Notes under the pieces: model-generated | What the model saw: the letters and a program-made list of their open reading frames with translations, nothing else | What the model was told of the DNA's origin: nothing | Databases searched by the model: none | Made by a program: the position numbers and the translations under genes | Source: a virus | Taxonomy: Duplodnaviria > Caudoviricetes | Direction: 5' to 3' (one strand) | Virus record (IMG/VR): IMGVR_UViG_3300031993_000010 | Span: 64,001-128,000 of that record | DNA: 64,000 bases | Shown: positions 1-64,000 of the stretch, piece after piece | How the letters are laid out: each line of letters starts with the position of its first letter | How positions within the stretch are numbered: the first letter of the stretch is position 1

Positions 1-2
1 GT

Positions 3-398
3 TTCGCATCATTCCGTTTCTTCAATTGTGAAAGACAGAAAGAGTTGGTGAAAGTCACCAAGGCAAGCGCGACCACTGAGTATTTCGCAAAGACCACTGA
101 CCTGTGTACAATCTTCGTTAACGAGAAGATTTGGGACAAACTTGAGGACAGACAGCGTGAACTTCTTGTCAAGAACGCCCTGAACGGACTTTATTATGAT
201 GACGAGAAGGGAAAACTCGTTCTTGAACAGCCCAACCTCTCCATTTCTTCGGAGTGTTATATGAAATTCGGTTCCGAACTCGTAGATGCCGCCACAATGG
301 TGACAATGGTCTTGAAGCAAATCAAGGACGATGAAAAGAAACTGAAAGAGGAAAAACAGGCAAAAAAGAAAAGATGGACTCCAGACCAACAGGCATGA
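3..398 (+). CDS. hypothetical protein, 5'-truncated by window edge
   Basis: Open frame from the window start; overlaps the next gene via ATGA. Confidence 0.6.
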   Translation, partial: FASFRFFNCERQKELVKVTKASATTEYFAKTTDLCTIFVNEKIWDKLEDRQRELLVKNALNGLYYDDEKGKLVLEQPNLSISSECYMKFGSELVDAATMVTMVLKQIKDDEKKLKEEKQAKKKRWTPDQQA

Positions 399-592
399 CC
401 GACGAAGAACTCCTGAAGCAATTCATGGAAAACGCCATCGAAATGACGGATAGCGTTTCAGAGGAAGTTGTTGAAAGGGCGAAACAAAGTTGGGCTAAGG
501 CTTGGAAAGATGCTGTTGAATGGCATAAAAAACATCCGAACGAAGGCAATGATGCTATCGTTCAGAATGAAACAGACAGTAGGGCGACTTAA
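395..592 (+). CDS. hypothetical protein
   Basis: ATG at 395 overlaps the upstream stop (ATGA). Confidence 0.6.
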   Translation: MTDEELLKQFMENAIEMTDSVSEEVVERAKQSWAKAWKDAVEWHKKHPNEGNDAIVQNETDSRAT

Positions 593-738
593 CGGGCCGC
601 CCTTCTTATTATACGTCTGATGGTTTTTGTCGCAGGTTTCGAGCCACCGCTTTTGTTCACCGAACCATTGGATGACTTTACGACACGGTTCACTGAACCG
701 CCACCCGCAACTTTCTTTTTGCCACAACTACATCCCAT
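589..738 (-). CDS. small basic protein (MGCSCGKKK...RRAAR, 49 aa)
   Basis: Read manually, below the ORF-track cutoff; preceded by TATTTATA on the - strand. Confidence 0.65.
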   Translation of the reverse strand: MGCSCGKKKVAGGGSVNRVVKSSNGSVNKSGGSKPATKTIRRIIRRAAR

Positions 739-761
739 AATTTTGTCTTTTATTATAAATA

Positions 762-875
762 TTATTCGTTATAGTAAAATTTGGTGACAATATCCTTAGA
801 CACCGTTTTAGACTTACTTTTTTGTATAACCTTTTTTGCAGGTTGCTTTATTTTGTTGGGCTTACAGGAACACAT
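762..875 (-). CDS. small basic protein (MCSCKPNK..., 37 aa)
   Basis: Read manually; preceded by TATTTAT on the - strand. Confidence 0.55.
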   Translation of the reverse strand: MCSCKPNKIKQPAKKVIQKSKSKTVSKDIVTKFYYNE

Positions 876-909
876 TGTTTTTATTAATAAATATCTTAAC
901 ATTTTTTAA

Positions 910-957
910 TAAAAAAGATTTGGACATACAAAAACTTTATTTTACTTTTGCAAACGT
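910..957 (+). promoter_or_regulatory. Bacteroidota-type promoter, class A
   Basis: AAAAAAGATTTG ... TACTTTTG CAAACGT. Confidence 0.7.
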
Positions 958-981
958 TATTCAAAATAAGCATTGATTACC

Positions 982-1584
982 ATGAAAGAAAATTTAAGGT
1001 TCCTTGTGGATGTGGACGATGTCCTGAGAGGCCTATGCCAAACCATGCTTAATGTCTACAACAAGGAGTTCGATGACAACAAGAAGGATGAGGACGTGAA
1101 GGTGTACTTCGTCAATGTCTCATATCCAAAGGTGGTTGAAAGATACGGCGACGCCACGAAGTGGTTTTTCCAGACACATGGACATGAACTCTTCTATGGC
1201 AGTGATGCTCTGAAGGGTGCGGCTGAAGCGATTAAGATATTGCGTGAGTATGGAACGGTACAGATAGTCACCAAACAGAGAAGCATTGAGAATAAGATAG
1301 ACACCCTTAAATGGTTCGACAAGGTTGGAATTGAATATGACAGCATTTCGTTTGTCAAGGACAAATCGGTTGTTTGCTGTGACTTCTTCATTGACGATTA
1401 CCATGAAAACTTCATCAACTGCGGCGGAGACGGTGCCGTTGGCATCATTATCAACCGCCCGTATAATGAGAATGTGGACTTGGAGGAATTGAGGGCAAAA
1501 ACCAATTTTTCCAAGATAATAAGATATGACAGTATCTTGGATTTTGCGAACGATTTGAAAAACGGTAACTTTAAAATAAACTAA
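982..1584 (+). CDS. 5'(3')-deoxyribonucleotidase, HAD family
   Basis: DVDDVL motif I, FIDD motif IV, PYN. Confidence 0.8.
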   Translation: MKENLRFLVDVDDVLRGLCQTMLNVYNKEFDDNKKDEDVKVYFVNVSYPKVVERYGDATKWFFQTHGHELFYGSDALKGAAEAIKILREYGTVQIVTKQRSIENKIDTLKWFDKVGIEYDSISFVKDKSVVCCDFFIDDYHENFINCGGDGAVGIIINRPYNENVDLEELRAKTNFSKIIRYDSILDFANDLKNGNFKIN

Positions 1585-1595
1585 AAATATTACAT

Positions 1596-3734
1596 ATGAA
1601 CGAATTGATTAATGAAACCGAAGAAATTAAACAAAAAAAACTGTTACTAAAAAACGCTGAACAAATCCTTAAACAGGAATTTGTCGGTATTGACAACGTG
1701 ATAGAGGGAACCCTCCTTAACATGCGCCCCTGGTTTCTATATCCTGAGTTACAGGACAAACCGCTTGTCATTTCGCTTTTTGGTATGACAGGTTCGGGAA
1801 AAACATCACTTGTCAGGCGCATTCTCCAATTGCTCGATATTGAGACCGATATGGTCTATTTCAACTTTGCCGAAATTGGTGAAATGAAATCGTGGGAGAT
1901 TGAGGATACCCTTGATGAACAGATTTCAAGTGAGAAAACCAACAGGGTTTTTGTCTACGACGAATTTCAATATGCTGCAACCCTCGACTCCCACGGTGAG
2001 GAGAAGGACAACAAGAGTGGCTTGAAACCGTTTTGGGAACTTCTCGACACGGGTATCATACACAAAAGGACATCACGCTTTGATATACAGGTTGTCAAAC
2101 GCATGATAGACTATATGACAAGAATTGACAGGCGCCACCCAATTGAATTGAAGAATGGTGTTTGGCAGAATGCTATAGATTGTCTGAATGGAGTGTCTTT
2201 GTATGACATGGGTCGTTTTCAAACATATTTTGAACTCAACCTTCCGCAAGACATAAAAGATGAAATGAATGGTCATCGGAACGGTGAAGGGGAATTCCCA
2301 TGCATAGACGATTATAACGAATCATCCGCAAAACCCACCAAGTGTAATGTGGTTGACGATGGACCGTTCTTCATCAGGGACAGTTACATGAACCGTATCC
2401 ATGAACTGTACGAGAGAATCAAACCCGGTATTGACAGAATTGACCTCCACAACGAGATGACGAAAATGAATTTCCCTGAGTTGTGTTCCTTCCTGCAGGG
2501 TATAATCAAGGAATCCGAAAAGGGGTATGACATGAACTTCAACGATTCAATCGTCTTTGTTCTTGCAAACATAGACGAAGCCTATCAGATAAGTTTCAAC
2601 GTGAACCCCGATATGCTTCCCGACCAATTCCACAAGATAACCGAAAAACTCACGATTGTCGATATCAAGGAGGCATTGAGACACAGGTTCAGAAATGAAC
2701 AGATTGCACGTCTCGGAAACCTGTTCATGATTTATCCATCCTTTTCGGAGGAATCCTTCAGAAAAATCATCGACCTGCAACTCAACAAGTACAGAAACGA
2801 TGTCCTTGAGAAGTGGGGTTTGAACATTGAGTTCGACCAAACAATAAAAGACTTTATATATACCGACTCTGTCTTTCCGACACACGGCACACGCCCAATT
2901 ATATCGGCAGTCCATGAAATCGTGAAGACAAAGTTGCCTTTAATTGTCGACAACCTCAATGAGAACGATATACACTGTGCTGAAAAGATTGTGTATTCAT
3001 ATGAAGACAATTCGGTGGTGATAAAGACATACTGTGGCGGTGAAGAGGTTAACTCGTTTCCAACAAAGACCATTTCCCGTTTGAACAGTCACAGGGGGCT
3101 GAAAGGTAAGAACGAGCAGACCTTGATTGCGACGCACGAAAGCGGGCATTTTATAATGTATGTCAAACTTTTCGGCAGGTTGCCTGAAAAAGTGTGTTCA
3201 TCCACCGTATCGAAAGACGCTGCAGGCTTTATGTTGGAGGATAGCGATGAAAGCGACAAACTCCACACCAAGGAAGACCTTCTTAACGTGATAAAGGTTT
3301 GTTTGGGTGGTTATGTAGCCGAAGGACTTGTATTCGGTGAGAACAAACGCTCGTCGGGTGCGTCACAAGACTTGAAGTCGGCTACAATAACAGCGTCGGA
3401 TATTGTAAGGAAATTCGGAATGACGGATTACGCCTTTGTTTCAACATATCTTGTCACAAGCGAAGCTACATCAGCGGGGTCTTATGTTCGTGAAGACAGT
3501 CAAATCCATTATAATGAGCTTATAAAGAACATTATCAAAGACTGTTTGGATGACGTGAAACACACCCTCATGGATGAGGATTGGAAAAAGATGTTCAAGG
3601 GTTCAGCAAAATATCTGTCAGAGAACGTCAATATGCCAAAGGAAAAGATGGCTGAACTCTACGACTTGGTACCTGATGAAAAGAAAGTTGTATACAATGA
3701 GAACTACTATAGCGAAAAACTTGAGTCATTCTGA
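1596..3734 (+). CDS. AAA+ ATPase fused to M41 (FtsH-like) peptidase domain
   Basis: GMTGSGKT Walker A, FVYDE Walker B, HESGH zinc motif, LGGYVAE..SSGASQDL. Confidence 0.75.
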   Translation: MNELINETEEIKQKKLLLKNAEQILKQEFVGIDNVIEGTLLNMRPWFLYPELQDKPLVISLFGMTGSGKTSLVRRILQLLDIETDMVYFNFAEIGEMKSWEIEDTLDEQISSEKTNRVFVYDEFQYAATLDSHGEEKDNKSGLKPFWELLDTGIIHKRTSRFDIQVVKRMIDYMTRIDRRHPIELKNGVWQNAIDCLNGVSLYDMGRFQTYFELNLPQDIKDEMNGHRNGEGEFPCIDDYNESSAKPTKCNVVDDGPFFIRDSYMNRIHELYERIKPGIDRIDLHNEMTKMNFPELCSFLQGIIKESEKGYDMNFNDSIVFVLANIDEAYQISFNVNPDMLPDQFHKITEKLTIVDIKEALRHRFRNEQIARLGNLFMIYPSFSEESFRKIIDLQLNKYRNDVLEKWGLNIEFDQTIKDFIYTDSVFPTHGTRPIISAVHEIVKTKLPLIVDNLNENDIHCAEKIVYSYEDNSVVIKTYCGGEEVNSFPTKTISRLNSHRGLKGKNEQTLIATHESGHFIMYVKLFGRLPEKVCSSTVSKDAAGFMLEDSDESDKLHTKEDLLNVIKVCLGGYVAEGLVFGENKRSSGASQDLKSATITASDIVRKFGMTDYAFVSTYLVTSEATSAGSYVREDSQIHYNELIKNIIKDCLDDVKHTLMDEDWKKMFKGSAKYLSENVNMPKEKMAELYDLVPDEKKVVYNENYYSEKLESF

Positions 3735-3841
3735 CACAGGAAAGGTGTCATACTGACAAAATGTCATGAAAAAAATGACATGGTATGAAAGTTGCAATAC
3801 TAATGATGTAAAAATAATGTAAAATTAAAAACAAATAAGTT

Positions 3842-5764
3842 ATGAGCAAAAAAGCAATTGGAATTGACCTTGGGAGCACTGCGTCAGAAGTCGCTGTGTT
3901 TGAACACACTAAACCCGTTGTAATCTTCAATGAAGAGGGGTCGAACATGACACCGTCAGTTGTATCATTCAAGGACGGTGAAAGAAAAGTTGGTGCAACC
4001 GCCAAACGACAGATGATTGTTTACCCGAAGGAGACCGTCAACCTTATCAAACGTTTTATGGGTGCGACATATGCCGAATCGAAAGAGGCTATTAGTCATG
4101 TACTCTATGACGTTGTTGACAAAGATGGACAGCCCCGTGTTAAAATTGGTGACAAACTTTATTCACCTGAAGAAATCTCCGCCATCATTTTGGGCGCGCT
4201 CAAAAAGAACGCCGAGTCATATCTTGGTGAGGAGGTGACGGATGCGGTTATAACCGTACCTGCATTCTTCTCGGACAACGCAAGGGCGGCAACCAAGAAA
4301 GCGGGTGAGATGGCAGGTCTTAATGTTCTCCGTGTGATTGCCGAGCCGACCGCAGCCATACTTTCCTCAAACATTGACATGAAGAAAGGCGGAAAATATA
4401 TGGTTACTGACTTTGGTGGTTCAACTCTTGACAATTCCGTTGCGGATATTTGTGACGGTGTGGTTGAAATACTTGCCACTAACGGAGATGTTTATCTTGG
4501 TGGTTCCGATATAGACAAAGAGGTGGCAAAATGGATTGTCGACGAATACCGCAAGCAAAGCAGTATAGACCTCAATGGTGACTCACAGGCAATGTCACGT
4601 GTTATTGAGGCTGCCGAAAAGGCCAAGATAGAACTCAGTTCTTCCGCCACGGCTGAAATAAGCATCCCTTATATTACAGTGAAGGGCAACGTTCCCCAAC
4701 ACCTTACGATGCAGTTGACAAAGAGTAACTTTGAACGTCTTATCACACCCATTGTCGACAAACTCATCAATTGTGCAAAGAAAGCGGTTGAGAGTGCAGC
4801 CATTAAAAGTTCCGACCTCGACGGTATTCTGCTTGTTGGCGGTTCGTGCCGTATCCCACTCGTTCAGGAACGTCTGACCAAGGAGTTCGGTGTTCAACTG
4901 ATTAAGTCGAGCAACCTTGACCTCGCTGTTGCTGAAGGCGCTGCAATTCAAGCCAACACCCTTATTGGCGGTGAAGGGGCAAACGAAATACTTCTGCTCG
5001 ATGTTACTCCTATGAACTACAGTATTGAAACCGAAGGTGGTGTTGCGACAACACTTATCGAGTCCAATACCACAATACCATGCAAGAAGTCACAGATATT
5101 CAGCACTGCTGTAGACAATCAGCCCGCTGTTACAATCCACGTCTTGAATGGCTTGCGCCCAATGGCAAAGGATAACAAGACCGTCGGAATGTTCACATTG
5201 GACGGTATCATGCCCGCCCGTCGTGGAGTGCCGCAGATTGAGGTGACATTCGACATTGATGCCAACAGTATCCTGACCGTTACAGCGAAAGACCTTGGAA
5301 CCAACAAGGAACAGCATATCACGATAGAGAACAAGGGTAAACTCTCCGACGAGGAAGTGGAGAGATACAAAGCCGAGGCAAAAGCCTATGAAGAGGAGGA
5401 CAAAAAGAAGAAAGAGGCTGCTGAGAGGGCAAACAAGGCAGAATCCCTTGCATATCAGACAGAACAGCAACTCGACAACTTCAAGGACAACGAGAAGTTC
5501 ACCCAAGAAGACAAAGACTTCTTCAACGGTAAGGTTGAGGAGTTGAAGAAGATGAAGGAGGATGGAAACTATGACCGTCTTGACGACATTGAGAAGGAAA
5601 TGCAGACACGTTGGTTTGAGATAAGTTCCAAGTTGTATGGGAAACAGGAGAACGGAGGTGCAGGGGTTGACCCGAACATGTTTAAGGACATGTTTAATGG
5701 GGGGGCGCCGAATGGAACTGCCCAACCAACCGAGGAAGACCTGGATAATCAGGAAGTGAGTTAA
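3842..5764 (+). CDS. dnaK: Hsp70 chaperone DnaK
   Basis: GIDLGST, TVPAFF, EPTAA, LLDVTP, QIEVTFDIDAN. Confidence 0.97.
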   Translation: MSKKAIGIDLGSTASEVAVFEHTKPVVIFNEEGSNMTPSVVSFKDGERKVGATAKRQMIVYPKETVNLIKRFMGATYAESKEAISHVLYDVVDKDGQPRVKIGDKLYSPEEISAIILGALKKNAESYLGEEVTDAVITVPAFFSDNARAATKKAGEMAGLNVLRVIAEPTAAILSSNIDMKKGGKYMVTDFGGSTLDNSVADICDGVVEILATNGDVYLGGSDIDKEVAKWIVDEYRKQSSIDLNGDSQAMSRVIEAAEKAKIELSSSATAEISIPYITVKGNVPQHLTMQLTKSNFERLITPIVDKLINCAKKAVESAAIKSSDLDGILLVGGSCRIPLVQERLTKEFGVQLIKSSNLDLAVAEGAAIQANTLIGGEGANEILLLDVTPMNYSIETEGGVATTLIESNTTIPCKKSQIFSTAVDNQPAVTIHVLNGLRPMAKDNKTVGMFTLDGIMPARRGVPQIEVTFDIDANSILTVTAKDLGTNKEQHITIENKGKLSDEEVERYKAEAKAYEEEDKKKKEAAERANKAESLAYQTEQQLDNFKDNEKFTQEDKDFFNGKVEELKKMKEDGNYDRLDDIEKEMQTRWFEISSKLYGKQENGGAGVDPNMFKDMFNGGAPNGTAQPTEEDLDNQEVS

Positions 5765-5783
5765 TCTTTCAAGATAAGAGACT

Positions 5784-5828
5784 GATGACAGCCGAGTTCA
5801 AATATTCGGCTGTCATTAAGTTTTTTTA
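5784..5828 (+). terminator. hairpin/terminator after dnaK
   Basis: ATGACAGCCGA...TCGGCTGTCAT followed by a T-run. Confidence 0.55.
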
Positions 5829-5830
5829 AG

Positions 5831-5879
5831 AAAAGAAATTTTGGCGAAACAAAAAAGGTTCTTACCTTTGCAAACGTAA
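5831..5879 (+). promoter_or_regulatory. class A promoter
   Basis: TTTTGG ... TACCTTTG CAAACGTAA. Confidence 0.7.
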
Positions 5880-5907
5880 TCAAACGTAAAATTGAAAAGT
5901 ATAGAAT

Positions 5908-7035
5908 ATGCCTAACAAAGACTACTATCAAATTTTGGGGTTAACCGAGGAAGACAAAAAACTTCAGGGTGACGAGTTTGCGAAAAAATTGAAGACAAAC
6001 TATAGAAATTTATGTAAGCAATTTCATCCTGATAAATTTGCCAATGCAAGCGAAGAAGAGAGAAAGAAAGCCGAGGAGAAGTTCAAGGAAATTTCGGAGG
6101 CTTACGATGTACTCTCCAACCCTGAGAAGAAAGCAAGATATGAACAGACGGGTTCTTACGACGGGTTCTCGTTTGAGGGATTCGGTAATACAGGTATGGC
6201 TGACATAGACGAGATGTTGAACCGTTTCCGTCACGGTTTTAATCCTTTTGGAGGTGGCTTCAGTGGTTTTGGTGGAGGTTTTCAAAGAACTGTACAGAAA
6301 CCTAACCCCATGAAGATAAAACTCTCCATTACAGTGGAGGAGGCGTACAGCAAAGCCACGAAACGTGTAAGATACAAACGTTTCAAACCCTGCAGTTCCT
6401 GTGAGGGTAAGGGTTATGGCGAGAACGGCAAGACCGAGGTTTGCCCTGTGTGTGGCGGCACGGGTAATGAGATTAAGACAAGTACCAACGGGTGGATGAC
6501 ACGGCAGAAGATAAGCCCCTGTCATAACTGCCACGGCAGCGGTCAGATATTGTCCAATCCGTGCCACAAGTGTAATGGAAGCGGTCGTGTGGTTGATATG
6601 GAGGAGTTATCCATTGACATACCCGACGGTGCAAATAACGGCACATATATTGTAGTGGAGGGCAAGGGTCATTGTGCGGAGAGAAATCCTTCAGTATACG
6701 GTGATTTGCTCGTGTTTTTCGAAATCAACGGTAATGGCAAGTATGAGATAACCGAAAACGGTGGTTTGGTGGTGAAGACCAAGATTCCGATTTTGGACTG
6801 TATAACAGGTTGTGACACAGACATAACTTTACCTAACAATGAGAATGTTAAAGTTAAGATACCAATGGGGTCACAGACAGGAGACTATGTTGAGGTGAGG
6901 GGCAAGGGAATGCCGATACCGAACGGACGTGGCACCTTGTATGTTGTGGTTGAACAGACGTTTCCAAAATCACTGTCCTCTACAGAGGAAAAGACAATAA
7001 AGGAACTTAAAAACAGTAAAAACTTTAAAAAATAA
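5908..7035 (+). CDS. dnaJ: chaperone DnaJ
   Basis: HPD J-domain, G/F-rich linker, four CxxCxGxG repeats. Confidence 0.96.
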   Translation: MPNKDYYQILGLTEEDKKLQGDEFAKKLKTNYRNLCKQFHPDKFANASEEERKKAEEKFKEISEAYDVLSNPEKKARYEQTGSYDGFSFEGFGNTGMADIDEMLNRFRHGFNPFGGGFSGFGGGFQRTVQKPNPMKIKLSITVEEAYSKATKRVRYKRFKPCSSCEGKGYGENGKTEVCPVCGGTGNEIKTSTNGWMTRQKISPCHNCHGSGQILSNPCHKCNGSGRVVDMEELSIDIPDGANNGTYIVVEGKGHCAERNPSVYGDLLVFFEINGNGKYEITENGGLVVKTKIPILDCITGCDTDITLPNNENVKVKIPMGSQTGDYVEVRGKGMPIPNGRGTLYVVVEQTFPKSLSSTEEKTIKELKNSKNFKK

Positions 7036-7039
7036 GGAA

Positions 7040-7519
7040 ATGAGTCACAGTGCAGGTTTAATACCGTTCAGGGTAGTTAACGGTAACTACGAATTTTTTG
7101 TCGGACATCCCGGTGGACCGTGTTGGGAAGGTGTTGACTATTGGGCGTTACTGAAAGGTCGCATTGAAAAAGGCGAGGACATCAAGGACACCGCTGTCCG
7201 TGAGTTCATGGAAGAATCGGGTGCCAAGTTGGATTATGCCAAAATCAAGCAGAACATGCGTTTTGTCGACACTGTCAGACAGCGTTCGGGAAAGTTGGTT
7301 ACCGCCTACGCCTTCAAAATGGAACCAACCGACGACGAGTCAATCAATCCATCGAAATGTTTCTCAAACATGGTGTACCAATGCGATTGGCCTGAGGTTG
7401 ACGAATACAGATGGATTGTGCTTGATGAAATCGTGAAATGTACCAACAAGGCAAATATACCGTTCTACAACAAGATAGTCGAGATGGATAAGAACGGTGA
7501 ATTCGGTGGAGAAGCATGA
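7040..7519 (+). CDS. NUDIX hydrolase
   Basis: KGRIEKGE...AVREFMEESG Nudix box; HPGGP. Confidence 0.85.
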   Translation: MSHSAGLIPFRVVNGNYEFFVGHPGGPCWEGVDYWALLKGRIEKGEDIKDTAVREFMEESGAKLDYAKIKQNMRFVDTVRQRSGKLVTAYAFKMEPTDDESINPSKCFSNMVYQCDWPEVDEYRWIVLDEIVKCTNKANIPFYNKIVEMDKNGEFGGEA

Positions 7520-8016
7520 AGGTTATTAAAGGTATAGACGCAATATCTGAAACTGACAAATACGATGTAGTGTTGGTTGGCACGTCAATCTACGGCATGC
7601 TCACCAACGGGTTTCAGAGGGAGATAAGGATGAAATACCCCTATGTCCATGACGAGAACATAAAACAGCCGTATGCCGACCTCAGGCGTTTGGGCACAAG
7701 GCTGACCTTGAGGAAGGAAGGCAATCCGACAATATCACTTCTCTACGTGTGCAAGTATCCGATGTCCACCATGGAATATCTTGACAGGGACGCCTTGAAG
7801 CATGCGCTCCTTACAGCCGATGCCGAGTTTGCGGGAAAGAGAGTCATGACAACGGTGATAGGTACAAGCAAATATGACGGCAACTGCGACAAGGAGGAAA
7901 TGTTAAGGATAATTGACGAGAATGTTGAAAAGATGGATTTGTATGTTTATGACTATGAACAGAAACAATATACATTGAAAAGAAAAAAAGTTGAAAAAAC
8001 ACAAGTGAAAGATTAA
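7516..8016 (+). CDS. macro-domain-like protein (degenerate)
   Basis: IKGIDAI start, GMLTNGF, IG motif in macro-like positions. Confidence 0.4.
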   Translation: MKVIKGIDAISETDKYDVVLVGTSIYGMLTNGFQREIRMKYPYVHDENIKQPYADLRRLGTRLTLRKEGNPTISLLYVCKYPMSTMEYLDRDALKHALLTADAEFAGKRVMTTVIGTSKYDGNCDKEEMLRIIDENVEKMDLYVYDYEQKQYTLKRKKVEKTQVKD

Positions 8017-8027
8017 TTTAATATTAA

Positions 8028-8570
8028 ATGGCAAAAAACAAGAACAAGAACAACGGAATCAAAGAACCTCGTGTAAACGATGAATTGAAAGGCGACTATT
8101 CAGTACGTCTGATATACACGAATGAAAATGGAGAAAATGTCAATGAGATTTGCCCTCTATGGAAGGCAAAAAACAAGGCACGGGCACTTGAATTGGATTT
8201 GATTGAAATATCGCCTACCGCACAACCACCCGTGCTGAAAATCGGTGACTACTCAAAACACCTTTATGAGTTGAAGAAACAAGCGAAGGCAAAGAAACAG
8301 AACAGGACTGAGTTGAAGGAGATACCGCTTTCGGTGAACATATCAACCCACGACCTTGAGATAAAGGCTAAGAAGGCCAGGGAGTTCATAGAAAAAGGTG
8401 ATAAGGTGAAAGTTACCTTGATGATGAAACGACGTGAAATGGAAAGACGTGAAATGTCAAAGAAACCGTTGTTGGAGTTTATAGTGATGCTGAACGACGT
8501 TGCCGTTCCCGAATCAATGCCAAAGGATGAAGGAAACAAATCCATAGTAATACTTAAAAGAAAGTCATGA
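8028..8570 (+). CDS. infC: translation initiation factor IF-3
   Basis: LDLIEISPTAQPPVLKIGDYSKHLYE; HDLEIK..AREF..KGDKVKV. Confidence 0.93.
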   Translation: MAKNKNKNNGIKEPRVNDELKGDYSVRLIYTNENGENVNEICPLWKAKNKARALELDLIEISPTAQPPVLKIGDYSKHLYELKKQAKAKKQNRTELKEIPLSVNISTHDLEIKAKKAREFIEKGDKVKVTLMMKRREMERREMSKKPLLEFIVMLNDVAVPESMPKDEGNKSIVILKRKS

Positions 8571-9463
8571 AGAATAAGTTTTACACCGACTGCAATTCTA
8601 CCAAGTCCCTTTACCTGACTGACGACGAATTCGCCACACAATATTTTGAAGGGGTCAGAAGGACAAGGGTTTTATCCCCAAAGGAACAAAGGGATTTAAT
8701 CTACATTTCACGTCACGCTTGCAAGGAAGAGGCTGACAGGGCTAAAAGCATCCTTATTGAGTCAAACCAACGCTTTGTCGCCTCGATAGCCAAGCATGTT
8801 GGCAGGAAGGAGAATTTCACCGACCTTGTAAGTGAGGGCAACATAGGGTTGCTGAAGGCGATTGAGAACTACAACCTGTCTTTCAATCAGACTTTCATCA
8901 CATATGCCCAATTTTGGATTAGAAAATACATGATGGACTATATGGTGTCTGTTGAACCCACCATAAAACCGAAAAACGCAAACAAGGTCAACGCATATGT
9001 GGACAAGGCGGTAAACGAGTTTTTCCTCAAGAACGGAAGAAACCCGTCACCCGAGGAACTGCAGGATTTCCTGAAAGAGAAGGGTATTGTCTTTTCCAAG
9101 ACCGACGACCTGCGACAGATAACGGTGTCCTTCATTGACGAGTTTGACAATGACGACGATGAGAAATACAACGCAGGGCTGTCTTCCAACTACAACATGC
9201 AGACAAGCACGAATAACGTGGAGGAGATGATAGAGACAAGCCATATACAGGATTGGGTGAAAAGTATTTTCAGCATACTTGATGATGATGAGATTAGAAT
9301 CCTGAAACTGCTGTACGGATTCAATGGTGAGACGGAGAGTGTGGAACGTGTGGCGTTTCTGACAGGTAAAAAAGAGAAGGAAATCAAAAAGATAAAAGAT
9401 AACGCAATAAAGAAAATAAAGAAAAAATTATTAAAAGATGGCAAGGACGAAACTTACTTTTAA
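8567..9463 (+). CDS. sigma-70 family RNA polymerase sigma factor
   Basis: Region 2: NQRFVASIAK, DLVSEGNIGLLKAIENY, FITYAQFWIR. Confidence 0.88.
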   Translation: MKNKFYTDCNSTKSLYLTDDEFATQYFEGVRRTRVLSPKEQRDLIYISRHACKEEADRAKSILIESNQRFVASIAKHVGRKENFTDLVSEGNIGLLKAIENYNLSFNQTFITYAQFWIRKYMMDYMVSVEPTIKPKNANKVNAYVDKAVNEFFLKNGRNPSPEELQDFLKEKGIVFSKTDDLRQITVSFIDEFDNDDDEKYNAGLSSNYNMQTSTNNVEEMIETSHIQDWVKSIFSILDDDEIRILKLLYGFNGETESVERVAFLTGKKEKEIKKIKDNAIKKIKKKLLKDGKDETYF

Positions 9464-9959
9464 TGAAGACCATATCAAACTGATAAAGGCTCTTCGCTTT
9501 GGTAAAATAGACCCCTCTTTCTTTGTGGAGGCAATGGACTATGGCACTGAGGTCACTAAAATAACCGATAACAAATACAAAGTCGGACATCTGCTCAAGT
9601 CGGCAAACGGCGAGTTTGTCAAAATCGACTCGTCAATAAAGATAAGTCTACCCCAGGAGGGTAACGACAATCTATATGGTATAGATACCCTCAACCTATG
9701 GGGTGGAACCTATCTCTATGAGGATATGGCACTGATACTTGGCAAGATGGACAAAATCATTGAGGGTACTGAGGAAGACCCGACAGGTGCAAAATTCGAT
9801 GATGAGACAATGGATTATTTCAATGACCTTGTCACCTTTATCATCGAGAACCTTGTAAATATTGAAAGCATACTCCATCAGTTCTGCACGGAGGGTATAA
9901 AGGCGGGCGTCACCTATGTCTGCAAGCCTAACGAGAATATTTGGTGGAAGGAGGAATAG
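9438..9959 (+). CDS. hypothetical protein
   Basis: 173 aa ORF in operon. Confidence 0.7.
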   Translation: MARTKLTFNEDHIKLIKALRFGKIDPSFFVEAMDYGTEVTKITDNKYKVGHLLKSANGEFVKIDSSIKISLPQEGNDNLYGIDTLNLWGGTYLYEDMALILGKMDKIIEGTEEDPTGAKFDDETMDYFNDLVTFIIENLVNIESILHQFCTEGIKAGVTYVCKPNENIWWKEE

Positions 9960-9978
9960 TTGTTGTTATGATTATAAA

Positions 9979-10012
9979 GAAAAAAGGACTGTATTGGTTT
10001 ACAGTCCTTTTT
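9979..10012. terminator. bidirectional terminator between convergent genes
   Basis: AAAAAAGGACTGTA...TACAGTCCTTTTT. Confidence 0.75.
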
Positions 10013-10034
10013 GTGTATATGGAACGTTCAAAAA

Positions 10035-10418
10035 TCAACCCAAGCCTTGGTTTTGTAAATAAGAAATACCTATAGTTGCTTGTTTTGTGGACATATCATC
10101 TTCTCCATCCAACATATCGTTAAAGATATGTCTTGCAGAATCGTGAGCCACACCGGGAAGCACATGGTATGCAACAGCGGCTTTATTCACGGCGGGATTA
10201 TCACACATATCAGACAATTGGGCACGTGCCGCATCAGCCTTTTCTTTTTCACCCTTACTTTCGCCTTTGTCTTTCTCATCATCGTCTTTTTCAAAAAGGG
10301 ACTCATTGAGTTCACCGTTTCTCCACATTCTGTGAAGTTCCTCGGAAACGATATTTCTTACAGCGTTTCTCATCATTTCCTCTTGTACACATTCTTTTAT
10401 GTATTGCTTAACGTTCAT
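10035..10418 (-). CDS. hypothetical protein, putative late/virion-internal
   Basis: IKE..V.E..LNE-type N-terminus; TATTTAT upstream. Confidence 0.6.
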   Translation of the reverse strand: MNVKQYIKECVQEEMMRNAVRNIVSEELHRMWRNGELNESLFEKDDDEKDKGESKGEKEKADAARAQLSDMCDNPAVNKAAVAYHVLPGVAHDSARHIFNDMLDGEDDMSTKQATIGISYLQNQGLG

Positions 10419-10506
10419 GTTATTATCTGTTTTATATTAAATAAATATCTACAAGTTGAGAAAAAATAGTATATTTGCGTTATCAATAATCAATTGTTGT
10501 TAAATT

Positions 10507-10962
10507 ATGGAATATAGAATGTACTGTTTGGCAGAATGCCACCTGTCATCAATTCAAAAGGCAATTCAATCGGCACACGCCATCGTGGAGTATTCATCCC
10601 AATATGGCGATACTGAGGAATACAAACAATGGGCAAAAAAGGATAAAACCATTATAATCCTCAATGGAGGGGCACTACCCGAAATGCAATCTGTGGATGG
10701 ATTTCTTCTGCAGAACAATATTAAGTATGCAACATTTGCCGAACCTGACATGGGGCATATGCTGACATCTATTTGTTTCCTTGCTGACGAGCGGGTGTGG
10801 GACTATGATAAATTCGGGCATAGTTATGCTGAGTACAATTTTCGTACAACAGCAGATAAAATGTTACCAAAGTTAACGCCGGATGAATGGACCGAATGGA
10901 TTGGCGGCGAAATAAACAAACTAAAAAAGGATATTGTTTCATCGTTAAAAATAGCATTATGA
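10507..10962 (+). CDS. peptidyl-tRNA hydrolase (Pth2-like) protein
   Basis: QKAIQSAHA, KTIIILNGG, FAEPD..LTSICF pattern. Confidence 0.6.
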   Translation: MEYRMYCLAECHLSSIQKAIQSAHAIVEYSSQYGDTEEYKQWAKKDKTIIILNGGALPEMQSVDGFLLQNNIKYATFAEPDMGHMLTSICFLADERVWDYDKFGHSYAEYNFRTTADKMLPKLTPDEWTEWIGGEINKLKKDIVSSLKIAL

Positions 10963-11222
10963 GCAAAGAATTTTTAGACTATTTGGCTGAATGTTATCCA
11001 GATTCAATAATACTTGAAGGCTTGGATGACGGGATTATCGGAATAGATGTTGACGGACATATTGTCTATTCCTACGAGAAGTGCTGTCAGGCGTTAATGA
11101 AGAACGACAACATGACAGACGAAGAGGCTCGTGAATGGATTGACTACAACACAATCAGGGCAATACCCTACATGGGTGAAAACAAGCCCATAATGATGTA
11201 TGACGCACAGGATTTTGTATAA
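10959..11222 (+). CDS. conserved phage hypothetical protein
   Basis: GLDDGIIG...VYSYEK...EEAREWIDYN. Confidence 0.7.
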   Translation: MSKEFLDYLAECYPDSIILEGLDDGIIGIDVDGHIVYSYEKCCQALMKNDNMTDEEAREWIDYNTIRAIPYMGENKPIMMYDAQDFV

Positions 11223-11231
11223 ACAAAAACA

Positions 11232-11600
11232 ATGAAAAACATGGAAACAGTTTACAGAAAAGTCAAAAGCAAAAACGGTCGTGTAACTTATGTACCATGC
11301 GGAACTGATGTGGATGTACTCGGTGACGGTATATGGTATGTACGTACAAGACCCGGTGTCCGTTCAACCACAAGCGTGGAATATATCAGCGAATTGTTGA
11401 AAATCGGCATGCCTGAAAAGATGACCGTACCTGAAATGTGTGGACTTTACGATGTTGCGGAGGCGGTCATGCGGAACGAGGAATTCCAGAAAATGATGAG
11501 TAAAAGTTTCTCAACGCACGATTTGACGGTGAAGGTTGTTTCAATTGCGCTTGACTACATAAAAGAGAACAATAAGAAGAAAAAAGTTACAAACAAATGA
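11232..11600 (+). CDS. hypothetical protein
   Basis: ORF in operon. Confidence 0.65.
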   Translation: MKNMETVYRKVKSKNGRVTYVPCGTDVDVLGDGIWYVRTRPGVRSTTSVEYISELLKIGMPEKMTVPEMCGLYDVAEAVMRNEEFQKMMSKSFSTHDLTVKVVSIALDYIKENNKKKKVTNK

Positions 11601-12133
11601 GCACAAATTGCATAAGGGTTGTGGAATATCGTACCCGTCAAGGTGAATGGGTGAGATGCAACAAGACAAATGACAATTTCCACGGTTTCGACACGTGGAG
11701 AAACGAGGAATATAGCGACCGTGGGTTTCCACAAGGTTGTACCATTGACAAATCGGAGTACACCGATATGCTCGACGGCATGAAAAGGGATTTGTCTTGG
11801 GGTAAGTCTTACATCACATTGGAAGAACTTGAGAAATGGATAGAAAAAGAGTGTAACAATGCTGCCGATTTCCTTTACCGTGAAATGACAAATAGCCAAT
11901 TCGCCTACATAATCAAAAAAATGGAAGGAAAGGAAACTGTTACTGAGAACGAAATCATTACCAACGAGGGTTTTAGGGAAACTTTTGAGGAATGCCTTGG
12001 TTGGTTCAGTGGATTGCAGTCGGAATACATAGCAGCATATACGGCGGCTCAGATGAAATATAAAGACGGCAATGATGGTGATGCATATTGTCTTCCACTT
12101 GACAGGGTAAGAATAGTTTATTGGTTTGAATAG
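11597..12133 (+). CDS. hypothetical protein
   Basis: ORF in operon with ATGA overlap. Confidence 0.7.
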   Translation: MSTNCIRVVEYRTRQGEWVRCNKTNDNFHGFDTWRNEEYSDRGFPQGCTIDKSEYTDMLDGMKRDLSWGKSYITLEELEKWIEKECNNAADFLYREMTNSQFAYIIKKMEGKETVTENEIITNEGFRETFEECLGWFSGLQSEYIAAYTAAQMKYKDGNDGDAYCLPLDRVRIVYWFE

Positions 12134-12180
12134 TTTTAAACATATTGTTTAATTATGAAAAGCATGAAAAATTAAAAACA

Positions 12181-12882
12181 ATGAAAGCATACAAGGGATT
12201 TGAACGGCATAAAGACGGTACGTTGTGGTGTCGTGACTTCCAATACGAGGTCGGTAAGACATACACATTTGATGGTAAACCTGTACCATGTAAACAAGGT
12301 TTCCACGCTTGCCATGAGCCGTGGCAGTGTTGGCCGTTTTATCCGAATAACGGGGAGAATGTGTACTACGAAGTTGAATGTGGTGGGAAGATAATCGAAA
12401 GTAATGATGATGGTGACGGCAAGTTCGTATGCACCGAGATAACCTTATTGAGAGAGATACCTGAACCTGAAAATAAGGTTGATGATTGTTGGTATTTCCG
12501 AGACGGCTATGCAATGGTGGAGTTGAATGATAAATATAACCACATCAATACAGAAGGAGAATATCTATCCGAGCAGTGGTGGGATTGGTGTGATAATTTC
12601 CGCAATGGTTATGCAATGGTGGTGTTGAATGGTAAATGTAATTTCATCGGTACAGATGGAAAATACCTATCCGAACAATGGTTTAATTGGTGTCGGAATT
12701 TCGAAGATGACTATGGAATAGTGGAGTTGAATGGTAAATGTAACCACATTAACACAGAAGGAAAGATATTGTCCGAGCAGTGGTGGGATTGGTGTGGTAA
12801 TTTCAAAGACGGATATGCAATGGTGGAGTTAAATGGTAAATGGTACAGAATAGATAAAAATGGAAAAATAACACAACTATGA
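12181..12882 (+). CDS. WG-repeat protein with KAYKGF/GFHAC N-terminal domain (copy 1)
   Basis: ~34-aa repeats GYAMVELNGKxNxIxTEGxYLSEQWWD. Confidence 0.8.
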   Translation: MKAYKGFERHKDGTLWCRDFQYEVGKTYTFDGKPVPCKQGFHACHEPWQCWPFYPNNGENVYYEVECGGKIIESNDDGDGKFVCTEITLLREIPEPENKVDDCWYFRDGYAMVELNDKYNHINTEGEYLSEQWWDWCDNFRNGYAMVVLNGKCNFIGTDGKYLSEQWFNWCRNFEDDYGIVELNGKCNHINTEGKILSEQWWDWCGNFKDGYAMVELNGKWYRIDKNGKITQL

Positions 12883-13283
12883 CACAAGAGGAAAAATCCC
12901 TATTACTCCAAGACCTCTGTGCGAGGTTGCTTTACGAAACGAGAGTAAGGTACTTCTTTGAGTTTGCCGGAGTAGCAGGTATTACCGGATATTCAGACGA
13001 AGGAACACTTTCCTATAATAAATTACAAGACTTTTCATTGCCAGATATAGGATTAGAAAGACGTAGGGTGGTTAATATATTTCCATATCTCCGTCCAATA
13101 TCGAGCATGACTGAGGAAGAATATAACGAATACTCGTTATACGACTGTTATACAATCTACGACGATGGGAAACAGATAAGCAATGGTGGTGGAATGGATT
13201 GGCTAAACGCCCATCACTTTGATTATCGTGGATTGATTGAGAAAGGTCTCGCACTTGAAGCACCTGAGGGAATGTATAATTAA
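12879..13283 (+). CDS. conserved phage hypothetical protein
   Basis: PYLRPISSMTEEE...WLNAHHFDYRGLIEKGLALEAP. Confidence 0.7.
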   Translation: MTQEEKSLLLQDLCARLLYETRVRYFFEFAGVAGITGYSDEGTLSYNKLQDFSLPDIGLERRRVVNIFPYLRPISSMTEEEYNEYSLYDCYTIYDDGKQISNGGGMDWLNAHHFDYRGLIEKGLALEAPEGMYN

Positions 13284-13302
13284 ATGAAAGGAGAGTAAAA
13301 CA

Positions 13303-14040
13303 ATGAAAGCATACAAAGGATTTAGAAAACTCGAAGATGGTAGGCTGATGTGTCGTTACTTCCAATACGAAGTCGGCAAGACATACACATTTGATGGTAA
13401 ACCTGTAATATGTGAACAGGGGTTCCATGCATGCCATGAGCCATGGCAGTGTTGGCCGTTTTATCCAAACAACGGTGAGAACGTGTACTACGAGGTTGAG
13501 TGCGGTGGGAAAATAGTTGAAAGTAATGATGGCGACGGCAAGTTCGTCTGCACCGAGATAACCTTGGTAAGAGAGATACCTGAACCTGAAAATAAGGTTG
13601 ATGATTGTTGGTATTTCCGAGACGGCTATGCAATGGTGGAGTTGAAAGGTAAATGGAACTTTATTGACACGGATGGACGGTTGTTATCCGAGCAGTGGTG
13701 GGATGATTGTGGTTGTTTCAGTGATGGATATGCAAAGGTGGAGTTGAACGGCAAATTTAACTATATCAATACAGAAGGAAAATACCTATCCGAGCAGTGG
13801 TGGGATGATTGTTGGAATTTCAGTAATGGCTATGCGAGTGTGAAATTGGATGGTAAATGGAACTTTATTGACACGAAAGGAAAATACCTATCGGAGCAGT
13901 GGTGGGATTGGTGTGGTGATTTCCGCAATGGTTATGCAGTGGTGAAATTGGATGGTAAATGGAACTGTATCAATACAGAAGGAAGCCTGATATCGGAGCA
14001 GTGGTGGGATTGTTGTTTGAATTTCCGTTTGGAATGGTAA
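13303..14040 (+). CDS. WG-repeat protein (copy 2)
   Basis: Near-identical N-terminal domain to 12181..12882. Confidence 0.8.
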   Translation: MKAYKGFRKLEDGRLMCRYFQYEVGKTYTFDGKPVICEQGFHACHEPWQCWPFYPNNGENVYYEVECGGKIVESNDGDGKFVCTEITLVREIPEPENKVDDCWYFRDGYAMVELKGKWNFIDTDGRLLSEQWWDDCGCFSDGYAKVELNGKFNYINTEGKYLSEQWWDDCWNFSNGYASVKLDGKWNFIDTKGKYLSEQWWDWCGDFRNGYAVVKLDGKWNCINTEGSLISEQWWDCCLNFRLEW

Positions 14041-14121
14041 CAAAAATAGTATATTTAAGATGCATGGTTCTGGTTTGAGAAAGGTTATGTTGGTGATACA
14101 ATTATAAAGTGGATTTAGGTT

Positions 14122-14880
14122 ATGTTAGAAATCAATAAGATATATAACGAAGACTGCCTTGAAGGGATGAAACGCATTCCTGACGGGAGTGTGGACTTTA
14201 TGGTCACATCTCCTCCGTACAATGCGGGCATGGACTACGGCGAATGCTACAATGACAACAAGCCGTTAAACGAGTATCTTGCATTTATCGGAAATGTGAT
14301 GGTTGAGGTTTACCGTGTCCTGAAAGACGGTGGCCGTGCAGCGATAAACATCGCCAACACAGGCAGAAAACCATACATACCTCTGTCCTCATACATTAAT
14401 GTTATAATGATTCAGATTGGATTTCAATGCCGTGGGGAAATCATTTGGGACAAAGGCGCAAGCGTTGGCTCGAGTTGTGCATGGGGAAGTTGGAAATCGG
14501 CTTCCAACCCAAGTTTAAGGGATGTGCATGAGTATATTTTGGTGTACAGTAAGGGTGACTACAAGCATAAGAGTGAAGGAGATTCAACCATTGAAGGGGA
14601 AGAATTTACCGAATACACCAAATCGATTTGGCGAATGAGCACGGCAAGCGCCAAAAAGATTGGCCATCCTGCGCCATATCCAATTGAACTACCGACGAGG
14701 TTGATAAAACTGTACACGTTTTCCAACGATATAGTACTTGACCCGTTCATGGGTAGCGGTACGACAGCGATTGCTTGCATCAACGAAAACCGCAGGTATA
14801 TCGGTTTTGAACTTAATAAGGATTTTTATACCAATTCATTAAAAAGAATAGAGGAAACAACAGACAATGGCAAAGATTAA
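14122..14880 (+). CDS. DNA amino-methyltransferase, beta class (N4-C/N6-A)
   Basis: TSPPY before DPFMGSGTT; HPAPYP. Confidence 0.92.
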   Translation: MLEINKIYNEDCLEGMKRIPDGSVDFMVTSPPYNAGMDYGECYNDNKPLNEYLAFIGNVMVEVYRVLKDGGRAAINIANTGRKPYIPLSSYINVIMIQIGFQCRGEIIWDKGASVGSSCAWGSWKSASNPSLRDVHEYILVYSKGDYKHKSEGDSTIEGEEFTEYTKSIWRMSTASAKKIGHPAPYPIELPTRLIKLYTFSNDIVLDPFMGSGTTAIACINENRRYIGFELNKDFYTNSLKRIEETTDNGKD

Positions 14881-15715
14881 ATCACCGTTAAGATATCCAG
14901 GTGGGAAGTCGAGGGCAGCCGAATGGCTTGTATCCTTCTTTCCTGAGTTTGAGGAATACAGGGAACCGTTTCTTGGTGGTGGTTCGGTGTTTATAAAGGC
15001 AAAACAGACATATCCCCCCATCGGAATAATAAACAACAAAGCCTTCTACAGAAAGTATTGGATTAATGACCTGTACTATGATTTGTATTGTTTCTGGTGC
15101 GCCGTCCAATGCCAGCCTGCATTTCTGAAGCATTATATTGAAATATGGAGGGAACAATATCCCAACGGAAAGGAACTGTACAAATACCTCACCGAGAATC
15201 TGTTTATGTTCAGTGGGATAGAACGTGCGGCTGCCTTTTTCATATTGAACAGGATAACATTTTCAGGCACAAGCCTGAGTGGTGGCTACAGCCAACAGGC
15301 ATTCGAGAAACGTTTCACCGAGTCAAGCATCAAGCGATTTACGGATATTGTGCCTTTGATGAACATGACGAACATCACCAACTTGGACTATTCCAAACTG
15401 TTGGAAGAGGATGGTGAGAATGTTTTCATATTTATGGACCCACCGTATCACAGTGCGACAAAGTCAGCCCTCTATGGAAAAAACGGTGAACTGCACATAG
15501 GTTTCGACCATGAGCGTTTCGCCGAGGAGGTGAAGAAGTGCAAGCACAAGTGGATGATAACGTATGACGACTGCGAGTACACAAGGGAACTGTTCAAGGA
15601 CTATCAGATAACACCGTTTGAACTCATGTATGGAATGCGCAATGTCACCAAGGGAAACGAGATGAAAGGAAAAGAAATATTGATAACAAACTATAAAATA
15701 GAAGAAAAGTGTTAG
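14867..15715 (+). CDS. Dam-family DNA adenine methyltransferase
   Basis: RYPGGKS, EPFLGGGSV, DPPY. Confidence 0.92.
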   Translation: MAKIKSPLRYPGGKSRAAEWLVSFFPEFEEYREPFLGGGSVFIKAKQTYPPIGIINNKAFYRKYWINDLYYDLYCFWCAVQCQPAFLKHYIEIWREQYPNGKELYKYLTENLFMFSGIERAAAFFILNRITFSGTSLSGGYSQQAFEKRFTESSIKRFTDIVPLMNMTNITNLDYSKLLEEDGENVFIFMDPPYHSATKSALYGKNGELHIGFDHERFAEEVKKCKHKWMITYDDCEYTRELFKDYQITPFELMYGMRNVTKGNEMKGKEILITNYKIEEKC

Positions 15716-16500
15716 AAATAAACAAGATATATAACAAAGACTGTGTGGTCGGATTAAAAGAAGTTGATAGCAATTCGGTTGATTTGGTTGTCACTTCTCC
15801 GCCCTATGACGACATGAGGCAGTACAACGGTGCAATCTCCAATTGGAATGAAGATGCATTCAAAAACACAGCAAAGGAACTGTACAAGGTGATGAAGGTG
15901 GGTGGTGTTGTTGTATGGGTTGTCGGTGACAAAACCAAGAACGGTAGTGAGACAGGGACATCGTTCAGACAGGCTTTGTATTTCATGGAGTGCGGGTTTC
16001 TTCTCAATGACACCATGATTTTTGCTAAAAAGAATCCCATGCCTGAGGTACGGCAACCGAGATATGCACAGGAGTTTGAATACATGTTTGTTTTTTCAAA
16101 AGGCAAACCGAAAACCTTCAACCCTATTATGGTGCCGACCAAATGCGGTGGACAGGTGTACAATTCCACCTGTAAGAACATTGACGGTGAAAGCGGAAGA
16201 ACAAAGAAAAACTTTGTAATCAATTCAGAGAAAGTTCACGGCAACATATTTGAGATTGCGGTGGCAAGGAACCAAGGTGAAAAGAAACACCCTGCCGTCT
16301 TTCCCGAGGAGTTGGCTGACATACATGTGAAGACTTGGAGTAACGAGGGGGATTTGGTGCTTGACCCGTTCATGGGCAGTGGAACCACAGCGGTTTCGGC
16401 AATAAAAAACAAGCGGAACTATATCGGTTTCGATGTAAATGGGGAATATTGTGAGATGGCGAGGGATAGAATTGAACAGACTGTCAAAATGCAACGTTAG
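15709..16500 (+). CDS. DNA amino-methyltransferase, beta class
   Basis: TSPPY, HPAVFP, DPFMGSGTT; GTG start. Confidence 0.92.
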   Translation: MLEINKIYNKDCVVGLKEVDSNSVDLVVTSPPYDDMRQYNGAISNWNEDAFKNTAKELYKVMKVGGVVVWVVGDKTKNGSETGTSFRQALYFMECGFLLNDTMIFAKKNPMPEVRQPRYAQEFEYMFVFSKGKPKTFNPIMVPTKCGGQVYNSTCKNIDGESGRTKKNFVINSEKVHGNIFEIAVARNQGEKKHPAVFPEELADIHVKTWSNEGDLVLDPFMGSGTTAVSAIKNKRNYIGFDVNGEYCEMARDRIEQTVKMQR

Positions 16501-16511
16501 CATATTTATTA

Positions 16512-17351
16512 ATGATGGTCTGCGAATATATAACAATAAAAAAGAACGGTGTTGAACTTTTTACCCTTGACGGTGTGAAAAGCGGTGACATATTGACAGT
16601 GACCGTAAGGGAGTCACTGACCCCTGGTTATGAATTTGACGAGTGGCAGGATGAAAACGGGGTTCGGATAGAACCGCAGCCACAGAGAATTGAAGGTGAG
16701 GGTGACCCGACTTTTAATATTATCATTCATTGTGGATGGACATACAATGCGGCATTCCGTGTCAAGCCGATTGAATATTACAGCGTTGTCCTACACAGCA
16801 GCGACACAGACCTTGGACGTGTTGAGGGTGGTGGATTGTATGAGGAAGGCGACACCGTTGTTATCAGGGCGATAGCAAATAACAGTTGCTGTACCGAATT
16901 TTTGGGTTGGTACGAGAACGATGTCTTGTTGTCGTCGGAAGCGACATATGTGTTCAACTCATTGGATTCCTACCACAACTGTGAGGCAAGGTTTGAACAG
17001 ATTGTCATTACATACAATGTCGGCATTGTTGGATGTTCCCCTGAACTTGTTGAGATAACGGCAAACCAAGACGATTATGTGTGTGGTGATACAGCCGTTT
17101 TCACAATAACGGACTATGACGACGAACATCTTATATTCGACGGATGGTACGTGAACGGTGAACCCGTGGTTCCACCCAACAGCGGTTCGGGAAGTGAACC
17201 CCTTGAGTACAGTTTTGTCGTAGACTGCGACACCAAGGATGATGCCATCGAAGCGCATTTCACCCCGATAGTGCCACCTCAGCAGTATAATATAAACCTG
17301 TATTTCGACCTTGGTGAAATTAACCCGTTTAACGTTGAAATATTTGAATAA
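16512..17351 (+). CDS. InlB B-repeat-like beta-rich protein
   Basis: GRVEGGGLYEEGDTVVIRA...FLGWY; FDGWY. Confidence 0.6.
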   Translation: MMVCEYITIKKNGVELFTLDGVKSGDILTVTVRESLTPGYEFDEWQDENGVRIEPQPQRIEGEGDPTFNIIIHCGWTYNAAFRVKPIEYYSVVLHSSDTDLGRVEGGGLYEEGDTVVIRAIANNSCCTEFLGWYENDVLLSSEATYVFNSLDSYHNCEARFEQIVITYNVGIVGCSPELVEITANQDDYVCGDTAVFTITDYDDEHLIFDGWYVNGEPVVPPNSGSGSEPLEYSFVVDCDTKDDAIEAHFTPIVPPQQYNINLYFDLGEINPFNVEIFE

Positions 17352-17372
17352 CAGTCTTAAGCAAGAGTCCCC

Positions 17373-18212
17373 ATGTCAATAATATATTACAACAACCCTG
17401 CCGTAACGTTCAGTGAACCTGATGGAGAATACCAAATCCGTATAGAAGCCAACAGGCATTACCTTATTTCGGGTGTTGAGACGACAGATGACTATCCGTC
17501 CGCATCGGCTGAATGGACCGCAGTGGAGACAACGGGGGAAGGTGAAGGTGTGGGAGTTCTTAACGAGGGCAAATACAGTATGGTTGATGTGCCTGTTGAG
17601 GTTAGTGGCGGTAATTTGAACTACAGGGTGATATCGTCACCCGAATCATTTGCTGTCATATTGTATCGGAACTATTCCGACAGTGACTACACAAATATCA
17701 ACAAGTACACCGACCATGACGTGAACCACATTTCCAAACCCAATATAACGGTTCAAACGCACACATTTGTTTATATGTTTGACGATGTTACGATACAATA
17801 CCCATCCGAAAGCGGATGGGCAATCCCGTCAGGGTACAATACGTTCCTTGGGTGGAATAGACAGTGTGACGGTTCAGGGGAATGGATGACTAATTTGACA
17901 AATGTGACTCAAGACATAGAATTGTACGCAATATACAGTCTAACAATTAACCCGCCGTCAATAAGATATAAGCCGGATGATACCCACAAGTATTTTGAAA
18001 TGAGACCAAATAATGATGATTTGCAAGGAGTATTAATTTATTATAGATGGGATGTGGATGCACAGGATTCAAGATATGAAGGCCCGACACTGATACCGGC
18101 GGGGGCAAACAAGGTTACAATGTGGTGTGCATATAATGACGTTAATAGCAATTCCTTAACAGTCTACATAGATGGTAATCCTCAGTTGTCCGAACAATGG
18201 TATCCCTTATGA
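17373..18212 (+). CDS. InlB B-repeat-like beta-rich protein
   Basis: FLGWN...DGSG...VTQDIELYAIY. Confidence 0.55.
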   Translation: MSIIYYNNPAVTFSEPDGEYQIRIEANRHYLISGVETTDDYPSASAEWTAVETTGEGEGVGVLNEGKYSMVDVPVEVSGGNLNYRVISSPESFAVILYRNYSDSDYTNINKYTDHDVNHISKPNITVQTHTFVYMFDDVTIQYPSESGWAIPSGYNTFLGWNRQCDGSGEWMTNLTNVTQDIELYAIYSLTINPPSIRYKPDDTHKYFEMRPNNDDLQGVLIYYRWDVDAQDSRYEGPTLIPAGANKVTMWCAYNDVNSNSLTVYIDGNPQLSEQWYPL

Positions 18213-18230
18213 CATTAACAATATTTAACA

Positions 18231-18277
18231 AAAAAAATTTGACTGACCGTAAAACAAGTGTTATCTTTGCAAACGTT
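18231..18277 (+). promoter_or_regulatory. class A promoter
   Basis: AAAATTTG ... TATCTTTG CAAACGT. Confidence 0.7.
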
Positions 18278-18298
18278 AATCAATATAATGTCTGCAAA

Positions 18299-19072
18299 AT
18301 GAGATACCAAGGAAGCAAGGCAAGACTTGCCAATAGCATTATCCCGATTATTACCAAGAACCTCTATAGTACGGACAAACTGTTCGTTGACCTGTTCGCA
18401 GGTGGAATGAACCTTGTTGACAAGGTTGACCATCCGTACAAGGCAGCTTGTGACATCAACAAATACGTCATAGAACTGTGGCGTGAACTGAAGGAGAACG
18501 GTGATAAAAATATACCCCAATATGTAACGTTTGAGGACTATCAGAAAGCCAAACAGCAGGTTCTGTATGAGGGTGAGGCTGTTTTCTCGAATGCAGAGTT
18601 GGGTTTTATAGGTCCGTGCTGTTCATACGGCGGCGGTTGGTTCAACGGGTATGCAAGATTTAACCCGAAGAAGAATGAAGACCACGTAAAGGAAGCACGT
18701 TCTGCCCTGCATAAGCAGGTGGAGAACTTCAAGCATCTTTCCGATACACGTTTCTATATAATGGACTATCAGAATCTTGAGATGAATTTCGACAAGGAAC
18801 AGATTGACAACATGGTCATATACTGTGACCCTCCATACAGCGAGACAAAGAAATACATTTCCGACTTTGACAACCAAGCGTTTTGGGATTGGGTACGGCG
18901 GATGTGCAAGACCTATAAGTGCGAGATATATGTCTCGGAATACAATGCGCCACCTGATTTTAAGTGCGTTTGGGAGAAAAAGCGGCCCGACGGCATGGGC
19001 ACATCCAAGACAGGTGAAAGGCAAAAGGTAAAAACGGAAAAACTATTTGTATATGATGAAGACATACAGTAA
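18299..19072 (+). CDS. Dam-like DNA adenine methyltransferase
   Basis: MRYQGSK, DLFAGG, YCDPPY, VSEY. Confidence 0.88.
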   Translation: MRYQGSKARLANSIIPIITKNLYSTDKLFVDLFAGGMNLVDKVDHPYKAACDINKYVIELWRELKENGDKNIPQYVTFEDYQKAKQQVLYEGEAVFSNAELGFIGPCCSYGGGWFNGYARFNPKKNEDHVKEARSALHKQVENFKHLSDTRFYIMDYQNLEMNFDKEQIDNMVIYCDPPYSETKKYISDFDNQAFWDWVRRMCKTYKCEIYVSEYNAPPDFKCVWEKKRPDGMGTSKTGERQKVKTEKLFVYDEDIQ

Positions 19073-19736
19073 AATTTTGGCGCATATTCCTCATTCATCC
19101 ATACAGGACTACGGTTACGGATGGGTTAGTTTGGCATTGATGTTTCCTCAGGTCAAGCAGTTAACCGATTGGCATACTGAGTTACTTTTCAACTCAAGCA
19201 ACCCCAAGGTTGAGGCAATGGTTTTTCCACATTCACGCTTCTATCTTGACGTGGAGCGCCTTGAAAATGACCCAATGGAGAATATCGGACAGGGAAAGGT
19301 ATACACGGAATACGACGGTTTCAAACGCAGTAACCTCACCCCTGAAGACATTGATAAATTAAACAATCTCTATCACGAATGGAAACAACTGTGTGCAGAC
19401 AAGGTCTCAGAGGACACCCTTGTCATTGACTGTCATTCGTTCGCTTCTTCAGTGTCTCCGAACATTGACGTGTGTATCGGGTTCAATGAGGATAATTCCA
19501 AGCCAAGTGACGAGGTCATAGACTTCATCATAAACGAATTCAAAATGCGTGGGCTTCGGGTGGGGGTGAATGAACCTTATTCCAATTCAATAGTTTTTGG
19601 AAAGGGACACCATTCAATAATGATTGAGTTGAACAAATCCATATATATGAATGAAGATACTCTTTTAATGCACCCAAATTCCTATAAGTTAGGTAATACA
19701 ATCCAAGGAATATACAACAGACTTTTGGGTGAATAG
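19053..19736 (+). CDS. N-formylglutamate amidohydrolase family protein
   Basis: HIPHSS, TDWHT, SRFYLDVER, IDCHSF, NEPY, MIELN. Confidence 0.8.
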   Translation: MMKTYSKILAHIPHSSIQDYGYGWVSLALMFPQVKQLTDWHTELLFNSSNPKVEAMVFPHSRFYLDVERLENDPMENIGQGKVYTEYDGFKRSNLTPEDIDKLNNLYHEWKQLCADKVSEDTLVIDCHSFASSVSPNIDVCIGFNEDNSKPSDEVIDFIINEFKMRGLRVGVNEPYSNSIVFGKGHHSIMIELNKSIYMNEDTLLMHPNSYKLGNTIQGIYNRLLGE

Positions 19737-19767
19737 ACTATTTATTGTAAAAGAATCAATTAAAACA

Positions 19768-20379
19768 ATGGATATAAAGCCTATATATGAAAATGCAGTC
19801 AGTTTTCATGACTTGTTTGAAAACAATATTGTATCGGAAGATGATGACAATAAAAGCCAAGAGGTGCACAATCTGATGACCGACCCTAAGAATTGGATTG
19901 TGAATGATTACGATGGATTTGTGGACAGTCTCAATAAGAGTACCCGAAGTGGGTTCCTCACACATTATACTCCTGAAAAATTGAAAGAATTAGGTGCAAC
20001 AACCTATCAGCTTAACGGATACAATATAGGATATGCGTTGATACCGACGAAAGAAGGTGAGGTGGATATAGTCTCTGTCCATAACAACGAACCCGACATA
20101 CATAATGTGGGTGATGTCATGCTCAAAAATGCAGTCAAGAACGGCGGTACACAGTTGGACCATTTCGACGGCAAACTGTCTGATTTTTATTCCAGAAACG
20201 GATTTGTTGAACATGACCGCCTGAAGTGGGACGATAAATACGCCCCTGAAGATTGGGATTACGAAAAATACGGTCGTCCTGACGTTATAGTGAGAAGGAA
20301 CTATCAGGCACAAGTGAATGAATGGGTATCTAAACAGAAATCCGTAACCGAGATGATAGAGAAATTCTATCAGAAATAA
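19768..20379 (+). CDS. hypothetical protein (possible GNAT-like domain)
   Basis: GGTQLDHFD..L..FYSRNGF; TATTTAT upstream. Confidence 0.55.
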   Translation: MDIKPIYENAVSFHDLFENNIVSEDDDNKSQEVHNLMTDPKNWIVNDYDGFVDSLNKSTRSGFLTHYTPEKLKELGATTYQLNGYNIGYALIPTKEGEVDIVSVHNNEPDIHNVGDVMLKNAVKNGGTQLDHFDGKLSDFYSRNGFVEHDRLKWDDKYAPEDWDYEKYGRPDVIVRRNYQAQVNEWVSKQKSVTEMIEKFYQK

Positions 20380-20389
20380 AATAAATTAT

Positions 20390-20782
20390 ATGGCAAAAGC
20401 AACAAGAGTCTGCAAGACTGTCACCCCAATGAGTGGTGACAATGTCTTCGATGTTTCCAGACCAAACATACTTTCCAACCCCTTCACCCACATCAAGGAT
20501 AAGAAGACGCTTGCAAAGCGTGTCGTCAAGGACAGGGAGACTGCAATAGCGCTTTATGAGAAGTACTTTGACGAGATGGTGTCCAAGGAAGGTGGTTTCA
20601 AGAAGGAGTTCGACAGGATGTACGAGGCGTTCAAGTCGAACGACGAGATATTTGTCATGTGCTACTGTAAGTTGGATGAAGCCTGCCATGGAGACATAAT
20701 CATCAAAAAACTGCAGAACAGGTTGGTGAAGGAGAAACTTGATGAAATAACTAAAAGAAAGGATTGCCCGCAAGAGCCTTGA
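20390..20782 (+). CDS. DUF4326-like protein
   Basis: RP..LSNPF, CYC....CHGDII. Confidence 0.7.
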   Translation: MAKATRVCKTVTPMSGDNVFDVSRPNILSNPFTHIKDKKTLAKRVVKDRETAIALYEKYFDEMVSKEGGFKKEFDRMYEAFKSNDEIFVMCYCKLDEACHGDIIIKKLQNRLVKEKLDEITKRKDCPQEP

Positions 20783-21059
20783 TAGTTTCTTCAACCTCAG
20801 TACAGGTGTCTTGGAATGAAAACACCTCCTCGGGTGAAAGTTCAAACCATTCGTTCAGGACACGTCTGTTGGCGAACCTTGTATGCAGCATTTTCTCCAT
20901 CTTGAACGGTCTCTTTGAGGGAAAGTATGAGACAACATGCAACTCGTTTCCGTTCCCCGTTTGGAGTTTCTTGATACGCTTTTCAATACTACCCCTTGTT
21001 ACACCTATCTTGTAGTACTCGGTTGCCGCATCACAAATCAGATAGACATATCCTCCCAT
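20751..21059 (-). CDS. GIY-YIG / T5orf172-like protein
   Basis: GYVYLI, YKIGVT, RIKKLQTGN, EKMLH, EWFEL. Confidence 0.8.
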   Translation of the reverse strand: MGGYVYLICDAATEYYKIGVTRGSIEKRIKKLQTGNGNELHVVSYFPSKRPFKMEKMLHTRFANRRVLNEWFELSPEEVFSFQDTCTEVEETIKALAGNPFF

Positions 21060-21082
21060 TTAAGATTTTTTTAGTATATTTA

Positions 21083-21123
21083 TTTTGTCTATTCGGAAAA
21101 AGTTCTTATCTTTGCAAACGTAA
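21083..21123 (+). promoter_or_regulatory. class A promoter
   Basis: TTTTG ... TATCTTTG CAAACGTAA. Confidence 0.65.
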
Positions 21124-21148
21124 CATATAAATATAGTTTCTAAACACT

Positions 21149-21352
21149 ATGGTTTACAAGCAGATTTGTCCAATTCACCATTTCAGGTACAGCGGAAGCA
21201 GGTGCCCCGTATGCGAAAGCGAACGCATCAAGAACATGGAACGCCGTCTCATGAAAAAGAAAGAAAACGAAAGTGAACCGACAGAAGAAACAGTGGACGA
21301 GGAACTTGATTGGTCTGCACTGTCGGACAAGTTTAACATAAAGACAAAATAG
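21149..21352 (+). CDS. small zinc-finger hypothetical protein
   Basis: CPIH...CPVC. Confidence 0.6.
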   Translation: MVYKQICPIHHFRYSGSRCPVCESERIKNMERRLMKKKENESEPTEETVDEELDWSALSDKFNIKTK

Positions 21353-21355
21353 GAT

Positions 21356-21712
21356 ATGAACAAGGAAACATTTGTAAAACTGATGAACGTGCTCGAGAAG
21401 CATTACAAGAAGGACACAGAACTTATCAACCTTCTCGAACGGGATATGAAGAAATGCGACAGGGGTGACGAACTGTTTCCCTTCAACGGTGAATTTCTCA
21501 GGAACGGAAAACTTTATGATGACCTCATCAAAACCATACAGGAAGCGGTTGGCGACACCTCTGAATGGATAACATATTACATATGGGAACTTGATTGGGG
21601 TGTCAAAAACAGGATGGACACGCCTGACAGATACTGTGTCACCGATAAGGACGGCAAGGATGTGCCCATTTCAACTCCCGAGGAACTGTATGACTGCATA
21701 AAGAATGTTTAA
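21356..21712 (+). CDS. hypothetical protein
   Basis: WITYYIWELDWG motif. Confidence 0.7.
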   Translation: MNKETFVKLMNVLEKHYKKDTELINLLERDMKKCDRGDELFPFNGEFLRNGKLYDDLIKTIQEAVGDTSEWITYYIWELDWGVKNRMDTPDRYCVTDKDGKDVPISTPEELYDCIKNV

Positions 21713-21731
21713 TGTAAAACAAAGAAAGAAT

Positions 21732-22001
21732 ATGAAAAAACTTCACATTTTCTTGATTTTAATTTGCATAGCTTTGGTAATAACAATGGTGGTGACATGT
21801 ATAATAAGCATCAACAAACAAGCAAAATCCCAAGATAACCAATCGGCAGACCATATCCAAAGCATGATATTGGTTGAAACGTTCAACAATGGATATACCA
21901 AGATATACGAGGAACCCGTCACGGGCACAAGGTACTTGGTGAACTATCACGGCGGTATCTGCCCCATATACAACCCCGATGGTACAATACATAAATTCTA
22001 A
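21732..22001 (+). CDS. membrane-anchored hypothetical protein
   Basis: N-terminal TM; TGTRYL..GGICPIYNPDG. Confidence 0.65.
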   Translation: MKKLHIFLILICIALVITMVVTCIISINKQAKSQDNQSADHIQSMILVETFNNGYTKIYEEPVTGTRYLVNYHGGICPIYNPDGTIHKF

Positions 22002-22006
22002 ACGAT

Positions 22007-22258
22007 ATGTTGATACAGTTAGAGGATGACGAGTCTTATTATTTCAACCCGAAGTATGTGTCTGACATGTATTCATATACACATAAAGACAATAACCGTG
22101 GCACAACATTTTTCCGAATCGAGTTGAGAACGGCACAAGACAGGAGTTATACCTTCTCTTGGACGAATAAAAAGGAAAGAGATGCGGAATATGCCAAAAT
22201 GGTAAGGGCTGTCGAGGAATACAACACTGAAAACAAAGAAAACAACGATTGTGATTAA
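22007..22258 (+). CDS. hypothetical protein
   Basis: ORF in operon. Confidence 0.6.
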   Translation: MLIQLEDDESYYFNPKYVSDMYSYTHKDNNRGTTFFRIELRTAQDRSYTFSWTNKKERDAEYAKMVRAVEEYNTENKENNDCD

Positions 22259-22270
22259 ATTAAATAGAAT

Positions 22271-22342
22271 ATGAAAAAATACACATTTGAAGATATAGAG
22301 AAAGAAGGATTGGTACTGTATCGATTCTATCGTGAGTTATAA
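22271..22342 (+). pseudogene. orphaned 5' end of the nucleotidyltransferase gene
   Basis: MKKYTFEDIEKEGLVLYRFYREL* aligns to MKKYGFKEIEDLGLLLYRYVRGS at 23803. Confidence 0.75.
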
Positions 22343-22418
22343 AAGGGGTATTAAATTTTATGGAATTTGAAGTTGCATATATTTATATTAATAATAAGGG
22401 ATAAAAATAATATAATAT

Positions 22419-23822
22419 ATGCTAAAAAGAAAAAAAGGTTATTGGACAATAGAACGTGCAATTGAAGAATCTAAGAAGTATCAGCATCGTTCAGATTTTA
22501 AAAAGGGTTCTAATCGAGCATATGAAGTTTTGAAAAAAAATGGGTTGCTGGATAAATTCTGTTCGCACATGTCCAAAAAAGATGTCATAAAAAAATGGAA
22601 TAAAGAAGCGTGTATCGAAGCCGCCAAACAATGTAAGACCAAAAGTGAATTTAGTAAGCGTTTTAATGGTGCTTATGTAATATCCAAACGAAAGGGGTGG
22701 TTTGATGAGTTGGTACAATATTTTACACCTGTCGGTTCCAGATACAAAAGATGTATTTATGCTTGTGAGTTTCCAGATAAACATGCTTATATCGGTTTAA
22801 CTTATGACATAAATAAAAGAATAAAACAGCATTTCAAGAATAAGGATAGCGCGATATATCAGTATATACAAACGACCAAATTAACCCCAATATTCAAGCA
22901 AATAACTGAATATATTGATTATGGCGATGCTGCTATAAGAGAGGGTGAGATTTTGGATGAATATAAGAATAATGGATGGGTAATGTTAAATAGATGCCCA
23001 ACAGGTGGGCTTGGCTCAACAGATGAAGAAATAATAAGAAAGTGGACAAGAGAAAGGTGTATTGAAACGGCGAAACAATGCAGTTCTTATACCGAATTTA
23101 ATGAAAAGTATGCCGGTGCTGTGAATTATATGGTGCGTCATAACCTTTTAGATGAAATTAAAGAAATACTTCCACCGTGTCGTGCTACACGTCACAAATG
23201 GACAGAAGAAACTGCGTTAGATGAATGTAGGAAATATGAAACGTTGGCTGAATTTCAGAATCAATCTCCGGGCGCTTATGTTTTTTTATTAAAACACGGA
23301 CTTCATGAAAAAATGCGTGAAGGGAAAAAAATTTTACAAAGAGATAAATGGACATTTGAAGAAGCGAGAGTGGAAGCGTTAAAATATAAAACAAAAAAGG
23401 AATTTAAAGAACATGCAAGTGGATGTTATCAGGTTTCGGATAGACACGGGTGGTTAAAGGAAATCACCAAACATATGGAACCATCGGTTAAACCTAAATA
23501 CACAGAAGAAATTGTTATAAATACATTACATAAGTTTTCAAGAATGGGGGAGTTAAAAAATAATAAAGACCCTTTAGTAAGAGGAGTGTATTGGTGGTTA
23601 AAAACAAAAAGAAAATTAATTGAATACAAAAAATATTTACATGGAGACCCATTACTTTCTAAAAGGGTTTCGTGGACAAATGAACTCATTCTAGATGATG
23701 TTAAAAAACACAAAACATACACTGATTATTATTATAATGGGCGAAGTTATCAGTATTCAAAATCACATGGATTAATAGAATTAATTAAAAAATACTATAA
23801 AGATGAAGAAGTATGGTTTTAA
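22419..23822 (+). CDS. GIY-YIG homing endonuclease with repeated helical domains
   Basis: CIYACEF...AYIGLT..R; repeated KWT.E....EA.KY...EF units; AT-rich relative to flanks. Confidence 0.75.
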   Translation: MLKRKKGYWTIERAIEESKKYQHRSDFKKGSNRAYEVLKKNGLLDKFCSHMSKKDVIKKWNKEACIEAAKQCKTKSEFSKRFNGAYVISKRKGWFDELVQYFTPVGSRYKRCIYACEFPDKHAYIGLTYDINKRIKQHFKNKDSAIYQYIQTTKLTPIFKQITEYIDYGDAAIREGEILDEYKNNGWVMLNRCPTGGLGSTDEEIIRKWTRERCIETAKQCSSYTEFNEKYAGAVNYMVRHNLLDEIKEILPPCRATRHKWTEETALDECRKYETLAEFQNQSPGAYVFLLKHGLHEKMREGKKILQRDKWTFEEARVEALKYKTKKEFKEHASGCYQVSDRHGWLKEITKHMEPSVKPKYTEEIVINTLHKFSRMGELKNNKDPLVRGVYWWLKTKRKLIEYKKYLHGDPLLSKRVSWTNELILDDVKKHKTYTDYYYNGRSYQYSKSHGLIELIKKYYKDEEVWF

Positions 23823-25047
23823 AGAAATTGAAGATTTAGGTTTATTGTTATATCGATATGTACGTGGGTCACATGCATACGGAACACAGTTACCTGGTGG
23901 TGTATCAGATATTGATGAGGGAGGTGTCTTTTTGGAACCCGCCAACCAAGTCATAGGTCTCGGTCTTGACTTTCAAGACCAAATACAGGATGAGAAACAT
24001 GACAAGGTGTGGTACTCCCTGAAGAAATACCTCAACCTGCTTTGTACATCCAACCCGAACATGTTGGAGAGTCTTTTTGTGGATGACGAGTTCGTAATAT
24101 ATGAACATCCAATCATAACCGAAATAAAGAAACATCGGCAGGAGTTTGTGACGAAGGAGTGCTTCAATGCTTTTATAGGTTATTCAATAACGCAGATACA
24201 ACGGGCACGTGGTCTCAACAAGAAAATTGTCAATCCGATAGAGAAACGGCTTTGGCCGCTTGACTTCTGTTTCGTTCCGTATAAGCAGGGCAGTTCCAAC
24301 ATAAGGGAATGGCTGAAGCACCGTGGGTTGGAACAGAAGTACTGTGGTCTTGTGTCTATCAACAACATGCCTGGGTGTTACGGTATCTATTACGATTGGG
24401 GTGCACATAACAGTGAAAAATACAAGGATTACAGTGAGTTTGAAACTGATGAGGTGTACTATCGTTTCGTTGAGTCAACCTTCGACGACCCGTATATCGG
24501 TGACATCGAGACGTTCATGATGAGTTGGTGGTTTGAGAAAAACCAAAAACCGATAGGGTATAGAGGTATTGTGCGTGAGGATGGTAACAGTGACGATGTA
24601 AGGTGCAGTTCGGTGGAAAGGGACATTAGTCCGATAGTGACAATGTGTTATAACCAAAACGGATTCGAGTCACACTGCAGAAAGTGGAAAGAATATCAGG
24701 ATTGGGTGAAGAAACGCAACCCTGTGCGTTATGAGAGCAACCTTGGTCACAATTACGACAGCAAAAACGTCATGCATTGTTTCCGCCTCATGAACATGGG
24801 ATTGGAAATCGCCAAGACGGGAGAGGTGCATGTCAACCGCAAGGGAATTGACGCAGATTTTCTGCTTGACGTGCGGAACCACAAGTTCGAGTACGACTAC
24901 CTCATAGACCTGCTTGAGGGTCGCAAGGCGGAACTTGACGAGGCAATAGCCAATTCGACATTGCCCGATACAATATCCCGTGAGTTTGTAAACGACTTGC
25001 TTGTGGATATCAGGCGAAAGACACTCTCGGATGCATTGTTGAAATAG
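23803..25047 (+). CDS. nucleotidyltransferase (Pol-beta superfamily, RlaP/YcgL-like)
   Basis: RGSHAYG...SDID, NPNMLESLF, YDSKNVMHCFRL. Confidence 0.85.
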   Translation: MKKYGFKEIEDLGLLLYRYVRGSHAYGTQLPGGVSDIDEGGVFLEPANQVIGLGLDFQDQIQDEKHDKVWYSLKKYLNLLCTSNPNMLESLFVDDEFVIYEHPIITEIKKHRQEFVTKECFNAFIGYSITQIQRARGLNKKIVNPIEKRLWPLDFCFVPYKQGSSNIREWLKHRGLEQKYCGLVSINNMPGCYGIYYDWGAHNSEKYKDYSEFETDEVYYRFVESTFDDPYIGDIETFMMSWWFEKNQKPIGYRGIVREDGNSDDVRCSSVERDISPIVTMCYNQNGFESHCRKWKEYQDWVKKRNPVRYESNLGHNYDSKNVMHCFRLMNMGLEIAKTGEVHVNRKGIDADFLLDVRNHKFEYDYLIDLLEGRKAELDEAIANSTLPDTISREFVNDLLVDIRRKTLSDALLK

Positions 25048-25056
25048 TAACTTGGG

Positions 25057-25086
25057 AAAACGCAGCCGACAAAGGTTGCGTTTTTC
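25057..25086 (+). terminator. terminator
   Basis: AAAACGCAGCC...GGTTGCGTTTTT. Confidence 0.65.
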
Positions 25087-25138
25087 ATTTTATATGATAT
25101 TTATTAATATAATAAGAAAAAAAATATTGGAATATCAT

Positions 25139-25906
25139 ATGAAACGTACAGTCAGATTGACAGAATCCGAATTGAAACAATTGGTCAAGGAAAGCGTTAT
25201 TACAATCCTTAACGAAAATGTTGATGAATTTTCCTTTGGCGGTGTTATGAACAAGGCGAAAAAGGGATTTAAGAACACATTTGGTCAGAAAGACACCATC
25301 CGTGGCATAAACGACCTGAAAAGTGGTGTCAGCAAATACCTTGAAGGCACCAACTACAGAATAGGTACAAACCAAAAATATCCGTATTCTGTGTTCATTA
25401 TCGATGCCGAGGCTCAGAAGACAGTTGGTAAGATAACCTATTCGTTCAACGACGACCTTTTCACATATAACATGCCTGGGCATAACGGTGAGGTGAATTC
25501 ATCCAACACAATAGAAGATGCTGTCAACAACATATTGAGCAACGCAAAACGTTTGGTGAATGAGAAGACGTACAAAGGTGATAGAAAACGTGGTAACCCC
25601 AACTATTCCGATGATGCGATGGACAAATTCGAAAGAAAAGCCAAGAAAGGTATGCCGCAAAAGAAAGTTCAGAAGCGTGTGAATCCGTATGACTACATGG
25701 ATGAATCCCTCAATGTAAACGAAAAAACAAACAAGGGTAGCAGAAACGGTGAGAATGCAAACTACTCTGACAATGGTGACAGAAAGAGGAAACAGCCTTA
25801 TAAGAAAATGCCGAAACATGTAAGCCCATATGATTTCGAAGACAATGAGGTTTTGCGCAGTCAGGTGAGGGAGTGTATCAAAAGCATGCTGACCGACAGA
25901 AAATAA
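25139..25906 (+). CDS. hypothetical protein, putative late/virion-internal
   Basis: MKRTVRLTESELKQLVKESVITILNE; internal VNEKT...NYSD...PYD duplication. Confidence 0.7.
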   Translation: MKRTVRLTESELKQLVKESVITILNENVDEFSFGGVMNKAKKGFKNTFGQKDTIRGINDLKSGVSKYLEGTNYRIGTNQKYPYSVFIIDAEAQKTVGKITYSFNDDLFTYNMPGHNGEVNSSNTIEDAVNNILSNAKRLVNEKTYKGDRKRGNPNYSDDAMDKFERKAKKGMPQKKVQKRVNPYDYMDESLNVNEKTNKGSRNGENANYSDNGDRKRKQPYKKMPKHVSPYDFEDNEVLRSQVRECIKSMLTDRK

Positions 25907-25930
25907 TTGAATTGTATATTAACGTTTTTT

Positions 25931-25984
25931 AAGAAAAAACCTCATTGTTATGTGAGGTTTTTTTGTTATCTTTGCAAACGTAAA
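25931..25984 (+). promoter_or_regulatory. hairpin fused to class A promoter
   Basis: AAAAAACCTCA..TGAGGTTTTTT then TATCTTTGCAAACGTAA; near-copy at 60102. Confidence 0.65.
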
Positions 25985-26004
25985 ACAAAAACATTTAACG
26001 GACA

Positions 26005-26538
26005 ATGGTAGTTATACACATAGATGCAGCATATGACACAAAGGTACTGTCGAAGGTTTACGACGGGGTGGACTGCACACTGTTCTATAACCCGTCGGAC
26101 AATGACGTTGATACAATAATCGACGCAATTGAAACCGACGACGGTCCTGTGGTACTGATGGGGCACGGTTCCCCGTTGGGGCTTCTCAACTCCACAATGT
26201 CCGATTACCTGATTGATTTCAGGTGGGGCAATATACTGATGAAAAAGGTGGTGATTGGGATATGGTGCTATGCCGCCGAGTTTGCCGACACCTATTGTCT
26301 GCACGGATTCTTTACCTCAATGTTCGTCTCAAACCTCAACGAGGCAGTAGACCACGGGGTCGGGAACACCACAGATGAGACAATACAGTCCGAAATGGAT
26401 TGGTTCTGCACAGAGGTGAATTCGTACATCAAGAACGAGGTTCCGTTGTCACAGTGGGTTGACAGGCTTCAGTCATCTTGCCACAAGGAACATGATTTTG
26501 TGAAATATAACTATGAGGCACTTTCTTATTTTGAATAA
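26005..26538 (+). CDS. hypothetical protein
   Basis: MGHGSPLGL...GIWCYA. Confidence 0.7.
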   Translation: MVVIHIDAAYDTKVLSKVYDGVDCTLFYNPSDNDVDTIIDAIETDDGPVVLMGHGSPLGLLNSTMSDYLIDFRWGNILMKKVVIGIWCYAAEFADTYCLHGFFTSMFVSNLNEAVDHGVGNTTDETIQSEMDWFCTEVNSYIKNEVPLSQWVDRLQSSCHKEHDFVKYNYEALSYFE

Positions 26539-26550
26539 AACAACAACAGC

Positions 26551-27975
26551 ATGACAATAACAGAATATAAGGAAATAATAACATATCTAAAAGGTTGCAT
26601 ACAGGGTAGCGACTTTGAAAACCACACGTTTGTTGTGGGAGGTGCGGTACGTGATTTTTTAATGTACAACCCTATCAAGGATATTGACCTTGTGATTGAC
26701 ATTCCTGACGGAGGTTTGAAGTTCGCCGAATGGATGAAGGAACAGGGATATACGGTCGGAAGTGTGGTTACATACCCGACATACGGCACGGCAATGTTCA
26801 AACTTGCTGCATACCCCGACATTGAATTGGAATGTGTGCAGACGAGGGGAGAACAGTACCACGACAAGAACAGCAGAAACCCTGAAACCTGTTTCGCAAC
26901 CATCAAGGAAGATGCTTTCAGGAGAGACTTGACAATCAATGCAGTGTACCACAATGTAAGCACAGGTGAAATTCTTGACATCACAGGCAAAAGCCTTGAC
27001 GACATCAAGAATCACGTGATACGGTGCGCAAACGACAACCCAGACGTGGTGTTTATGGACGACCCTTTGAGAAATATGAGGGTGTGCAGGTTTTCAGCCC
27101 GTTATGGTTGGAAGATAGAGAAAGAGACGTACATGTCCATGATACGTAATGTTGCCCGTCTCGAGATAATCACCAAGGAACGCATACAAGACGAACTGAT
27201 GAAAATACTCACCTGTAAGAATCCTGTGATGGGACTTGAGGAATTGGAGGATATGGGTGCGTTGGAGTATGTGATTCCAGAACTTGAGGAAACGGTTGGA
27301 ATGGAACAGAACAAATACCATTTTGGCGATGTGTGGGAACACACTCTCAGGGTTGTGGAGAACGCAAGCAAGATGGCGGTTGAGAACGATTATGACAAAC
27401 AAGTGCTGATGATGGCAGCGTTACTGCATGACATTGGAAAGATAAAGACCCGTTCCGAGAAAGACGGAAAAGTACATTTCCTGTTCCACGAAGTCGAGGG
27501 GGCGAAACTTGCCGAGGGGATAATGAGAAGGCTGAAATTCAGCAACGATTTCATTTCCAAGGTTTCATTCCTTGTAAGGGAACACATGAGATTCAAAAGT
27601 TTTGGTGATGAAGTACCGTCTGACAAGGCATTGAGGAAATTCCAGTATCTCTGCAAGGACAAGGAACTTTTCAAACTCTGTGTCTATCTGATACATGCCG
27701 ACAATACAGCACATGCCGAGGAATACTGTCTACCAAACCAATGCAGGAAAATACTCGAGCGTTCGGAGGAACTTGAGAAATACGGTGAATCCATGTTCGG
27801 GTACAAACTACCTATAAACGGATTTGACATCATGAAAATCAGGGGAATAGACAGTGGACCTGATATAAAGAAGTGTCAGGATTATCTGATAAAGTTGGCA
27901 TACAACGGAGTCGGCAAACTTGACAAGACAAGGTGCATACAGATGGTAAAAAGTTTCAACCCGCAAAAAAGTTAG
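26551..27975 (+). CDS. cca: CCA tRNA nucleotidyltransferase with HD domain
   Basis: VGGAVRD, DIDL, RRDLTINA, DDPLR, ERI..EL; HT...LLHDIGK. Confidence 0.9.
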   Translation: MTITEYKEIITYLKGCIQGSDFENHTFVVGGAVRDFLMYNPIKDIDLVIDIPDGGLKFAEWMKEQGYTVGSVVTYPTYGTAMFKLAAYPDIELECVQTRGEQYHDKNSRNPETCFATIKEDAFRRDLTINAVYHNVSTGEILDITGKSLDDIKNHVIRCANDNPDVVFMDDPLRNMRVCRFSARYGWKIEKETYMSMIRNVARLEIITKERIQDELMKILTCKNPVMGLEELEDMGALEYVIPELEETVGMEQNKYHFGDVWEHTLRVVENASKMAVENDYDKQVLMMAALLHDIGKIKTRSEKDGKVHFLFHEVEGAKLAEGIMRRLKFSNDFISKVSFLVREHMRFKSFGDEVPSDKALRKFQYLCKDKELFKLCVYLIHADNTAHAEEYCLPNQCRKILERSEELEKYGESMFGYKLPINGFDIMKIRGIDSGPDIKKCQDYLIKLAYNGVGKLDKTRCIQMVKSFNPQKS

Positions 27976-28042
27976 ACCTTTTGCGGGTTTTTTTGTTATA
28001 AAATAGTATATTTGTCTGTGAACATTAAAATGCAAGACGAAT

Positions 28043-28477
28043 ATGCTGAAAGAACAAATTGACAAACTCATTGCAAATGCAATGATTGCTAAAGATGAAA
28101 AGCGTCTTGGCGTACTGCGTATGACCAAGAGTGCAATGTTGGTACTTGAGAAGTCGGGCGCCGAGTACAACGAGGCTTCGGAGTTGAAAATTCTTTTGAA
28201 GATGAAGGCTGCCATGGAGGATTCCATAACACAGTTCACCGCATGCGGAAGAACCGACCTTGCCGACAACGAGAAGGCGGATTTGGATATTCTCAACGAG
28301 TTTCTTCCAAAAGAAGCGTCGGAAGACGACATAAAGGCCTATACCAACGAGGTGATAGACGGATTGGGACATGATGTTTCCATGAGGGACATGAAAACAT
28401 TGCTCTCGGCGGTGCAGGCTAAATATCCCACAGCCAACGGAAATATTGTTTCCGAGGTGGTTAAAAGCAGAATGTAA
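28043..28477 (+). CDS. GatB/YqeY domain protein
   Basis: AM.AKD..RL.VLR; DSITQF...GRTDLA.NE; FLP. Confidence 0.85.
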   Translation: MLKEQIDKLIANAMIAKDEKRLGVLRMTKSAMLVLEKSGAEYNEASELKILLKMKAAMEDSITQFTACGRTDLADNEKADLDILNEFLPKEASEDDIKAYTNEVIDGLGHDVSMRDMKTLLSAVQAKYPTANGNIVSEVVKSRM

Positions 28478-28506
28478 TAAAATAATAAAACAAACAAATA
28501 AAAATT

Positions 28507-28722
28507 ATGAAATATCCTTATTTAGGCTACAAATTGGATGAACAAGACAGAATGAACGTTGTCTTTTTCACAAGTGAGGATGAGGGCGTTGTTGTCCTCG
28601 ACCAAACCCATGAGGAAGGACAGACCTTCGGCACAAACAGTACGTTCAATGAAGACGATTACGATTTTCTCCCCGACAAAGACAGCAACGGTCAGGAAGT
28701 ATGCGTAAGACTTGCCAATTAA
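28507..28722 (+). CDS. hypothetical protein
   Basis: ORF in operon. Confidence 0.6.
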   Translation: MKYPYLGYKLDEQDRMNVVFFTSEDEGVVVLDQTHEEGQTFGTNSTFNEDDYDFLPDKDSNGQEVCVRLAN

Positions 28723-28745
28723 TAATCATTTAAAACCATTTAATT

Positions 28746-29066
28746 ATGACGTTAGACGAATTTAAAAGCATTATTGCAGAGAAACCTATGGTAGTGATGA
28801 AATGCTCTGCGGAATGGTGCCAACCTTGTAAGGTTCTTGAAAAGACACTGTTGGGTATTGAACCCGATTATCCATCAATTGAATTCATCCACTGTGACGT
28901 TGAGGAGTCAGACGAAATCGCCGCAGCATACCGCATCAGAAGCGTACCGACGATGTTCTATATCGTCAACGGTGAGATAGTCGACAAGACTGTCGGTTCT
29001 GTTTCCGAGACAACATTGAAAGAGAAACTTGACGCAATGTCCACCAAAACAGAAAACAATGGATAA
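28746..29066 (+). CDS. thioredoxin
   Basis: AEWCQPCK, IRSVPT. Confidence 0.9.
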   Translation: MTLDEFKSIIAEKPMVVMKCSAEWCQPCKVLEKTLLGIEPDYPSIEFIHCDVEESDEIAAAYRIRSVPTMFYIVNGEIVDKTVGSVSETTLKEKLDAMSTKTENNG

Positions 29067-29826
29067 GGAAGAACTGAACAACAGCACAATCATCCGCAAC
29101 GTTTCGGTTGACCAAAGCGAGATATTGCACAACATAATGGTTTTGTACAACGACAACAAACCATTTGACTGCGACATGACAGCAAGCACCCTTGCGTTCT
29201 ACAGGAAAACCAAGGGTGATGCCTATGAGATACCCACTCCCAAAACTCTGTTCGACGTATGCCCACAGGTTGAAGGCTGCCAAAAGATAGAACCGTATAA
29301 ACCTTTGCCTTTGGAGGACAACAGTGTCGGAAGCCTTGTCATTGACTTGCCGTTCATAATATCGAGTATGGAAGCACCTTCAAAGGACAAAGACGGGGCA
29401 AACATGATAATGAACAGGTTTGCTTCCTTCTATCCTGTGGATTTGCTGTATTACAACTACGCATATTGGATAAAGGAAGCCTACAGGGTGGTGAAACCCG
29501 ATGGCATAGTTGTGTTCAAGACGCAGAGTGTGATAAGTGGAGGCATTCGTATCAATACCGAGGCATACAGTTTCATGTGTGCAATGTACAATGGTTTCAC
29601 AATTGAAGACCAATTCACGCTTATTGCGAACAACAGAATCATTTCTCCGAGCAAGTACAAGAAACAGGTGCATGCAAGGAGTTACACAAGTCAGTTCTTC
29701 GTGTTCAAGAAAACCTTGAAGAAGAAGAGCAAGGATTTCAACTATTGGACAGCGATACCGCTGATATACGAAAATATGGACAAATTGTCCAATGACGTGT
29801 TAATAAAGGATTTAGCAAAAAAGTAA
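29059..29826 (+). CDS. putative methyltransferase
   Basis: IDLPF, EAYRVVKPDGIVVFK. Confidence 0.6.
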   Translation: MDKEELNNSTIIRNVSVDQSEILHNIMVLYNDNKPFDCDMTASTLAFYRKTKGDAYEIPTPKTLFDVCPQVEGCQKIEPYKPLPLEDNSVGSLVIDLPFIISSMEAPSKDKDGANMIMNRFASFYPVDLLYYNYAYWIKEAYRVVKPDGIVVFKTQSVISGGIRINTEAYSFMCAMYNGFTIEDQFTLIANNRIISPSKYKKQVHARSYTSQFFVFKKTLKKKSKDFNYWTAIPLIYENMDKLSNDVLIKDLAKK

Positions 29827-29827
29827 T

Positions 29828-30043
29828 ATGCAATACAGAAGATTTATATTAAAGAGAGACTATGAATGCGAGTTCGGCACATTGCCCGTCAACTCACAGA
29901 TTGACATCTACGGTGACAGAATAATGTTCAACGGCGGCATGATTGAACCGCAGTATTACAGTGTCCTTGAAAGCCTAATCAACACCCCCGAACTATTTGA
30001 CAAATACCTGAGGGAAGTTGTCATACCTGTAAACAAGATTTGA
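29828..30043 (+). CDS. hypothetical protein
   Basis: ORF in operon. Confidence 0.6.
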   Translation: MQYRRFILKRDYECEFGTLPVNSQIDIYGDRIMFNGGMIEPQYYSVLESLINTPELFDKYLREVVIPVNKI

Positions 30044-30044
30044 A

Positions 30045-30785
30045 ATGGATGAAATGGTTTTAACAAACTACTACAACAGGGAACCGATTTCTCACATTGT
30101 TGCAGGTCCACCTGTCCTTCGTTTCAGTATTGAGGAGATTCCATATATACTGTTTACAAGCGATATGCATCTGCAACACAATAATATCATATCCTTTACC
30201 CACCGTCCGTATACAACTGTCGAGGAAATGAACATTGACTTGGTGCGGAATTGGAACAAGGAAGTGGAAAGTGTTGGTAGGAATAAGGCTATTGTCATTC
30301 ATTGCGGAGACTTTATCTTTGGAACCAAACGTGCCTACAATTTCTATATCAACAGGCTTCTCGGTTCCAAGATATACATGGTTATCGGCAACCACGACAT
30401 CAAGAATGTTATAAATCAATACAAGTTCGAAATAGATGGCAATGAGCGCATCGTGTGGAACGGTGAATATCTTGTGGAAATTTTCGATGAGGACAAGAAG
30501 AAAGTGACCACCTTTACGGTCAGTCACCATCCATACATGTCTTTCAACGGGGCATTCAACTTGCATGGTCATCTCCATACACCTCCTGACTTACAATATT
30601 ATACGGGTAGTGATAAGGTTATTGGCGAAAAACTGCGTGAGATGGGTAACTACTATGACGTGGGTGTTGACGGAAACGGATACAAACCAGTCCGATTGTC
30701 GGACATATTGACAGGTAACACCATTTCACCCAAAATGAAATGCGTGGATTACGAATTTTGGCAGAATAAACTGATTAAAAAATAG
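30045..30785 (+). CDS. calcineurin-like metallophosphoesterase
   Basis: SDMH, GDF, GNHD, HGHLH, DVGVD. Confidence 0.88.
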   Translation: MDEMVLTNYYNREPISHIVAGPPVLRFSIEEIPYILFTSDMHLQHNNIISFTHRPYTTVEEMNIDLVRNWNKEVESVGRNKAIVIHCGDFIFGTKRAYNFYINRLLGSKIYMVIGNHDIKNVINQYKFEIDGNERIVWNGEYLVEIFDEDKKKVTTFTVSHHPYMSFNGAFNLHGHLHTPPDLQYYTGSDKVIGEKLREMGNYYDVGVDGNGYKPVRLSDILTGNTISPKMKCVDYEFWQNKLIKK

Positions 30786-30788
30786 ATT

Positions 30789-31529
30789 ATGACAGACAAA
30801 GAACTTTGGGAAAAAAGATGCATTCCCGCACTGAATGAAATGTATCTGATGTCAGATACGGTCTTTGGCAAGAGTGAATTTCCTTCGGACTTCGAATACA
30901 CGTTTGAAAACATAATGAAATACTCTCCAAAGATGGAAGACGGGCGGTGTGAGTTTCCGCTTTACGCATTCTTTTCAGACAAGGAGAAAAACGAGGAAAT
31001 AATGAAAAAGGCTACAGCACGTCTTCGGTCGTGGTATGTTTTCCCTTATCGGAGTGAGATTATATATGATGATGAACAGATTGCCGAGATGAAGGAAAAA
31101 ATAAAGAAACTGTCCGAAGATAAGGAGAAGAACAGTTTTGAAATTGCACTCCTTGAGGAGAAAATCATATACAATGACATCTACAAGGAACGCCATCAAC
31201 TGTGGCTTGAATACAAAGCCAAGTACGATGAAATCGAACAGTCATTTCAAAACAAGGAAATCGACAGGAAAGCCTACAACCAAAAGAAAAAGGATTTGTA
31301 CAAAGAATACAAATGCACCAAGCGTGGCGAGAGCGAAAGGGTAAGATGGACAGTGTTCAACTATGAACCCAACAACAATGAAGAAATCTTCAATTCACTG
31401 AAGAAAGCCTATAATGGTGAAGATTACGATTGGCATAACAAGGATTTCATCGACACGACGGTCAAATCCATCCGTGAATTTGTAAATAATGTAAAGACCA
31501 ATACAATTACAGTGACGAAATATGAGTAG
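30789..31529 (+). CDS. hypothetical protein
   Basis: 246 aa ORF. Confidence 0.7.
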   Translation: MTDKELWEKRCIPALNEMYLMSDTVFGKSEFPSDFEYTFENIMKYSPKMEDGRCEFPLYAFFSDKEKNEEIMKKATARLRSWYVFPYRSEIIYDDEQIAEMKEKIKKLSEDKEKNSFEIALLEEKIIYNDIYKERHQLWLEYKAKYDEIEQSFQNKEIDRKAYNQKKKDLYKEYKCTKRGESERVRWTVFNYEPNNNEEIFNSLKKAYNGEDYDWHNKDFIDTTVKSIREFVNNVKTNTITVTKYE

Positions 31530-31593
31530 GAAATTAATTAAAAATGCATCATAAAATGAAGAAATTTTAATTTTATGTGATATTTATTAATAT

Positions 31594-32202
31594 ATGAAGA
31601 CAAAACAGGTATTAAAAATATTAAAAGTAACAAGACCGACATTGACCAAATACGTCAAAAACGGACGTATAAAGGTCAAAGAGATGCCAAACGGTTTCTA
31701 TGAATACAATGACGATGACGTGTTCAAAGCCGCAAATATTTCGCCGTCTCGCAAATGTGTCATTTATGCACGTGTCTCAACACAGAAACAGAAACGGGAT
31801 TTACAAAACCAGATTGACGTGATACGCGAATATGCAAACAAAAACGGTTATACGGTCGAGAGAGTATATTCTGACGTCGCAAGCGGATTAAACTATGACC
31901 GTGGTGAGTTTCAGGAAATGCTCAACGAAATATTGGCGTACAAAATCAAAACAGTCATTGTTTCAAACAAAGACAGGCTAACAAGAGTTTCGTTTGGCAT
32001 GTGGCAACAACTGTTCGGACAATTCTCATGTGATTTGGTCGTTGCAAACAACGATGATGCCGAGAACGAAAACAGCGAGAATGAGATTTTCGAGGATATC
32101 ATTTCGTTGCTTCATTGTTTCGCCATGCGGATGTATTCGGCAAGGAGGAAAAAGAAAATAACACTTATTGAGGAAGACATGAAAAATGAGATTGGTTTAT
32201 AA
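31594..32202 (+). CDS. tnpA: IS607 serine recombinase TnpA
   Basis: N-terminal HTH; YARVSTQKQ, DVASG, KDRLTR. Confidence 0.92.
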   Translation: MKTKQVLKILKVTRPTLTKYVKNGRIKVKEMPNGFYEYNDDDVFKAANISPSRKCVIYARVSTQKQKRDLQNQIDVIREYANKNGYTVERVYSDVASGLNYDRGEFQEMLNEILAYKIKTVIVSNKDRLTRVSFGMWQQLFGQFSCDLVVANNDDAENENSENEIFEDIISLLHCFAMRMYSARRKKKITLIEEDMKNEIGL

Positions 32203-33403
32203 GTTTGACATAAAACACAACGAAAAACTATATGAATTGTGTAAGGTTTCAAAAAACCTTTACAACCAGGCGTTGTATATTGTCAGACACGAACTGAAGG
32301 AAAACAACAAATGGTTGGGGTACGGGCAACTTAACACAATCCTTCAGGACACATTCAATCTCGATGGCGAAATTAACTACAGACTGCTAAAAGCACAAGT
32401 CGCACAACAGTGCTTGAGGGCATTGGACAAGAACATTAAATCTTATGTCAAATCAATCAAGGATTTCTCTAAGAATCCCTCAAAATACAAAGGACGTCCG
32501 AAACTTCCAAAGTATAAGAAAGAAGCAAACCAACTCATATACACCAACCAATGCTCAACAATAAAAGACGGTTACATACATCTCTCAAAAGAACTGAAGA
32601 TACGCATCCCGCAGTACGGGAAGTACGGGAAAGAATTGGTGGATTTCCAACAGATAAGGGTGGCACCAAAGATGGATAAGACATTTACGGTTGAGATTGT
32701 ATACCTATCCGAAAGGAATACCGATACAGACTTGGATTACAAGCAGTACGCTTCCATCGACTTGGGAGTAGACAATCTCGCAACAATGATATTGTACGGT
32801 GAAGAACCGATGCTTTTCAACGGAAGACAACTGAAAGCGAAAAACCAATATTTCAATAAAATAACATCAGAACTAAAAAGTAAGTTAACCAATGGACAAA
32901 AAACGAGCAAAAGAATTAAGCGGCTCTACATAAAGCGTGACAACCAAGTAACCGACATGTTTCACAAACTGTCCAGGAGAATAGTCAATCTGTTAATAGA
33001 ACACAAGGTAGGCAACCTCGTTGTAGGTTACAATAAGGGATGGAAAGACTCCATAAACATCGGTAAACGAAACAACCAGACGTTTGTTGGCATACCATAT
33101 GCAAAACTGATATATTTCCTGAGGTATAAATGTGAGATGTGTGGGATAAACTTGGTGGTTAACGAAGAGAGTTACACGTCCAAGTGCGACGCATTGGCAA
33201 TGGAACCTATTGGGAAACATGAGGAATACAAAGGAAAACGTGTCAAACGCGGGATATTTCAATCCTCGACAGGGAAGTTGGTCAATGCGGATGTCAACGG
33301 GGCGTTGAACATAATGAGAAAAGCAGTCGGTGATTCCGAGTGTGTCACAAGGATAATCGATAGTGGTCGGCTGTTCCGACCGGTAAGAATAAACATTTTA
33401 TAA
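32186..33403 (+). CDS. tnpB: RNA-guided nuclease TnpB
   Basis: SKNLYN, IDLGVDNL, EESYTSK, NADVNGALNI. Confidence 0.92.
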   Translation: MRLVYKFDIKHNEKLYELCKVSKNLYNQALYIVRHELKENNKWLGYGQLNTILQDTFNLDGEINYRLLKAQVAQQCLRALDKNIKSYVKSIKDFSKNPSKYKGRPKLPKYKKEANQLIYTNQCSTIKDGYIHLSKELKIRIPQYGKYGKELVDFQQIRVAPKMDKTFTVEIVYLSERNTDTDLDYKQYASIDLGVDNLATMILYGEEPMLFNGRQLKAKNQYFNKITSELKSKLTNGQKTSKRIKRLYIKRDNQVTDMFHKLSRRIVNLLIEHKVGNLVVGYNKGWKDSINIGKRNNQTFVGIPYAKLIYFLRYKCEMCGINLVVNEESYTSKCDALAMEPIGKHEEYKGKRVKRGIFQSSTGKLVNADVNGALNIMRKAVGDSECVTRIIDSGRLFRPVRINIL

Positions 33404-33452
33404 ATGTTAACTCTTATAAATAAATTTTAAATATTTTAATAAAATTTAGAAC

Positions 33453-34244
33453 ATGAGTAGAAGTGTAGTCAAGACGGTGCTTGTTGTCGGTGACAACCCC
33501 GATACCAAGGCAATGGAGTTCTCAGCCGACAAAAAGGTTGAGAAATATGTAAAGTACAAGTTTGCCGATGCAGGGAAGATGAGAGAGAAACAACTCAAGT
33601 CCCTTGAAGCGATACTTACGTCGGATACAATCAAACTGTCAAACCTGCAGAAACAGGTTTACGAGAACCTGTACCAATCCACATCGGAGGAGGATGATGA
33701 GCAGTTTTTCGACAACATTACCTATGGTATGGAAATCGACGAGGAAACAGGTGACGCCTATTCAACCGTCAACCCGAAAGCCAAGTACCAATATCAGAAA
33801 TGCTATGACAACAGCCTTGTGAAGACGGGGCAGGAATCGGAGTTCAGCAACCCGTTTACCCTGAAAAACGGTTCAAAGCGGTATTCTGCCAAGAAATTTG
33901 ATATAGATTGGAACAAGATGCACATGTCCAATACACGGGTCTATGAAGCCGCATGGGAATTGTGTGTTGAGGGGCGTGACCCCGAGACGGAGTTGGAGGA
34001 AACCATCAAGAAAAACATGGAGAATAGGGTTTCATATTTTGCCAATTTCAAGAATAAGGAGGAATACGTTATCCACAGTTGTGCGTTTTGGTGCTATGGC
34101 ATAGTGATAGACGGTCAGTACCATGAACTCGACTACAGGACATCCGACAAGAAATGGATTTCCGAGTTCTACGAAAGGTTTATAAAGCCTTTGCCTGAAG
34201 ACATTCTCCTGACAATATATGAGGCCAGGAGTCTTAACGATTGA
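33453..34244 (+). CDS. hypothetical protein
   Basis: 263 aa ORF; YSTVNPKAK. Confidence 0.7.
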   Translation: MSRSVVKTVLVVGDNPDTKAMEFSADKKVEKYVKYKFADAGKMREKQLKSLEAILTSDTIKLSNLQKQVYENLYQSTSEEDDEQFFDNITYGMEIDEETGDAYSTVNPKAKYQYQKCYDNSLVKTGQESEFSNPFTLKNGSKRYSAKKFDIDWNKMHMSNTRVYEAAWELCVEGRDPETELEETIKKNMENRVSYFANFKNKEEYVIHSCAFWCYGIVIDGQYHELDYRTSDKKWISEFYERFIKPLPEDILLTIYEARSLND

Positions 34245-34271
34245 AAAATAAGATAAAAAACGTTATAAACA

Positions 34272-35228
34272 ATGTACACTACCAAAGATGTTGCAGTATA
34301 TCAAGACATAATCAGACTATCAAACAAAAACATAACGTTTAAGGAAGTATGGCACGGGTATTTTGCCCCGAAGAAGTACATAAGCGATGACAACTACCTT
34401 TGTGAAAAATACAAGGTGTCCAAGAAATTCGAGGAAATGGACAATTTCCGACAAGTCTTGGATTATTTCGTAAAACGGTACACTGAGGATGTTGACCAAA
34501 CCTATGACTATGATAATGTGAGAAGGGGTGGTTTGCCGTTTTCGGAGATTAAGAAATACCAACTGTGTGGACGCAGTGATGAACAACTGACGCTCATGGC
34601 ACAGCGAATGGGTGAGGAATGTGCCGCAAGGGGTATTTTGTTGGAGTCAGGTGCGGAAAAAGATATTGAAAAGATGAAAGACCTTATCATTGGTCATGCC
34701 TGTTATGAGACACTTATAGGCTTCTATGTTGAGTATGAGGTAAGGAGATATCTGTTACACAAGGGGAAGAACCTTACCGTGCCTGTGGAGGAAACTGAAG
34801 TGGCAACCGTCATGGACTCCATGGGGGCGGACATCCTGATTTCGGATGAGGAGAACAAGATAAAGGCGATATTGCAGATAAAGCCAATCACCTTCATAAA
34901 TGGGCGTGAGAGCGCCGACCTTATAAGCGACAGGTCCAAATGCTACACACAGAACGACCCTTATTTCAGGGAATATGCACAACAGCATCCCGAAAAATTC
35001 TCAAAGGGAAAAGTCCCTGAGTGGTATTATTTGTTCTATAACAAAAGGATTGTGGATAACGGTGACTTCAGGTTCAACGACGAATGTTTTGCGCGTTTCG
35101 GATATAAGATTAGTGGAAATACCCATCCGTTTTTTATGCAGAAGGAACAACTTTGGGACAGAAACGGGCATATGCTGTATGATGCCGAGACATTGAAAGA
35201 CAATATTACATATTTTATACTTTTTTAA
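34272..35228 (+). CDS. hypothetical protein, possible PD-(D/E)xK nuclease
   Basis: E..V...D..GADILI...LQIKP pattern. Confidence 0.45.
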   Translation: MYTTKDVAVYQDIIRLSNKNITFKEVWHGYFAPKKYISDDNYLCEKYKVSKKFEEMDNFRQVLDYFVKRYTEDVDQTYDYDNVRRGGLPFSEIKKYQLCGRSDEQLTLMAQRMGEECAARGILLESGAEKDIEKMKDLIIGHACYETLIGFYVEYEVRRYLLHKGKNLTVPVEETEVATVMDSMGADILISDEENKIKAILQIKPITFINGRESADLISDRSKCYTQNDPYFREYAQQHPEKFSKGKVPEWYYLFYNKRIVDNGDFRFNDECFARFGYKISGNTHPFFMQKEQLWDRNGHMLYDAETLKDNITYFILF

Positions 35229-35230
35229 CA

Positions 35231-35279
35231 AAAAAGATTTGTTCCGTATGGAAAAATGTTAGTATTTTTGCAAGTGTAA
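35231..35279 (+). promoter_or_regulatory. class A promoter (variant)
   Basis: AAAAAGATTTG ... TATTTTTG CAAGTGTAA. Confidence 0.6.
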
Positions 35280-35292
35280 ACAAACATTGTCT

Positions 35293-36471
35293 ATGAAAAT
35301 TACTGACATTATAAGTGATAACTTTACCCCCAAGTGGGATGTAATAGAAAGCATCGACGAGTTCAAAAGACTGTCGGAGACTCCACAATCGTTAAAATTT
35401 CATAAGGAGGGAAATGTGTATGAGCATACAAAATTAGTGTGTTCAAGAATGGCCGACATAATAAACGGCAAAGTTTCCTTTATAAGAAACGAGGAACCGT
35501 CCAATGAACAGAAAACAGCGTTGATGGCTGCTGCGGTGTGTCACGACCTTGGCAAGGCAACCTCAACCAAGTGGAACGAGGAACTGCAGGAGTGGAAAAC
35601 CAAGAACCACGGCGCCGAGGGGGAACGGATAACCCGTCTCCTTTTCTTCGACGAGCCGAACATCCAACTGAGGGAGAAGGTATGCTATATGGTACGACGC
35701 CATATGACACTCCATCATATATTTGATGTGGAGGAGAAAATCAACAGCCGCATGATGTCACTGATGGGCGAACAGGCTTCAGTATACGAGATGGTCTGTC
35801 TGAACTATGCGGACTCGTTGGGTTCGATAAACGACCAGAACACACCTGAGGAAGTGATGTCCAGACTCAACAGGGTTTTGGCACTCGAGTTCTCCATAAA
35901 CAAAACCCATGAAGACTTGTATGAAAGCCATTACGGTTTCAGACGCACCCTGACCGACAACTCACCGAACGTCTATGTCATGATGGGTGTTGCGGGTAGC
36001 GGCAAGTCAACATACGCACAGCGTTTCCTTCCGAATGCAATGCAACTTTCCCGTGACGTTATCCGTGAGGAACTTGGATATGCAAAGGAGGGTGAGAAGG
36101 TGAAGTGCACCAAGGAACAGGAAAGCAATGTGACAGAGGTTTTCAACAAGAAGGCTCTTAATGCCTTGGCAAAGGGACAGAACATCATTATAGACAACAT
36201 GAACCTTACCAAACGCTACAGGGACATGTTCCACCGTGAGTATGGCAGTTTCAACCCGAGATACACATACATCTATGTGGAGGCCCCCACAATCAACACC
36301 AACATAACAAGACGTGACGGGCAAATCCCTGAAAAGGAGATAGAGAGAATGGTGAACTCCATAGATTTCCCTGAAGGTCATGAGTATGACAGCCTTCGTC
36401 TTGTCAAGCAGACAGAATTGGGTGGGGAGATTGTTGCAACACCGTTTGATGTGAAAAATGTGAATATATAA
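35293..36471 (+). CDS. HD phosphohydrolase fused to polynucleotide-kinase-like P-loop domain
   Basis: HKEGNVYEHT, CHDLGK; GVAGSGKST, SRDVIR, IIDNMN. Confidence 0.85.
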   Translation: MKITDIISDNFTPKWDVIESIDEFKRLSETPQSLKFHKEGNVYEHTKLVCSRMADIINGKVSFIRNEEPSNEQKTALMAAAVCHDLGKATSTKWNEELQEWKTKNHGAEGERITRLLFFDEPNIQLREKVCYMVRRHMTLHHIFDVEEKINSRMMSLMGEQASVYEMVCLNYADSLGSINDQNTPEEVMSRLNRVLALEFSINKTHEDLYESHYGFRRTLTDNSPNVYVMMGVAGSGKSTYAQRFLPNAMQLSRDVIREELGYAKEGEKVKCTKEQESNVTEVFNKKALNALAKGQNIIIDNMNLTKRYRDMFHREYGSFNPRYTYIYVEAPTINTNITRRDGQIPEKEIERMVNSIDFPEGHEYDSLRLVKQTELGGEIVATPFDVKNVNI

Positions 36472-36508
36472 ATAAAACGGTTCAAACTGTAAATTAAAAC
36501 ACTGAACT

Positions 36509-36706
36509 ATGGAGATTTTTAAACCCAGCCACGATACGGTTGTGACGGTTGAATGGAAAGGACAAACAATCGCAGTATGCGATACCAATGATACAGCGGA
36601 TACCTTTATTGAGTGGTATTCACAAAATTGTGTTGTGCCTGAAAGTGAAGACAATAAGAAAGATTTTAGCAAAACCAAAAGGTTTATATTAACGTTAAAA
36701 AAATGA
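36509..36706 (+). CDS. hypothetical protein
   Basis: ORF in operon. Confidence 0.55.
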   Translation: MEIFKPSHDTVVTVEWKGQTIAVCDTNDTADTFIEWYSQNCVVPESEDNKKDFSKTKRFILTLKK

Positions 36707-36710
36707 CATT

Positions 36711-37067
36711 ATGCAAGTAAATGAGCTAATGATAGGCAATTGGGTGCGTCTTGTTAAAGCATACGGCAACCAATGCGATTTGCAAATCAGTGTAGATGCG
36801 TTGGATATATATCGTATTTCACAAGGCGATTATGAAGTGGAACCGGTGGCACTTACACCCGAAATACTGTGCAATAACGGGTTTGTGGAGGAAATGGATA
36901 AAGACAAAATCCACCATAGATATTCCCTGACGGAAGGTAGTACATATTTTTCCGTGAAATATGCAAGAAGTGTTTTTCAATGGTTAGGTCCGTTAGATAT
37001 AGAATATGTACACGAGTTACAAAATGTACTTAAAATCTGTGGCATCAATACTGGTATTATATTATGA
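36711..37067 (+). CDS. conserved phage hypothetical protein
   Basis: ELMIGNWV, LTPEIL..NGF, YVHELQN. Confidence 0.7.
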   Translation: MQVNELMIGNWVRLVKAYGNQCDLQISVDALDIYRISQGDYEVEPVALTPEILCNNGFVEEMDKDKIHHRYSLTEGSTYFSVKYARSVFQWLGPLDIEYVHELQNVLKICGINTGIIL

Positions 37068-37099
37068 CCATTTTTTTATCATTAAAATAAAAACATACT

Positions 37100-37321
37100 A
37101 TGAGTGTATTAGATGAGACTAATGATGAATCTTTTTTGCAGGAAAAAAGAACATTTATAAAACAATGTGCTATTGAGGCGATGCAAGGAGTTCAGGAAAG
37201 CGGAAAATTTGGTATTGCTCTTGAAGTTATACCCGCAGAATTAGCTAAAATATCATTTGATATAGCGGAAAGTATGTGGGACGAATATGAGAAAAGATAT
37301 AAAATCCCTTCATCTGTATAG
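37100..37321 (+). CDS. hypothetical protein
   Basis: AIEAMQG motif. Confidence 0.6.
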   Translation: MSVLDETNDESFLQEKRTFIKQCAIEAMQGVQESGKFGIALEVIPAELAKISFDIAESMWDEYEKRYKIPSSV

Positions 37322-37379
37322 TTTGTGGTATGAATAAAGTATTTGATTATAAAATAATAAGATAAAACAACATTAAAAC

Positions 37380-37895
37380 ATGACTAAACTTTTTGAAATT
37401 GAAGGACCTGTGGATGACTTGCTTAACGTGTCACCCGACGGCACAATGAAATGTGCAAACCTTGTCTATCTTGGACAGGACAAGATGGATGCCGAAAGCG
37501 AGATTTTCCATTTCGCAATCACATCAACCGCCATGAACGCAAAGCATGAGATTTTCGACAAGATGCTCGGCAAGAGAATAAAGGTAACGGTAGAAATGAC
37601 GGAGGACGAAACCACGGAAAAAGATAATGACAAGGGTGATGAAAAACAGTATAAAGAGAATATTAATAACATATTTTCAAAGTACACTGTCAATGGAGTC
37701 TTAACACCAACTTTGGATATGTGCAAAGAACTTGCCGACAACGATATTCAATATCATCCCGAGAAATTAGGTGTTGATGCATCGTTAATTTCTACCATGA
37801 ATAGTGATATGGCTGTATATAATAGAATAAGAGATGCATACGCTACGGGATTGGCAAAAGGTATGTTGTCAGTAACAAAAAAGAAGGAGGACTAA
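37380..37895 (+). CDS. hypothetical protein
   Basis: ORF in operon. Confidence 0.65.
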   Translation: MTKLFEIEGPVDDLLNVSPDGTMKCANLVYLGQDKMDAESEIFHFAITSTAMNAKHEIFDKMLGKRIKVTVEMTEDETTEKDNDKGDEKQYKENINNIFSKYTVNGVLTPTLDMCKELADNDIQYHPEKLGVDASLISTMNSDMAVYNRIRDAYATGLAKGMLSVTKKKED

Positions 37896-37898
37896 CCC

Positions 37899-37970
37899 AT
37901 GATTAAATTCTTAATCGGCATTGTAGTCGGTGTTATCGGCTACAAGGCATACAAAAAGTACGCAAAATGA
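37899..37970 (+). CDS. small membrane peptide (MIKFLIGIVVGVIGYKAYKKYAK)
   Basis: Fills the gap exactly, with ATGA overlap to the next gene. Confidence 0.55.
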   Translation: MIKFLIGIVVGVIGYKAYKKYAK

Positions 37971-38815
37971 CCAAGAAAGAAAAGGTTAACCGCATTATCC
38001 TCGACGACATACAAGACTGTTATATCGTCGGGGATATTCACGGTGAATACGGTTCACTCCTGTATTCGATAAAGTGGGCTGAACTGCAGGACTGCCTGAT
38101 TATCTGTGCAGGTGACTGCGGTATGGGGTTTACAACCGTCGAAGGGGCAAAAAATGAACTCTCCAAACTCAGAAAATACTGCAACAATAACAATATCCAC
38201 GTTTTCTTTGTGAGGGGTAACCACGACAACCCTGAATGGTTTGAGAAGAAGGTTATCAACTTCCCCAACGTCAAGTGCATACCCGACTATACCGTTGTCA
38301 CGTACAACAATAACGGCACCCTTACCAATATATTATGTATAGGTGGTGCCACAAGCATTGACAGGAACGGTCGCCTAAAACAGATGCTCGAATCCAAGAC
38401 AAGGTTTCTCAAATACCATCCGACCGCAACATACGAGGAGGCTGACGACAATATACGTCACTTGTATTGGGATGGCGAACAACCTGTCTTTGACCCCGAC
38501 AAACTCAACGCAATCAAGGAAGCGGGGTTGGAAATAAACATGATGTGCACACACACCTGTCCGAGTTTCTGCACCCCGACACATAAGAACGGTATCGAGG
38601 GATGGCTCTTGGCTGATAAGACACTGTCAGGTGACTTGGATAGGGAAAGGGAGACAATCGACCAAATACGCAACAAACTGTTGGAGGACGGTCATCCTAT
38701 AGAAAAATGGATATACGGTCACTACCACTTCCACAACAGTGAGGTGATTGATGGCACAATGTATGTGCTTCTCGACATGGCACGTGGCGCCAAGTGCGAC
38801 ATGTATCGGATTTAA
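37967..38815 (+). CDS. calcineurin-like metallophosphoesterase
   Basis: GDIHG, GDCG, RGNHD, GGATSID, THTCP, GHYH. Confidence 0.88.
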   Translation: MTKKEKVNRIILDDIQDCYIVGDIHGEYGSLLYSIKWAELQDCLIICAGDCGMGFTTVEGAKNELSKLRKYCNNNNIHVFFVRGNHDNPEWFEKKVINFPNVKCIPDYTVVTYNNNGTLTNILCIGGATSIDRNGRLKQMLESKTRFLKYHPTATYEEADDNIRHLYWDGEQPVFDPDKLNAIKEAGLEINMMCTHTCPSFCTPTHKNGIEGWLLADKTLSGDLDRERETIDQIRNKLLEDGHPIEKWIYGHYHFHNSEVIDGTMYVLLDMARGAKCDMYRI

Positions 38816-38825
38816 CACATATTAA

Positions 38826-38875
38826 GAAAAAAGATTTGGCCAATTCCAAATCTCTTCATATCTTTGCAAACGTAA
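38826..38875 (+). promoter_or_regulatory. class A promoter
   Basis: AAAAAAGATTTGG ... TATCTTTG CAAACGTAA. Confidence 0.7.
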
Positions 38876-38895
38876 ACAAATAAAAAAAAATAAAT

Positions 38896-39159
38896 ATGAA
38901 AAGAATACTTTTTACAGTTGCAACAACCATTCTTTTGATAGGTTGCACACCGAACCTCACACAGTCACAGGATGGAACATCATCAGCACCCATACAGGTG
39001 AACGATAAAATCGGAGACGCCCCGCATTTTTTCTCGGGTATAACAAAATTCTCATATAACGGGCATGACTATATAGCATTTACATTATCTTCATCCAAAG
39101 AAGCTAACCATTGTATAGTCCACGACCCTGACTGTAAACGTTGTAAAAACAATAAATAA
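38896..39159 (+). CDS. small lipoprotein
   Basis: Signal peptide with LIGC lipobox; VHDPDC. Confidence 0.65.
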   Translation: MKRILFTVATTILLIGCTPNLTQSQDGTSSAPIQVNDKIGDAPHFFSGITKFSYNGHDYIAFTLSSSKEANHCIVHDPDCKRCKNNK

Positions 39160-39167
39160 ATTAGACT

Positions 39168-40751
39168 ATGGAAAAGAAAAAGACATTTTTGACCGCAAGT
39201 GCGGACATGAAAGAGGAATATTGCGCCAAGGTGGTGCGTATAGGCAAGATGAACCCCATCGAGGGCGCAGACCGTCTTGTGCAGACATTGCTTGACGGTT
39301 TCAGCATCGTTGTCGGCAAGGGGCAGTTTACCGAGGGTGAGCCTGTAATCTACTGTCTTAACGAGACTCAGATTAACAAGGACTTCCTTTCCGCAAATAA
39401 TCAGTTTGAGTTCGGTGAACGCCATCTTAACGCCAATGCCGAGATGGTCAACAACCTCATCAACGAGGGCAACGTGGAGGAAGCGAAACGCAACGTGGGC
39501 TTCTTCAACAAGCACGGCCGTGTGAAACTTATCAGACTGAAGGGCTGCCCTTCATACGGATGTGTGTTCAAGAAGGAAAGCCTTGAGAAATGGATTCCGA
39601 GACTGAAGGACATCAACCTTGAGGAATACCTGAAAGTCGACGAGAACGGCTACGAGCACCCCTTCAATTTCGATACCGTTGACGGCAAGCTGTTCGCCGA
39701 GGCTTACGTTCCGCCCATGCCACAAGAGAATCACCGCAGTGGTGACAGGCTGTATCGCAAGAGAATGAAAAGGATAGAGCGTTTCGATAGAATGGTTCCA
39801 GGACAATTTTGTCTACATTACGACACAAACCAATTACAGAGCAACATTTGGAGAATCAATCCGAACGATGTTGTAACCGTCACTGTTAAGGAACACGGCA
39901 CCTCGGGCATTTTTGGAAACGTTCTGACACGCATACCTGTCAAACTCTCAATGTTTGCCCGATACAACAACAAGTGTATCAACCGTTCCATCAAGATGAT
40001 AAAAAGACAGGAAAAGCGTTTCTATTGGCAGCGTGAGGCGGTCAATCGCAAGGTGGCAAGCCTTAAGAAGGGGTTGGTTGATGAGTTCAAGGTGGACTAC
40101 GGCAACATCTACTCAAGCCGTGGTGTCATCAAGAACCAATACATCAACAAGAATGTCACACCTGGGTTCTACGGCACCGACATATGGGGTGAGATAAACG
40201 ACATCATCAAACCGCACCTCCTGAAGGGAATGACCGTGTACGGCGAAATCTGCGGATACCTCACCAATTCCGACAAGATGGTTCAGAAGAACTATGATTA
40301 CGGATGTAAGCGTGGTGAAAATTTCCTTATGCCTTACCGTGTAACCTTTACCGACGAGAACGGCGACAAGACCGAGTGGGATGTCAGCGAGGTCTACGGT
40401 TGGACTGTCAACCTTATCAAGGAGCATCCCGAACTTGAGGGAAAGGTCAAACCGATTAACATTCTCTATCACGGAACACTCAGCAACTTGTATCCCGACA
40501 TTGACATCAGGGAACATTGGCATGAGAATGTGCTTGAACTCATGAAAGGCGACAAGGAACACTTCGGAATGGAGGAAAATGAACCCCTCTGCAACACAAA
40601 GGTTCCAAGAGAGGGCATCGTCATAAGAATTGACGGTGACAAGAAAGCCGAAGCATTCAAGTTAAAGTGTAGCAAGTTCATGGAGAAGGAGTCAAGACAG
40701 GTGGATGCAGGTGAAGTTGACATAGAAATGGCAGATGCTTACGGAAAGTAG
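39168..40751 (+). CDS. ATP-dependent RNA ligase (DRB0094-like)
   Basis: PIEGADRL N-terminus; KEHGTS (motif I), YGEICG, REGIVIR, FKLK. Confidence 0.8.
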   Translation: MEKKKTFLTASADMKEEYCAKVVRIGKMNPIEGADRLVQTLLDGFSIVVGKGQFTEGEPVIYCLNETQINKDFLSANNQFEFGERHLNANAEMVNNLINEGNVEEAKRNVGFFNKHGRVKLIRLKGCPSYGCVFKKESLEKWIPRLKDINLEEYLKVDENGYEHPFNFDTVDGKLFAEAYVPPMPQENHRSGDRLYRKRMKRIERFDRMVPGQFCLHYDTNQLQSNIWRINPNDVVTVTVKEHGTSGIFGNVLTRIPVKLSMFARYNNKCINRSIKMIKRQEKRFYWQREAVNRKVASLKKGLVDEFKVDYGNIYSSRGVIKNQYINKNVTPGFYGTDIWGEINDIIKPHLLKGMTVYGEICGYLTNSDKMVQKNYDYGCKRGENFLMPYRVTFTDENGDKTEWDVSEVYGWTVNLIKEHPELEGKVKPINILYHGTLSNLYPDIDIREHWHENVLELMKGDKEHFGMEENEPLCNTKVPREGIVIRIDGDKKAEAFKLKCSKFMEKESRQVDAGEVDIEMADAYGK

Positions 40752-40772
40752 TTGACCTTAAATGAAATGTTC

Positions 40773-41384
40773 ATGAAAAAGATAATGTTCAACGACAAAT
40801 ATGGATTGACCGATGCGGTGTTGAAAGGTGAAAAGACCATGACACGCCGCATCGTCCCAATCGACCTGTACAATCGCACGGATTGGAAGGCTGTGGAGGA
40901 CGGGAGGTATTATGCCGTCGAGAACGACGGAGACTATCTTGACATCCGTTGCTGTGGCAATTATAGAATCGGAGAGGTTGTGGCAGTAGCACAGTCGTAT
41001 CAGACCATAGAAAAGGAAATACGTTCATTGGGTCTTCCTTTGGACTTGAAAGAGGGTATAGCAAAACACAAGGGGTATACCAACAAGATGTTCGTGAAGG
41101 CAAGTGACATGCCGCACCAAATACGGATAACCGACGTCAGTGTTGAACGGTTGCAGGACATCAGTGATGAGGACTGTCTGAAAGAGGGAATTGTGGTTGA
41201 TGCACACCGTCAGGTATTGTCCGATGACATATATATGTTTGAGGTTAACGGAAAGCACTATATCCAATGGCACTTTTACAACCCCCGTGAGGCGTTTGCA
41301 GCACTCATAGACAAGGTAGGGAAGAAGGGAACGTGGGACAGCAACCCTTGGGTATTCGCATATTCATTTGAATTGGTGTCATGA
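40773..41384 (+). CDS. ASCH/PUA-like phage protein
   Basis: VLKGEKTMTRR, VERLQDISDEDCLKEG, WDSNPWV. Confidence 0.7.
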   Translation: MKKIMFNDKYGLTDAVLKGEKTMTRRIVPIDLYNRTDWKAVEDGRYYAVENDGDYLDIRCCGNYRIGEVVAVAQSYQTIEKEIRSLGLPLDLKEGIAKHKGYTNKMFVKASDMPHQIRITDVSVERLQDISDEDCLKEGIVVDAHRQVLSDDIYMFEVNGKHYIQWHFYNPREAFAALIDKVGKKGTWDSNPWVFAYSFELVS

Positions 41385-42052
41385 ATTTGGATGGAATCGA
41401 CCTGTCGGCAGTTATAATGCAATTCATAGGGCAAGAACGTAAAGTTAGAGGGGTTGATTTTGCCGAGTGGTGCGGTAAAAAAGTTTTGGCGGTGCATACA
41501 ACAGACATCAACAATGCAAACTTTACTTGCACCACGTATTTTGACGAGTTCGCACTCAGAAATAAATTCCCAATTACAAGAAATCCTTATAACACATTTA
41601 AAAGTATAATGGACAAAGATGAAACATACGTCATAATGGAGGACAACGGGGAATGCAGGCTAACCGACCCCGATGCGGTTCTGCCCGAATGTATTGAGAT
41701 TATGAAGAAATTCCTTTACGAATACGGATTTCCCATACCTGAAGAACACCTGTGCGAACTGGCCAAGGCATCTTTATTTGTTTGTTGGTACGAGGAGAAA
41801 ACTTCCCCGAAACCGTATTGGTATGAGATTAAGATAGCAGAATTCATATTCCGAAGCTTAATCGAGGTTTATTGGCACCATTGCCCTGTCTTGGAAAATC
41901 CCCTGAAACTGTGGAACTACACAGTTGAATGGTTGGACAAACACCAACATGAATATGAAGCGTCTTTCAAGAATTGGGGCAATGCAATTACCGCCACCGA
42001 AGAGATGAGGTCAGAATATATAAATGATATTATCAATATAATAGAATCATGA
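41381..42052 (+). CDS. hypothetical protein
   Basis: ORF in operon. Confidence 0.65.
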   Translation: MNLDGIDLSAVIMQFIGQERKVRGVDFAEWCGKKVLAVHTTDINNANFTCTTYFDEFALRNKFPITRNPYNTFKSIMDKDETYVIMEDNGECRLTDPDAVLPECIEIMKKFLYEYGFPIPEEHLCELAKASLFVCWYEEKTSPKPYWYEIKIAEFIFRSLIEVYWHHCPVLENPLKLWNYTVEWLDKHQHEYEASFKNWGNAITATEEMRSEYINDIINIIES

Positions 42053-42390
42053 CAGCAGAAGAACTAAGACAGATAACCAAGGTTTCACTCCTGAACCCCG
42101 TTGTCATCAAATATATCGACGGACAGTTGGTGAAAGCCGCAAAGGAAGGTGACTACTCATGTGTATGTGACATGATTGACAGCAGGGGCTATTCGCAACC
42201 GATTTCGGAAACGCAGTATTTCTCGTTGAGAAAACACTATACCGACCTCGGTTTCAGAGTCAACGCTGACCCGAAGCCTGGAAGCGATGGGAAATACCAT
42301 GTTAAAAAGATAACATTCGATTGGTCAGCCCCGACATCGGTCAATGTATCGGCTGACACCAACATTGTACATGAAGAAGGAGTTTCATAA
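42049..42390 (+). CDS. hypothetical protein
   Basis: ORF in operon. Confidence 0.65.
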   Translation: MTAEELRQITKVSLLNPVVIKYIDGQLVKAAKEGDYSCVCDMIDSRGYSQPISETQYFSLRKHYTDLGFRVNADPKPGSDGKYHVKKITFDWSAPTSVNVSADTNIVHEEGVS

Positions 42391-42411
42391 AAATCAAAAA
42401 ACAATAACATT

Positions 42412-43014
42412 ATGACACTGATAATAGGCAAAATCGACAAAAGAAACAAAAAACAGATGATGTGGTCAGACGGCATCCTCAAGCAGGGCGACATGGTCTC
42501 ATCAAACAATTCCAGAAAAATAAGTTCATTCACGGATAATGACATACACCTTGTAATAGGAACGTCAGGGGTGCATACATGGAACAGGTATGTCCGTAAC
42601 CACCTTCTTCAGGAACTGAAAAAATCCAAGTACCTGTGCGGATGCCTTAACGACACCGACTACGCAGAGGAACGACTGACAGACATATTCCTGAAAATGC
42701 TTGACGACTACCGTGACCACTCAGGCAACAAGGGCGAAATCAGTTTCGGACATGTTGTGCTTCTGAACGGGCACATGTACCTTGTCGAGACTACAGGCGA
42801 CGACTACGAGGTGACTACAACAGAAGTGACAGACCGTGACTACGTGTGCAGCGGAATGGGTCAGGAGGCAGCCGAGTGCATGATGCTTCTTAAAATTCCT
42901 CCCGAAAAAATTTTTAACGCCATTTCAACAGTATATTCCTCTGTAAATGACAATGTTATGTACCTTGAGGAAAAATATGGCTCAGAAAAAAGTGAAAAAA
43001 ATACAAAAAAATAG
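42412..43014 (+). CDS. Ntn-hydrolase/proteasome-beta-like protein
   Basis: MT start, SD, KI, IGTSG, SGMG..AA. Confidence 0.5.
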   Translation: MTLIIGKIDKRNKKQMMWSDGILKQGDMVSSNNSRKISSFTDNDIHLVIGTSGVHTWNRYVRNHLLQELKKSKYLCGCLNDTDYAEERLTDIFLKMLDDYRDHSGNKGEISFGHVVLLNGHMYLVETTGDDYEVTTTEVTDRDYVCSGMGQEAAECMMLLKIPPEKIFNAISTVYSSVNDNVMYLEEKYGSEKSEKNTKK

Positions 43015-43073
43015 TATATTTGCAGTGTACTTTTGAAAATTGGGGTATATTTATAATTAAACGAAATGTTGCA

Positions 43074-43181
43074 ATGACGAATTTTAAACATAATAACAAC
43101 GGAAGTTCCTTTAACGGTTCAACACGTTATTGGGAACACGGGTATTGTGCGTCGTCAGGCTGCATTCGCAAGGCAATTTAA
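43074..43181 (+). CDS. putative attenuator leader peptide (35 aa)
   Basis: MTNFKHNNNGSSFNGSTRYWEHGYCASSGCIRKAI*; overlaps the antiterminator strand. Confidence 0.6.
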   Translation: MTNFKHNNNGSSFNGSTRYWEHGYCASSGCIRKAI

Positions 43182-43244
43182 CCCCAACATATTTTCCCCC
43201 TTTTTGACAGCCTGACGTTCCCCAAGACATCAGGCATTTTTTTT
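43153..43244 (+). terminator. terminator/antiterminator pair
   Basis: CGTCAGGCTG (43153-62) pairs CAGCCTGACG (43208-17); competing stem 43210-43235 followed by A-T8. Confidence 0.75.
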
Positions 43245-43257
43245 GGGATTTTTAAGG

Positions 43258-43305
43258 AAAAAAATTTGGCGGTTAGAAAAAAAAGTCTTACCTTTGCAAA
43301 CGTAA
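43258..43305 (+). promoter_or_regulatory. class A promoter
   Basis: AAAATTTGG ... TACCTTTG CAAACGTAA. Confidence 0.7.
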
Positions 43306-43350
43306 ACGAGAGAACTTTGACATATTAGGCAATCATACAAATAGGAAAAC

Positions 43351-43425
43351 GGGGATGTAGCGTAGGTGGTAATTGCGCGGGTGACTGAAAATCACCAGGC
43401 ACTTGTTCAACTCAAGTCGTCCCCA
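43351..43425 (+). tRNA. tRNA-Phe(GAA)
   Basis: GGTGA-CTGAAAA-TCACC; cloverleaf. Confidence 0.85.
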
Positions 43426-43430
43426 CAAAT

Positions 43431-43514
43431 GGGTAGGTATACCGTAATTGGTAGCGGGCCTGACTGTAAATCAGGTGTCTAACGACTCTGGGGGTTCAAG
43501 TCCCTCCCTGCCCA
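43431..43514 (+). tRNA. tRNA-Tyr(GTA)
   Basis: CCTGA-CTGTAAA-TCAGG; long variable arm. Confidence 0.9.
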
Positions 43515-43521
43515 CAATAAT

Positions 43522-43605
43522 GCCAGAGCGCCAAAGTTGGAGAGTTGGAACTGACTGTAAATCAGTCGCCTACGGGCTTAGTAGGTTCGAATCCTACCTC
43601 TGACA
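43522..43605 (+). tRNA. tRNA-Tyr(GTA)
   Basis: ACTGA-CTGTAAA-TCAGT. Confidence 0.88.
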
Positions 43606-43648
43606 CAACAGACATTTTTTTTTTTCACAAATTAAAAATAAAGGAACA

Positions 43649-44077
43649 ATGAAAATCTACTTTGCGGCAAGTCTTTCGGAAGACAAGAGAAAATTCATGT
43701 ACGAGGCGGTGAAGAGGCTGCGTGACATGGGGCACACGGTGTACGCCCCCATAGAGCATGTCGTTGAACATGCGTGGGAGTGGCCGAACAACGAATGGGG
43801 ACTGCAGGTCTTCCGCAACGACGTCAATGCGATAAACGATTCCGAGTTCGTGGTTGTGCTGAGTTGGGGAAGGCTCGAGACGAGTGCGGGCACCACATGG
43901 GAACAGGGATACGCCTACGGAATAGGAAAGAAGGTAATTCTTGTGGAGATGACCGACAACGTTCAGAGCCTCATGGTGGCAAACGGGAGGTTCGCAACCG
44001 TCAAGGGATTGGAAGGCCTGTACCAATACGACTTTTCCAGAATGGAACCTCTCAGGTCACAGACAGAACAGAAATAG
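43649..44077 (+). CDS. nucleoside 2-deoxyribosyltransferase family protein
   Basis: IYFAAS, DVNAINDSE, SAGTTWEQGYAYGIGKKV. Confidence 0.85.
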   Translation: MKIYFAASLSEDKRKFMYEAVKRLRDMGHTVYAPIEHVVEHAWEWPNNEWGLQVFRNDVNAINDSEFVVVLSWGRLETSAGTTWEQGYAYGIGKKVILVEMTDNVQSLMVANGRFATVKGLEGLYQYDFSRMEPLRSQTEQK

Positions 44078-44081
44078 AAAC

Positions 44082-44155
44082 GCAGGAATAGCTCAGTTGG
44101 CTTAGAGCACGACCCTTCCAAGGTCGAGATGTGGGTTTGGCTCCCATTGCCTGCT
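44082..44155 (+). tRNA. tRNA-Gly(TCC)
   Basis: CGACC-CTTCCAA-GGTCG; atypical T-loop. Confidence 0.8.
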
Positions 44156-44162
44156 CAAACAT

Positions 44163-44233
44163 AGGTCGTTGGTGTAACGGTAACATGGCTGTCTCCAAAA
44201 CAGTTGATGGAGGTTCGAGTCCTTCACGGCCTG
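44163..44233 (+). tRNA. tRNA-Trp(CCA)
   Basis: GCTGT-CTCCAAA-ACAGT. Confidence 0.9.
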
Positions 44234-44245
44234 CAAGACACACAT

Positions 44246-44318
44246 GGTGTTCGTAGTTCAATGGTGGAACGCCGCCCTGTGGAGGCGGATGGTGTCAGTT
44301 CGAGTCTGACCGAACACC
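44246..44318 (+). tRNA. tRNA-His(GTG)
   Basis: CCGCC-CTGTGGA-GGCGG; G-1:C73. Confidence 0.9.
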
Positions 44319-44340
44319 CTATTTATAAAATATAAGGTAT

Positions 44341-45087
44341 ATGAAAATGATAAATTTGGTGAAGAACAAAATAAGGAAAGCCGTCAGGGAAGTGTTGAAC
44401 GAGAATGTTGTCGGATACCCGATGCACTTCAGGACAATATACGATGACATAGGAGACGGACTCCTGATAAACGAGGGTCTGATAAAAACCTATCCATTGT
44501 CGTATGTACAGAAATACTTTGACAGACGATATGTGTTCGACATACGTGAGAAATACTTCAACGACAACGATTGGAAGGTCATCCTCGTACTGCCGTCAAA
44601 ATCCGATAAAGCGCAGGAGATTACCGATGTCTTGAACAGGTTTGGATATTATCTTGGCTACAAGGAAGAGAATGACAGGGGGCTTTGCCTTCAGTTCGAG
44701 CCTAAATTCCAGAACAAGTTCACAGGACAGCAAATGAAAGAAGTCGGGTGCAAATACCTGATACATGTTTCCCCGATGTACAATCAGGAAAAGATAATGG
44801 CAAACGGGTTGTGCCCCACAAGTAGAAACGGCGAGTTCAGTTATCCGAACAGGATATACTTATTCCTTGATACTGTGTCGGACAGGGAGTTGGAAAGCAT
44901 GGTAAGCAGACTTTCCGCCTCGAACAAGAGCAAGGGAAACGACGGCAGGTATTGCGTCTTCAACGTAAGCCTTGAAGGTCTTGAGGAACACACGTTTAAC
45001 CTTGACTTCAACATGGACAACGCTGTCTTCACCGAGGAAAACATCCCCCCGACAAACCTGCAATTGGTGAAAATCCTCAATGTTTAA
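44341..45087 (+). CDS. ART/KptA(Tpt1)-like domain protein, paralog of 56043..56828
   Basis: HVSP...I...GL.P...YPNRIYL...FTEENIPP.NL. Confidence 0.55.
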   Translation: MKMINLVKNKIRKAVREVLNENVVGYPMHFRTIYDDIGDGLLINEGLIKTYPLSYVQKYFDRRYVFDIREKYFNDNDWKVILVLPSKSDKAQEITDVLNRFGYYLGYKEENDRGLCLQFEPKFQNKFTGQQMKEVGCKYLIHVSPMYNQEKIMANGLCPTSRNGEFSYPNRIYLFLDTVSDRELESMVSRLSASNKSKGNDGRYCVFNVSLEGLEEHTFNLDFNMDNAVFTEENIPPTNLQLVKILNV

Positions 45088-45099
45088 CACTTTTTAACA

Positions 45100-45147
45100 A
45101 AAAAGATTTGGCCAATTCAAAAAATGGTAGTATCTTTGCAAACGTAA
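45100..45147 (+). promoter_or_regulatory. class A promoter
   Basis: AAAAAGATTTGG ... TATCTTTG CAAACGTAA. Confidence 0.7.
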
Positions 45148-45269
45148 ACAAAACAGAGATAGAAAAAAATTCCGAGAAAGTTGAAATTTGCAAGAAAAAA
45201 TAGTATATTTGCATTGTCTGATTGGTTCATGATAGATGACATCCCGCCATTCAGATAACAGTGGCGGAA

Positions 45270-45343
45270 GCCGGGTAGCTCAAGGGTAGAGCGTTGCCCC
45301 GCATTGCGAGGAAGAGAGTGCAGGTTCGAATCCTGTCCCGGTG
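45270..45343 (+). ncRNA. tRNA-like RNA with irregular anticodon arm
   Basis: Intact D arm (TAGCTCAAGGGTAGAGC) and T arm; no 5-bp/7-nt anticodon arm. Confidence 0.6.
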
Positions 45344-45691
45344 CCGAGACACGTAATGTGTACAGTACTTTGACATATTGGTTAGAGGTTAAAAACGGAC
45401 AGATGAGCCGCCAACGGACGGTTCGGAAGTCCACAAGACAAGAAAGTTCGTTCCTTGACAATAGGCATAAGAGGGCTTATCCTCGCACTGCGAGGATTGT
45501 AAGTACCCGAGGTTCCCGCTTTTATTTTTGCGCGATAACAGGCGATTGTTGGGGAATTGACATAGGACTGATGTGGGAGAGATACCCTATTCAGCCCCCA
45601 AAATGGGACATCAGGGCGTTTGGCGGTGACGATGCACCCTTAACATAAAGGGTAGCGGCAGGCACGACTTTTTTGCAGGTGTTCCGAATAT

Positions 45692-45778
45692 GGGAGACAT
45701 ACAGCAAACCATCTTTGAATTTCATAAAACAGTTTTTAAGTGGTTTACAAACAGTCCAAAATGCCCGTCCGTCTCCTG
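45692..45778 (+). ncRNA. ACAGCAA-motif RNA, free copy 1
   Basis: GGGAGAC-ATACAGCAA...GTCTCCTG. Confidence 0.65.
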
Positions 45779-45847
45779 ACACCATAGCGGTTTTCACGAG
45801 TTTCCCGCTTTGCCCTAAAAACTCTTTATATCGATAATCGGTTATAT

Positions 45848-45913
45848 GGAAGCCGTACAGCAAACTTTTCAAGCAACAAACTTTTAATTTGTACACGCTA
45901 ACCTTGGCTTCTG
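45848..45913 (+). ncRNA. ACAGCAA-motif RNA, free copy 2
   Basis: GGAAGCC-GTACAGCAA...GGCTTCTG. Confidence 0.7.
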
Positions 45914-46118
45914 TCGATTATACTAAACTTAATCTAAGCCTGAAAGGTGGGCGTTATCTATAATACCTTCCACAAGGCGTAAGCCAGGTGTGGATATGGG
46001 AAGGGTAACAAATATCTCTAATGGGGTTTGGTAAGCTTTATCTTGGTGAAGAAATTAAGTGCCAAGGGGTCCCAGATACAAGTGACTACGGAAATCTTGT
46101 AAGGTTTAGATTTATTTT

Positions 46119-46190
46119 GCTTCCTTAGTATAGTGGTTATTACTCCGGATTTGTAACCCGGAAACACTCGTTCAAATCGAGTAGGAAGCT
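46119..46190 (+). tRNA. tRNA-Thr(TGT)
   Basis: CCGGA-TTTGTAA-CCCGG. Confidence 0.8.
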
Positions 46191-46287
46191 CACCTGAAAA
46201 CATTTTGTTTAAATTTTTAGTGTACTTCATTGGAGTTGTTCGTGTTCCCCCCTACTCCGCGTGTAAATAAAAAGAAGGGAACAATCT

Positions 46288-46416
46288 CGGAGGATAGTTT
46301 AACGGCAAAACGGAGGCTTGCATCAAAATGGTTTTCTGCATACGGAATACCAACAGCAACAGCAACCAATACGCAACAGGGTGCCTCAGTTACAGGTTCG
46401 AATCCTGTTCTTCCGA
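46288..46416 (+). ncRNA. tRNA scaffold carrying a permuted ACAGCAA motif in the anticodon arm
   Basis: Acceptor CGGAGGA/TCTTCCG, D and T arms; insert GGTTTTCTG-catac-GGAATACC-AACAGCAA. Confidence 0.7.
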
Positions 46417-46554
46417 CAAAGGCCGAAGCCCACACGCACATGCTTAATGAGTCTCAACGTGCGTTCCGAAAGGAATAGGACCATAGAGTTGGAAAGACCT
46501 GTGCACGGGTGTGAAAACGTTTCCAATAGACGGGGAAGTGGGGTCGGTTGCTTT

Positions 46555-46627
46555 GGGAACATAGCTCAGCAGGTAGAGCGGCACCCTGTTAAGGTGATGG
46601 TCGTAGGTTCGAACCCTACTGTTCCCG
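46555..46627 (+). tRNA. tRNA-Asn(GTT)
   Basis: CACC-CTGTTAA-GGTG. Confidence 0.88.
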
Positions 46628-46662
46628 CATGATTTTTTGTCATAGTTCATAGTTTTTTTAAA

Positions 46663-46718
46663 GGAAGACGTACAGCAAACACAAAAGTTTTTATGGAAAA
46701 GACGAAAATTGTCTTCTG
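46663..46718 (+). ncRNA. ACAGCAA-motif RNA, free copy 3
   Basis: GGAAGAC-GTACAGCAA...GTCTTCTG. Confidence 0.7.
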
Positions 46719-46724
46719 AAAAAT

Positions 46725-46795
46725 GGCCCTTTAGTTTAGCGGTAGAACGAATGGTTTTCAGCCATTAGAGCGGGGTTCGACTCCCCGATGGGCTA
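46725..46795 (+). tRNA. tRNA-Glu(TTC)
   Basis: AATGG-TTTTCAG-CCATT. Confidence 0.85.
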
Positions 46796-46877
46796 CAATG
46801 TACTAAAAGGACATCGGATTTTGACTTGTTTTCAAAGTTCGAAAGTATTTATAATAGCAGTTAAATTGTTGATAGTT

Positions 46878-47804
46878 ATGATTTCAGATGAATTGTTACA
46901 AGAACATCTCATTGTTGAGTTTTTGTTTGCGGATAGTTTGAACCATGATTTTTTCATTACTGAGAATTATGGTAAAATACATGGAATATACGATATTATA
47001 AAAACTATAGGGGATAAATTCCTTAAAGGGGAACGGAGTGTGACTGTAGGCATACCCGATGTGGGTGAAGTTGAGATTGTTTTTCAATATTCCGAAGGTT
47101 GGACGAACAGGAATGTCGTTGCATACTGTGACTACAATGGTGCCAAGCCACGTATTATAGTTAATGTTGAAAGTGTAGACAGGAATGCGGCGGTGGAGGA
47201 AGTTAAAAGAATAATTGCCCACGAAATCATACATGCAAGGCATGAAAAGGGTGTTGAGGAAAGGTATGGCGAAGAAACGTCCATAGACAATTTTGAGAAG
47301 GGGTATAGGGCTGCAGTGCTTTTTTCAAAAGACAGTGACCCTTTGGTCAGTAGTTTTGGGTACACTCTCTACTATCTGTCAAAATCGGAACAAAACGCTT
47401 TTATAGGACAGACGTGCGTTGAAATTGAAAACATGGGTAACGAAATCAAAGACCACAAATCTGCGATGGAGTGTATCAAGAAAACCGACGCATATGCAAG
47501 AATAGTTACCTTGGGGAAAAGGATAGAGTTGCTGAAGTCAGCAAATGAGGAGGATATGCAGAATTTGGTCGATGGATATATACATTTAACAGGAATCAAG
47601 ACAACTCCAAGTAAATTACTTAAATATGTGGAGAATGAATACCGTAAGTTTGTGGACAAATTTTACAGACAGGTTTCGAAAATGGCTTATGAACAGTATG
47701 AAAAGCATACCGCACAGCGTTTCGAACCCAAACTGAAGGATGGCCTGTACGAAGACCTGTGCAAAACAAGGGATTTTATGGAACGTCTTGATAATGTCAG
47801 GTAA
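46878..47804 (+). CDS. hypothetical protein with HExxH motif
   Basis: AHEIIH...EQNAF; TATTTATA upstream. Confidence 0.65.
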   Translation: MISDELLQEHLIVEFLFADSLNHDFFITENYGKIHGIYDIIKTIGDKFLKGERSVTVGIPDVGEVEIVFQYSEGWTNRNVVAYCDYNGAKPRIIVNVESVDRNAAVEEVKRIIAHEIIHARHEKGVEERYGEETSIDNFEKGYRAAVLFSKDSDPLVSSFGYTLYYLSKSEQNAFIGQTCVEIENMGNEIKDHKSAMECIKKTDAYARIVTLGKRIELLKSANEEDMQNLVDGYIHLTGIKTTPSKLLKYVENEYRKFVDKFYRQVSKMAYEQYEKHTAQRFEPKLKDGLYEDLCKTRDFMERLDNVR

Positions 47805-47845
47805 CGGTTGTTTTCAAAGTTCGAAAGTAGTTATATTTAGATATA

Positions 47846-48250
47846 ATGAAAACCGATATGACAAAGACAAGTTTAATTTTAATGTTATGGGAACTTCCCC
47901 AACTCCTCCTTGGACGTATGATTGCCAAAAAGACAGGTGCCCATGCACACACTGTCGACGGTGTGCGTGTATATGTGACCAACAAGTATGACGGAATGTC
48001 GATGGGTGACACGTTGTTTGTCAACCCCAACTCGTTCTACGGGACTTGGATGGTCAAGCATGAGTTCGGTCATATAATCCAAAGCAGGATATTGGGTTGG
48101 CTCTACATCCCATTGATACTCATACCGAGCATTGTATGGAAAAAGGCTACCGAGGCAATTGACAGGGTCTTCCCCTCAGAGGAGGCTGACATCAATTTCT
48201 TCAGTCAGCAGTTCTATACCGAACAATGGGCAAATTGGTTGATACTTTAA
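47846..48250 (+). CDS. membrane protein with HExxH motif
   Basis: KHEFGH..QS..LGWLY...FYTEQWAN. Confidence 0.65.
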   Translation: MKTDMTKTSLILMLWELPQLLLGRMIAKKTGAHAHTVDGVRVYVTNKYDGMSMGDTLFVNPNSFYGTWMVKHEFGHIIQSRILGWLYIPLILIPSIVWKKATEAIDRVFPSEEADINFFSQQFYTEQWANWLIL

Positions 48251-48489
48251 GACGGATAGATACCCAAACTCCAACAGCCTAATGGAGGTGATAACCACCT
48301 TGTCGGCTGTTATAGGGGCTAAAGACAGTCAAGGCGAACATCCTGCGAGAAAACAGGAACATGGTTTAAATAGTACCTTACTGTCAATGCGTTCCAAAGG
48401 GTTGTGGTGTTGGATATGTACGGCTACGGCATGGGGTGAGATTGTAGCAAGCACCCTGCAACACTGCATATATCCGTTTTTTATTATAT

Positions 48490-48577
48490 GGAGAGGTGGC
48501 CGAGTGGCTGAAGGCACAGGTTTGCTAAACCTGCAAACCCGATAAGGGTTTCGGGGGTTCGAATCCCTCCCTCTCCG
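48490..48577 (+). tRNA. tRNA-Ser(GCT)
   Basis: CAGGT-TTGCTAA-ACCTG; long variable arm. Confidence 0.92.
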
Positions 48578-48587
48578 CGCAAGTTTT

Positions 48588-48660
48588 GGGAATGTAGCTC
48601 AGTTATGGTAGAGCACCGCGTAACGGCGGGACCGCATGGGTTCGAACCCCATCATTTCTA
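48588..48660 (+). ncRNA. tRNA-like RNA with shortened anticodon arm
   Basis: CCGC-GTAACG-GCGG; normal D and T arms. Confidence 0.6.
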
Positions 48661-48879
48661 CTCTATCTAAATCCCTGTCTCGAAAGAGACCAATAGTAAA
48701 CAAAGATTTTCCTGACAAAAGTGGGGCAGAGTAGTCGGGACGGCAGATGCAGCCGTGATGAAATAATGGTGGTAAGCGAGACGTGCATCAATCCACCAAT
48801 TTTTAAAGATAGGTTGTAAAATCCGCAAGGGTACACCGTAAACTGTGTTGACCTGTCTTTTTTGACATAGTGCATAGAC

Positions 48880-49014
48880 GTGGACTGTGACGGGGAATGG
48901 GTAAACCCGCGCCGTAAAATAGAGGAACGACTGGAAGTGGTCGGTAAAAGTCGGACGGTGGACCGAAAGGTTTTGACACGTCAGTCACTGTGGGTTCGAG
49001 TCCCATCGGTGCGC
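48880..49014 (+). ncRNA. tRNA-like RNA with expanded anticodon/variable region
   Basis: Leu/Ser-type D arm, T arm GTGGG-TTCGAGT-CCCAT. Confidence 0.5.
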
Positions 49015-49102
49015 GGATATGCACTTTTTTTACGGAAAAATTGTAACTTTTGAAAAATACGTTATATTTATAAAAGAATAAGGTAACAGAAGAAATAAGA
49101 AA

Positions 49103-49240
49103 ATGGTAACGGCTTTAATCATATTATCTGTATTGGCAATCCTTGCACAGTGCTGCATTGTGCTCAGGATGCCCGTCGCATGTGCAGACGCCGACAGACA
49201 AGACGACCCCAAAGCCGTGGAGGAAATAGGCAAGGAATAG
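49103..49240 (+). CDS. small membrane protein (45 aa)
   Basis: MVTALIILSVLAILAQCC...; TATTTATA upstream. Confidence 0.5.
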   Translation: MVTALIILSVLAILAQCCIVLRMPVACADADRQDDPKAVEEIGKE

Positions 49241-49319
49241 ACACATTTTTCACTCTCATTAATATGCGTGGTTCCTTGTCAGACACAGGGAACCACAATT
49301 TTTTTAAGGGAAATTAAGA

Positions 49320-49367
49320 AAAAAGATTTGGTCGGAAGGAAAAAAGTTGTTACCTTTGCAAACGTAA
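49320..49367 (+). promoter_or_regulatory. class A promoter
   Basis: AAAAAGATTTGG ... TACCTTTG CAAACGTAA. Confidence 0.7.
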
Positions 49368-49376
49368 AAGATACAG

Positions 49377-49453
49377 TGCGGGATGGAGAAGTTGGTCATC
49401 TCACGTGGCTCATAACCACGAAATCGGGGGTTCGAATCCCTCTCCCGCTACCA
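49377..49453 (+). tRNA. tRNA-fMet(CAT), initiator-like
   Basis: CGTGG-CTCATAA-CCACG; 1:72 mismatch; encoded CCA. Confidence 0.85.
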
Positions 49454-49555
49454 AAAAATTCCGAAAGAAGCCCTGCCAGGCTTTCGAGTAGGTCGCACGG
49501 AAACTGATTAGACGACGGCGTGGCAGCGCCTTCGGATTGAAAGGCTGACGTGTAA

Positions 49556-49628
49556 GACGAGGTGGTGTAATCGGTAAGCACACTTGCTATGGTTGCAAGA
49601 AGCGTATGGTTCAAATCCTACTCTCGTG
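49556..49628 (+). ncRNA. degenerate tRNA-like RNA (TGG in loop but A33)
   Basis: CTTGC-TATGGTT-GCAAG; bulged T stem. Confidence 0.5.
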
Positions 49629-49680
49629 TCGTAACGCAAAATGCGTAAAAGTACTTTGACATGTTGGTTAGAGGTTAGAT

Positions 49681-49762
49681 GCTCAGGTGGCGAAATTGGT
49701 AGACGCGCAACGTTGAGGTCGTTGTGGGGAAACCCGTGGGGGTTCAAGTCCCCCCTTGAGCA
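49681..49762 (+). tRNA. tRNA-Leu(GAG)
   Basis: CAACG-TTGAGGT-CGTTG. Confidence 0.9.
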
Positions 49763-49772
49763 CAAGTTTTTT

Positions 49773-49845
49773 CTCCCTGTAGTTCAGTGGATAGTAACGA
49801 GAGATTCCTAATCTCTAAACCGAGGTTCGAGTCCTCGTGGGGAGA
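49773..49845 (+). tRNA. tRNA-Arg(CCT)
   Basis: AGAGA-TTCCTAA-TCTCT. Confidence 0.88.
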
Positions 49846-49854
49846 CAAAAAGCA

Positions 49855-49980
49855 GACCATGTGGCGCTGAAATACACCTGACAGGAAAGCGCCTGAAAGC
49901 AGAAATGCGAAGTCGAGTCCAAAGATGGTGTTCACGGACGAGGTAATGGCGAGGTGTCGGTTCAAGTCCGACCATGGTCT
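49855..49980 (+). ncRNA. tRNA-like RNA with multiple insertions
   Basis: Acceptor GACCATG/CATGGTC, T arm GTCGG-TTCAAGT-CCGAC. Confidence 0.55.
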
Positions 49981-49982
49981 CA

Positions 49983-50306
49983 AATTCCAATTGTTGATAT
50001 ACGTTTGAACGTATGTAAGACGAGCGTTCGAATCGCTCCATCTCCACAAAATTACAAAGTGCCCAGGGCACGAAAGCATTGCAGATAATGATGCTAATCC
50101 TGAACCCAAATCGAAAAGGGGTCGTGTTGCAAGTCATACTTTGTAGGATAAGGATAACATTGGGGATGTCTTGGTTTCGATTGCATGTCAAGTAGGATGT
50201 AAGGAGATTGGGATTAGTTGTTTTAAACGGCAACACAAACTATCGTTATGCAATGGCTGCCTGATAGGGCACCCATGTGCGAGTTGGCCACGAACTAAAT
50301 CGTGGC
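49983..50306 (+). ncRNA. ssrA: circularly permuted (two-piece) tmRNA
   Basis: T arm + CATCTCC-A (50022-46) precede GGGGATG..TTCGA (50162); G3:U70; tag GNTNYRYAMAA* at 50229-64; outer ends approximate. Confidence 0.85.
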
Positions 50307-50313
50307 AAATTTT

Positions 50314-50400
50314 GGACGCGTGGTGTAATTGGTTCAGCATACGGCACTGTCACTGCCGAGGGAGCGTAAGCCATTGCGGGTTCGAGTCCCGTCGTGTCCG
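50314..50400 (+). tRNA. tRNA-Asp(GTC) with long variable arm
   Basis: CGGCA-CTGTCAC-TGCCG. Confidence 0.85.
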
Positions 50401-50496
50401 CTAAAATATAAGTAACGGTTCAACTTTTTATTAGTTTGCTTGTAAACACTTGTTTTACTTTTTATTCCACAATATATGATATAAAAAGAAGCGACT

Positions 50497-51594
50497 ATGG
50501 AGTATAACGAAGACAATTTTAGAAATGCAAAACCATTTGATTTATTTGAATTCACATGTGAAAATTGTGGATGTACTTTTACGCAAAACAAAAGATACAT
50601 TGTAAAATGTGGGGGTAAAATACCACGTTATTGTTCAAGTAAATGCCGAGGGGAAGCAAAGAAGACGTTAATTAAAGTGCATTGTGCGGAATGTGGAAAA
50701 GAAAAGTTTGTTCGGAAACACGAATACGAAACAAGTAAGACAGGTAATTTCTTTTGTTCTGAATTACATGCTGCGATGTTTAATAATAAAGGACGTAAGC
50801 ATAAAAATGAAACGAAAAGATTATTAAGTGAAAAAGAATTTAATATTTTAAATAAAAATGTTGAATACATAGAAAATGATACAGTTTGTCCAATATGTGG
50901 TAATAGAAAAACTTCTATGTCCGGTGTTTGTAAAAAGTGTTCAGACAGGGCAAATTATGAAGAATATGAAAACAAAACATTGGGTGAAGTGCTTGGTGAA
51001 AACACTACGTATACAACTAAGTTGTGTTCCACAATAAGAAAACACGCAAGAAGAAAGATGGAGGAAGGGTCAGTTGAAAAGGTATGTGCTTATTGCGAGA
51101 ACCATGAATATGATGAAATATTAGAAGTACACCACATAAAAGGTATACTAACATTTAACCGTGAAACAAAAATAAAGGAAATAAATGACTACAAGAACCT
51201 TTTATGGTTATGCCCAAATCACCATCAAATGTTGGAAAAAGGGTTAATAAGTATAGAAGATATTGACTTGGAAAAGCATCAAAGTGTAGAAGAATCGGAT
51301 GGGTTCTCCCACAAAGAAGTTAAGGACATTATCAAGTCTAATATAGAAAAAAGAATATCTGCAGGTTATTCATACAAAACCCCAAAAAAGGAACAATTGA
51401 CAAAAGAAGAGGTTGCATTTAATCAGCGTAGATGTGAATGGCCTTCAAAAGAAGAATTGTTGGGTTTAATAAAAACAATTTCATTTGAAGCAATTGGAAG
51501 GCGGTATGGGGTTACGGGAAACACGGTGAAGAAATGGTGTAAACGTTATGGATTGCCAAGTAGAAAATGTGATATAAAAGAGATAACAGAATAA
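50497..51594 (+). CDS. HNH endonuclease with zinc fingers
   Basis: CAYC...LEVHHI...NDYKNLLWLCPNHH; C-terminal HTH; AT-rich. Confidence 0.82.
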   Translation: MEYNEDNFRNAKPFDLFEFTCENCGCTFTQNKRYIVKCGGKIPRYCSSKCRGEAKKTLIKVHCAECGKEKFVRKHEYETSKTGNFFCSELHAAMFNNKGRKHKNETKRLLSEKEFNILNKNVEYIENDTVCPICGNRKTSMSGVCKKCSDRANYEEYENKTLGEVLGENTTYTTKLCSTIRKHARRKMEEGSVEKVCAYCENHEYDEILEVHHIKGILTFNRETKIKEINDYKNLLWLCPNHHQMLEKGLISIEDIDLEKHQSVEESDGFSHKEVKDIIKSNIEKRISAGYSYKTPKKEQLTKEEVAFNQRRCEWPSKEELLGLIKTISFEAIGRRYGVTGNTVKKWCKRYGLPSRKCDIKEITE

Positions 51595-51609
51595 TGAATA
51601 AAACCACTT

Positions 51610-51693
51610 GCTTTGGTGGGGGAATTGGTAGACCCGTCAGATTTAAGCTCTGGTGCCCGAAAGGGCGTGTGGGTTCGAGTCCCACCCGAAGCA
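51610..51693 (+). tRNA. tRNA-Leu(TAA)
   Basis: TCAGA-TTTAAGC-TCTGG. Confidence 0.9.
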
Positions 51694-51787
51694 CGGATAT
51701 TCAACAAAATGCCCGTAGAGTTTCTTGGCGTTTCTTCTTGTCATTCGGGCTGCCCGTTGCAAGGGCTGAAAACATGAAACCCAATAT

Positions 51788-51869
51788 CCCATCGTGGCGT
51801 AATTGGCAGCCGCGCCCGTCTCAAAAGCGGGTTCCGAAAGGAGTATAGGTTCAAGTCCTATCGGTGGGA
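51788..51869 (+). tRNA. tRNA-Leu(CAA)
   Basis: CCCGT-CTCAAAA-GCGGG. Confidence 0.88.
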
Positions 51870-52056
51870 CTATAAGTAAAATGGAAGTTGCATTTCGGGA
51901 ATGCGGAGACCTCCGACCGCAATACAAATGAGGAGGTGGAACAAAGCCCGCATGCAAGACAGCTGTACTTCCGTATGTACTTATAACCTTATCCAAGGCG
52001 GCATTTTTTCCACTTCAAGTGTTTCATAGCATTTTTTATCACCTTGCCGCCTTCAA

Positions 52057-52141
52057 GTCTCCGTAGCTCAGTTGGTTTGCGAAAGCTTAGAGCATCGCCC
52101 TTTTAAGGCGGGAGTCCTGGGTTCGAGTCCCAGCGGGGACA
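52057..52141 (+). tRNA. tRNA-Lys(TTT) with enlarged D-loop
   Basis: TCGCC-CTTTTAA-GGCGG; D-loop insert GCGAAAGC. Confidence 0.85.
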
Positions 52142-52183
52142 CAACTTTTCAAATCCGTATCTATTTATAGTAAAACAAACATT

Positions 52184-52855
52184 ATGGATATGGAAATTTG
52201 GGAAACAACCGACATGAAGTCTGTTCGTCCCGACTTGAAGTTCAAGATAATGCGTACAGATTTCGCCAAACTTTTCAAGAACATGGGCTACTCGTTCTTT
52301 GAGAACGGGCTGTACAACCTGAACATCATAGGCATACGGTCTGACAACAAGAACAAGGTGACCAACAAGTACGACGACGTGCTTGTGCTGATATACAACA
52401 ACGGCAACGGAAAGCAGAAGATAATGTACCCCATCACGACCGAGCCTGGTCTCTATTATATGACAACTGAACTCGGCAATGCGAAGGGAACTGCGATACT
52501 CGTTCCCGGGCAGTACAAGGGCTGTTGGGCGATTGGAAAGCATAACGGAAAGTACAAGGCGTTGGTTCAGGTGAAGCCCGTCAAGGTCTACAGGGACAAG
52601 AACAAGGACAAGGTCTACGACATGAACCCCAAGACTGTCGACAATGGCGTATTCGGCATAAACATACACCGAAGCAACGAGAATTGGACACGTGACACTG
52701 TCGACATGTACAGTGCAGGATGTCAGGTGTTCGCAAACCCGAACTATTTCAAGTCTTTCATCTCAATCTGTGAGAAGCAGGCGGGGCTGTACGGAAACTC
52801 GTTCACCTACACCCTCATCAACGAGAAGGACTTGGATTTCGGTCAGACAGTTTAA
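52184..52855 (+). CDS. putative peptidoglycan-active enzyme (L,D-transpeptidase-like)
   Basis: GINIHR...SAGCQV His/Cys motif; TTEPG, YRDKNKD. Confidence 0.55.
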   Translation: MDMEIWETTDMKSVRPDLKFKIMRTDFAKLFKNMGYSFFENGLYNLNIIGIRSDNKNKVTNKYDDVLVLIYNNGNGKQKIMYPITTEPGLYYMTTELGNAKGTAILVPGQYKGCWAIGKHNGKYKALVQVKPVKVYRDKNKDKVYDMNPKTVDNGVFGINIHRSNENWTRDTVDMYSAGCQVFANPNYFKSFISICEKQAGLYGNSFTYTLINEKDLDFGQTV

Positions 52856-53013
52856 AGAGACAGTTTTTCTGAAAGAGTGATTATACCATTGCCCCGACAC
52901 GCTTGTCGTGGAGGACAGGGACGCCTGTCCATAAACGTCGGCGAACCAGGTCGGATGTTCGCGGCATGAAGCGGCTCCTCAGCGTGGAAGCAAGAGCGTT
53001 TTCTGAGGTAATC

Positions 53014-53175
53014 CGAGTAGTAGCCCAGTTGGTCTAAGGCACTGCATTTGGTTAGGGAGATGCTACCTCCTATTGAGAATAAAGCGATTTCGCAAATGGT
53101 TGGGTACAACCCTGGGGTTCGATTCCCTTGTGCGAAACGATGCAGAAATCGTGTGTTCGAATCACACCTACTCGA
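53014..53175 (+). tRNA. tRNA-Pro(TGG) interrupted by an 87-nt insert
   Basis: Removing 53052-53138 gives CTGCA-TTTGGGA-TGCAG; C1:G72, A73. Confidence 0.75.
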
Positions 53176-53336
53176 CTGATTATCAGATAGTTTCAAATAA
53201 AAACCCTTTCGTAAAGGAAGGTGCCGCCTGGTTGGCCAATCAGGTCTGTGGTTGGAGGTAAAGCATGTTAACGGCTCATGACCGTTTCTGTTCCACTATG
53301 AGTGACGTGATGCGCAGCGTAAAAAGCCTCCTAAAT

Positions 53337-53407
53337 CTCCCTATAGTTCAATGGAAGAACATAAGTCTACGGAACTTACGATTGGGGTTCGAGTCCCTAT
53401 GGGGAGA
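53337..53407 (+). tRNA. tRNA-Arg(ACG)
   Basis: TAAGT-CTACGGA-ACTTA. Confidence 0.88.
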
Positions 53408-53622
53408 CGATAAGGTGCATAAAAAGGTTAGAGATTGGATGTTGGAGTGAAACTACTTACTCCCTCGTCAGCCATCCATTAGAACATGACCGACCAAACG
53501 GGGAAACTCGACCTGAACAGCACAGTGCTGCAATTTAGCCTTCAATGGTAGTTGAAGGGATGGGTTGAATTTGGAATATAGTACCCAGGGCACGGCAAGA
53601 ACAGTTCAATATGCATCTTTAA

Positions 53623-53696
53623 GGTCCTTTAGCTCAATTGGTCAGAGCAACTGACTCATAATCAGTAGGTTGGGAGTTCAAATCTCTCAAGGACCA
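53623..53696 (+). tRNA. tRNA-CAT (Ile2 or elongator Met)
   Basis: ACTGA-CTCATAA-TCAGT. Confidence 0.85.
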
Positions 53697-53748
53697 CAAG
53701 CAGTATAAGGTTCTCCACGGGTCTGCTTTAACAAAACCGTGGCAGTCA

Positions 53749-53823
53749 GCTCCTGTAGCTCAGTTGGTTCAGAGCATCGCCCTTACAAGGCGGGGGTCAC
53801 AAGTTCGAGTCTTGTCGGGAGCA
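53749..53823 (+). tRNA. tRNA-Val(TAC)
   Basis: TCGCC-CTTACAA-GGCGG. Confidence 0.9.
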
Positions 53824-53930
53824 CAATGGAGCAAAGCGCAAATGTCGTGGTGACAGGGACTTGCTGCAAGTTTTGCGACATTCACTACAGAGTACACCGT
53901 CACCAAGCCCCGGAGCTCTATGGGGCAGAT

Positions 53931-54058
53931 GCTAATGTAACTCAGAATGGTTTAGAGTGCTGGGGGAGGGAAAGAGCCTGATACCCAATCCCGGATGTGG
54001 AGTAAAGGACAAGGTTAAGTACGACTCCTTTTCGGTGGTTCAAATCCACCCGTTAGCA
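53931..54058 (+). ncRNA. tRNA-like RNA with expanded anticodon and variable arms
   Basis: Acceptor GCTAATG/CGTTAGC; D and T arms intact. Confidence 0.6.
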
Positions 54059-54174
54059 CGTGAAAAGCCGTAGGGATTGATTTAGGAGGTAATTTCCAAC
54101 CTTGTTCGGCAACCAACCTTGAGCAGCGCGCGTTAACAAGCTTGCAAGGAGGACAAAAGGAAAAAACCAAATTT

Positions 54175-54249
54175 CGGTTCGTAGCTCAGTTGGCTCAGAG
54201 CACTACACTGATAATGTAGGGGTCGGTGGTTCGAATCCACCCGAACCGA
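54175..54249 (+). tRNA. tRNA-Ile(GAT)
   Basis: CTACA-CTGATAA-TGTAG. Confidence 0.92.
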
Positions 54250-54707
54250 CAAAGCAACTTGCAAATACGTATCGTGCAAGTTCGCCTACACTTGGGGTCA
54301 GACCCACCCTGCTTGGGATAGGGTCAGGTATTTTCAGCCTGATAATTCTACTTAACGCCTGAGCGAACGTCTGTTACAGGAATGTCCACTTCATTGGTGC
54401 GATGGAGAGTAGATTAAGTCGCATTGGTGTTGGAACACGGATACATTGCCGAATTTTTGGTGGGTTTTCGGTTCTGTATTCGTGATGAAGGGCAGATAAG
54501 ATAAGTACAGACCCACTAAACGTTGCAGTAAGCGGCGGCGACCAAGAACATGAGATTGGGCTGACATACGGTTCGGTCCCATGGACAAAAAACTCCAAGC
54601 AGTTAGTCTGCCGCAGGTTGCCATTACGGTTTAGGGTTTTATACTGAGCAACCTTTCCGTCGTTTCTGTGATGTTTCCCTGAATCTCCTTTTCAAATTAT
54701 TATATAG

Positions 54708-54780
54708 GGGCCGCTGCCTCCAATGGTACAGGAACGGCTTTGCAAGCCGTCATTTCTCAGTTCGAATCTGAGGCGGTCCA
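54708..54780 (+). tRNA. tRNA-Ala(TGC)
   Basis: ACGGC-TTTGCAA-GCCGT; G3:U70; atypical D arm. Confidence 0.8.
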
Positions 54781-54789
54781 CAAAAACAC

Positions 54790-54845
54790 GGAAGTCGTAC
54801 AGCAAAACAACAAGAGTATAGTGGAATTACTTCAATTGACTTCTG
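54790..54845 (+). ncRNA. ACAGCAA-motif RNA, free copy 4
   Basis: GGAAGTC-GTACAGCAA...GACTTCTG. Confidence 0.7.
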
Positions 54846-54850
54846 TATAA

Positions 54851-54924
54851 TGTCCTGTAGTTCAGTTGATTAGAACGTTGGATTTTGGTTCCAAAGGTCG
54901 CCGGTTTGAACCCGGCCAGGACTA
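54851..54924 (+). tRNA. tRNA-Gln(TTG)
   Basis: TTGGA-TTTTGGT-TCCAA. Confidence 0.85.
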
Positions 54925-54929
54925 CACAA

Positions 54930-55050
54930 CGGGAAATAGTTTAATGGTAGAACGGGGGTAGCGAAAAAGATGGTTTTCTGTAGATGGAATACCAACAGCA
55001 ACCAAATGCGTCCCAAACCCTAAGTGGAGGTTCGAGTCCTCCTTTCCTGT
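54930..55050 (+). ncRNA. tRNA scaffold carrying a permuted ACAGCAA motif
   Basis: Acceptor CGGGAAA/TTTCCTG; insert GGTTTTCTG-tagat-GGAATACC-AACAGCAA. Confidence 0.7.
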
Positions 55051-55058
55051 CTAAATAT

Positions 55059-55181
55059 GGTCGGAGTCGTCTAGTGGATAGGACACGTAAAACAAAAGAC
55101 TTCTGCTATGGAAATCGTACAGCAACCAATTTGAAATGCTTTCTGGTAGCCGTAACACAGGTTCGAATCCTGTCTCCGACC
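55059..55181 (+). ncRNA. tRNA scaffold carrying a permuted ACAGCAA motif
   Basis: Acceptor (G)GTCGGAG/CTCCGAC(C); insert GACTTCTG-ctat-GGAAATC-GTACAGCAA. Confidence 0.7.
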
Positions 55182-55416
55182 CACAATGGAAGTACGAACC
55201 ACTGAGTATAAGCGGGGCAATTCGCAATGCCGTACTAGTAAAAGGCACGGTGGAGTAGTCGGGAGTAGAGTATTCCCTCAGCCCGCTGAAAGGTGTTGGT
55301 GACCGTGAGGTGCCATAAGGTGCAACGCAACACAGGGTAAAACCGCAAGCGGTAATGCAATCGACGTAAAGCCGTCGTTTCCTGAGTCCGTGGCTCGTCA
55401 ACTTACTTCCTTTTTT

Positions 55417-55488
55417 CTTTCTATAGTTTAATGGATAAAACGAAGGTCTTCTAAACCTTAAATCCCAGTTCGATTCTGGGTGGAAAGA
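55417..55488 (+). tRNA. tRNA-Arg(TCT)
   Basis: AAGGT-CTTCTAA-ACCTT. Confidence 0.88.
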
Positions 55489-55499
55489 CATTAAACAAC

Positions 55500-55922
55500 A
55501 TGATTATGAGTAACAAAGTTAGAAATGATTGTATTTGCATAAATTGTGGTAAAGTTTTTTATCCACAGAAAAATACAACAGGTAAATATTGCAGCAACAA
55601 ATGTCAACAGGAATATCAATCTCATCAAAAATATCTCAATTATTTGGCCGACCCTTCAAAGTATATGAAGGGATGTAATATGAAATGGATAAAGAAACAC
55701 ATACTGCAAGAACAGGGATATAAATGCGCTATATGTAATATGCCTAATAGTTGGAATGGTAAGGTATTGATATTCATATTAGACCATATTGATGGACATG
55801 CCCATAATAACAATAGGTCAAACCTTAGGCTTATATGTCCTAATTGCGATTCTCAATTAGACACTTATAAAAGCAAAAACAAGAAAAGCGATAGGATTTA
55901 TTACCACTTTCATCATAGATAA
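55500..55922 (+). CDS. HNH endonuclease
   Basis: CAIC...LDHIDG...NN..SNLRLICPNC. Confidence 0.88.
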   Translation: MIMSNKVRNDCICINCGKVFYPQKNTTGKYCSNKCQQEYQSHQKYLNYLADPSKYMKGCNMKWIKKHILQEQGYKCAICNMPNSWNGKVLIFILDHIDGHAHNNNRSNLRLICPNCDSQLDTYKSKNKKSDRIYYHFHHR

Positions 55923-55928
55923 TGAGAT

Positions 55929-56003
55929 GACAGGGTACCAGAGAGGATTAATGGCCAAGTCTGCAAAACTTCGGATTCGTGGGTTCGAATCCCACCCCTG
56001 TCT
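55929..56003 (+). tRNA. tRNA-Cys(GCA)
   Basis: AAGT-CTGCAAA-ACTT; U73. Confidence 0.85.
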
Positions 56004-56042
56004 CAAACAACTATTAGTATATTTATATAAAAAAACATAGCA

Positions 56043-56828
56043 ATGGAAGAAAAAAATATATTGAAGGAACACATTAGGAACATAGTCAAGCAAACGATTC
56101 GTACCTTGTGCGGTACTGAGCCTGTTTTTCCATCACAACCCTTAAAGCGCTATCCGTCAAAATTGGAGATTGCGATGAAGAAAGACCTGAACGAAGGTCT
56201 GATAAGGACATATCCGATGGAATGGGTTGAGAAATACCTTTCCACAAGGTTCAACTCGGATTTTGTCAAGGGTGGTGTGGATGACGAGGTTATGCATTTT
56301 TGGTTCATACTGAAGAAGGGCAGCAAGTCAATTGAACCGCTGAAGCAGAAGATGGATTCATTCGGTTATTTCTGTTCGGCTGAGGACAACGTTACCGAAG
56401 GCGTGTATCTGCAGTTCGAGCCGAAGTATGATGAATACAAGACAGGTGAGGAATTTTCAAGTAGAGATAATGACGAGATATTCTTCTATCACGTTACACC
56501 ATTGTTTTTAGCAAATAAAATAAAAGTCAGCGGTTTGGTACCGAAATCCAAAAATGAGTTTCTCAATTATCCCGACCGTGTTTACCTTACCTTGGCTGAT
56601 GACGGAAAAGAGACTGCATATGAAATGGCTGACATGCTGTATACAAATTCAGGCAACAAAATGAACGATGGCAAATACTGTTTAATAGGTGTTACATTGA
56701 ACGGTTTGGAAAAGGCTAAGTTCTACCCCGACTGGAATGTGTCACACGCCACTGCCTATTTCACTTACGACAACATACCGCCACAGAACCTGAAGTTTCT
56801 GGAAACCTTCGAGGCTCAGAAGGCATAG
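56043..56828 (+). CDS. ART/KptA(Tpt1)-like domain protein, paralog of 44341..45087
   Basis: YHVTP...I...GLVP...YPDRVYL...FTYDNIPPQNL. Confidence 0.55.
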   Translation: MEEKNILKEHIRNIVKQTIRTLCGTEPVFPSQPLKRYPSKLEIAMKKDLNEGLIRTYPMEWVEKYLSTRFNSDFVKGGVDDEVMHFWFILKKGSKSIEPLKQKMDSFGYFCSAEDNVTEGVYLQFEPKYDEYKTGEEFSSRDNDEIFFYHVTPLFLANKIKVSGLVPKSKNEFLNYPDRVYLTLADDGKETAYEMADMLYTNSGNKMNDGKYCLIGVTLNGLEKAKFYPDWNVSHATAYFTYDNIPPQNLKFLETFEAQKA

Positions 56829-56830
56829 AC

Positions 56831-56903
56831 GGCTCCGTAGCCCAACGGAAGAGGCGGAACACTTAGGATGTTCACAGTATAGGTTCGAATCCTATCGGGG
56901 CTA
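56831..56903 (+). tRNA. tRNA-Leu(TAG), short variable loop
   Basis: GAACA-CTTAGGA-TGTTC. Confidence 0.8.
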
Positions 56904-57043
56904 CTTGACTTTAGGAAACCGTGTACATGTTGACAGAAAATTGAAAAAACGTGTAAAGCCATCCTGTATACATGTGGATAACACGTTTTTTAAATGTAAA
57001 ATATCTTGTATAATATTGAATCTTAATGCTATATAAAAATTAT

Positions 57044-57210
57044 ACTGTGTTGGAATACACTTTTAGAGGTATTTACAACGAATATTGTTTTACAATTGAT
57101 TTTATCGCACTGTGTTGGAATACACTTTTAGAGGTATTTACAACGGTTATCTACCTTGCCTTTGAGCGACTTGTACTGTGTTGGAATACAGTTGAGGGGT
57201 TATTTATGAC
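57044..57210 (+). CRISPR. CRISPR mini-array: two identical and one degenerate 36-bp repeat, two spacers, no cas genes in window
   Basis: ACTGTGTTGGAATACACTTTTAGAGGTATTTACAAC at 57044 and 57109; degenerate copy at 57175; spacers of 29 and 30 bp; AT-rich leader. Confidence 0.8.
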
Positions 57211-57246
57211 CAACTGACAATTAATAAATAAACAAATAAAATAAAC

Positions 57247-57843
57247 ATGAAGAGACTTTTGAGTTTGATTGCCGTTGCGACAGTTGCTGTCGTGATGGTT
57301 GCTTGCCACAGAAGCAAGCCCGTTGAGCCGACCGTTGTCGGTTATGACTATTACACTGAGGTGTGCGGTGACTATGACTACATTGCATCGCAGTACGACA
57401 CTTTCTACTTCTATGAGGCTGACGTGCTGTACAACATCTGCTTCAATGAAGAGGGTGACCGTTACATCACCTCAATCACCACTGTTTTCCAGATTGGTGA
57501 CACCTGCATCAGAATCGTGCACAGGGAAGGTGCCTATGACCAAGCCCCCGACACATTGGTTGACGCAGGCTATTGGATGGAATGCATGCCTTGCGACCCA
57601 CGTGTCGACGTGACCCTTGAGGAGGCGGTCGAATGTGCGATTGACGAGGAACTGCCCACGAGAGCCATGACTTTCAGACGCATACTTGCACCCCCATTCC
57701 CCGAGTGCGGACAGTACATATTCGGTGTAGGTCTGCTGTTCATTGACGGATGCAACGACGTTGTTGATGTTGAATACGACTATCCCGAGTTCGTCGAAGG
57801 ATACCTCTCGGACACTCTCATCGAGAATGAAGAAAACCTCTAA
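57247..57843 (+). CDS. acidic lipoprotein
   Basis: Signal peptide with MVAC lipobox. Confidence 0.7.
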   Translation: MKRLLSLIAVATVAVVMVACHRSKPVEPTVVGYDYYTEVCGDYDYIASQYDTFYFYEADVLYNICFNEEGDRYITSITTVFQIGDTCIRIVHREGAYDQAPDTLVDAGYWMECMPCDPRVDVTLEEAVECAIDEELPTRAMTFRRILAPPFPECGQYIFGVGLLFIDGCNDVVDVEYDYPEFVEGYLSDTLIENEENL

Positions 57844-57858
57844 CCTATAAACCAACGT

Positions 57859-57893
57859 GAACCCTCTGCAAAAAATTTGTGGAGGGTTTTTTT
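57859..57893 (+). terminator. terminator
   Basis: AACCCTCTGCAAA...TTTGTGGAGGGTTTTTTT. Confidence 0.7.
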
Positions 57894-57925
57894 GTTTGTG
57901 TCGGTTTTTATAGTATATTTGCATC

Positions 57926-58132
57926 ATGTGGAAAATCATGTATAAGTACTGTGGAAGTTGGTATCCGTTGACATCTCATTGTCACATCGTCTATTATCTT
58001 GACAAGGAGAGTGCGGAGAGACATTTGGGAAGGTGCCTTGGTGACAGGGATAATTGTTGGAGTGAAGCGTTCTGTGCGTTTGATGAGGAACCGAACATGC
58101 AATTTTTTTGTGTGACAACTGGCAGATATTAG
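57926..58132 (+). CDS. hypothetical protein
   Basis: ORF after a TAGTATATTTG motif. Confidence 0.4.
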   Translation: MWKIMYKYCGSWYPLTSHCHIVYYLDKESAERHLGRCLGDRDNCWSEAFCAFDEEPNMQFFCVTTGRY

Positions 58133-58178
58133 AAAAATATAGTATATTTGCGTTGTTGAAAATAACAAACAGAAAGAT

Positions 58179-58634
58179 ATGAAACAGGATTTTAAAGTAG
58201 AGGAGACCTATCAAGTGGTTTTAAGACTGTTAAGGAAACACATTTCCAAGCCGAACTGTGTTGACGTGCTTGAAGAGGTTGCTGAAAGGCTTAACAGTCA
58301 GTACGTAGAATATGAAGATGAGGTGAAGAAACGTTTATCACGTGATTTCATGAGATTCTTCGAGTATTGGTTCCTGACGGTGAAGGACGCTGAAAAATGC
58401 AGCCCTAATGGGCAATCAATATTGTTAAACATAAACACTATTGACCCTTGGAGATTCTTCAAGGATATTTATGTTAGGTTTAACAAAGGATTCATGGTAA
58501 ATCTGCCTGAGGACAACACCGACGAGGGGAAATTGGTGCGTTTGATAAATATTTGTATAAAGGCAGTTATCCAGACCAAGAAACGTACAATGGGAATGGA
58601 GACTCCGTCCAAGAAATACCCAGTGGAAAAATGA
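58179..58634 (+). CDS. hypothetical protein
   Basis: ORF in operon. Confidence 0.65.
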   Translation: MKQDFKVEETYQVVLRLLRKHISKPNCVDVLEEVAERLNSQYVEYEDEVKKRLSRDFMRFFEYWFLTVKDAEKCSPNGQSILLNINTIDPWRFFKDIYVRFNKGFMVNLPEDNTDEGKLVRLINICIKAVIQTKKRTMGMETPSKKYPVEK

Positions 58635-58891
58635 AGAAATTTCAAATTAACAGACATATGATGTTTTTCATTGCGTTGGTGAGCGCATGCGCATTATTGT
58701 GGATATTTGCCACTGTCAATGCGATGTTCCTGTTCTTGGGCATTGTCTCGGGATTCTTGTTCTTCAACGTGACTTTGTCCACCATGACAAACGTGCTGAC
58801 GGGGGCTATGGTTCAGCCCAACGACACATTTTGGCGAATGCTGCTGCTGTTTGCAAGCGCACTGTTTATAACATTAAGCATATTTGTATAG
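58631..58891 (+). CDS. membrane protein
   Basis: About three hydrophobic segments; ATGA overlap. Confidence 0.65.
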   Translation: MKKFQINRHMMFFIALVSACALLWIFATVNAMFLFLGIVSGFLFFNVTLSTMTNVLTGAMVQPNDTFWRMLLLFASALFITLSIFV

Positions 58892-58900
58892 AATAGAAGT

Positions 58901-59260
58901 ATGAAAAGTAGAGATTTGTTTCCATACAATGTCAGGTGCAACTGTGGTTTCACCCTGAGGGGTGCCAAAGGGAAGCCTGTGTTGGATTTTGACGGTAAGA
59001 AAAATGACAGCCAACTTGTATATGCGCCGTATTTACCTCTGACCAATACACCCACAATTGGAAATTTTCACGAGTTCAACACCATGTATGCGTCAAACCC
59101 CGTATATTACGCTGACATAAAACTTGACATTGCCGACAGGGGTAAGGATGCAACGAGCGTATGGGTGGGAAAATGTATGGATAGGTTGATACAAATGCAG
59201 GAACAGATTGTAAAATATAATACCAACCCTTATATTATAATACAAGACAGACAAAGATGA
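58901..59260 (+). CDS. hypothetical protein with capsid-like YAPYLPL motif
   Basis: LVYAPYLPLTNTPT. Confidence 0.55.
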   Translation: MKSRDLFPYNVRCNCGFTLRGAKGKPVLDFDGKKNDSQLVYAPYLPLTNTPTIGNFHEFNTMYASNPVYYADIKLDIADRGKDATSVWVGKCMDRLIQMQEQIVKYNTNPYIIIQDRQR

Positions 59261-59442
59261 GTAACACTTACAAAACAAAAAGCCTCGGAAAGAGGAAACG
59301 TACAGGGGAGACAACCCTTAAGACCGAGAAAATGATGGAACGTAAATGCGGCTTGATTGACGACAAGGTCGAGAAAATGGAACTTGAGGAAAAGGAACTG
59401 CAGGAGGCGTTTCGTAAGGAGATTGAGGAAATAACAAAATAG
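59257..59442 (+). CDS. hypothetical protein
   Basis: ORF in operon. Confidence 0.55.
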   Translation: MSNTYKTKSLGKRKRTGETTLKTEKMMERKCGLIDDKVEKMELEEKELQEAFRKEIEEITK

Positions 59443-59458
59443 AAACATGTAGAATAAT

Positions 59459-59764
59459 ATGGAACCTTTAACAAGAACATGGAACGCGTTAAAAACCTGT
59501 GACACTATACAGGGAATAACATCGGCGGGTGACTTGGTATTAAACACAGCCTCCGACATCGGAACCGTGGTGGCTTCTCCAAGCACAGGACAGGCGTGGG
59601 TAAACACGGACAATATAGTTACAACCCCAAATACAAGTCCGTGGGAATCGATTAATGGACCGTTCTTTTTGGACTTTAACATAGTCGATTGCTTTACATC
59701 GTCTGATGCACCCTTCAGCCTGAAAACGAACAGAAAAAGAAAAATATTAACCTTTAAAAATTAA
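59459..59764 (+). CDS. hypothetical protein
   Basis: ORF in operon. Confidence 0.55.
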   Translation: MEPLTRTWNALKTCDTIQGITSAGDLVLNTASDIGTVVASPSTGQAWVNTDNIVTTPNTSPWESINGPFFLDFNIVDCFTSSDAPFSLKTNRKRKILTFKN

Positions 59765-59770
59765 AACACC

Positions 59771-60082
59771 ATGAAAAGAATCGAAGCGTACATGCGCAAA
59801 AAATGCGAAAGCAAGAAAACCGAGTTAAAAATCAAGATGGTGCGTAACGCCCTCAATGCAGCCCGTTATGCAGCCGAGGAAAAACTCGACACCGCAGAGT
59901 CGAACCTGCAGAAAGCAATGGAGGAGTTGGTCGACGCCACCAACGTCAGTTCCGTACTTTCCAGAATGAACGGTTACTTCAACGACAGAAGGGATGCCCT
60001 TGACGAGTTGTCGCTTGCCGACGAGATGGAGAAGTATTTCGACGAAGATGTTGAGATTGACCCCGAAGACGACGACAAGTAA
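59771..60082 (+). CDS. hypothetical coiled-coil protein
   Basis: ORF in operon. Confidence 0.65.
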   Translation: MKRIEAYMRKKCESKKTELKIKMVRNALNAARYAAEEKLDTAESNLQKAMEELVDATNVSSVLSRMNGYFNDRRDALDELSLADEMEKYFDEDVEIDPEDDDK

Positions 60083-60101
60083 TCTTGATTTAACATCATT
60101 T

Positions 60102-60155
60102 AAGAAAAAACCTCATTGACATATGAGGTTTTTTCTTATCTTTGCAAACGTAAAA
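60102..60155 (+). promoter_or_regulatory. hairpin fused to class A promoter
   Basis: Near-copy of 25931-25984. Confidence 0.65.
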
Positions 60156-60174
60156 CACATAAAAAACATTTACG

Positions 60175-60453
60175 ATGGCAAAAGAACTTGTTGGAAAGTA
60201 TGAAAAAGAAGCCTTTAAGTGGCAGATATTGACAATCGTTGCGATGATACTGATGGTCATTGTGTGCGTCCTGTACGGGACACAGCACAAGAAGGCGTCA
60301 TCCGTTGAACCCGTGGTTCAGTATGTAACCGAGACGATAACCGACACTGTATATATACACGACACCGTGTATGTCAATGTGAGACCGAAGGTTAGGGACA
60401 GTGCCGTTGTCGAGAAGAACACTGAAACACCCATTGTTGAACAAAGCATATGA
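60175..60453 (+). CDS. membrane-anchored protein
   Basis: TM segment; DTVYIHDTVYV. Confidence 0.65.
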   Translation: MAKELVGKYEKEAFKWQILTIVAMILMVIVCVLYGTQHKKASSVEPVVQYVTETITDTVYIHDTVYVNVRPKVRDSAVVEKNTETPIVEQSI

Positions 60454-60722
60454 ATATGGAAATTCAGATGAAATCAGAGACACCGTGCAAGCGTTTCAAG
60501 TGCTTGGACAGAAACGGCGACCCCGTATTCGTCGACAAGGTCAGGTTCGAGACCGACAAGGAGGCGATTGAGGCTGCAAGGGTTATAAACCTTCATGAGA
60601 ACACAATCCACAGGCTTGTTGCGTACAAATGCCCTGTCTGTCATTATTGGCACATCGGCAGAAACCGAAGCGTGTTGACGGAGAAAGACAGAAAACGTTA
60701 TTCAAGACAATCCAATCTGTAA
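60450..60722 (+). CDS. small zinc-binding hypothetical protein
   Basis: AYKCPVCHYWHIG. Confidence 0.65.
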   Translation: MNMEIQMKSETPCKRFKCLDRNGDPVFVDKVRFETDKEAIEAARVINLHENTIHRLVAYKCPVCHYWHIGRNRSVLTEKDRKRYSRQSNL

Positions 60723-60727
60723 GCAAT

Positions 60728-60967
60728 ATGATAAACGAGAAGATATACGTACATTATAGGATATACAACAATTACAGTGGCGACGAAAAAGAAGGGGACG
60801 GGCTGTTGATTGACATCACTTTCGACCAGGACGGTCACTCAAAGTATATCATCATGTCACCAAAAGGAGATGTATTCAGTGCGGGGGCGTATCAGATTAA
60901 GATAACCAATAGCAAGGAACTATACGGAGACGGCGGGAAACCCGAACAAAACAAGGACAATTCATAA
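60728..60967 (+). CDS. hypothetical protein
   Basis: ORF in operon. Confidence 0.55.
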   Translation: MINEKIYVHYRIYNNYSGDEKEGDGLLIDITFDQDGHSKYIIMSPKGDVFSAGAYQIKITNSKELYGDGGKPEQNKDNS

Positions 60968-60978
60968 AAGACAATGAT

Positions 60979-61320
60979 ATGAAACTAATAGACAAAGACG
61001 CTTTAGTAGCGGAGATAGAGAGACAACAAAGAAGACTTGATGTATTAAGCCGACCAAACAATGTAGAGTTACATAGAGATATTGCGATACAAAATGAAGT
61101 GTATTGTAGTCTTCTCTCTTTCATCAACACTCTTGAAGTGAAAGAGGTGGACTTGGAGAAAGAGTCGGAATCCATAGCAAACGGTATTATGATTTCAGTA
61201 CAGTCAAACAAATACGGCACTAACATATATAATGCCGAAAGAAACGATTTCAATCATTATCATTTGCGAATGGCAGCAAGAAAAGGTATTGAACTTGGTC
61301 TTAAAATAAATCAGAAATGA
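60979..61320 (+). CDS. hypothetical protein
   Basis: MKLIDKDALVAEIER...TLEVKEVDLEKE. Confidence 0.65.
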   Translation: MKLIDKDALVAEIERQQRRLDVLSRPNNVELHRDIAIQNEVYCSLLSFINTLEVKEVDLEKESESIANGIMISVQSNKYGTNIYNAERNDFNHYHLRMAARKGIELGLKINQK

Positions 61321-61321
61321 T

Positions 61322-61645
61322 ATGGAAATGACAATTAAAGACCTTCATGGCCTGCAGTACAGCGAAAACTCCTACGGCGTGTACCGTTTCAAGATTGACG
61401 ACAAGTCGGTTCTCAACTCGATACTCAACATAAACGAGCGCTACCCCGACGACACGATGGTCGCCGTGAATACCAATGTGTACGACACGCAAAACCCCGA
61501 AAGCATGAAAGCCGCCTACGACAAGTTGTGCGGACTTTCCATCAAGTTGGAGGGAATGAAGAACCGCATAGACAACATACGCAACTTTGTGTATTACGAC
61601 ATGTTGGACAAATTCAGGAACGGAAAGCATGAAAACAAGGAATAA
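61322..61645 (+). CDS. hypothetical protein
   Basis: ORF in operon. Confidence 0.6.
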   Translation: MEMTIKDLHGLQYSENSYGVYRFKIDDKSVLNSILNINERYPDDTMVAVNTNVYDTQNPESMKAAYDKLCGLSIKLEGMKNRIDNIRNFVYYDMLDKFRNGKHENKE

Positions 61646-62006
61646 CAACACAGTCGATGACCTCTCGGCAGCTTCGTTCTTTTCCCTTGTGTTGATACTG
61701 CTCGGTGGTTTCGGTTGGTTCGTCGCAGGCACGATACACGGTGCGACACAGCCCAAGCATAAGGTGAGGATTGAGTACGTCATATACCGTGACGGCACAC
61801 CATACCCCAAGACAGGTGTGTATGCGATGAAGGGAAAAGGCTTCAAGACGAACTGCTATACCCGTAGGGAAAAATACGGACACGGGGCGAACGTGCTTGA
61901 GATTGTCGACACCGACGATTGGGGAATGTACGTCGACAAGCAGTCGGTTTGTGTGTACACGGGTTACAACGACGTGGAGGTCAAATCATTGGAAATAATA
62001 GAATAA
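61629..62006 (+). CDS. membrane-anchored hypothetical protein
   Basis: N-terminal TM. Confidence 0.6.
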   Translation: MKTRNNNTVDDLSAASFFSLVLILLGGFGWFVAGTIHGATQPKHKVRIEYVIYRDGTPYPKTGVYAMKGKGFKTNCYTRREKYGHGANVLEIVDTDDWGMYVDKQSVCVYTGYNDVEVKSLEIIE

Positions 62007-62017
62007 ACAAAAAAAAC

Positions 62018-62191
62018 ATGAAATTCGGAAGAATAGTCGAGGGTTTTGAAATCCTCCCAAGCATTAGCGTGAATTGGATAACGTTCTGCGGCGAAAGGCA
62101 TTACTCGCTGCAGTTTGCGTGGCTGTGGTGGTATGTCAGCACGTTCAGGACACCGCAGCAAATAGTTGACAGATACATTGACAACATCTAA
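62018..62191 (+). CDS. hypothetical protein
   Basis: A-rich start context. Confidence 0.5.
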   Translation: MKFGRIVEGFEILPSISVNWITFCGERHYSLQFAWLWWYVSTFRTPQQIVDRYIDNI

Positions 62192-62193
62192 TT

Positions 62194-62568
62194 ATGGAAA
62201 CACAGGAATACAAAGTTGGACAAAGGATATGGTTCGCCGAGGAAAAGCGGCCATACAGGATAAGGGCTTGCGACGGGAGGTTTCTCATCTGCACCAAGCC
62301 GTTCAACCTGCGGAAGGACACCATGCTCTACACGATAGTCGACCTCAAGGAAGAGATAAGGGGAACCGACGGATACTCAATCGGGCCTTATGACTACCGC
62401 AGCGACGAGGACTGTGAAGCCGTTCTCAAGGAACTGCAAGAGGGTGCGAGAAGGAGAGAGTACAACCGCAGCGTCTATAATATACCGGGTGCTGTCTTGG
62501 AGGACATCGGTTCGGGGCATATCTCGTACCGCAACAGAATAGACTTGAACATAACGAAGGTGAAATAG
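62194..62568 (+). CDS. conserved hypothetical protein
   Basis: EEKRPY...ICTKPFNL...LYTIVD...IRG. Confidence 0.65.
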   Translation: METQEYKVGQRIWFAEEKRPYRIRACDGRFLICTKPFNLRKDTMLYTIVDLKEEIRGTDGYSIGPYDYRSDEDCEAVLKELQEGARRREYNRSVYNIPGAVLEDIGSGHISYRNRIDLNITKVK

Positions 62569-62574
62569 ACTGAT

Positions 62575-62841
62575 ATGGAAAACAACATTTACAAACTGCC
62601 ACCTGAGGCGGAACCGGAATTTTCGGAAAGGTCAGAATACACCTATTGTGAATTTGAACAACGGTTGGTTAATCAAGGAATACGTATGTGCAGTAAAGCG
62701 CTGCCAAATAATGCAGATATTTTGCATTGCGGTCCTGACGGTCCTTGCTATAGTCCCAAGACCATAGTGAGTTACTGCGGGAGTGTGTCTTCCGCAACCA
62801 TAACAATTACAGATAACGAAACATACACTGAAACTGAATAA
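62575..62841 (+). CDS. hypothetical protein
   Basis: ORF in operon. Confidence 0.5.
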   Translation: MENNIYKLPPEAEPEFSERSEYTYCEFEQRLVNQGIRMCSKALPNNADILHCGPDGPCYSPKTIVSYCGSVSSATITITDNETYTETE

Positions 62842-62851
62842 AAGTTGTAAT

Positions 62852-63361
62852 ATGGAAACAGACAATCTCAAAGAACTTGACGGAAAACCTGTGATGATAG
62901 GCGATACCGCATATTTTCTCCGTTTTTATGAAGATAACTCAGTACCGTGCAGCAAGTGTGCGTTTTTCAATAGAGACACTTTAGGATGTAAATTGCCGAT
63001 AGGTGTGACGGCTGAATGTCAGAGAGTCGAAGGCACACACAATGGGTGGAACACTTTGGAATATAGGGTTATACCAATGCAAAGTTCATACCCAATCCTA
63101 AAAGAAGAGTGGGAAAAACGAGAACAGGAAAAAGTTGAGCGTCAGAAGAAAAAAGAGGAGAATGAGGATATGCTTGCCAAGATTGGGGATGAGGAAATCA
63201 AATCCGTTTGCAATCATCTGTTTAACACCGCAAACTTCAGAATAACCAATATCCATAAGGAGGAAGACACCAATACTGTGGTTGTGCATTGTATAATCCA
63301 CCATTCCGTCAACTACATTACAGTGACCATGACAATAAACAGTGGAGACTCTTATAAATAG
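62852..63361 (+). CDS. hypothetical protein
   Basis: ORF in operon. Confidence 0.6.
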   Translation: METDNLKELDGKPVMIGDTAYFLRFYEDNSVPCSKCAFFNRDTLGCKLPIGVTAECQRVEGTHNGWNTLEYRVIPMQSSYPILKEEWEKREQEKVERQKKKEENEDMLAKIGDEEIKSVCNHLFNTANFRITNIHKEEDTNTVVVHCIIHHSVNYITVTMTINSGDSYK

Positions 63362-63369
63362 GAAACGTC

Positions 63370-63618
63370 ATGACCGATATACGATATATTATAGAGGCAG
63401 GTGAAGGAGAGTACTACCCAAGCAGTACAACATTCCACACATTTACCAAGAACATACTGAAAGCCAAGGCTTTCAAGACCGAGAAAGAGGCTCGGGACTG
63501 TGCTAAGACAATAAAGCAGTATTGGAAGAAGAACGCACCACTCTATTGCGGTCTTACGGGTAAACCCGAGCCTTACGCAAAGGTGAGGAAAATGACATTA
63601 ACCATAACAATAGAATAG
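63370..63618 (+). CDS. hypothetical protein
   Basis: ORF in operon. Confidence 0.55.
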   Translation: MTDIRYIIEAGEGEYYPSSTTFHTFTKNILKAKAFKTEKEARDCAKTIKQYWKKNAPLYCGLTGKPEPYAKVRKMTLTITIE

Positions 63619-63622
63619 CATT

Positions 63623-63955
63623 ATGTTTAACAAGGACAACATCAATTGGGAAGAGTTTGCCAAGGAACTCCTTTGGGACAACATCGTGTTCCGCAAGAAC
63701 GACGACAGCGGATACGAGCAGGGTGACGAGACGGGCGACATAGGGCATTACCGCTACATGTCCGCGATAGGGGAGTCGTTCCATCCCGTAACGTGGAAGG
63801 AACTTGCACTTGCACTCGGATTGTTCACTGACATCCTCACACCCGACGGTCATGACTGTCACAAGTGCCCTGACGAGAAGGACTGTATAGCGTACTTCAA
63901 GTATGACAAGGACCATGAACGCTGCAATGGATGGAAAGGCAACTTTAATAATTAA
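63623..63955 (+). CDS. hypothetical protein
   Basis: ORF in operon. Confidence 0.6.
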   Translation: MFNKDNINWEEFAKELLWDNIVFRKNDDSGYEQGDETGDIGHYRYMSAIGESFHPVTWKELALALGLFTDILTPDGHDCHKCPDEKDCIAYFKYDKDHERCNGWKGNFNN

Positions 63956-64000
63956 CATTCTTTAACAAAAAAGATTTGGTGGATTGGAAAAAACGTCTTA

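What the first reader, a model, noticed from the sequence alone, without database searches (positions are those of the whole stretch)
43074..43244. Leader-peptide attenuator at the head of the tRNA island
Seen: a 35-codon ORF too short for the ORF track (MTNFKHNNNGSSFNGSTRYWEHGYCASSGCIRKAI; 5 Asn in the first 14 codons, plus F, H, Y, W, C). Its codons 27-30 (CGTCAGGCTG, 43153-62) are the exact reverse complement of CAGCCTGACG (43208-17), the 5' arm of an intrinsic terminator (stem 43210-43235, then A-T8). The two pairings are mutually exclusive. Established: this is the layout of ribosome-mediated transcription attenuation. Inference: ribosome stalling from tRNA depletion (for example host anticodon nucleases) would allow read-through into the phage tRNAs; the first tRNAs downstream are Phe, Tyr, Tyr, Gly, Trp and His, all used in the leader. 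Caveat: a separate promoter lies between the terminator and the first tRNA, so the switch may add expression rather than fully gate it.
Basis: partly seen in the sequence, partly recalled or inferred. Interest (0 to 1): 0.82.

Follow-up and report, generated by a model that had tools for sequence, protein, structure and literature searches.

The report
Codon-checklist attenuators on phage tRNA blocks
This large rumen phage puts a tiny "test" gene in front of each of its two blocks of tRNA genes, spelled in the amino acids those tRNAs carry and wired to a switchable transcription stop, so it probably boosts a tRNA block only when ribosomes read those codons slowly; I found no published case of this control for tRNA genes.

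Summary
Observation confirmed and extended. The 35-codon ORF, 10-bp antiterminator and terminator are real. It is the only one of 101 terminators in the genome with a perfect upstream complement of 8 bp or more. The promoter-ORF-antiterminator-terminator-tRNA layout is kept in three phage lineages (neighbouring proteins down to about 40-50% identity), in frame through four length classes. The two leaders split the 20 amino acids as the tRNA blocks behind them do: 21/23 sensing codons of leader 1 match block 1 (F,Y,G,W,H,T,N,E,S); 36/38 of leader 2 match block 2 (the other 11); whole ORFs Fisher p=4e-7. The match ends where a ribosome would start to cover the antiterminator. Best reading: multivalent ribosome-stalling attenuators that add read-through into the tRNA blocks when cognate decoding is slow. 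They do not fully gate, since a host-type promoter follows each terminator. The sensor is not Asn-specific. Translation, read-through and the trigger (anticodon nucleases) are untested. I found no paper on this. The scan noted this class before on other DNA (51 unchecked notes, 39 or more genomes), and those notes prompted my codon-match test.

The parts
43007..43023 (+). Promoter-like motif of the AGTATATTTG class (fits the Bacteroidota TAnnTTTG -7 box); present in lineages A and B, not C
   Evidence: 15 copies upstream of genes in the genome piece
43048..43055 (+). TATTTATA promoter-like motif; the class shared by every leader seen (cassette 1 in all lineages, cassette 2); probably phage late class (inferred)
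43074..43181 (+). Leader ORF 1 (35 codons). Codons 2-24 are the sensing part (21/23 in block-1 amino acids); codons 25-35 are the tail over the antiterminator strand
43069..43079 (+). Segment 1: can pair with segment 2 in the untranslated RNA (lineage A; not conserved in B)
43153..43162 (+). Segment 2, antiterminator 5' strand, inside codons 27-30
43182..43206 (+). Pyrimidine-rich spacer conserved in all three lineages; role unknown (possible pause or factor site)
43208..43217 (+). Segment 3: antiterminator 3' strand and terminator 5' arm
43210..43244 (+). Intrinsic terminator 1 (6-bp stem plus 3 inner pairs, then A-T8)
43289..43303 (+). Independent host-type (early-class) promoter core ahead of tRNA block 1
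43312..43326 (+). boxA-like element, conserved in lineages A and B at this place
   Evidence: lead from e1-5496528
43351..48661 (+). tRNA block 1: Phe, Tyr, Tyr, Gly, Trp, His, Thr, Asn, Glu, Ser(GCT), plus remodelled tRNA-like genes; a close relative has Ser(TGA) here too
49065..49072 (+). TATTTATA promoter-like motif of cassette 2, with the same upstream context as cassette 1
49103..49240 (+). Leader ORF 2 (45 codons); codons 2-39 are 36/38 in block-2 amino acids
49229..49238 (+). Antiterminator 5' strand of cassette 2 (last codons and first base of the stop); pairs 10 bp with 49271-49280
49268..49305 (+). Intrinsic terminator 2 (12-bp stem, -19.3 kcal/mol, T7)
49351..49365 (+). Independent host-type promoter core ahead of tRNA block 2
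49377..56904 (+). tRNA block 2: Met x2, Leu x4, Arg x3, Asp, Lys, Pro (interrupted), Val, Ile, Ala, Gln, Cys, plus permuted tmRNA

Best explanation
Two multivalent ribosome-mediated transcription attenuators, one per tRNA block. Transcription starts at a TATTTATA-class promoter and a ribosome follows on the leader. If it reads the sensing codons at normal speed, it sits on the antiterminator strand (codons 24-34 of leader 1; codon 40 onward of leader 2) when the terminator's 5' arm emerges; the terminator folds and transcription stops. A separate host-type promoter follows each terminator, so the switch adds conditional expression, probably late in infection, on top of an ungated baseline. Shown: sequences, conservation, frame retention, codon-to-block match, mutually exclusive pairings. 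Modelled: ribosome-position dependence. Inferred: translation, coupling, promoter timing, reach of the read-through, and that host tRNA-cutting defences are the trigger.
For: (1) Unique 10-bp complement among 101 terminators; shuffle p=3e-4. (2) Same layout in three lineages; start-to-antiterminator distance 76, 79, 82 and 91/94 nt, all one frame, no stops in it, while both other frames carry stops. (3) Antiterminator core invariant; in lineage C it loses 3 inner pairs and gains 2 outer Watson-Crick pairs. In cassette 2 a G-U/A-U change keeps the pair, while nearby tail and spacer bases vary. (4) Codon match: 21/23 (binomial 6e-6; 2 of 54,532 proteome windows) and 36/38 (4e-8; whole ORF 38/44, 0 of 50,248 windows); whole ORFs 24:10 vs 6:38, Fisher 3.6e-7; random 9/11 partitions p=1e-4; each leader holds every amino acid of its block. 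The best split of the tRNA order falls at or just after cassette 2. (5) The match survives divergence: the replaced middle in L239-L241 is 9/11 block-1 residues; lineage B is 19/24. (6) The folding model switches at codon 24 and codon 40, where the match ends. (7) Leader 2 uses TTA, TTG, CTT/CTC, AGG and AGA, each with its isoacceptor in block 2.
Against: No expression or translation data. A strong independent promoter lies about 45 nt after each terminator, and further promoters and terminator-like hairpins lie inside the blocks, so how much the switch adds and how far it reaches is unknown. In lineages A and B the antiterminator strand ends 17 nt before the stop codon, so in my footprint model a ribosome at the stop no longer covers it; this predicts leaky read-through or needs tight timing. 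The 7-bp core never varies, so classical covariation is scant. The 1:2 protector helix is not conserved in B. In lineage C the model allows antitermination only at some stall positions, and its single leader's diversity (17-19 amino acids) is weakly significant (p 0.02-0.3). In L367/L368 an IS605-type element separates leader from terminator, so the switch is dispensable there. Lys5 and Arg18 of leader 1 do not match block 1.
Confidence: 0.8

Rival explanations
1. General translation-health attenuators: the switch is real but reports any slowing of translation (antibiotic, toxin, ribosome shortage), and the codon match is a by-product.
For: There is no run of one codon; a stall anywhere in codons 1-23 gives antitermination in the model; lineage C has one leader with 17-19 amino acids for the whole island.
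Against: It does not explain the near-perfect, complementary 9/11 split between the two leaders or its retention after the middle of leader 1 was replaced.
Confidence: 0.1
2. Stand-alone small transcripts or small proteins (leader 2 a small membrane protein, leader 1 a peptide or sRNA) that simply end at constitutive terminators, with the tRNAs driven only by the downstream promoters.
For: Each cassette is a complete promoter-ORF-terminator unit with its own downstream promoter. Codons 2-20 of leader 2 are hydrophobic enough for a membrane helix (mean hydropathy 2.7).
Against: Leader 1 changes mostly by replacements (14 non-synonymous vs 3 synonymous codons between A and B), and its internal fold is not kept. 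The hydrophilic codons 22-39 of leader 2 are 18/18 block-2 residues (p=2e-5). It does not explain the conserved antiterminators. No Rfam family matches.
Confidence: 0.07
3. Protein- or tRNA-binding antitermination (T-box-like, or a factor binding the conserved pyrimidine tract), with the ORF incidental.
For: The tract 43182-43206 is conserved in all lineages, and boxA-like elements follow.
Against: No T-box or other Rfam leader; no T-boxes were found in the 7 Bacteroidetes/Chlorobi genomes of PMC2494555. Frame retention and the codon match require translation.
Confidence: 0.03

Closest known systems
Leader-peptide transcription attenuators of amino-acid operons (E. coli trpL, hisL, pheL; multivalent thrL and ilvGMEDA leaders). 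Mechanism as described in PMC1183508; the multivalent examples are from my own knowledge
   Same: Short leader ORF rich in codons cognate to the controlled product; exclusive antiterminator and terminator; ribosome position decides
   Different: Controls tRNA genes, in a phage; senses 9 or 11 amino acids at once through single scattered codons instead of runs; two leaders divide the code; the antiterminator strand lies inside the ORF, not after its stop; a second promoter follows the terminator
pheST attenuator (pheM leader) controlling phenylalanyl-tRNA synthetase (own knowledge; not read here)
   Same: Feedback from decoding speed onto a component of the translation machinery
   Different: One amino acid, a protein-coding target, a cellular gene
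T-box riboswitches (RF00230)
   Same: tRNA status controls a terminator/antiterminator choice
   Different: They bind tRNA directly and have no leader ORF; there is no Rfam match here, and none were found in Bacteroidetes in PMC2494555
Bacteroid-trp leader (RF01692; listed as a cis-regulatory motif of Bacteroidetes in PMC2864571)
   Same: Same host phylum; by my recollection a leader-peptide attenuator, which would mean the mechanism is possible in these hosts
   Different: No Rfam match; Trp-specific; controls biosynthetic genes
Phage tRNA-rich regions that counter tRNA-cutting defences (T5 vs retron-Eco7, PMC11555353; PARIS, PMC11464382; anticodon-loop hypothesis, PMC10264068)
   Same: Phage tRNA arrays that can resupply depleted tRNAs; rescue depends on expression level (PMC11555353)
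   Different: There expression comes from a strong promoter; the passages and abstracts I read mention no on-demand, codon-matched switch

Membership tests
Leader-peptide transcription attenuator (trpL/hisL/thrL type) | Short leader ORF, conserved as an open frame | tested here: met
   34-38 codons in three lineages, one frame, other frames closed
Leader-peptide transcription attenuator (trpL/hisL/thrL type) | Leader enriched in codons cognate to what is controlled | tested here: met
   21/23 and 36/38; Fisher 3.6e-7 on whole ORFs
Leader-peptide transcription attenuator (trpL/hisL/thrL type) | Mutually exclusive antiterminator and intrinsic terminator | tested here: met
   9-10 bp antiterminator (duplex about -19 to -21 kcal/mol, without loop cost) vs terminator core -8.5 to -10.4; cassette 2 likewise
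Leader-peptide transcription attenuator (trpL/hisL/thrL type) | A ribosome that finishes the leader blocks the antiterminator | tested here: inconclusive
   Blocked on codons 24-34, but free with the ribosome at the stop in lineages A and B; blocked at the stop in lineage C (L373) and cassette 2. Model with an assumed 30-nt footprint
Leader-peptide transcription attenuator (trpL/hisL/thrL type) | 1:2 protector/pause hairpin | tested here: inconclusive
   Segment 2 is sequestered in naked RNA of lineages A and C, not B
Leader-peptide transcription attenuator (trpL/hisL/thrL type) | Controls amino-acid biosynthetic or synthetase genes, with no promoter in between | tested here: not met
   tRNA genes follow, behind their own promoter. 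It works like the family but is not filed as a standard member
Leader-peptide transcription attenuator (trpL/hisL/thrL type) | Translation and regulated read-through shown | not testable with these tools
   Needs Ribo-seq, Term-seq or reporters
T-box riboswitch (RF00230) | T-box sequence, Stem I with specifier loop | tested here: not met
   No Rfam hit at gathering score or at E<=10
Known Rfam leaders and sRNAs (Bacteroid-trp, 6S-Flavo, ribosomal-protein leaders) | Match to the covariance model | tested here: not met
   Only sub-threshold chance hits; none in relatives

The most novel reading that the evidence does not exclude
A phage feedback system for tRNA supply: each tRNA block has its own leader that polls the decoding speed of that block's amino acids, so the phage detects which host tRNAs have been destroyed (for example by anticodon-nuclease defences) and resupplies the matching set on demand. 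This would be a defence-sensing counter-defence circuit built from RNA alone.
Probability: 0.5. Interest if true: 0.88.

Novelty: new variant of a known kind. Interest (0 to 1): 0.76.

Why it matters
Why phages carry tRNA genes is a long-open question (codon compensation versus replacing tRNAs lost to defence or depletion). A switch that ties each tRNA block to the decoding speed of its own amino acids implies the tRNAs are kept for conditional shortage, and it makes that directly testable with short reporters. It also extends ribosome-mediated attenuation from one to three amino acids and enzyme genes to 9-11 amino acids and tRNA genes. The leaders could serve as in vivo reporters of tRNA-targeting defence in Bacteroidota.

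Tried and rejected
BLASTN and tblastn against the annotated phage collection gave only chance hits. Pattern scans of viral, metagenome and genome contigs returned chance matches only; the best-looking one (L283) lies between two pilin-like genes in a GC-rich contig and was rejected. The viral pattern scan missed L373, which does match, so these blanks are weak, and the absence of a host-encoded version is not shown. I could not get a handle on Bacteroidota host genomes, so my recollection of similar-looking leaders before host TROVE genes stays untested; neither phage record has a TROVE match. The ESM Atlas gave no usable hit. No RNA holder was listed among sequencing runs. PHROG scans did not establish that TATTTATA is a late promoter: hits were a sigma factor and a partial endolysin match, the rest mostly unknown. 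The order of codons in the leaders does not follow the order of tRNA genes. An Asn-specific sensor was rejected because the run is not conserved. A 6S-like or other fixed RNA fold was rejected because the middle is replaced without keeping its fold. MAFFT misaligned lineage C at the antiterminator, so those pairs were counted by script. The paper on transcription-translation coupling across phyla was not held. Four literature searches for phage tRNA attenuators found none; the library is partial.

Full report
Setting. The window is bases 64001-128000 of a 227-kb virus record; the same proteins occur on a 365-kb contig. The best-holding run is a bovine gut metagenome, possibly the source, and relatives were laid from goat, cattle and other gut runs. 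Promoters fit the Bacteroidota TAnnTTTG box, so the host is most likely a rumen Bacteroidota (inference). All 28 tRNA calls and a permuted tmRNA lie in one island, 43351-56904.

Observation. The ORF, the 10-bp complement and the terminator are as described. The complement is unusual: p=3e-4 against shuffles, and unique among 101 terminator-like hairpins of the genome, where the next best is 7 bp. Two promoter-like motifs precede the ORF, and a third, of the genome's commonest class, lies between the terminator and tRNA-Phe. No Rfam family matches the element.

Conservation. Close strains (L239-L242) keep the first 11 codons, the antiterminator and the terminator stem; only the terminator loop changes. 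In three of them about 40 nt of the middle are replaced by unrelated sequence, 3 nt shorter and still open. A profile search with these peptides found one further family, P0029 (E=1e-4); its loci L371 and L372 have the same promoters, the identical 10-bp antiterminator, terminator, second promoter, boxA-like element and tRNAs. A third, distant lineage, reached through neighbouring proteins of about 40-50% identity, has the cassette at the head of its island too (L364, L373, L374). There the antiterminator keeps its 7-bp core, loses three inner pairs and gains two outer pairs, and the stop is a new one placed a similar distance on. The start-to-antiterminator distance takes four length classes, all in one frame, while the other two frames contain stops. 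Between lineages A and B the peptide changes by 14 replacements and 3 synonymous changes. So the act of translation and the RNA pairing are conserved, not a protein product.

Second cassette and codon match. Earlier notes of this scan on other genomes describe leaders whose codons match the tRNA arrays they precede. I took that as a lead and tested it. A genome-wide screen for promoter, short ORF and terminator returns five candidates, two of them in the island: this one and 49065-49305. The second has the same promoter context, a 45-codon ORF, a 10-bp antiterminator over its last codons, a 12-bp terminator and again a downstream promoter. It is kept in L377 and L378, where a G-U pair becomes A-U while the spacer drifts. 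The tRNAs between the cassettes serve nine amino acids and those after cassette 2 serve the other eleven, with no overlap among clearly called genes. Leader 1 is 24/34 block-1 residues overall and 21/23 in codons 2-24; leader 2 is 38/44 block-2 residues overall and 36/38 in codons 2-39. Fisher p is 3.6e-7 on the whole ORFs, only 1 in 10,000 random 9/11 partitions do as well, and each leader contains every amino acid of its block. The sub-ranges were chosen after seeing the data, so the whole-ORF figures are the fair test; the sub-range ends coincide with the independently modelled blocking points. The replaced middle of L239-L241 is again 9/11 block-1, and lineage B scores 19/24 against this window's block-1 set. 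The hydrophilic half of leader 2 is 18/18, so a membrane helix does not explain it. Lineage C has one leader of 17-19 amino-acid types and no second cassette in its island, which fits a single pan-sensor but is weak by itself.

Mechanism. With the transcript cut where the terminator's 5' arm has just emerged, a ribosome on codons 1-23 of leader 1 leaves the antiterminator fully formed and one on codons 24-34 abolishes it; for leader 2 the switch is at codon 40. These are the points where the codon match stops. The reading is a race, as modelled for classical attenuators in PMC1183508: fast decoding puts the ribosome on the antiterminator strand and transcription ends; slow decoding of any block amino acid lets polymerase read through. 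One weak point: in lineages A and B a ribosome already at the stop codon just clears the strand in my model, which would give basal read-through, comparable to the release-dependent leak of trp. Because a separate promoter follows each terminator, and others lie inside the blocks, the switch adds to tRNA output. That the TATTTATA class is late and the downstream class early is inferred from their distribution and is not shown. Coupling of transcription and translation in the host is assumed. tRNA-cutting defence is a plausible trigger, since phage tRNAs rescue such defences in an expression-dependent way (PMC11555353), but starvation or plain depletion during infection would trip the same switch. 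In L367/L368 an IS605-type element has landed between leader and terminator and part of the antiterminator's 3' strand is gone, so the switch can be lost.

Comparison and verdict. It works like the multivalent leader-peptide attenuators but fails the family's target criterion, as it controls tRNA genes with a promoter in between. It is not a T-box or any Rfam leader. Four searches found no paper on attenuation of phage tRNA genes, in a partial library. Verdict: real, conserved, very probably a codon-matched attenuator pair (0.8); a new variant of a known mechanism; interest 0.76.

Noticed in passing
L367:3950-5430 (also L368): An IS605-type element (TnpB, 439 aa) is inserted between leader and terminator at a TAGA site. 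Its left end supplies a new terminator-like hairpin, and the stranded terminator has lost six loop bases, including part of the antiterminator's 3' strand.
   Followed up: partly
window:43182-43206: A C/T-rich, G-free spacer after the stop is conserved in all three lineages; cassette 2 has a looser T/C-rich spacer. Possible pause or Rho/factor site; unexplained.
   Followed up: partly
window:43066-43077: A three-codon mini-ORF whose stop overlaps the leader's start (ATGA) is kept in all lineage-A strains despite base changes; not present in B or C.
   Followed up: no
   Followed up: partly
window:43351-43426 vs L239:3437-3510, L242: The first tRNA-Phe comes in two unrelated sequence versions among otherwise 90-95% identical strains; L240 lacks the second tRNA-Tyr and has an extra tRNA-Gly(GCC).
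   Followed up: no
window:43312-43326, 45364-45391, 49650-49677; L364:5607, L367:6458: The boxA-like element is also present in the distant lineages, so it is conserved; it could extend read-through across the blocks.
   Followed up: partly
window:46288-46417: tRNA-like gene with a 58-nt insert in the anticodon arm; anticodon unclear (ARAGORN reads Arg-GCG; the first loop bases read GCA). If functional it could account for the Arg or Cys codons of leader 1.
   Followed up: partly
window:42412-43014: The 200-aa gene just upstream has no Pfam, PHROG or homolog hit outside its own cluster; its N-terminal Thr and Gly-Ser-Gly-like motifs recall Ntn-hydrolases (from memory, untested).
   Followed up: no
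L375:10513-11214: The phage encodes a sigma factor (PHROG 351, E=5e-43) behind a TATTTATA motif; it is a candidate reader of this promoter class.
   Followed up: no
window:483-632 region, minus strand (genome about 64600-64750): A 49-codon, very basic Cys/Lys/Arg-rich ORF between a TATTTATA motif and a terminator; protamine-like, possibly a DNA-condensing virion protein.
   Followed up: no

What the first reader, a model, noticed from the sequence alone, without database searches (positions are those of the whole stretch)
45692..55181. Seven-copy 'stem + ACAGCAA' RNA motif, free-standing and circularly permuted inside tRNA scaffolds
Seen: four free copies read GG(A/G)AGnC-(G/A)TACAGCAA-[variable loop]-GnCT(T/C)CTG (45692-45778, 45848-45913, 46663-46718, 54790-54845). 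The stem covaries between copies (GAGAC/GTCTC, AAGCC/GGCTT, AAGAC/GTCTT, AAGTC/GACTT). Three more copies have the two stem strands in reverse order, joined by a 4-5 nt loop and followed by ACAGCAA (46330-46359, 54972-55001, 55098-55125). Each of these three sits where the anticodon loop should be in an otherwise intact tRNA body (46288-46416, 54930-55050, 55059-55181). Inference: a conserved protein-binding RNA module displayed on a stable, processable tRNA chassis. This is conceptually like bacterial Y RNAs (tRNA-like domain plus Ro60-binding stem), or a decoy/sponge for a host defence or RNA-repair protein. I do not recognise it as a named family.
Basis: partly seen in the sequence, partly recalled or inferred. 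Interest (0 to 1): 0.9.

Follow-up and report, generated by a model that had tools for sequence, protein, structure and literature searches.

The report
Phage Y-like RNAs, some inside tRNAs
A large cattle-rumen phage carries eight copies of a small RNA "handle" (a short helix followed by UACAGCAA), four free-standing, three built into tRNA bodies and one on the start of a gene for a Ro60-shaped protein. They are most likely the partner RNAs of that protein, an RNA family I could not find described.

Summary
All seven copies are real, at the stated coordinates, and far beyond chance. They belong to a family found in the tRNA arrays of many large phages. Its closing helix covaries strongly (96.7% paired, 6 of 8 pairs with compensatory changes).

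The module tracks a protein gene. The same phage encodes a DUF2828+vWA protein about 9.5 kb beyond the window, and its model matches only Ro60/TROVE structures over its full length (Z 12-17). An eighth copy abuts that gene's start codon. In other phages my models find copies beside the homologous gene, always on its strand, in 19-27 of 65 loci. They find none in 844 kb of control phage DNA.

About a third of the variable "cargo" regions mimic tRNA arms, often the tRNA-Lys anticodon loop CUUUUAA. Three tRNA bodies carry a loop-closed handle in the anticodon arm, the reverse wiring of bacterial YrlA.

Best reading: Y-RNA-like partners of a phage Ro60-like protein. Binding is inferred, not shown. 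Whether the tRNA inserts stay in or are spliced out is unresolved.

Rfam has no family for it. The closest is the Dictyostelium Class I RNA model, below threshold. This scan has already met the same family on other DNA, in many phages and giant viruses.

The parts
45692..45778 (+). Free handle RNA 1. Stem GGGAGAC/GTCTCCT, aUACAGCAA, 62-nt variable region, 3' CUGA.
   Evidence: R2 36.6 bits at 45690-45780. A contig from an RNA library, from a relative of this phage, covers 45585-45782.
45848..45913 (+). Free handle RNA 2. Stem GGAAGCCG/TGGCTTCT. The cargo holds a hairpin, CAAA-CUUUUAA-UUUG (45877-45891), that copies the tRNA-Lys(UUU) anticodon loop.
   Evidence: R2 46.7 bits. Rfam Class I model 21.3 bits.
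46288..46416 (+). tRNA body 1. C1:G72 and A73; the anticodon loop is restored as UU(A/G)GGGU, i.e. Pro-type. It carries a 58-nt insert (about 46320-46377) holding the loop-closed handle 46329-46352, then ACAGCAA at 46353-46359 and, through a 6-nt tandem duplication, again at 46359-46365.
   Evidence: Rfam tRNA 51.6 bits with a 62-nt insertion in the loop. Junction enumeration. Hairpin.
46663..46718 (+). Free handle RNA 3. Stem GGAAGACG/TGTCTTCT. It ends 6 nt before tRNA-Glu.
   Evidence: R2 56.4 bits. Rfam Class I model 27.6 bits. Spacing to the tRNA.
54790..54845 (+). Free handle RNA 4. Stem GGAAGTCG/TGACTTCT. It lies 8 nt after tRNA-Ala and 5 nt before tRNA-Gln.
   Evidence: R2 52.2 bits. 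Spacing.
54930..55050 (+). tRNA body 2. U73; the loop is restored as (A/G)UCCCAA, i.e. Gly CCC-type. It carries a 50-nt insert (54960-55009 or 54961-55010) holding the loop-closed handle 54971-54994 and ACAGCAA at 54995-55001.
   Evidence: Rfam tRNA 46.7 bits..
55059..55181 (+). tRNA body 3. A 50-nt insert (55088-55137) splits the anticodon stem at 28/29. The handle hairpin is 55098-55116 and ACAGCAA is 55119-55125. An intact loop, UUCUGGU (CUG), follows.
   Evidence: Single solution in the junction enumeration. Hairpin. An ortholog in another phage (L377, 7473) has the insert at 29/30 and two compensatory changes in the split stem (read by eye). A contig from an RNA library bridges 55057-55415 with the insert present.

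Best explanation
These are Y-RNA-like partner RNAs of a phage-encoded Ro60-like protein.

The constant part, the 'handle', is a 7-10 bp helix whose purine-rich strand (GGAAGNC) runs 3' into single-stranded (G)UACAGCAA(A/C). I infer that this handle is what the ring-shaped DUF2828+vWA protein recognises.

The rest of each RNA is exchangeable cargo that imitates parts of tRNA. It can be an anticodon stem-loop, a T arm or, in three genes here, a whole tRNA body. When the helix is formed by the RNA's two ends the RNA is free-standing. When the helix is closed by a loop the handle can be plugged into the anticodon arm of a tRNA. That is the mirror image of bacterial YrlA, where the tRNA-like acceptor stem is loop-closed and the Ro60-binding stem carries the ends.

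The RNAs are transcribed within the tRNA operon. I infer that they are released by the normal tRNA-processing cuts, because many lie 4-8 nt from a tRNA end.

Likely role (inference): the particle presents tRNA look-alikes to enzymes that act on tRNA, such as nucleases, repair ligases or PNPase, during infection. The copy at the gene's start codon would let the protein throttle its own translation.

For the three embedded copies I favour retention of the insert (a tRNA-shaped Y-like RNA) over splicing, at roughly 60:25.
For: Shown:
1. The helix covaries: 96.7% paired, 6 of 8 pairs with changes on both sides, score 0.482 against 0.154 shuffled and at most 0.13 slid.
2. The family occurs in the tRNA arrays of many large phage contigs.
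3. The same genome encodes a 454-aa DUF2828+DUF7788 protein at G000:C1:137633-138997. Its AlphaFold model has mean pLDDT 84. All of the best 13 Foldseek matches are Ro60/TROVE (E 1.6e-8 to 4e-5). VIA-align gives Z 12.4-16.9 over 362-391 residues, while vWA-only matches reach about Z 10.
4. An eighth copy (L393 926-1005, R2 26.6 bits) has its 3' stem strand starting at the G of that gene's ATG. In L415 and L421 the AUG lies inside the 3' strand.
5. Model R1, built only from two window copies and two copies from unrelated contigs, gives 36 hits in 19 of 65 loci fetched by the protein. All are on the gene's strand, and most lie within about 500 nt of the gene's end or about 150 nt of its start. 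R2 gives 62 hits in 27 of 65 loci. Controls (844 kb of unrelated viral loci): none for R2, and a best of 19.7 bits for R1.
6. Six contigs found by the RNA pattern alone also carry the gene (compare).
7. Cargo: 16 of 44 hold a hairpin with a 7-nt anticodon- or T-loop-type loop, against 2.9 in shuffles (maximum 8 of 200). CUUUUAA occurs 6 times on six different stems.
8. Handles joined to tRNA bodies recur in other phages. Hairpin-closed handles with tRNA-like parts lie beside the gene in L427, L429, L432, L449 and L450.

Established knowledge: Ro60 binds Y RNAs, bacterial and phage YrlA combine a Ro60-binding stem with a tRNA-like domain, and these RNAs are encoded next to Ro60 (PMC4201824; PMC12135203).
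Against: - No binding data; the link is genomic only.
- In this phage seven of the eight copies lie 19-28 kb from the gene.
- Pfam's TROVE model does not hit the protein, and a sequence profile finds no Ro60 among solved structures.
- The handle shares nothing with the known Ro60-binding helix or the GNCGAA motif, and Rfam's Y RNA and YrlA models do not hit.
- 38 of the 65 gene loci show no copy with my models. Those models are narrow, and the loci reach only 5 kb on each side.
- For the embedded copies, exact removal of the insert restores canonical tRNAs whose acceptor features fit the anticodon: A73 and C1:G72 with GGG, and U73 with CCC. That is what an intron would look like.
Confidence: 0.68

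Rival explanations
1. The three embedded modules are short tRNA introns. The 50-58-nt inserts are cut out and the exons joined (for example by host RtcB), giving working tRNA-Pro(GGG), tRNA-Gly(CCC) and tRNA-Gln(CUG). The handle is then either the recognition element for the excision machinery or is released as a free Y-like RNA.
For: - One precise deletion restores a 5-bp anticodon stem and a 7-nt loop with U33 and a purine at 37 in all three. For body 3 there is only a single solution.
- Acceptor features fit the restored anticodons in bodies 1 and 2 (alignment).
- The three anticodons complement those already in the array (UGG, UCC, UUG).
- The split stem keeps pairing through two double changes in an ortholog (L377 7473).
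- RtcB is encoded in one related record (G002).
Against: - No known bacterial or phage route removes a 50-nt non-group-I insert.
- No EndA-type endonuclease appears in four phage records, though all are incomplete.
- Insert positions differ (28/29, 31-33, 33-35), and there is no fixed distance from the handle to either junction (and reading).
- I could not draw a bulge-helix-bulge at the junctions.
- Body 3 has a His-like G-1:C73 acceptor with a Gln anticodon, and its ortholog carries a different anticodon (UGG).
- The only RNA-library contig across an insert is unspliced. This is weak evidence, since it could be a precursor or DNA.
Confidence: 0.25
2. The handle has nothing to do with the Ro60-like protein. 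It is a processing or stability element of the tRNA operon: an acceptor-stem look-alike that directs RNase P or RNase Z cuts, or protects spacer RNAs from exonucleases.
For: - Seven of 30 copies end 5-6 nt before a tRNA 5' end, and six start 4-8 nt after a tRNA.
- Some members carry a T arm next to the closing stem.
Against: - This does not explain the invariant single-stranded UACAGCAA.
- It does not explain the copies placed beside or on the Ro60-like gene, outside tRNA arrays, in 19-27 of 65 loci.
- It does not explain loop-closed copies inside tRNAs.
Confidence: 0.07
3. They are stand-alone decoys or sponges for host anticodon nucleases or other single-strand RNases. The tRNA-Lys/His/Asn-type loops, or the UACAG word, act as bait without any phage protein.
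For: - CUUUUAA (Lys UUU), UUGUGGU (His) and CUGUUAA (Asn) loops sit on covarying stems. From my own knowledge, tRNAs with these anticodons are the classic targets of anticodon nucleases.
- A phage relative carries an abiF RNA motif in its tRNA array.
Against: - Only about a third of cargos are tRNA-arm-like, yet the handle is universal.
- A pattern scan of 185,579 bacterial and archaeal genomes found the module only on three contigs. Two look phage-like (tRNA arrays) and one is a chance match in coding sequence. None lay beside a defence gene.
- This reading is compatible with, rather than opposed to, the Ro60-like particle presenting the bait.
Confidence: 0.06
4. It is a small self-cleaving ribozyme, or a base-pairing sRNA whose seed is ACAGCAA.
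For: - Circular permutation is typical of small ribozymes.
- The helix ends in a U·G wobble, like a group I P1 helix.
- The motif is single-stranded and invariant, like an sRNA seed.
Against: - No Rfam ribozyme family hits at E<=1.
- Apart from one helix and 8 nt, nothing is conserved, which is too little for a catalytic core.
- No complement (TTGCTGT) occurs in the RNA region of the window.
Confidence: 0.03

Closest known systems
YrlA-type Y RNAs with Ro60/Rsr of bacteria and phages (Rfam RF02553; Chen et al. 2014, PMC4201824; Thermus phage phiLo Ro60 with Yrl1/Yrl2, PMC12135203)
   Same: - Small RNAs encoded beside a ring-plus-vWA Ro60-type protein.
- A protein-binding stem combined with a tRNA-like module.
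- Several RNAs per locus.
- Occurrence in phages.
- A link with RtcB in some loci.
   Different: - The protein belongs to another sequence family: DUF2828+DUF7788, with no TROVE hit.
- The handle (helix plus UACAGCAA) replaces the GNCGAA/bulged-helix Ro60 site.
- The RNAs are shorter (55-90 nt) and more numerous.
- The cargo is often only an anticodon arm.
- In the tRNA-embedded form the wiring is reversed: acceptor ends open, handle loop-closed.
Class I RNAs of dictyostelid social amoebae (Rfam RF01414; Kjellin et al. 2021, PMC7919456)
   Same: - A short covarying stem joins the 5' and 3' ends.
- UACAGCAA lies directly 3' of the 5' strand; 8 of the 11 motif letters (CCUUACAGCAA) are identical.
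- The rest is variable and AU-rich, and total length is about 55-70 nt.
- The 3' end is CUG(U).
- This is the only Rfam model that aligns end to end with the free copies.
   Different: - Scores are below the curated threshold: 27.6, 21.3 and 16.9 bits against 41.5.
- The phage RNAs sit in tRNA operons and not behind DUSE promoters.
- The known Class I partner is an RRM protein (Rnp1A).
- No link between Class I RNAs and a Ro60-like protein is on record.
- Homology versus convergence is untested.
tRNA introns (archaeal/eukaryal bulge-helix-bulge introns; bacterial group I introns in tRNA)
   Same: - An insert in the anticodon arm whose exact removal restores a canonical tRNA.
- Non-canonical positions are known in archaea.
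   Different: - No bulge-helix-bulge, no EndA gene and no group I core were found.
- The insert is 50-58 nt long.
- The insert is more conserved than the exons between bodies 1 and 2.
- The same module also exists as free-standing genes.

Membership tests
Y RNA / YrlA (RF00019, RF02553) | Encoded next to, or in the same genome as, a Ro60-type ring protein. | tested here: met
   A Ro60-fold protein is encoded in the same genome with one copy at its start codon. Copies flank homologous genes in 19-27 of 65 loci and none occur in controls. The protein is DUF2828-type and is not hit by the TROVE model.
Y RNA / YrlA (RF00019, RF02553) | Conserved Ro60-binding helix or GNCGAAN0-1G motif; Rfam model score at or above gathering. 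| tested here: not met
   No Y_RNA or YrlA match at E<=1 in 42000-58000, or at E<=10 in 45600-46800. The handle reads helix plus UACAGCAA.
Y RNA / YrlA (RF00019, RF02553) | tRNA-like module. | tested here: met
   Three copies sit in full tRNA bodies (Rfam tRNA 51.6 and 46.7 bits; ARAGORN). 16 of 44 cargos have anticodon- or T-loop-type hairpins against 2.9 in shuffles.
Y RNA / YrlA (RF00019, RF02553) | Physical binding to Ro60. | not testable with these tools
   The complex predictor takes proteins only, and no pull-down data exist.
Dictyostelium Class I RNA (RF01414) | Short covarying stem joining the 5' and 3' ends, with the 11-nt motif CCUUACAGCAA right after the 5' strand and a CUGU 3' end. 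| tested here: inconclusive
   The stem and its covariation are met. UACAGCAA is identical, while the three letters before it differ and one is missing. The 3' end is CUGU in two window copies and CUGA in two.
Dictyostelium Class I RNA (RF01414) | Rfam gathering score of 41.5 bits. | tested here: not met
   27.6, 21.3 and 16.9 bits in the window. 25.0 and 23.8 bits in other phages.
Dictyostelium Class I RNA (RF01414) | Own promoter (DUSE) in a dictyostelid genome. | tested here: not met
   These are phage genes packed 4-8 nt from tRNAs inside a tRNA operon. The genome is a rumen phage.
Intron-bearing tRNA (bulge-helix-bulge type) | Removal of the insert restores a canonical cloverleaf. | tested here: met
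   58, 50 and 50 nt. Body 3 has a single solution. Bodies 1 and 2 have ambiguous junctions.
Intron-bearing tRNA (bulge-helix-bulge type) | Bulge-helix-bulge at the junctions, and a splicing endonuclease available. | tested here: inconclusive
   I could draw no such motif from the sequence. There is no PF01974 match in four phage records, but all are incomplete (18-73%) and the host is unknown.
Intron-bearing tRNA (bulge-helix-bulge type) | Spliced RNA observed. | tested here: inconclusive
   Only assembled contigs were available. One RNA-library contig bridges insert 3 unspliced, and no exon-exon joint is listed. Mature tRNAs are not expected in such assemblies.
Group I intron in tRNA | Catalytic core (P3-P9), usually over 200 nt. 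| tested here: not met
   The inserts are 50-58 nt. There is no RF00028 hit in the window, whereas the model does hit a true group I intron in a related phage (L347, 57.7 bits).
Ro60/TROVE protein (partner gene) | Helical-repeat ring plus a C-terminal vWA domain. | tested here: met
   Foldseek's top 13 matches are all Ro60/TROVE. VIA-align gives Z 12.4-16.9 over 362-391 of 454 residues.
Ro60/TROVE protein (partner gene) | Sequence membership (Pfam PF05731). | tested here: not met
   No TROVE match in four records, while the controls do match. The Pfam hits are DUF2828 and DUF7788.

The most novel reading that the evidence does not exclude
The helix-plus-UACAGCAA handle is the address tag of a broad, undescribed branch of Ro60-type particles, and the Dictyostelium Class I RNAs belong to that branch.

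On this reading the tRNA-embedded copies are true introns. The Ro60-like protein recognises the handle, and a nuclease and an RtcB-type ligase then cut and rejoin the tRNA. That would be a protein-guided tRNA splicing route in bacteria and phages that also releases the handle RNA as a product.
Probability: 0.1. Interest if true: 0.9.

Novelty: new variant of a known kind. Interest (0 to 1): 0.77.

Why it matters
Ro60 and its Y RNAs are a conserved RNA-surveillance system, and their function in bacteria and phages is still poorly understood.

This finding points to a second, apparently much larger branch. It has a different protein family (annotated only as DUF2828), a different and very simple RNA handle, and interchangeable tRNA-mimic cargo. 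It is carried by large phages inside their tRNA operons.

It gives concrete, testable RNAs and a protein for asking what phages do with tRNA look-alikes during infection. It supplies natural examples of an RNA module grafted into a tRNA scaffold. It also offers a lead on the unexplained Class I RNAs of Dictyostelium.

If the inserts prove to be spliced, that would be a new kind of tRNA intron in the bacterial world.

Tried and rejected
- **Known RNA families.** Rfam at E<=1 over 42-58 kb gave no ribozyme, Y RNA, YrlA or riboswitch for the copies. Only sub-threshold Class I hits appeared.
- **Close phage relatives.** BLAST against 50,697 phage records matched only conserved tRNAs.
- **Protein families in four phage records.** EndA (PF01974), RRM (PF00076) and TROVE (PF05731) were not found. 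RtcB was found only in G002. All four records are incomplete.
- **ORFs inside the tRNA array.** These are homing endonucleases, a deoxyribosyltransferase or unknowns, and none is RNA-related.
- **Mini-tmRNA or small ORF starting at GCA.** Frames and stops are inconsistent between copies, so I rejected this (reading).
- **Promoter reading of TATAT|GGAAG.** Upstream sequences are not conserved within the phage, and the stem covaries, so I rejected this.
- **AlaRS-type G3:U70 minihelix.** The first two pairs are not kept, so I rejected this.
- **RNA evidence.** Only Logan contigs were available. No joint skipping an insert was listed, and several coding stretches had no cover in the RNA run. Neither point is evidence.
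- **Brute-force deletion plus ARAGORN.** This was too permissive to fix junctions or anticodons.
- **Single-sequence folds of the three tRNA bodies.** Equivocal, with z between -0.6 and -2.2.
- **Sequence-profile search of solved structures with the protein alignment.** Nothing found.
- **Dictyostelium.** The Protein Atlas look-up showed only viral DUF2828 clusters and nothing on Dictyostelium. The paper naming the four Class I-binding proteins (Avesson 2011) is not held.
- **The 230-nt RNA at 55188-55410.** No homolog among about 460 fetched loci.

Full report
**Setting.** The window is bases 64001-128000 of a 227-kb IMG/VR phage record, estimated 62% complete. An identical copy of one of its proteins sits on a 364.7-kb contig. 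DNA runs that hold the stretch come from cattle and goat gut. Positions 43-57 kb are a tRNA island. It holds about 30 tRNA genes, a permuted tmRNA and a few homing-endonuclease genes.

**Observation.**
- The four free copies read (A/U)N-GGAAGNC-(G)UACAGCAAAC, then 28-62 variable AU-rich nt, then (U)GNCUUCUG(A/U). The two flanks pair.
- The three others have the same helix closed by a 3-4 nt loop, with one mismatch at the same helix position, followed by ACAGCAA.
- Two of these lie in sequences that Rfam's tRNA model scores at 51.6 and 46.7 bits, with the insert in the anticodon loop.
- In the third, the 50-nt insert (55088-55137) splits the anticodon stem at 28/29, and an intact loop UUCUGGU follows.

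**A real, widespread family.**
- Pattern scans of viral contigs recovered the free form in tRNA arrays of other large phage contigs of 99-373 kb.
- Model R1 was built from two window copies and two foreign ones. It found 31 members in 13 sources.
- On these members the helix is 96.7% paired. Six of 8 pairs show changes on both sides (39 cells). The covariation score is 0.482, against 0.154 for shuffled columns and at most 0.13 for slid partners.
- Invariant features are the single-stranded UACAGCAA, the GG that opens the helix, and the C-Y-G that closes it.
- Many copies abut tRNAs. Seven of 30 end 5-6 nt before a tRNA, and six begin 4-8 nt after one.
- A pattern scan of one genome for each of 185,579 bacterial and archaeal species returned three contigs. 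Two carry tRNA arrays and look like phage DNA, and the third is a chance match in coding sequence.

**What Rfam knows.** No ribozyme, Y RNA or YrlA model matches. The only model that aligns end to end is the Dictyostelium Class I RNA model (RF01414), at 27.6, 21.3 and 16.9 bits, below its 41.5-bit threshold. The published definition of Class I RNAs fits the phage RNAs closely (PMC7919456). It specifies a roughly 6-bp covarying stem joining the ends, CCUUACAGCAA right after the 5' strand, a variable remainder, a length of about 60 nt and a CUGU 3' end. I treat this as a striking resemblance, not as membership.

**The protein link.** Notes from earlier follow-ups of this scan said that this handle travels with a Ro60-shaped DUF2828 protein. 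I tested that here.
- The window's genome encodes a DUF2828+DUF7788 protein of 454 aa at G000:C1:137633-138997, 9.6 kb beyond the window.
- Its AlphaFold model, built on a 24-sequence alignment, has mean pLDDT 84 and pTM 0.81.
- All of the best 13 Foldseek matches are Ro60/TROVE structures: Xenopus, human, Deinococcus and Thermus phage phiLo.
- VIA-align gives Z 12.4-16.9 over 362-391 residues. Matches to vWA domains alone stop near Z 10.
- By sequence it is not TROVE.
- An eighth RNA copy lies directly at this gene. It reads AUGGUACUCGUA-ACAGCAA, then 51 nt, then AUGAGUACUG, and the G of the start codon is the first base of the 3' stem strand.
- Two of four records holding the RNA have a DUF2828 match above Pfam's cut-off, and a third has a weaker match (22.6 bits, backed by DUF7788). 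In G002 the RNAs start about 40 nt after the gene's stop.
- I fetched 65 viral loci by the protein alone. R1 finds 36 copies in 19 of them. Every copy is on the gene's strand, and most lie just after the gene or just before it.
- The broader model R2 finds 62 copies in 27 loci. R2 was partly trained on seven of those loci, so R1 is the cleaner test.
- In 844 kb of unrelated viral loci, R2 finds nothing and R1's best is 19.7 bits.
- In L415 and L421 the gene's AUG lies inside the 3' strand of an upstream copy. Together with the arrangement in this genome, that suggests the protein could control its own translation. This is inference.

**Cargo.**
- In 16 of 44 members the variable part holds a hairpin of at least 4 bp with a 7-nt loop of anticodon or T-loop type. 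Shuffles give 2.9 on average, with a maximum of 8 in 200.
- CUUUUAA, the tRNA-Lys(UUU) loop, occurs six times on six different stems, once in this window at 45877-45891.
- Other loops are of His, Asn, Ser and Thr type. Several members carry a GGUUCGAAUCC T arm.
- The handle is therefore constant, and the cargo is exchangeable and often tRNA-like.

**The tRNA-embedded copies.** Other phages have the same construction.
- L377 7473 is an ortholog of body 3, with the same D arm. Its insert is at 29/30 and its loop is UUUGGGU. Two base pairs of the split stem changed on both sides (C-G to G-C and U-A to C-G, read by eye).
- L377 10153 and two genes in L349 are further cases.
- In L427, L429 and L432 a tRNA-like RNA 140 nt before the gene carries ACAGCAA right after its anticodon-type stem.
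- Local geometry is the same in every version: a helix whose purine-rich strand runs 3' into UACAGCAA.
- This is the reverse topology of YrlA. There the tRNA-like acceptor stem is loop-closed and the ends lie in the Ro60-binding stem (PMC4201824).

**Retained or spliced?**
- For splicing: one exact deletion restores canonical tRNAs, and the acceptor features fit the anticodon in bodies 1 and 2.
- Against splicing:
  - The insert positions vary, and no ruler runs from the handle to the junctions.
  - I could draw no bulge-helix-bulge.
  - No EndA gene was found, though the records are incomplete.
  - Acceptor and anticodon are mismatched in body 3 and its ortholog.
  - The handle is more conserved than the exons between bodies 1 and 2.
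- The one RNA-library contig across an insert (55057-55415) is unspliced. That could be a precursor or DNA.
- I put retention at about 60% and splicing at about 25%.

**Verdict.** The most likely reading is a Y-RNA-like family that partners a phage Ro60-like protein. It has tRNA-mimic cargo, and in three genes here it is grafted into complete tRNA bodies. Binding and function are inferred from genomic linkage and from what is known of Ro60 and YrlA. I found no description of this RNA family or of a function for DUF2828 in the searchable literature. The same family has already been reported by this scan on other DNA.

Noticed in passing
window 53014-53175; also L348 and L349 (reverse strand), tRNAs with 65-96-nt inserts: tRNA-Pro(UGG) carries an 87-nt insert after the anticodon that contains its own T-arm-like minihelix. 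In two other phages, tRNA-Ala, Ser and Arg carry 65-96-nt inserts. These begin with UACAG right after the anticodon and also hold a GUUCGAAUC-type T arm. This is a second kind of short tRNA insert, possibly related.
   Followed up: partly
window 55188-55410: A GC-rich, roughly 225-nt structured region lies between tRNA body 3 and tRNA-Arg. It is closed by GGAAGUA/UACUUCC, has CGAACC right after the 5' strand (compare the CGAA motif of Y RNAs) and ends in a U run. An RNA-library contig covers it. It has no Rfam hit and no homolog among the fetched loci. The fold z-score is only -1.6.
   Followed up: partly
window 55110-55146: In tRNA body 3 the handle strand GGAAAUCG can pair with the upstream GACUUCUG (the hairpin). 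It can also pair with the downstream UGCUUUCU, which is the 5' half of the anticodon arm. R2 scores the second pairing at 28.1 bits. This may be an alternative fold or a coincidence.
   Followed up: partly
window 46353-46365; L349 reverse strand 12692-12709: The motif is tandemly duplicated in tRNA body 1 (ACAGCAACAGCAA). A tRNA-embedded copy in another phage also has two copies (ACAGCAAtttaACAGCAA).
   Followed up: no
G000:C1:137567-137642 (9.6 kb beyond the window end); L415 4946-5008; L421 4911-4981: The handle copy upstream of the Ro60-like gene overlaps the start codon with its 3' stem strand, and the same is true in two other phages. This suggests translational autoregulation.
   Followed up: partly
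window 49989-50264: Circularly permuted (two-piece) tmRNA gene inside the tRNA island (Rfam RF04321, 65.3 bits).
   Followed up: no
window 50497-51594 and 55500-55922: An HNH endonuclease gene and a small gene with weak, sub-threshold endonuclease VII / treble-clef matches are interspersed among the tRNA genes. They are probably homing elements.
   Followed up: no
L347 18975-19012 (- strand), another phage's tRNA array: An abiF RNA motif (RF03085, 50.1 bits, above threshold) sits next to tRNA genes, near a group I intron in a tRNA (RF00028, 57.7 bits).
   Followed up: no
window 45269-45345, 48588-48661, 49556-49629: Odd tRNA-like genes. One has a 4-letter anticodon call (cgca), one a 2-letter call (aa), and one is found only by Rfam (40.2 bits).
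   Followed up: no

Follow-up and report, generated by a model that had tools for sequence, protein, structure and literature searches.

An 87-nt insert containing a tRNA-like unit in the anticodon loop of a jumbo-phage tRNA-Pro gene

The interrupted tRNA-Pro gene and its setting

The stretch of DNA analysed here (the window, 64 000 nt) comprises bases 64001–128000 of a 227-kb IMG/VR virus record with an estimated completeness of 62%. The phage has a GC content of ~42% and long open frames under the standard code; identity with the Jug phages was considered and rejected, their GC content being 27–30% versus 42% here. A tRNA island at 43.3–56.9 kb carries ~30 tRNA genes and a permuted tmRNA on one strand. 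The tmRNA (49989–50264) is of the two-piece type, scores 65 bits against RF04321, which is above the gathering score, and is kept in the related contigs L046 and L047. The presence of a tmRNA in a phage points to a bacterial host. An encoded CCA is absent from 27 of the 28 island tRNA genes, which fits the presence of a gene of the CCA-adding enzyme family in the window (Table 1).

Several other elements were noted in this region. A tRNA-like element of ~110 nt (48908–49017), called by neither ARAGORN nor Rfam, displays a canonical T arm (48991–49007) and a 6-bp terminal stem (CCGCGC/GCGCGG). Three copies of a 74-nt repeat (43236–43309, 45078–45151 and 49298–49371) end in TTTGCAAACGTAAA, lie 5–120 nt upstream of tRNA clusters and may be phage promoters. 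The places of tRNA-Arg(CCU) and tRNA-Asp (49773–49846 and 50314–50401) are taken by different, non-orthologous genes in L046 (2392–2480 and 3686–3757), a contig ~93% identical to the window; the island is a mosaic between relatives.

Neither default ARAGORN nor Rfam makes a call at 53014–53176. With introns allowed, ARAGORN finds a tRNA-Pro(UGG) gene there with an 87-nt insert (53052–53138) placed after raw position 38, corresponding to standard position 36 (junction tttgg-Intron-gatgc); once the insert is removed the cloverleaf is regular, with C1:G72 and A73. This intron mode makes many chimeric false calls in tRNA arrays and the calls kept were those without overlap to normal tRNAs. An earlier interpretation made from the letters of the window (the sequence-only reading) had proposed that deletion of 53052–53138 restores a canonical Pro anticodon arm and that the insert lies directly 3′ of the anticodon. 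Both proposals are borne out, the first by the ARAGORN call together with an uninterrupted allele in relatives and the second by the junction after base 36. The further suggestion that no other Pro gene of the island could give a canonical loop holds among the called genes, but an interrupted gene at 46288–46417 is also readable as Pro(GGG), with C1:G72, A73 and a possible loop TTGGGGT.

Table 1. Features of the interrupted tRNA-Pro gene and of candidate processing enzymes (window coordinates)
Feature	Positions	Strand	Basis
CCA-adding enzyme/poly(A) polymerase family protein	26551–27975	+	PF01743, PF12627, PF01966
HD phosphohydrolase fused to P-loop polynucleotide kinase (RNA end healing)	35287–36471	+	PF01966, PF13671, phrog_505
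RNA ligase, candidate sealing enzyme	39168–40751	+	phrog_968 'RNA ligase', E 1.1e-35, full length; PF21189 OB domain
5′ exon of tRNA-Pro(UGG): acceptor 5′ strand, D arm, anticodon stem 5′ strand, loop bases 32–36 (TTTGG, anticodon TGG)	53014–53051	+	ARAGORN -i
Intron-like insert, 87 nt	53052–53138	+	Absent from L046/L047; present in L050
Hairpin 1: 5-bp stem (53055–53059 with 53067–53071, one G-U pair), 7-nt loop ATGCTAC	53055–53071	+	MFE folds
A-rich single-stranded linker, 16 nt, starts ATT	53072–53087	+	Unpaired in MFE folds
Mini-tRNA ('top half'), 51 nt	53088–53138	+	Fold; weak Rfam alignments; T-loop word enrichment
3′ exon of tRNA-Pro: G37, A38, anticodon stem 3′ strand, variable loop, T arm, acceptor 3′ strand, A73; no encoded CCA	53139–53175	+	ARAGORN; uninterrupted allele

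Contigs L046 and L047, both ~93% identical to the window, carry an uninterrupted 76-nt tRNA-Pro(tgg) gene that equals the two exons of the window save for A→G at tRNA position 9 and scores 62.1 bits against Rfam tRNA. The boundaries of the insert are exact, because the alignment of these natural intron-less alleles jumps straight from 53051 to 53139, and they cannot slide, since the flanking bases differ at each junction. An assembly artefact is excluded because L050, an independent assembly (source SRR17023477), has the identical insert.

Anatomy of the insert and related elements

The insert begins with TTA (53052–53054), followed in order by a small hairpin, an A-rich linker and a tRNA-like unit that we term the mini-tRNA. 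A first hairpin had been described in the sequence-only reading as TAGGGAG paired with CTCCTA; a hairpin is present, but that pairing needs a bulged G and the stem is best read as 5 bp. The mini tRNA-like unit described in the same reading is recovered by folding: its acceptor stem consists of seven perfect base pairs (53088–53094 with 53131–53137), a second hairpin of 5 bp with a tetraloop occupies 53098–53111, and a T arm with the canonical loop TTCGATT occupies 53114–53128. The T stem is separated from the acceptor stem by two unpaired bases or a T–T mismatch, and the insert ends with the discriminator C at 53138. By chance, 0.1 occurrences of the T-loop word GGTTCGANTCC would be expected in the window; there are 19, all of them inside the tRNA island.

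A search of the insert against Rfam with cmscan at E≤10 gave no family, the weak tRNA-like alignments being to tRNA-Sec and mascRNA-like entries (E 3–5). The folding energy did not differ significantly from that of shuffled sequences (insert, z = -0.85; mini-tRNA, z = -1.8), ORFs overlapping the insert on either strand had no PHROG match and no promoter or terminator was found within it. A permuted tRNA in the circularized insert was considered and discarded, as ARAGORN at normal thresholds finds nothing, and so was the idea that the insert contains a copy of the anticodon arm or made a target-site duplication, for which the best local match is no better than in shuffles (p = 0.72). With its 87 nt and no Rfam match, the insert is too small for a ribozyme, in agreement with the earlier view that it is far shorter than typical group I/II introns.

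Several known systems share some of these properties. Group I introns of bacterial and phage tRNAs, such as tRNA-Leu(UAA) and tRNA-fMet (PMC3984707), are likewise mobile, occupy the anticodon loop of bacterial-type tRNAs and show presence/absence polymorphism; unlike these introns, with a core of ~200 nt or more, the insert has only 87 nt, no Intron_gpI match at E≤10 and no homing-endonuclease ORF. In mascRNA (MALAT1, RF01684) and in mitochondrial tRNA punctuation an internal tRNA-like fold sets the RNase P and RNase Z cuts, as it would here, but the flanks are not re-joined as they would be in an intron, and the mascRNA match of the insert reaches 15 bits against a threshold of 42.5. The mini-tRNA nevertheless has the features of an RNase P/Z substrate, namely an acceptor stem stacked on a T arm, a canonical T loop, a discriminator and no CCA, and its cleavage is predicted.

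The insert may also be set beside the non-autonomous PATE-like elements of the IS200/IS605 group, which insert seamlessly, have subterminal hairpins and are moved by a TnpA. Around the insert there is no target duplication, the empty site is seamless and a hairpin stands close to each end; a tRNA origin is favoured by the T-loop consensus. A TnpB-like gene (OrfB_IS605 plus a Cas12f1-like TNB domain; 32186–33403) was seen inside an RNA-repair cluster upstream of the tRNA island.

Three more tRNA genes of the window have anticodon-loop inserts: 46288–46417 (58 nt), 54930–55051 (50 nt) and 55060–55182 (40 nt), named by ARAGORN as Arg(gcg), Gly(ccc) and Ser(tga), respectively. These three inserts share a different motif, a hairpin followed by ACAGCAAC (three pattern matches versus zero expected). 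Free-standing, circularly permuted copies of the same motif were found at 45848–45913, 46663–46719 and 54790–54845. They have the form GGAAGxCGTACAGCAAA, 30–45 nt, Gx′CTTCTG, in which x and x′ covary, and the second and third (46663 and 54790) end 5–7 nt before the next tRNA.

Similar arrangements occur in other contigs. L022 (IMGVR_UViG_3300029305_002190; 5944–6215 and 11814–11939, minus strand) has a tRNA island with two 57-nt ACAGCAA-type inserts and a tRNA-Met that carries a bare 50-nt mini-tRNA after base 33; the acceptor stem of this mini-tRNA has 7 bp, and a T arm and a discriminator C are present. The tRNA-Met insert resembles that of the window in being tRNA-shaped, ORF-less and in the anticodon loop, with the 3′ junction at the end of the tRNA-like unit; it differs in lacking the extra 36-nt 5′ module of the window insert, and the two mini-tRNAs are not alignable by MAFFT. 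The occurrence of both insert types together in the window island and in L022 suggests common handling, be it tolerance or removal. ARAGORN in intron mode also gave inserts of 27–32 nt consisting of a hairpin and a short tail in the anticodon loops of tRNA-Asn (L013, 6320–6425), tRNA-Gln (L031, 12266–12370) and tRNA-Leu (L027, 8651–8748).

Distribution among relatives and likeness to Lak megaphage introns

Relatives were collected from the neighbouring ORF (52184–52855) by way of its 90% protein cluster and the corresponding Logan assembly contigs. Six contigs reach the Pro locus (L046, L047, L050, L052, L053 and L054). Four are uninterrupted, L050 has the insert and L054 ends just before the gene; the uninterrupted tRNA-Pro(UGG) of L052 and L053 is a different gene with the same acceptor stem as that of the window. 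The insert is therefore dispensable, being missing from the tRNA-Pro of four of the six relatives' contigs. L050 has the same tRNA-Pro gene as the window and an insert identical at 87 of 87 positions, including all 51 of the mini-tRNA, so that the comparison of relatives proposed in the sequence-only reading yields one identical copy and its absence from L046 and L047. The two genomes differ at 39 of 710 positions in the adjacent ORF, nine of 158 in the spacer, one of 76 in the exons and none in the insert. At the flank divergence of ~5.5%, the insert would be expected to differ at ~4.9 positions (P ~ 0.008); the unconserved, decaying insert that had been raised as a possibility is not what is seen.

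Judged from these alignments, the insert is a polymorphic mobile element, either constrained or recently spread; recent spread, instead of selection, could be the reason for its perfect identity with L050. In L050, tRNA-Pro is directly followed by a 283-residue DUF559/MTES_1575 endonuclease-like gene (region 2596–3475), beyond which the last 30 nt of tRNA-Pro are repeated; such a duplication is what the insertion of a homing-endonuclease gene would be expected to leave. A PDDEXK_5 gene flanks tRNA-Pro on its upstream side in the same contig.

The insert is single-copy in the 227-kb record. Exact patterns (the 5′ exon end and two insert segments) had no match in viral_contigs or metagenome_contigs, and a blastn search with the insert against 50 697 phage genomes gave chance matches only. 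A 20-mer from the T arm of the 3′ exon matched 35 viral contigs, which proved to be unrelated tRNAs sharing this T arm, among them uninterrupted tRNA-Pro(UGG) genes with the loop TTTGGGA. A covariance model of the mini-tRNA run over 454 kb returned the mini-tRNA itself, the L050 copy and ordinary tRNA 3′ halves only.

Phage tRNAs with short inserts that contain no ribozyme have figured in the literature, without explanation, since 2019, when the tRNA introns of Lak megaphages were called enigmatic (Devoto et al., 2019, Nat Microbiol, PMC6784885; Fig. 4 and Table S6). These introns are found in tRNA-Phe (79 nt), tRNA-Tyr (93 nt), tRNA-Thr (114 nt) and tRNA-Gly (87 nt, the same length as the window insert) and are listed with 'no hit in rfam' (Table S6, PMC6784885). 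They are identical across cohorts, an alignment with and without them is shown and one of them 'itself may encode a tRNA' (PMC6784885). The paper gives neither anatomy nor mechanism. A 2026 survey notes that jumbo-phage tRNA introns 'could encode another tRNA', and no published mechanism for such introns was found in the literature.

We compared the window insert with Table S6 by eye. Read in this way, all four Lak introns consist of (T)TA or ATA, a 4–5-bp hairpin, an A-rich linker, a tRNA-like unit and a discriminator C. The linkers are ~10–12 nt in length and two of them start with ATT; in the tRNA-like units, the acceptor stem is 7–8 bp long and the T loop is of the TTCGAxT type. If a purine is assumed at base 37, the 5′ junction falls, again by eye, after base 36 in Phe, Tyr and Thr and is ambiguous between 36 and 37 in Gly, all four thus being readable as starting after base 36. 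The discriminator C is immediately followed by the 3′ junction in Phe and Thr and, in one of its two equivalent placements, in Gly; Tyr has one extra base.

The window insert obeys both of these junction rules and matches the Lak introns in the order of its modules, with the small hairpin at the same place as in all four by eye. Like them, it is an ORF-less insert within the 79–114 nt range in the anticodon loop of a phage tRNA, has no Rfam family, is identical in diverged genomes and has alleles with and without it. The two systems differ in that Lak phages have 26% GC and use code 15, as opposed to ~42% GC and the standard code here; in the interrupted tRNA, which is Pro in the window and Phe, Tyr, Thr or Gly in Lak; and in the tRNA-like unit, a 51-nt top half here and a full cloverleaf in Lak Thr. 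Sequence likeness is confined to short shared words seen by eye, and a word pattern from the Lak Phe intron had no match in viral_contigs. By our reading, the insert is a further member of the published 'enigmatic' Lak-type tRNA introns. The presence of the Lak design in a second phage lineage argues for a conserved function at the RNA level, and the argument that we find strongest is that five tRNAs from two unrelated phage groups appear to be interrupted at the same structural position with a tRNA-like end flush with the junction.

A possible route of removal and its alternatives

tRNA precursors that lack CCA undergo maturation by RNase Z, whose cut falls immediately 3′ of the discriminator. 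Because 27 of the 28 island tRNAs lack CCA, such a cut followed by CCA addition is expected here, and the predicted RNase Z site after the discriminator C coincides with the 3′ junction (53138|53139). The predicted RNase P site (53087|53088) lies 36 nt downstream of the 5′ junction (53051|53052). The proposal of the sequence-only reading that the insert is spliced by tRNA-processing nucleases thus fits at its 3′ end and does not fit at its 5′ end: RNase P and RNase Z alone would give no ligatable 5′ exon, since a 36-nt tail would remain. We know of no enzyme that accounts for a cut at 53051|53052.

The phage kinase and ligase invoked in the same reading are available upstream of the insert (Table 1). 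The RNA ligase, the HD-kinase, a metallophosphoesterase and RlaP lie 12–29 kb upstream of the insert; a sequence comparison gave no PDB relative for the ligase. An ATP-dependent RNA ligase requires a 3′-OH and a 5′-phosphate, the ends that RNase P and RNase Z leave. T4 Pnkp and Rnl1 offer a parallel, as both phages encode a kinase/phosphatase and an RNA ligase that could seal a break in the anticodon loop, but the T4 enzymes answer attack by a host nuclease, not an encoded insert, and the ligase of the window, which belongs to phrog_968 and has its OB domain at the N terminus, is of another family. A candidate phage RNase Z was dismissed as noise (a single match, E 0.005, in an ORF without a Pfam domain).

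A protein-dependent intron, removed via its embedded mini-tRNA, is the interpretation that we put forward, with a confidence poised midway between acceptance and doubt. We infer each cleavage and the ligation as follows. Host tRNA end-processing enzymes would recognize the embedded mini-tRNA; RNase Z would cut after the discriminator C, exactly at the 3′ splice site, leaving a 5′-phosphate on G37, and RNase P would cut at the 5′ end of the mini-tRNA. The 36-nt tail of TTA, hairpin and A-rich linker would then be taken off the 5′ exon by a further nuclease, perhaps guided by the conserved hairpin, and the phage RNA ligase would join the tRNA halves, which base pairing in the acceptor and anticodon stems would keep in contact. 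Hairpin 1, which stands beside the 5′ junction, is a candidate signal for the 5′ cut. Cleavage by an anticodon nuclease and a decoy role, both raised in the sequence-only reading, drew no support from anything in the analysis.

The insert might instead be selfish mobile DNA that is never spliced, so that tRNA-Pro is inactivated, the phage uses the tRNA-Pro of the host and the element spreads by co-conversion beside homing endonucleases. We regard this as possible but somewhat unlikely. Presence/absence polymorphism, with most related contigs lacking the insert, and an identical sequence in diverged genomes, as expected of recent spread, are both in keeping with it, as are the mosaic nature of the locus and an island full of homing-endonuclease genes (HNH, 50497–51594; EndoVII-like, 55500–55922; PDDEXK_5 and DUF559 flanking the gene in L050). 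It would also dispense with a splicing mechanism, none being known, and with the need to explain the 5′ site. However, the exons are intact (one difference in 76), the tRNA-like unit would be cut by RNase P and RNase Z anyway, and the recurrence of the 36|37 position with a flush tRNA-like end in five tRNAs (by eye for Lak) is hard to account for without constraint at the RNA level.

Release of the mini-tRNA might itself be the point, as a decoy or small RNA liberated by RNase P and RNase Z from a tRNA-Pro gene that serves mainly as a scaffold for transcription and processing, re-ligated or not. The unit is well formed, with its 7-bp acceptor stem and canonical T loop, it is fully conserved in L050 and its nearest working analogy is to mascRNA-type signals, although the Rfam match of 15 bits is weak. 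We nevertheless consider a useful product improbable: the unit is single-copy in the genome and not essential, being absent from close relatives, and such a role leaves the conserved 5′ hairpin and linker unexplained. A G3:U70 pair lets an alanine minihelix be charged, whereas the third acceptor pair here is U:A and no other charging signal was recognized by eye. An intron of the archaeal/eukaryal bulge–helix–bulge type, cut by a splicing endonuclease and joined by RtcB, would agree with the short length and the location in the anticodon loop, but is very improbable indeed. Its canonical position is 37|38, not 36|37, no 3-4-3 bulge–helix–bulge could be drawn by hand around the junctions, neither EndA (tRNA_int_endo, PF01974) nor RtcB (PF01139) is present in the 62%-complete phage record, and the tmRNA points to a bacterial host.

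To our knowledge, bacteria and their viruses are thought to have self-splicing tRNA introns only. If the insert is removed as a protein-dependent intron, one may tentatively envisage that tRNA splicing has a third route, carried out by proteins only, in bacteria that large phages infect. It would use an RNase Z 3′ site, a hairpin-marked 5′ site at 36|37 and a phage ligase, and such inserts might then have spread between tRNA genes because only that loop position is spliceable.

The locus is a clean natural test case, offering tRNA-Pro with and without the insert in near-identical phages, and it combines a compact 87-nt element whose 3′ end lies at a predicted RNase Z site with nearby phage genes for a ligase, a kinase and a CCA enzyme. 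By our reading, it extends the Lak design of hairpin, linker, tRNA-like unit and 36|37 junction to a different, standard-code lineage of jumbo phages. Should the splicing proposed here prove true, the insert would represent a new pathway of tRNA maturation in the bacterial world, as well as a ready-made, protein-processed RNA cassette.

Follow-up and report, generated by a model that had tools for sequence, protein, structure and literature searches.

CRISPR-Cas-lambda is the closest described system to the array analysed here. It was represented in our comparisons by Cas-lambda1 (PDB 8DC2), Cas-lambda2 (PDB 9IZM-9IZS; PMC12141684) and the homologues of PMC11576732, a study in which Cas-lambda homologues from rumen phages were already described and only two of six homologues cut DNA. 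Cas-lambda2 uses no tracrRNA, binds the upstream repeat, recognises a TTR PAM and cuts the spacer at 16–18 nt even without a downstream repeat (PMC12141684). Two other kinds of phage-borne repeat also bear on the locus. Virus-borne mini-arrays carry one or two spacers and a leader in a phage genome with no adjacent cas gene, and they have host-identical repeats and use host Cas (PMC6858448; PMC11656645). Racr (PMC10651486) and Cracr (10.1101/2024.10.29.618823) are cas-free repeat units in phage genomes.

The present array lies in a 64,000-nt stretch of virus DNA, hereafter the window. It shares with CRISPR-Cas-lambda a repeat of 36 nt in which a few unpaired bases at the 5' end precede a G:C-closed hairpin that runs to the last base, spacers of ~30 nt, a short leader after the effector gene (here a remnant), a bovine rumen jumbo phage as carrier and an effector with a RuvC D-E-D triad. 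Compared with this system, the array exhibits certain discrepancies. It is located at least 106 kb from the intact effector, if the assemblies are collinear, and behind a gene remnant only; its hairpin closes at G(-31) and leaves a 5-nt overhang, whereas that of Cas-lambda2 closes at G(-33) and leaves 3 nt. The array has the spacer number, leader and phage setting of a mini-array, but its repeat is of the class of a phage-encoded effector, and, unlike inter-virus mini-arrays, it showed no targeting of related viruses in IMG/VR, the phage collections or ten Cas-lambda phage records. In contrast to the solitary, host-like Racr units, it comprises three phage-class repeats and two spacers of normal size, and in contrast to Cracr it has no seed match to a cas promoter longer than 10 nt in the ~0.74 Mb searched, which comprised G000 and Cas-lambda loci.

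Structure of the array

The record (G000) is a 227,189-bp linear virus contig from a bovine gut sample, and relatives of it occur in gut runs from goats and cattle. CheckV estimates 62% completeness, which implies a genome of ~366 kb. A TAnnTTTG-containing motif, which we take to be the Bacteroidota promoter consensus, occurs 11 times in the record, and the host is presumably a member of the Bacteroidota.

The cassette is located directly 3' of a tRNA-Leu gene, the final one of 29 tRNA/tmRNA calls (Table 1). The array is composed of two identical 36-nt repeats and a degenerate third, with spacers of 29 and 30 nt, all exactly as quoted in the original prediction, and is the sole exact duplication of at least 20 nt at 45–100 nt spacing in the 227-kb record. 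The third repeat (R3) keeps its 5' 16 nt unchanged and matches R1 and R2 at 28 of 36 positions. Folding of the repeat, also foreseen in the prediction, was recovered by computation as a hairpin over positions 6–36 that leaves the 5-nt 5' end unpaired (-6.7 kcal/mol, z only -1.3); covariation for this fold is weak, with 70 of 500 shuffles scoring as high. A 63-aa ORF that overlaps the array was considered as a conserved protein and rejected: it clusters with no other protein, matches neither Pfam nor PHROG and is a by-product of the repeats.

Table 1. Features of the cassette and its flanks (window coordinates).
Feature	Position	Strand	Basis or remark
tRNA-Leu(TAG)	56831..56904	+	ARAGORN, Rfam; 5' flank, outside cassette
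Whole cassette, ~310 bp	56907..57215	+	BLASTN break against related contigs
cas-lambda gene-end remnant, decayed, frameshifted	56921..56981	+	DNA alignment to L021 and L038
Hairpin and T-run	56940..56995	+	Arms 56940-56954 and 56981-56995
Leader, 62 nt, Cas-lambda-type	56982..57043	+	Alignment to L021 leader
Repeat 1 (R1), Cas-lambda class	57044..57079	+	5-nt 5' overhang and 31-nt hairpin
Spacer 1, 29 nt	57080..57108	+	Predicted guide: first 16-18 nt
Repeat 2 (R2)	57109..57144	+	Identical to R1
Spacer 2, 30 nt	57145..57174	+	Sequence
Degenerate terminal repeat (R3)	57175..57210	+	28/36 against R1; hairpin lost
198-aa lipoprotein-like gene	57247..57843	+	3' flank, outside cassette

The repeat is of the Cas-lambda class

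Viral and metagenome sequences were scanned for the repeat. The exact repeat has no match in IMG/VR, where looser patterns gave matches, and Rfam contains no CRISPR repeat family that matches it. A two-repeat pattern led to L006, in which seven repeats that agree with that of the window at 33 of 36 positions lie 73 nt behind a 771-aa ORF (P0001), which matches Cas-lambda1 with an E value of 3e-123. Related repeats are located right behind further Cas-lambda homologues in L021 (28/30), L024 (30/34), L058 (33/36), L038 (26/29), L082 (27/29) and L062 (30/36). The 5-nt overhang and 31-nt hairpin are common to the repeats of these loci, and the effectors found with this G(-31) form group in a single supported clade (95/93); at the other Cas-lambda loci the hairpin is the longer one known from Cas-lambda2. 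All multi-spacer arrays with a window-type repeat found in the viral and metagenome scans sit behind a phage cas-lambda gene. These scans gave phage contexts only, with no repeat copy beside cas9 or cas13. The assignment to type II or VI-B, which had been drawn from the 36/30 geometry, is not supported by these scans, since near-identical repeats (30–33/36) adjoin phage genes of Cas-lambda, a type V effector.

Other arrangements were also seen. In L033 (2465-2700) and L034 (2464-2700), the array does not directly follow the Cas-lambda homologue but is located over 1 kb upstream of the gene segment that was matched. The phage arrays of L002/L013, L007/L010, L008 and L011/L015 have a similar repeat 3' end and a different 5' part, and nearby ORFs of 250–430 aa in L008, L010 and L011 look TnpB-like. 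A solitary degenerate repeat (29/36), identical in the two close relatives L036 (2975-3010) and L038 (3868-3903), lies just after a KTSC gene, 4–5 kb upstream of cas-lambda; its hairpin is retained with one compensatory pair, and it may be a relic or a regulatory RNA.

A gene remnant and a leader precede the array

Window positions 56921-57073 align unbroken to a stretch of L021 that comprises the 3'-terminal 60 nt of P0002, a 62-nt leader and the first repeat, with 76% identity over 157 nt and an E value of 4e-24 for the whole stretch. When the pre-leader part alone was compared with whole coding sequences, it aligned to the final 60 nt of the gene in L021 (0 of 300 shuffles as good) and in L038 (2 of 300), and to the same position in L024 at a level that is not significant. 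The remnant is frameshifted and carries a stop at the homologous position (56979-56981). Its identification is made on DNA, and the alignment at the protein level is not significant. The leader is ~77% identical to the L021 leader of equal length and 53–59% identical to other Cas-lambda leaders, in a calculation whose segment borders are 3 nt off. Identity to L021 rises from 62% in the gene tail through 77% in the leader to 93% in the repeat, and R1 equals R2. This gradient also fits a recent arrival from an unsampled donor, because intact loci, when compared with one another, likewise agree best in their repeats.

The AT-rich leader with a hairpin in the original prediction was correct in its hairpin (z -2.5, 0 of 200 shuffles) and too wide in its extent, because part of that leader is the remnant of the cas gene; the hairpin straddles the old gene end and the leader. 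Together with the T-run, it may act as a terminator of read-through from the tRNA cluster; a terminator scan did not call it at this position. The leader has no Bacteroidota-type -7 motif, and its sigma-70 site scores only at chance level.

The cassette is thus very probably a detached fragment from a second Cas-lambda locus, made of the tail of a cas-lambda gene, a leader and a two-spacer array. It is an orphan array and not a complete locus, because only a ~60-nt gene remnant adjoins it and the 227 kb of the record hold no effector. Judged by these alignments, the donor appears to resemble the P0002 lineage, a sister of the phage's own effector.

The cassette is absent from close relatives

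BLASTN alignments to L039 and L040 stop at G000 position 120906 and resume at 121215, which correspond to window positions 56906 and 57215. Four related contigs (L039-L042) are without 56907-57215, and in these the tRNA-Leu is followed within ~45 nt by a lipoprotein-like gene of 197 aa, which is conserved with or without the cassette. The cassette is therefore not a conserved feature, since at least four close relatives lack it. L043 (1-45) carries an IS605-like right end at this tRNA-Leu site, which suggests that the site is an insertion hotspot. The whole locus may once have been present here and then been deleted, or the fragment alone may have arrived; both histories are compatible with the alignments.

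Other genes of the tRNA cluster include two HNH-type endonuclease genes (window 50497-51594 and 55500-55922, + strand), the latter of which is absent at that position in L039, L040 and L042. The gene upstream of tRNA-Leu (56043-56828, +) has no Pfam or PHROG match; tblastn places a paralogue of it at ~44341-45087, near the other end of the cluster.

The phage very probably encodes its own Cas-lambda

Neither Cas-lambda nor cas1 was found in the window or in the 227 kb of G000 (~62% of the genome). A TnpB gene at 32186-33403 (+; 405 aa, PF01385 and PF07282) was rejected as the effector, because it lies 24 kb off and has no link to the repeat. Multiple observations connect the record with P0003, a 781-aa Cas-lambda that matches Cas-lambda2 with an E value of 2e-145, retains an intact RuvC triad (D345/E552/D716) and shares ~40% identity with those Cas-lambda homologues whose repeats form the longer hairpin. 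The longest contig is 364,702 bp for six window proteins, three other G000 proteins and P0003 alike, and also for close homologues of three P0003 neighbour genes; this length agrees with the size implied by CheckV. A single run contains both P0003 and the 198-aa gene of the window, and their gene clusters co-occur in three further runs. The likely source run contains a 5,790-bp contig, equal in size to the P0003 contig, at a depth of 17.2 (phage 17.1/17.6). The shared longest contig, run and depth strongly support that the phage encodes a full Cas-lambda of its own (P0003) in the part missing from the record, and since G000 extends 121 kb to the left and 106 kb to the right of the array without an effector, these flanks set its minimum distance from the array. 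The original prediction had offered a phage effector encoded elsewhere as a fallback, and this linkage supports it. The absence of a cas gene stands for the window as regards Cas-lambda and cas1, but the label 'Cas-less' fails for the phage as a whole because the record is a fragment.

The 5,790-bp contig ends in a leader and repeat with four differences from the window over 43 nt. L082 also differs at four positions, of which two belong to the leader; the remaining two are in the repeat and preserve its pairing. Judged from these relatives, the P0003-adjacent repeat probably differs from that of the window by ~2 nt and keeps its pairing.

Other cas-lambda genes of the group are interrupted. 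An allele 99% identical to P0003 (L062, 161-2506) is split by an internal TAG into 572 and ~200 aa, and the repeat of that locus differs from the window's at six positions with the same fold. In L036 (10318-11237) and L037 (3394-4213), an IS200/IS605 element (tnpA) occupies the last codons of the cas-lambda gene P0019 and separates it from the usual array position. An identical 44-nt piece of the IS end is present at G000 149550-149593, outside the window.

Spacer targets

Neither spacer has a credible match in IMG/VR, the phage collections or the ten Cas-lambda phage records, which cover rumen phages only in part; in BLAST searches of phage and plasmid collections, no E value was below 0.1. 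Missing spacer matches are usual for uncultured rumen phages. For spacer 1, twelve 20-nt matches in IMG/VR fall into few sequence groups, agree at 20–23 of 29 positions, lack a TTR PAM and were set aside as chance. For spacer 2, three 17-nt matches without a PAM were rejected, as was a TTA-flanked 19-nt match in a Saccharibacteria MAG (24/30), which is at chance level for a pattern of ~20 nt in 596 Gb searched on both strands. No PAM-adjacent seed longer than 10 nt occurs in G000 or the Cas-lambda loci examined (~0.74 Mb, both strands).

Discussion

The reading that we prefer, at a probability of roughly 0.55, sees in the cassette a second, orphaned Cas-lambda array which the resident nuclease could use in trans. 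Transcription of the + strand would yield the repeat-1/spacer-1 and repeat-2/spacer-2 units, which P0003 would bind through the repeat hairpin. Its RuvC domain would trim them to guides of 16–18 nt, with neither a tracrRNA nor a downstream repeat needed, and the guides would direct DNA cutting beside a TTR PAM, most likely in competing phages. The array would in this way add two spacers in trans to a system in which no cas1 was found. If processing follows the ruler mechanism of Cas-lambda2, each of the two units could be turned into a guide and R3 would be dispensable, so that its decay would be immaterial. The identity of R1 and R2 next to a decaying gene tail, and the pairing that is kept across the repeat changes relative to the P0003-type contig, favour such use. 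Against it stand the lack of any protospacer found, of a promoter match above chance and of the cassette in relatives, the hairpin that may block read-through, the repeat of the 99% allele in L062, which is six nucleotides away, and the DNA cutting seen for only two of six homologues in PMC11576732, which makes the activity of P0003 itself less certain.

The same points are accommodated by a less probable but serious reading, in which a Cas-lambda fragment of the same origin is an inert relic that is untranscribed or no longer useful and is being lost. The broken gene tail, the degenerate R3, the absence from relatives at a site that also takes IS ends, and the lack of a promoter match and of targets are consistent with such loss, and disruption of Cas-lambda loci is frequent among these phages, as by the internal stop in L062 and the IS insertion in L036/L037. 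However, a relic does not readily explain the identity and complete pairing of R1 and R2 or the full length of the leader beside a gene tail that has acquired indels, and the lack of spacer matches counts for little in uncultured rumen phages. An assembly artefact, in which the tRNA side and the cas-lambda side were wrongly joined at a shared repeat, is the least probable reading of all: Logan contigs do break at the repeat, but the run contains two leader contigs that are distinct from each other and equal in depth, relatives have the flanking genes side by side, and an ORF spanning the whole array is present in both JGI/IMG and ENA.

Two further readings assign the array a different partner or role. 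RNAs of a regulatory or decoy array might tune or titrate the phage's own or a rival Cas-lambda, or repress a promoter that they match in part, in the manner of crlRNA or Cracr. Arrays of this kind are known from types I and V-A (10.1101/2024.10.29.618823), the AT-rich spacer 1 resembles a promoter, and cas-free repeat copies occur in small phages. This role is nevertheless unlikely, given the lack of a PAM-adjacent seed longer than 10 nt in the sequences searched, the normal spacer size and the gene remnant, which points to plain descent from a full locus. The original prediction preferred the hijacking of a host effector, of type II or VI-B, by the mini-array, or a role as RNA anti-CRISPR towards a host system. 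It drew on the 36-nt repeat, the ~30-nt spacers and the window without a cas gene, and the GTTG...CAAC closing stem is as in Bacteroidota VI-B repeats. These, however, pair from position 1, and the hairpin here starts at position 6. The repeat class, with every multi-spacer array of the viral and metagenome scans located behind cas-lambda, the missing Rfam match and the cas-lambda 3' remnant in the cassette speak against both versions, and a phage with its own intact Cas-lambda has no need to borrow a host enzyme. This prediction is largely refuted, and we rank it below a regulatory role.

Cas-free copies of the repeat are also present in other, small phages. L057 (5911-5946, -) and L061 (2029-2064, +; L063 appears to be the same contig) carry single repeats, and L059 (889-989, +) carries a repeat-spacer-repeat unit. 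These repeats agree with the window's at 32–34 of 36 positions and are located in tail modules, in the vicinity of a tape-measure or major tail gene. In each of these loci, CAAC and an A/C-rich tail come after the last repeat, as does a terminator-like hairpin in L057 and L059. They fit the Racr/Cracr pattern better than the window array does and, by analogy, are possible candidates for RNA anti-CRISPRs or hijack arrays directed at the Cas-lambda of jumbo phages. The contigs are fragments of 4–8 kb, so a cas gene elsewhere in these genomes is possible. RNA anti-CRISPRs against a phage-encoded Cas would be new if confirmed, as no such report was found in the literature searched.

A wider scheme is speculative and, in our view, doubtful: jumbo phages that have Cas-lambda and no adaptation module might capture leader-and-array cassettes of sister phages at a tRNA-end site as satellite arrays that act in trans, and the cas-free repeats of small co-infecting phages might jam or borrow the nuclease. 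The analysis corrects the label of a 'Cas-less' array on a partial genome, which belongs to a known system of the phage's own, and extends Cas-lambda by a clade that includes several intact effectors and has a shorter hairpin in the repeat. If the use in trans of the orphaned array is true, it would be one route by which a phage CRISPR system without cas1 gains new spacers.
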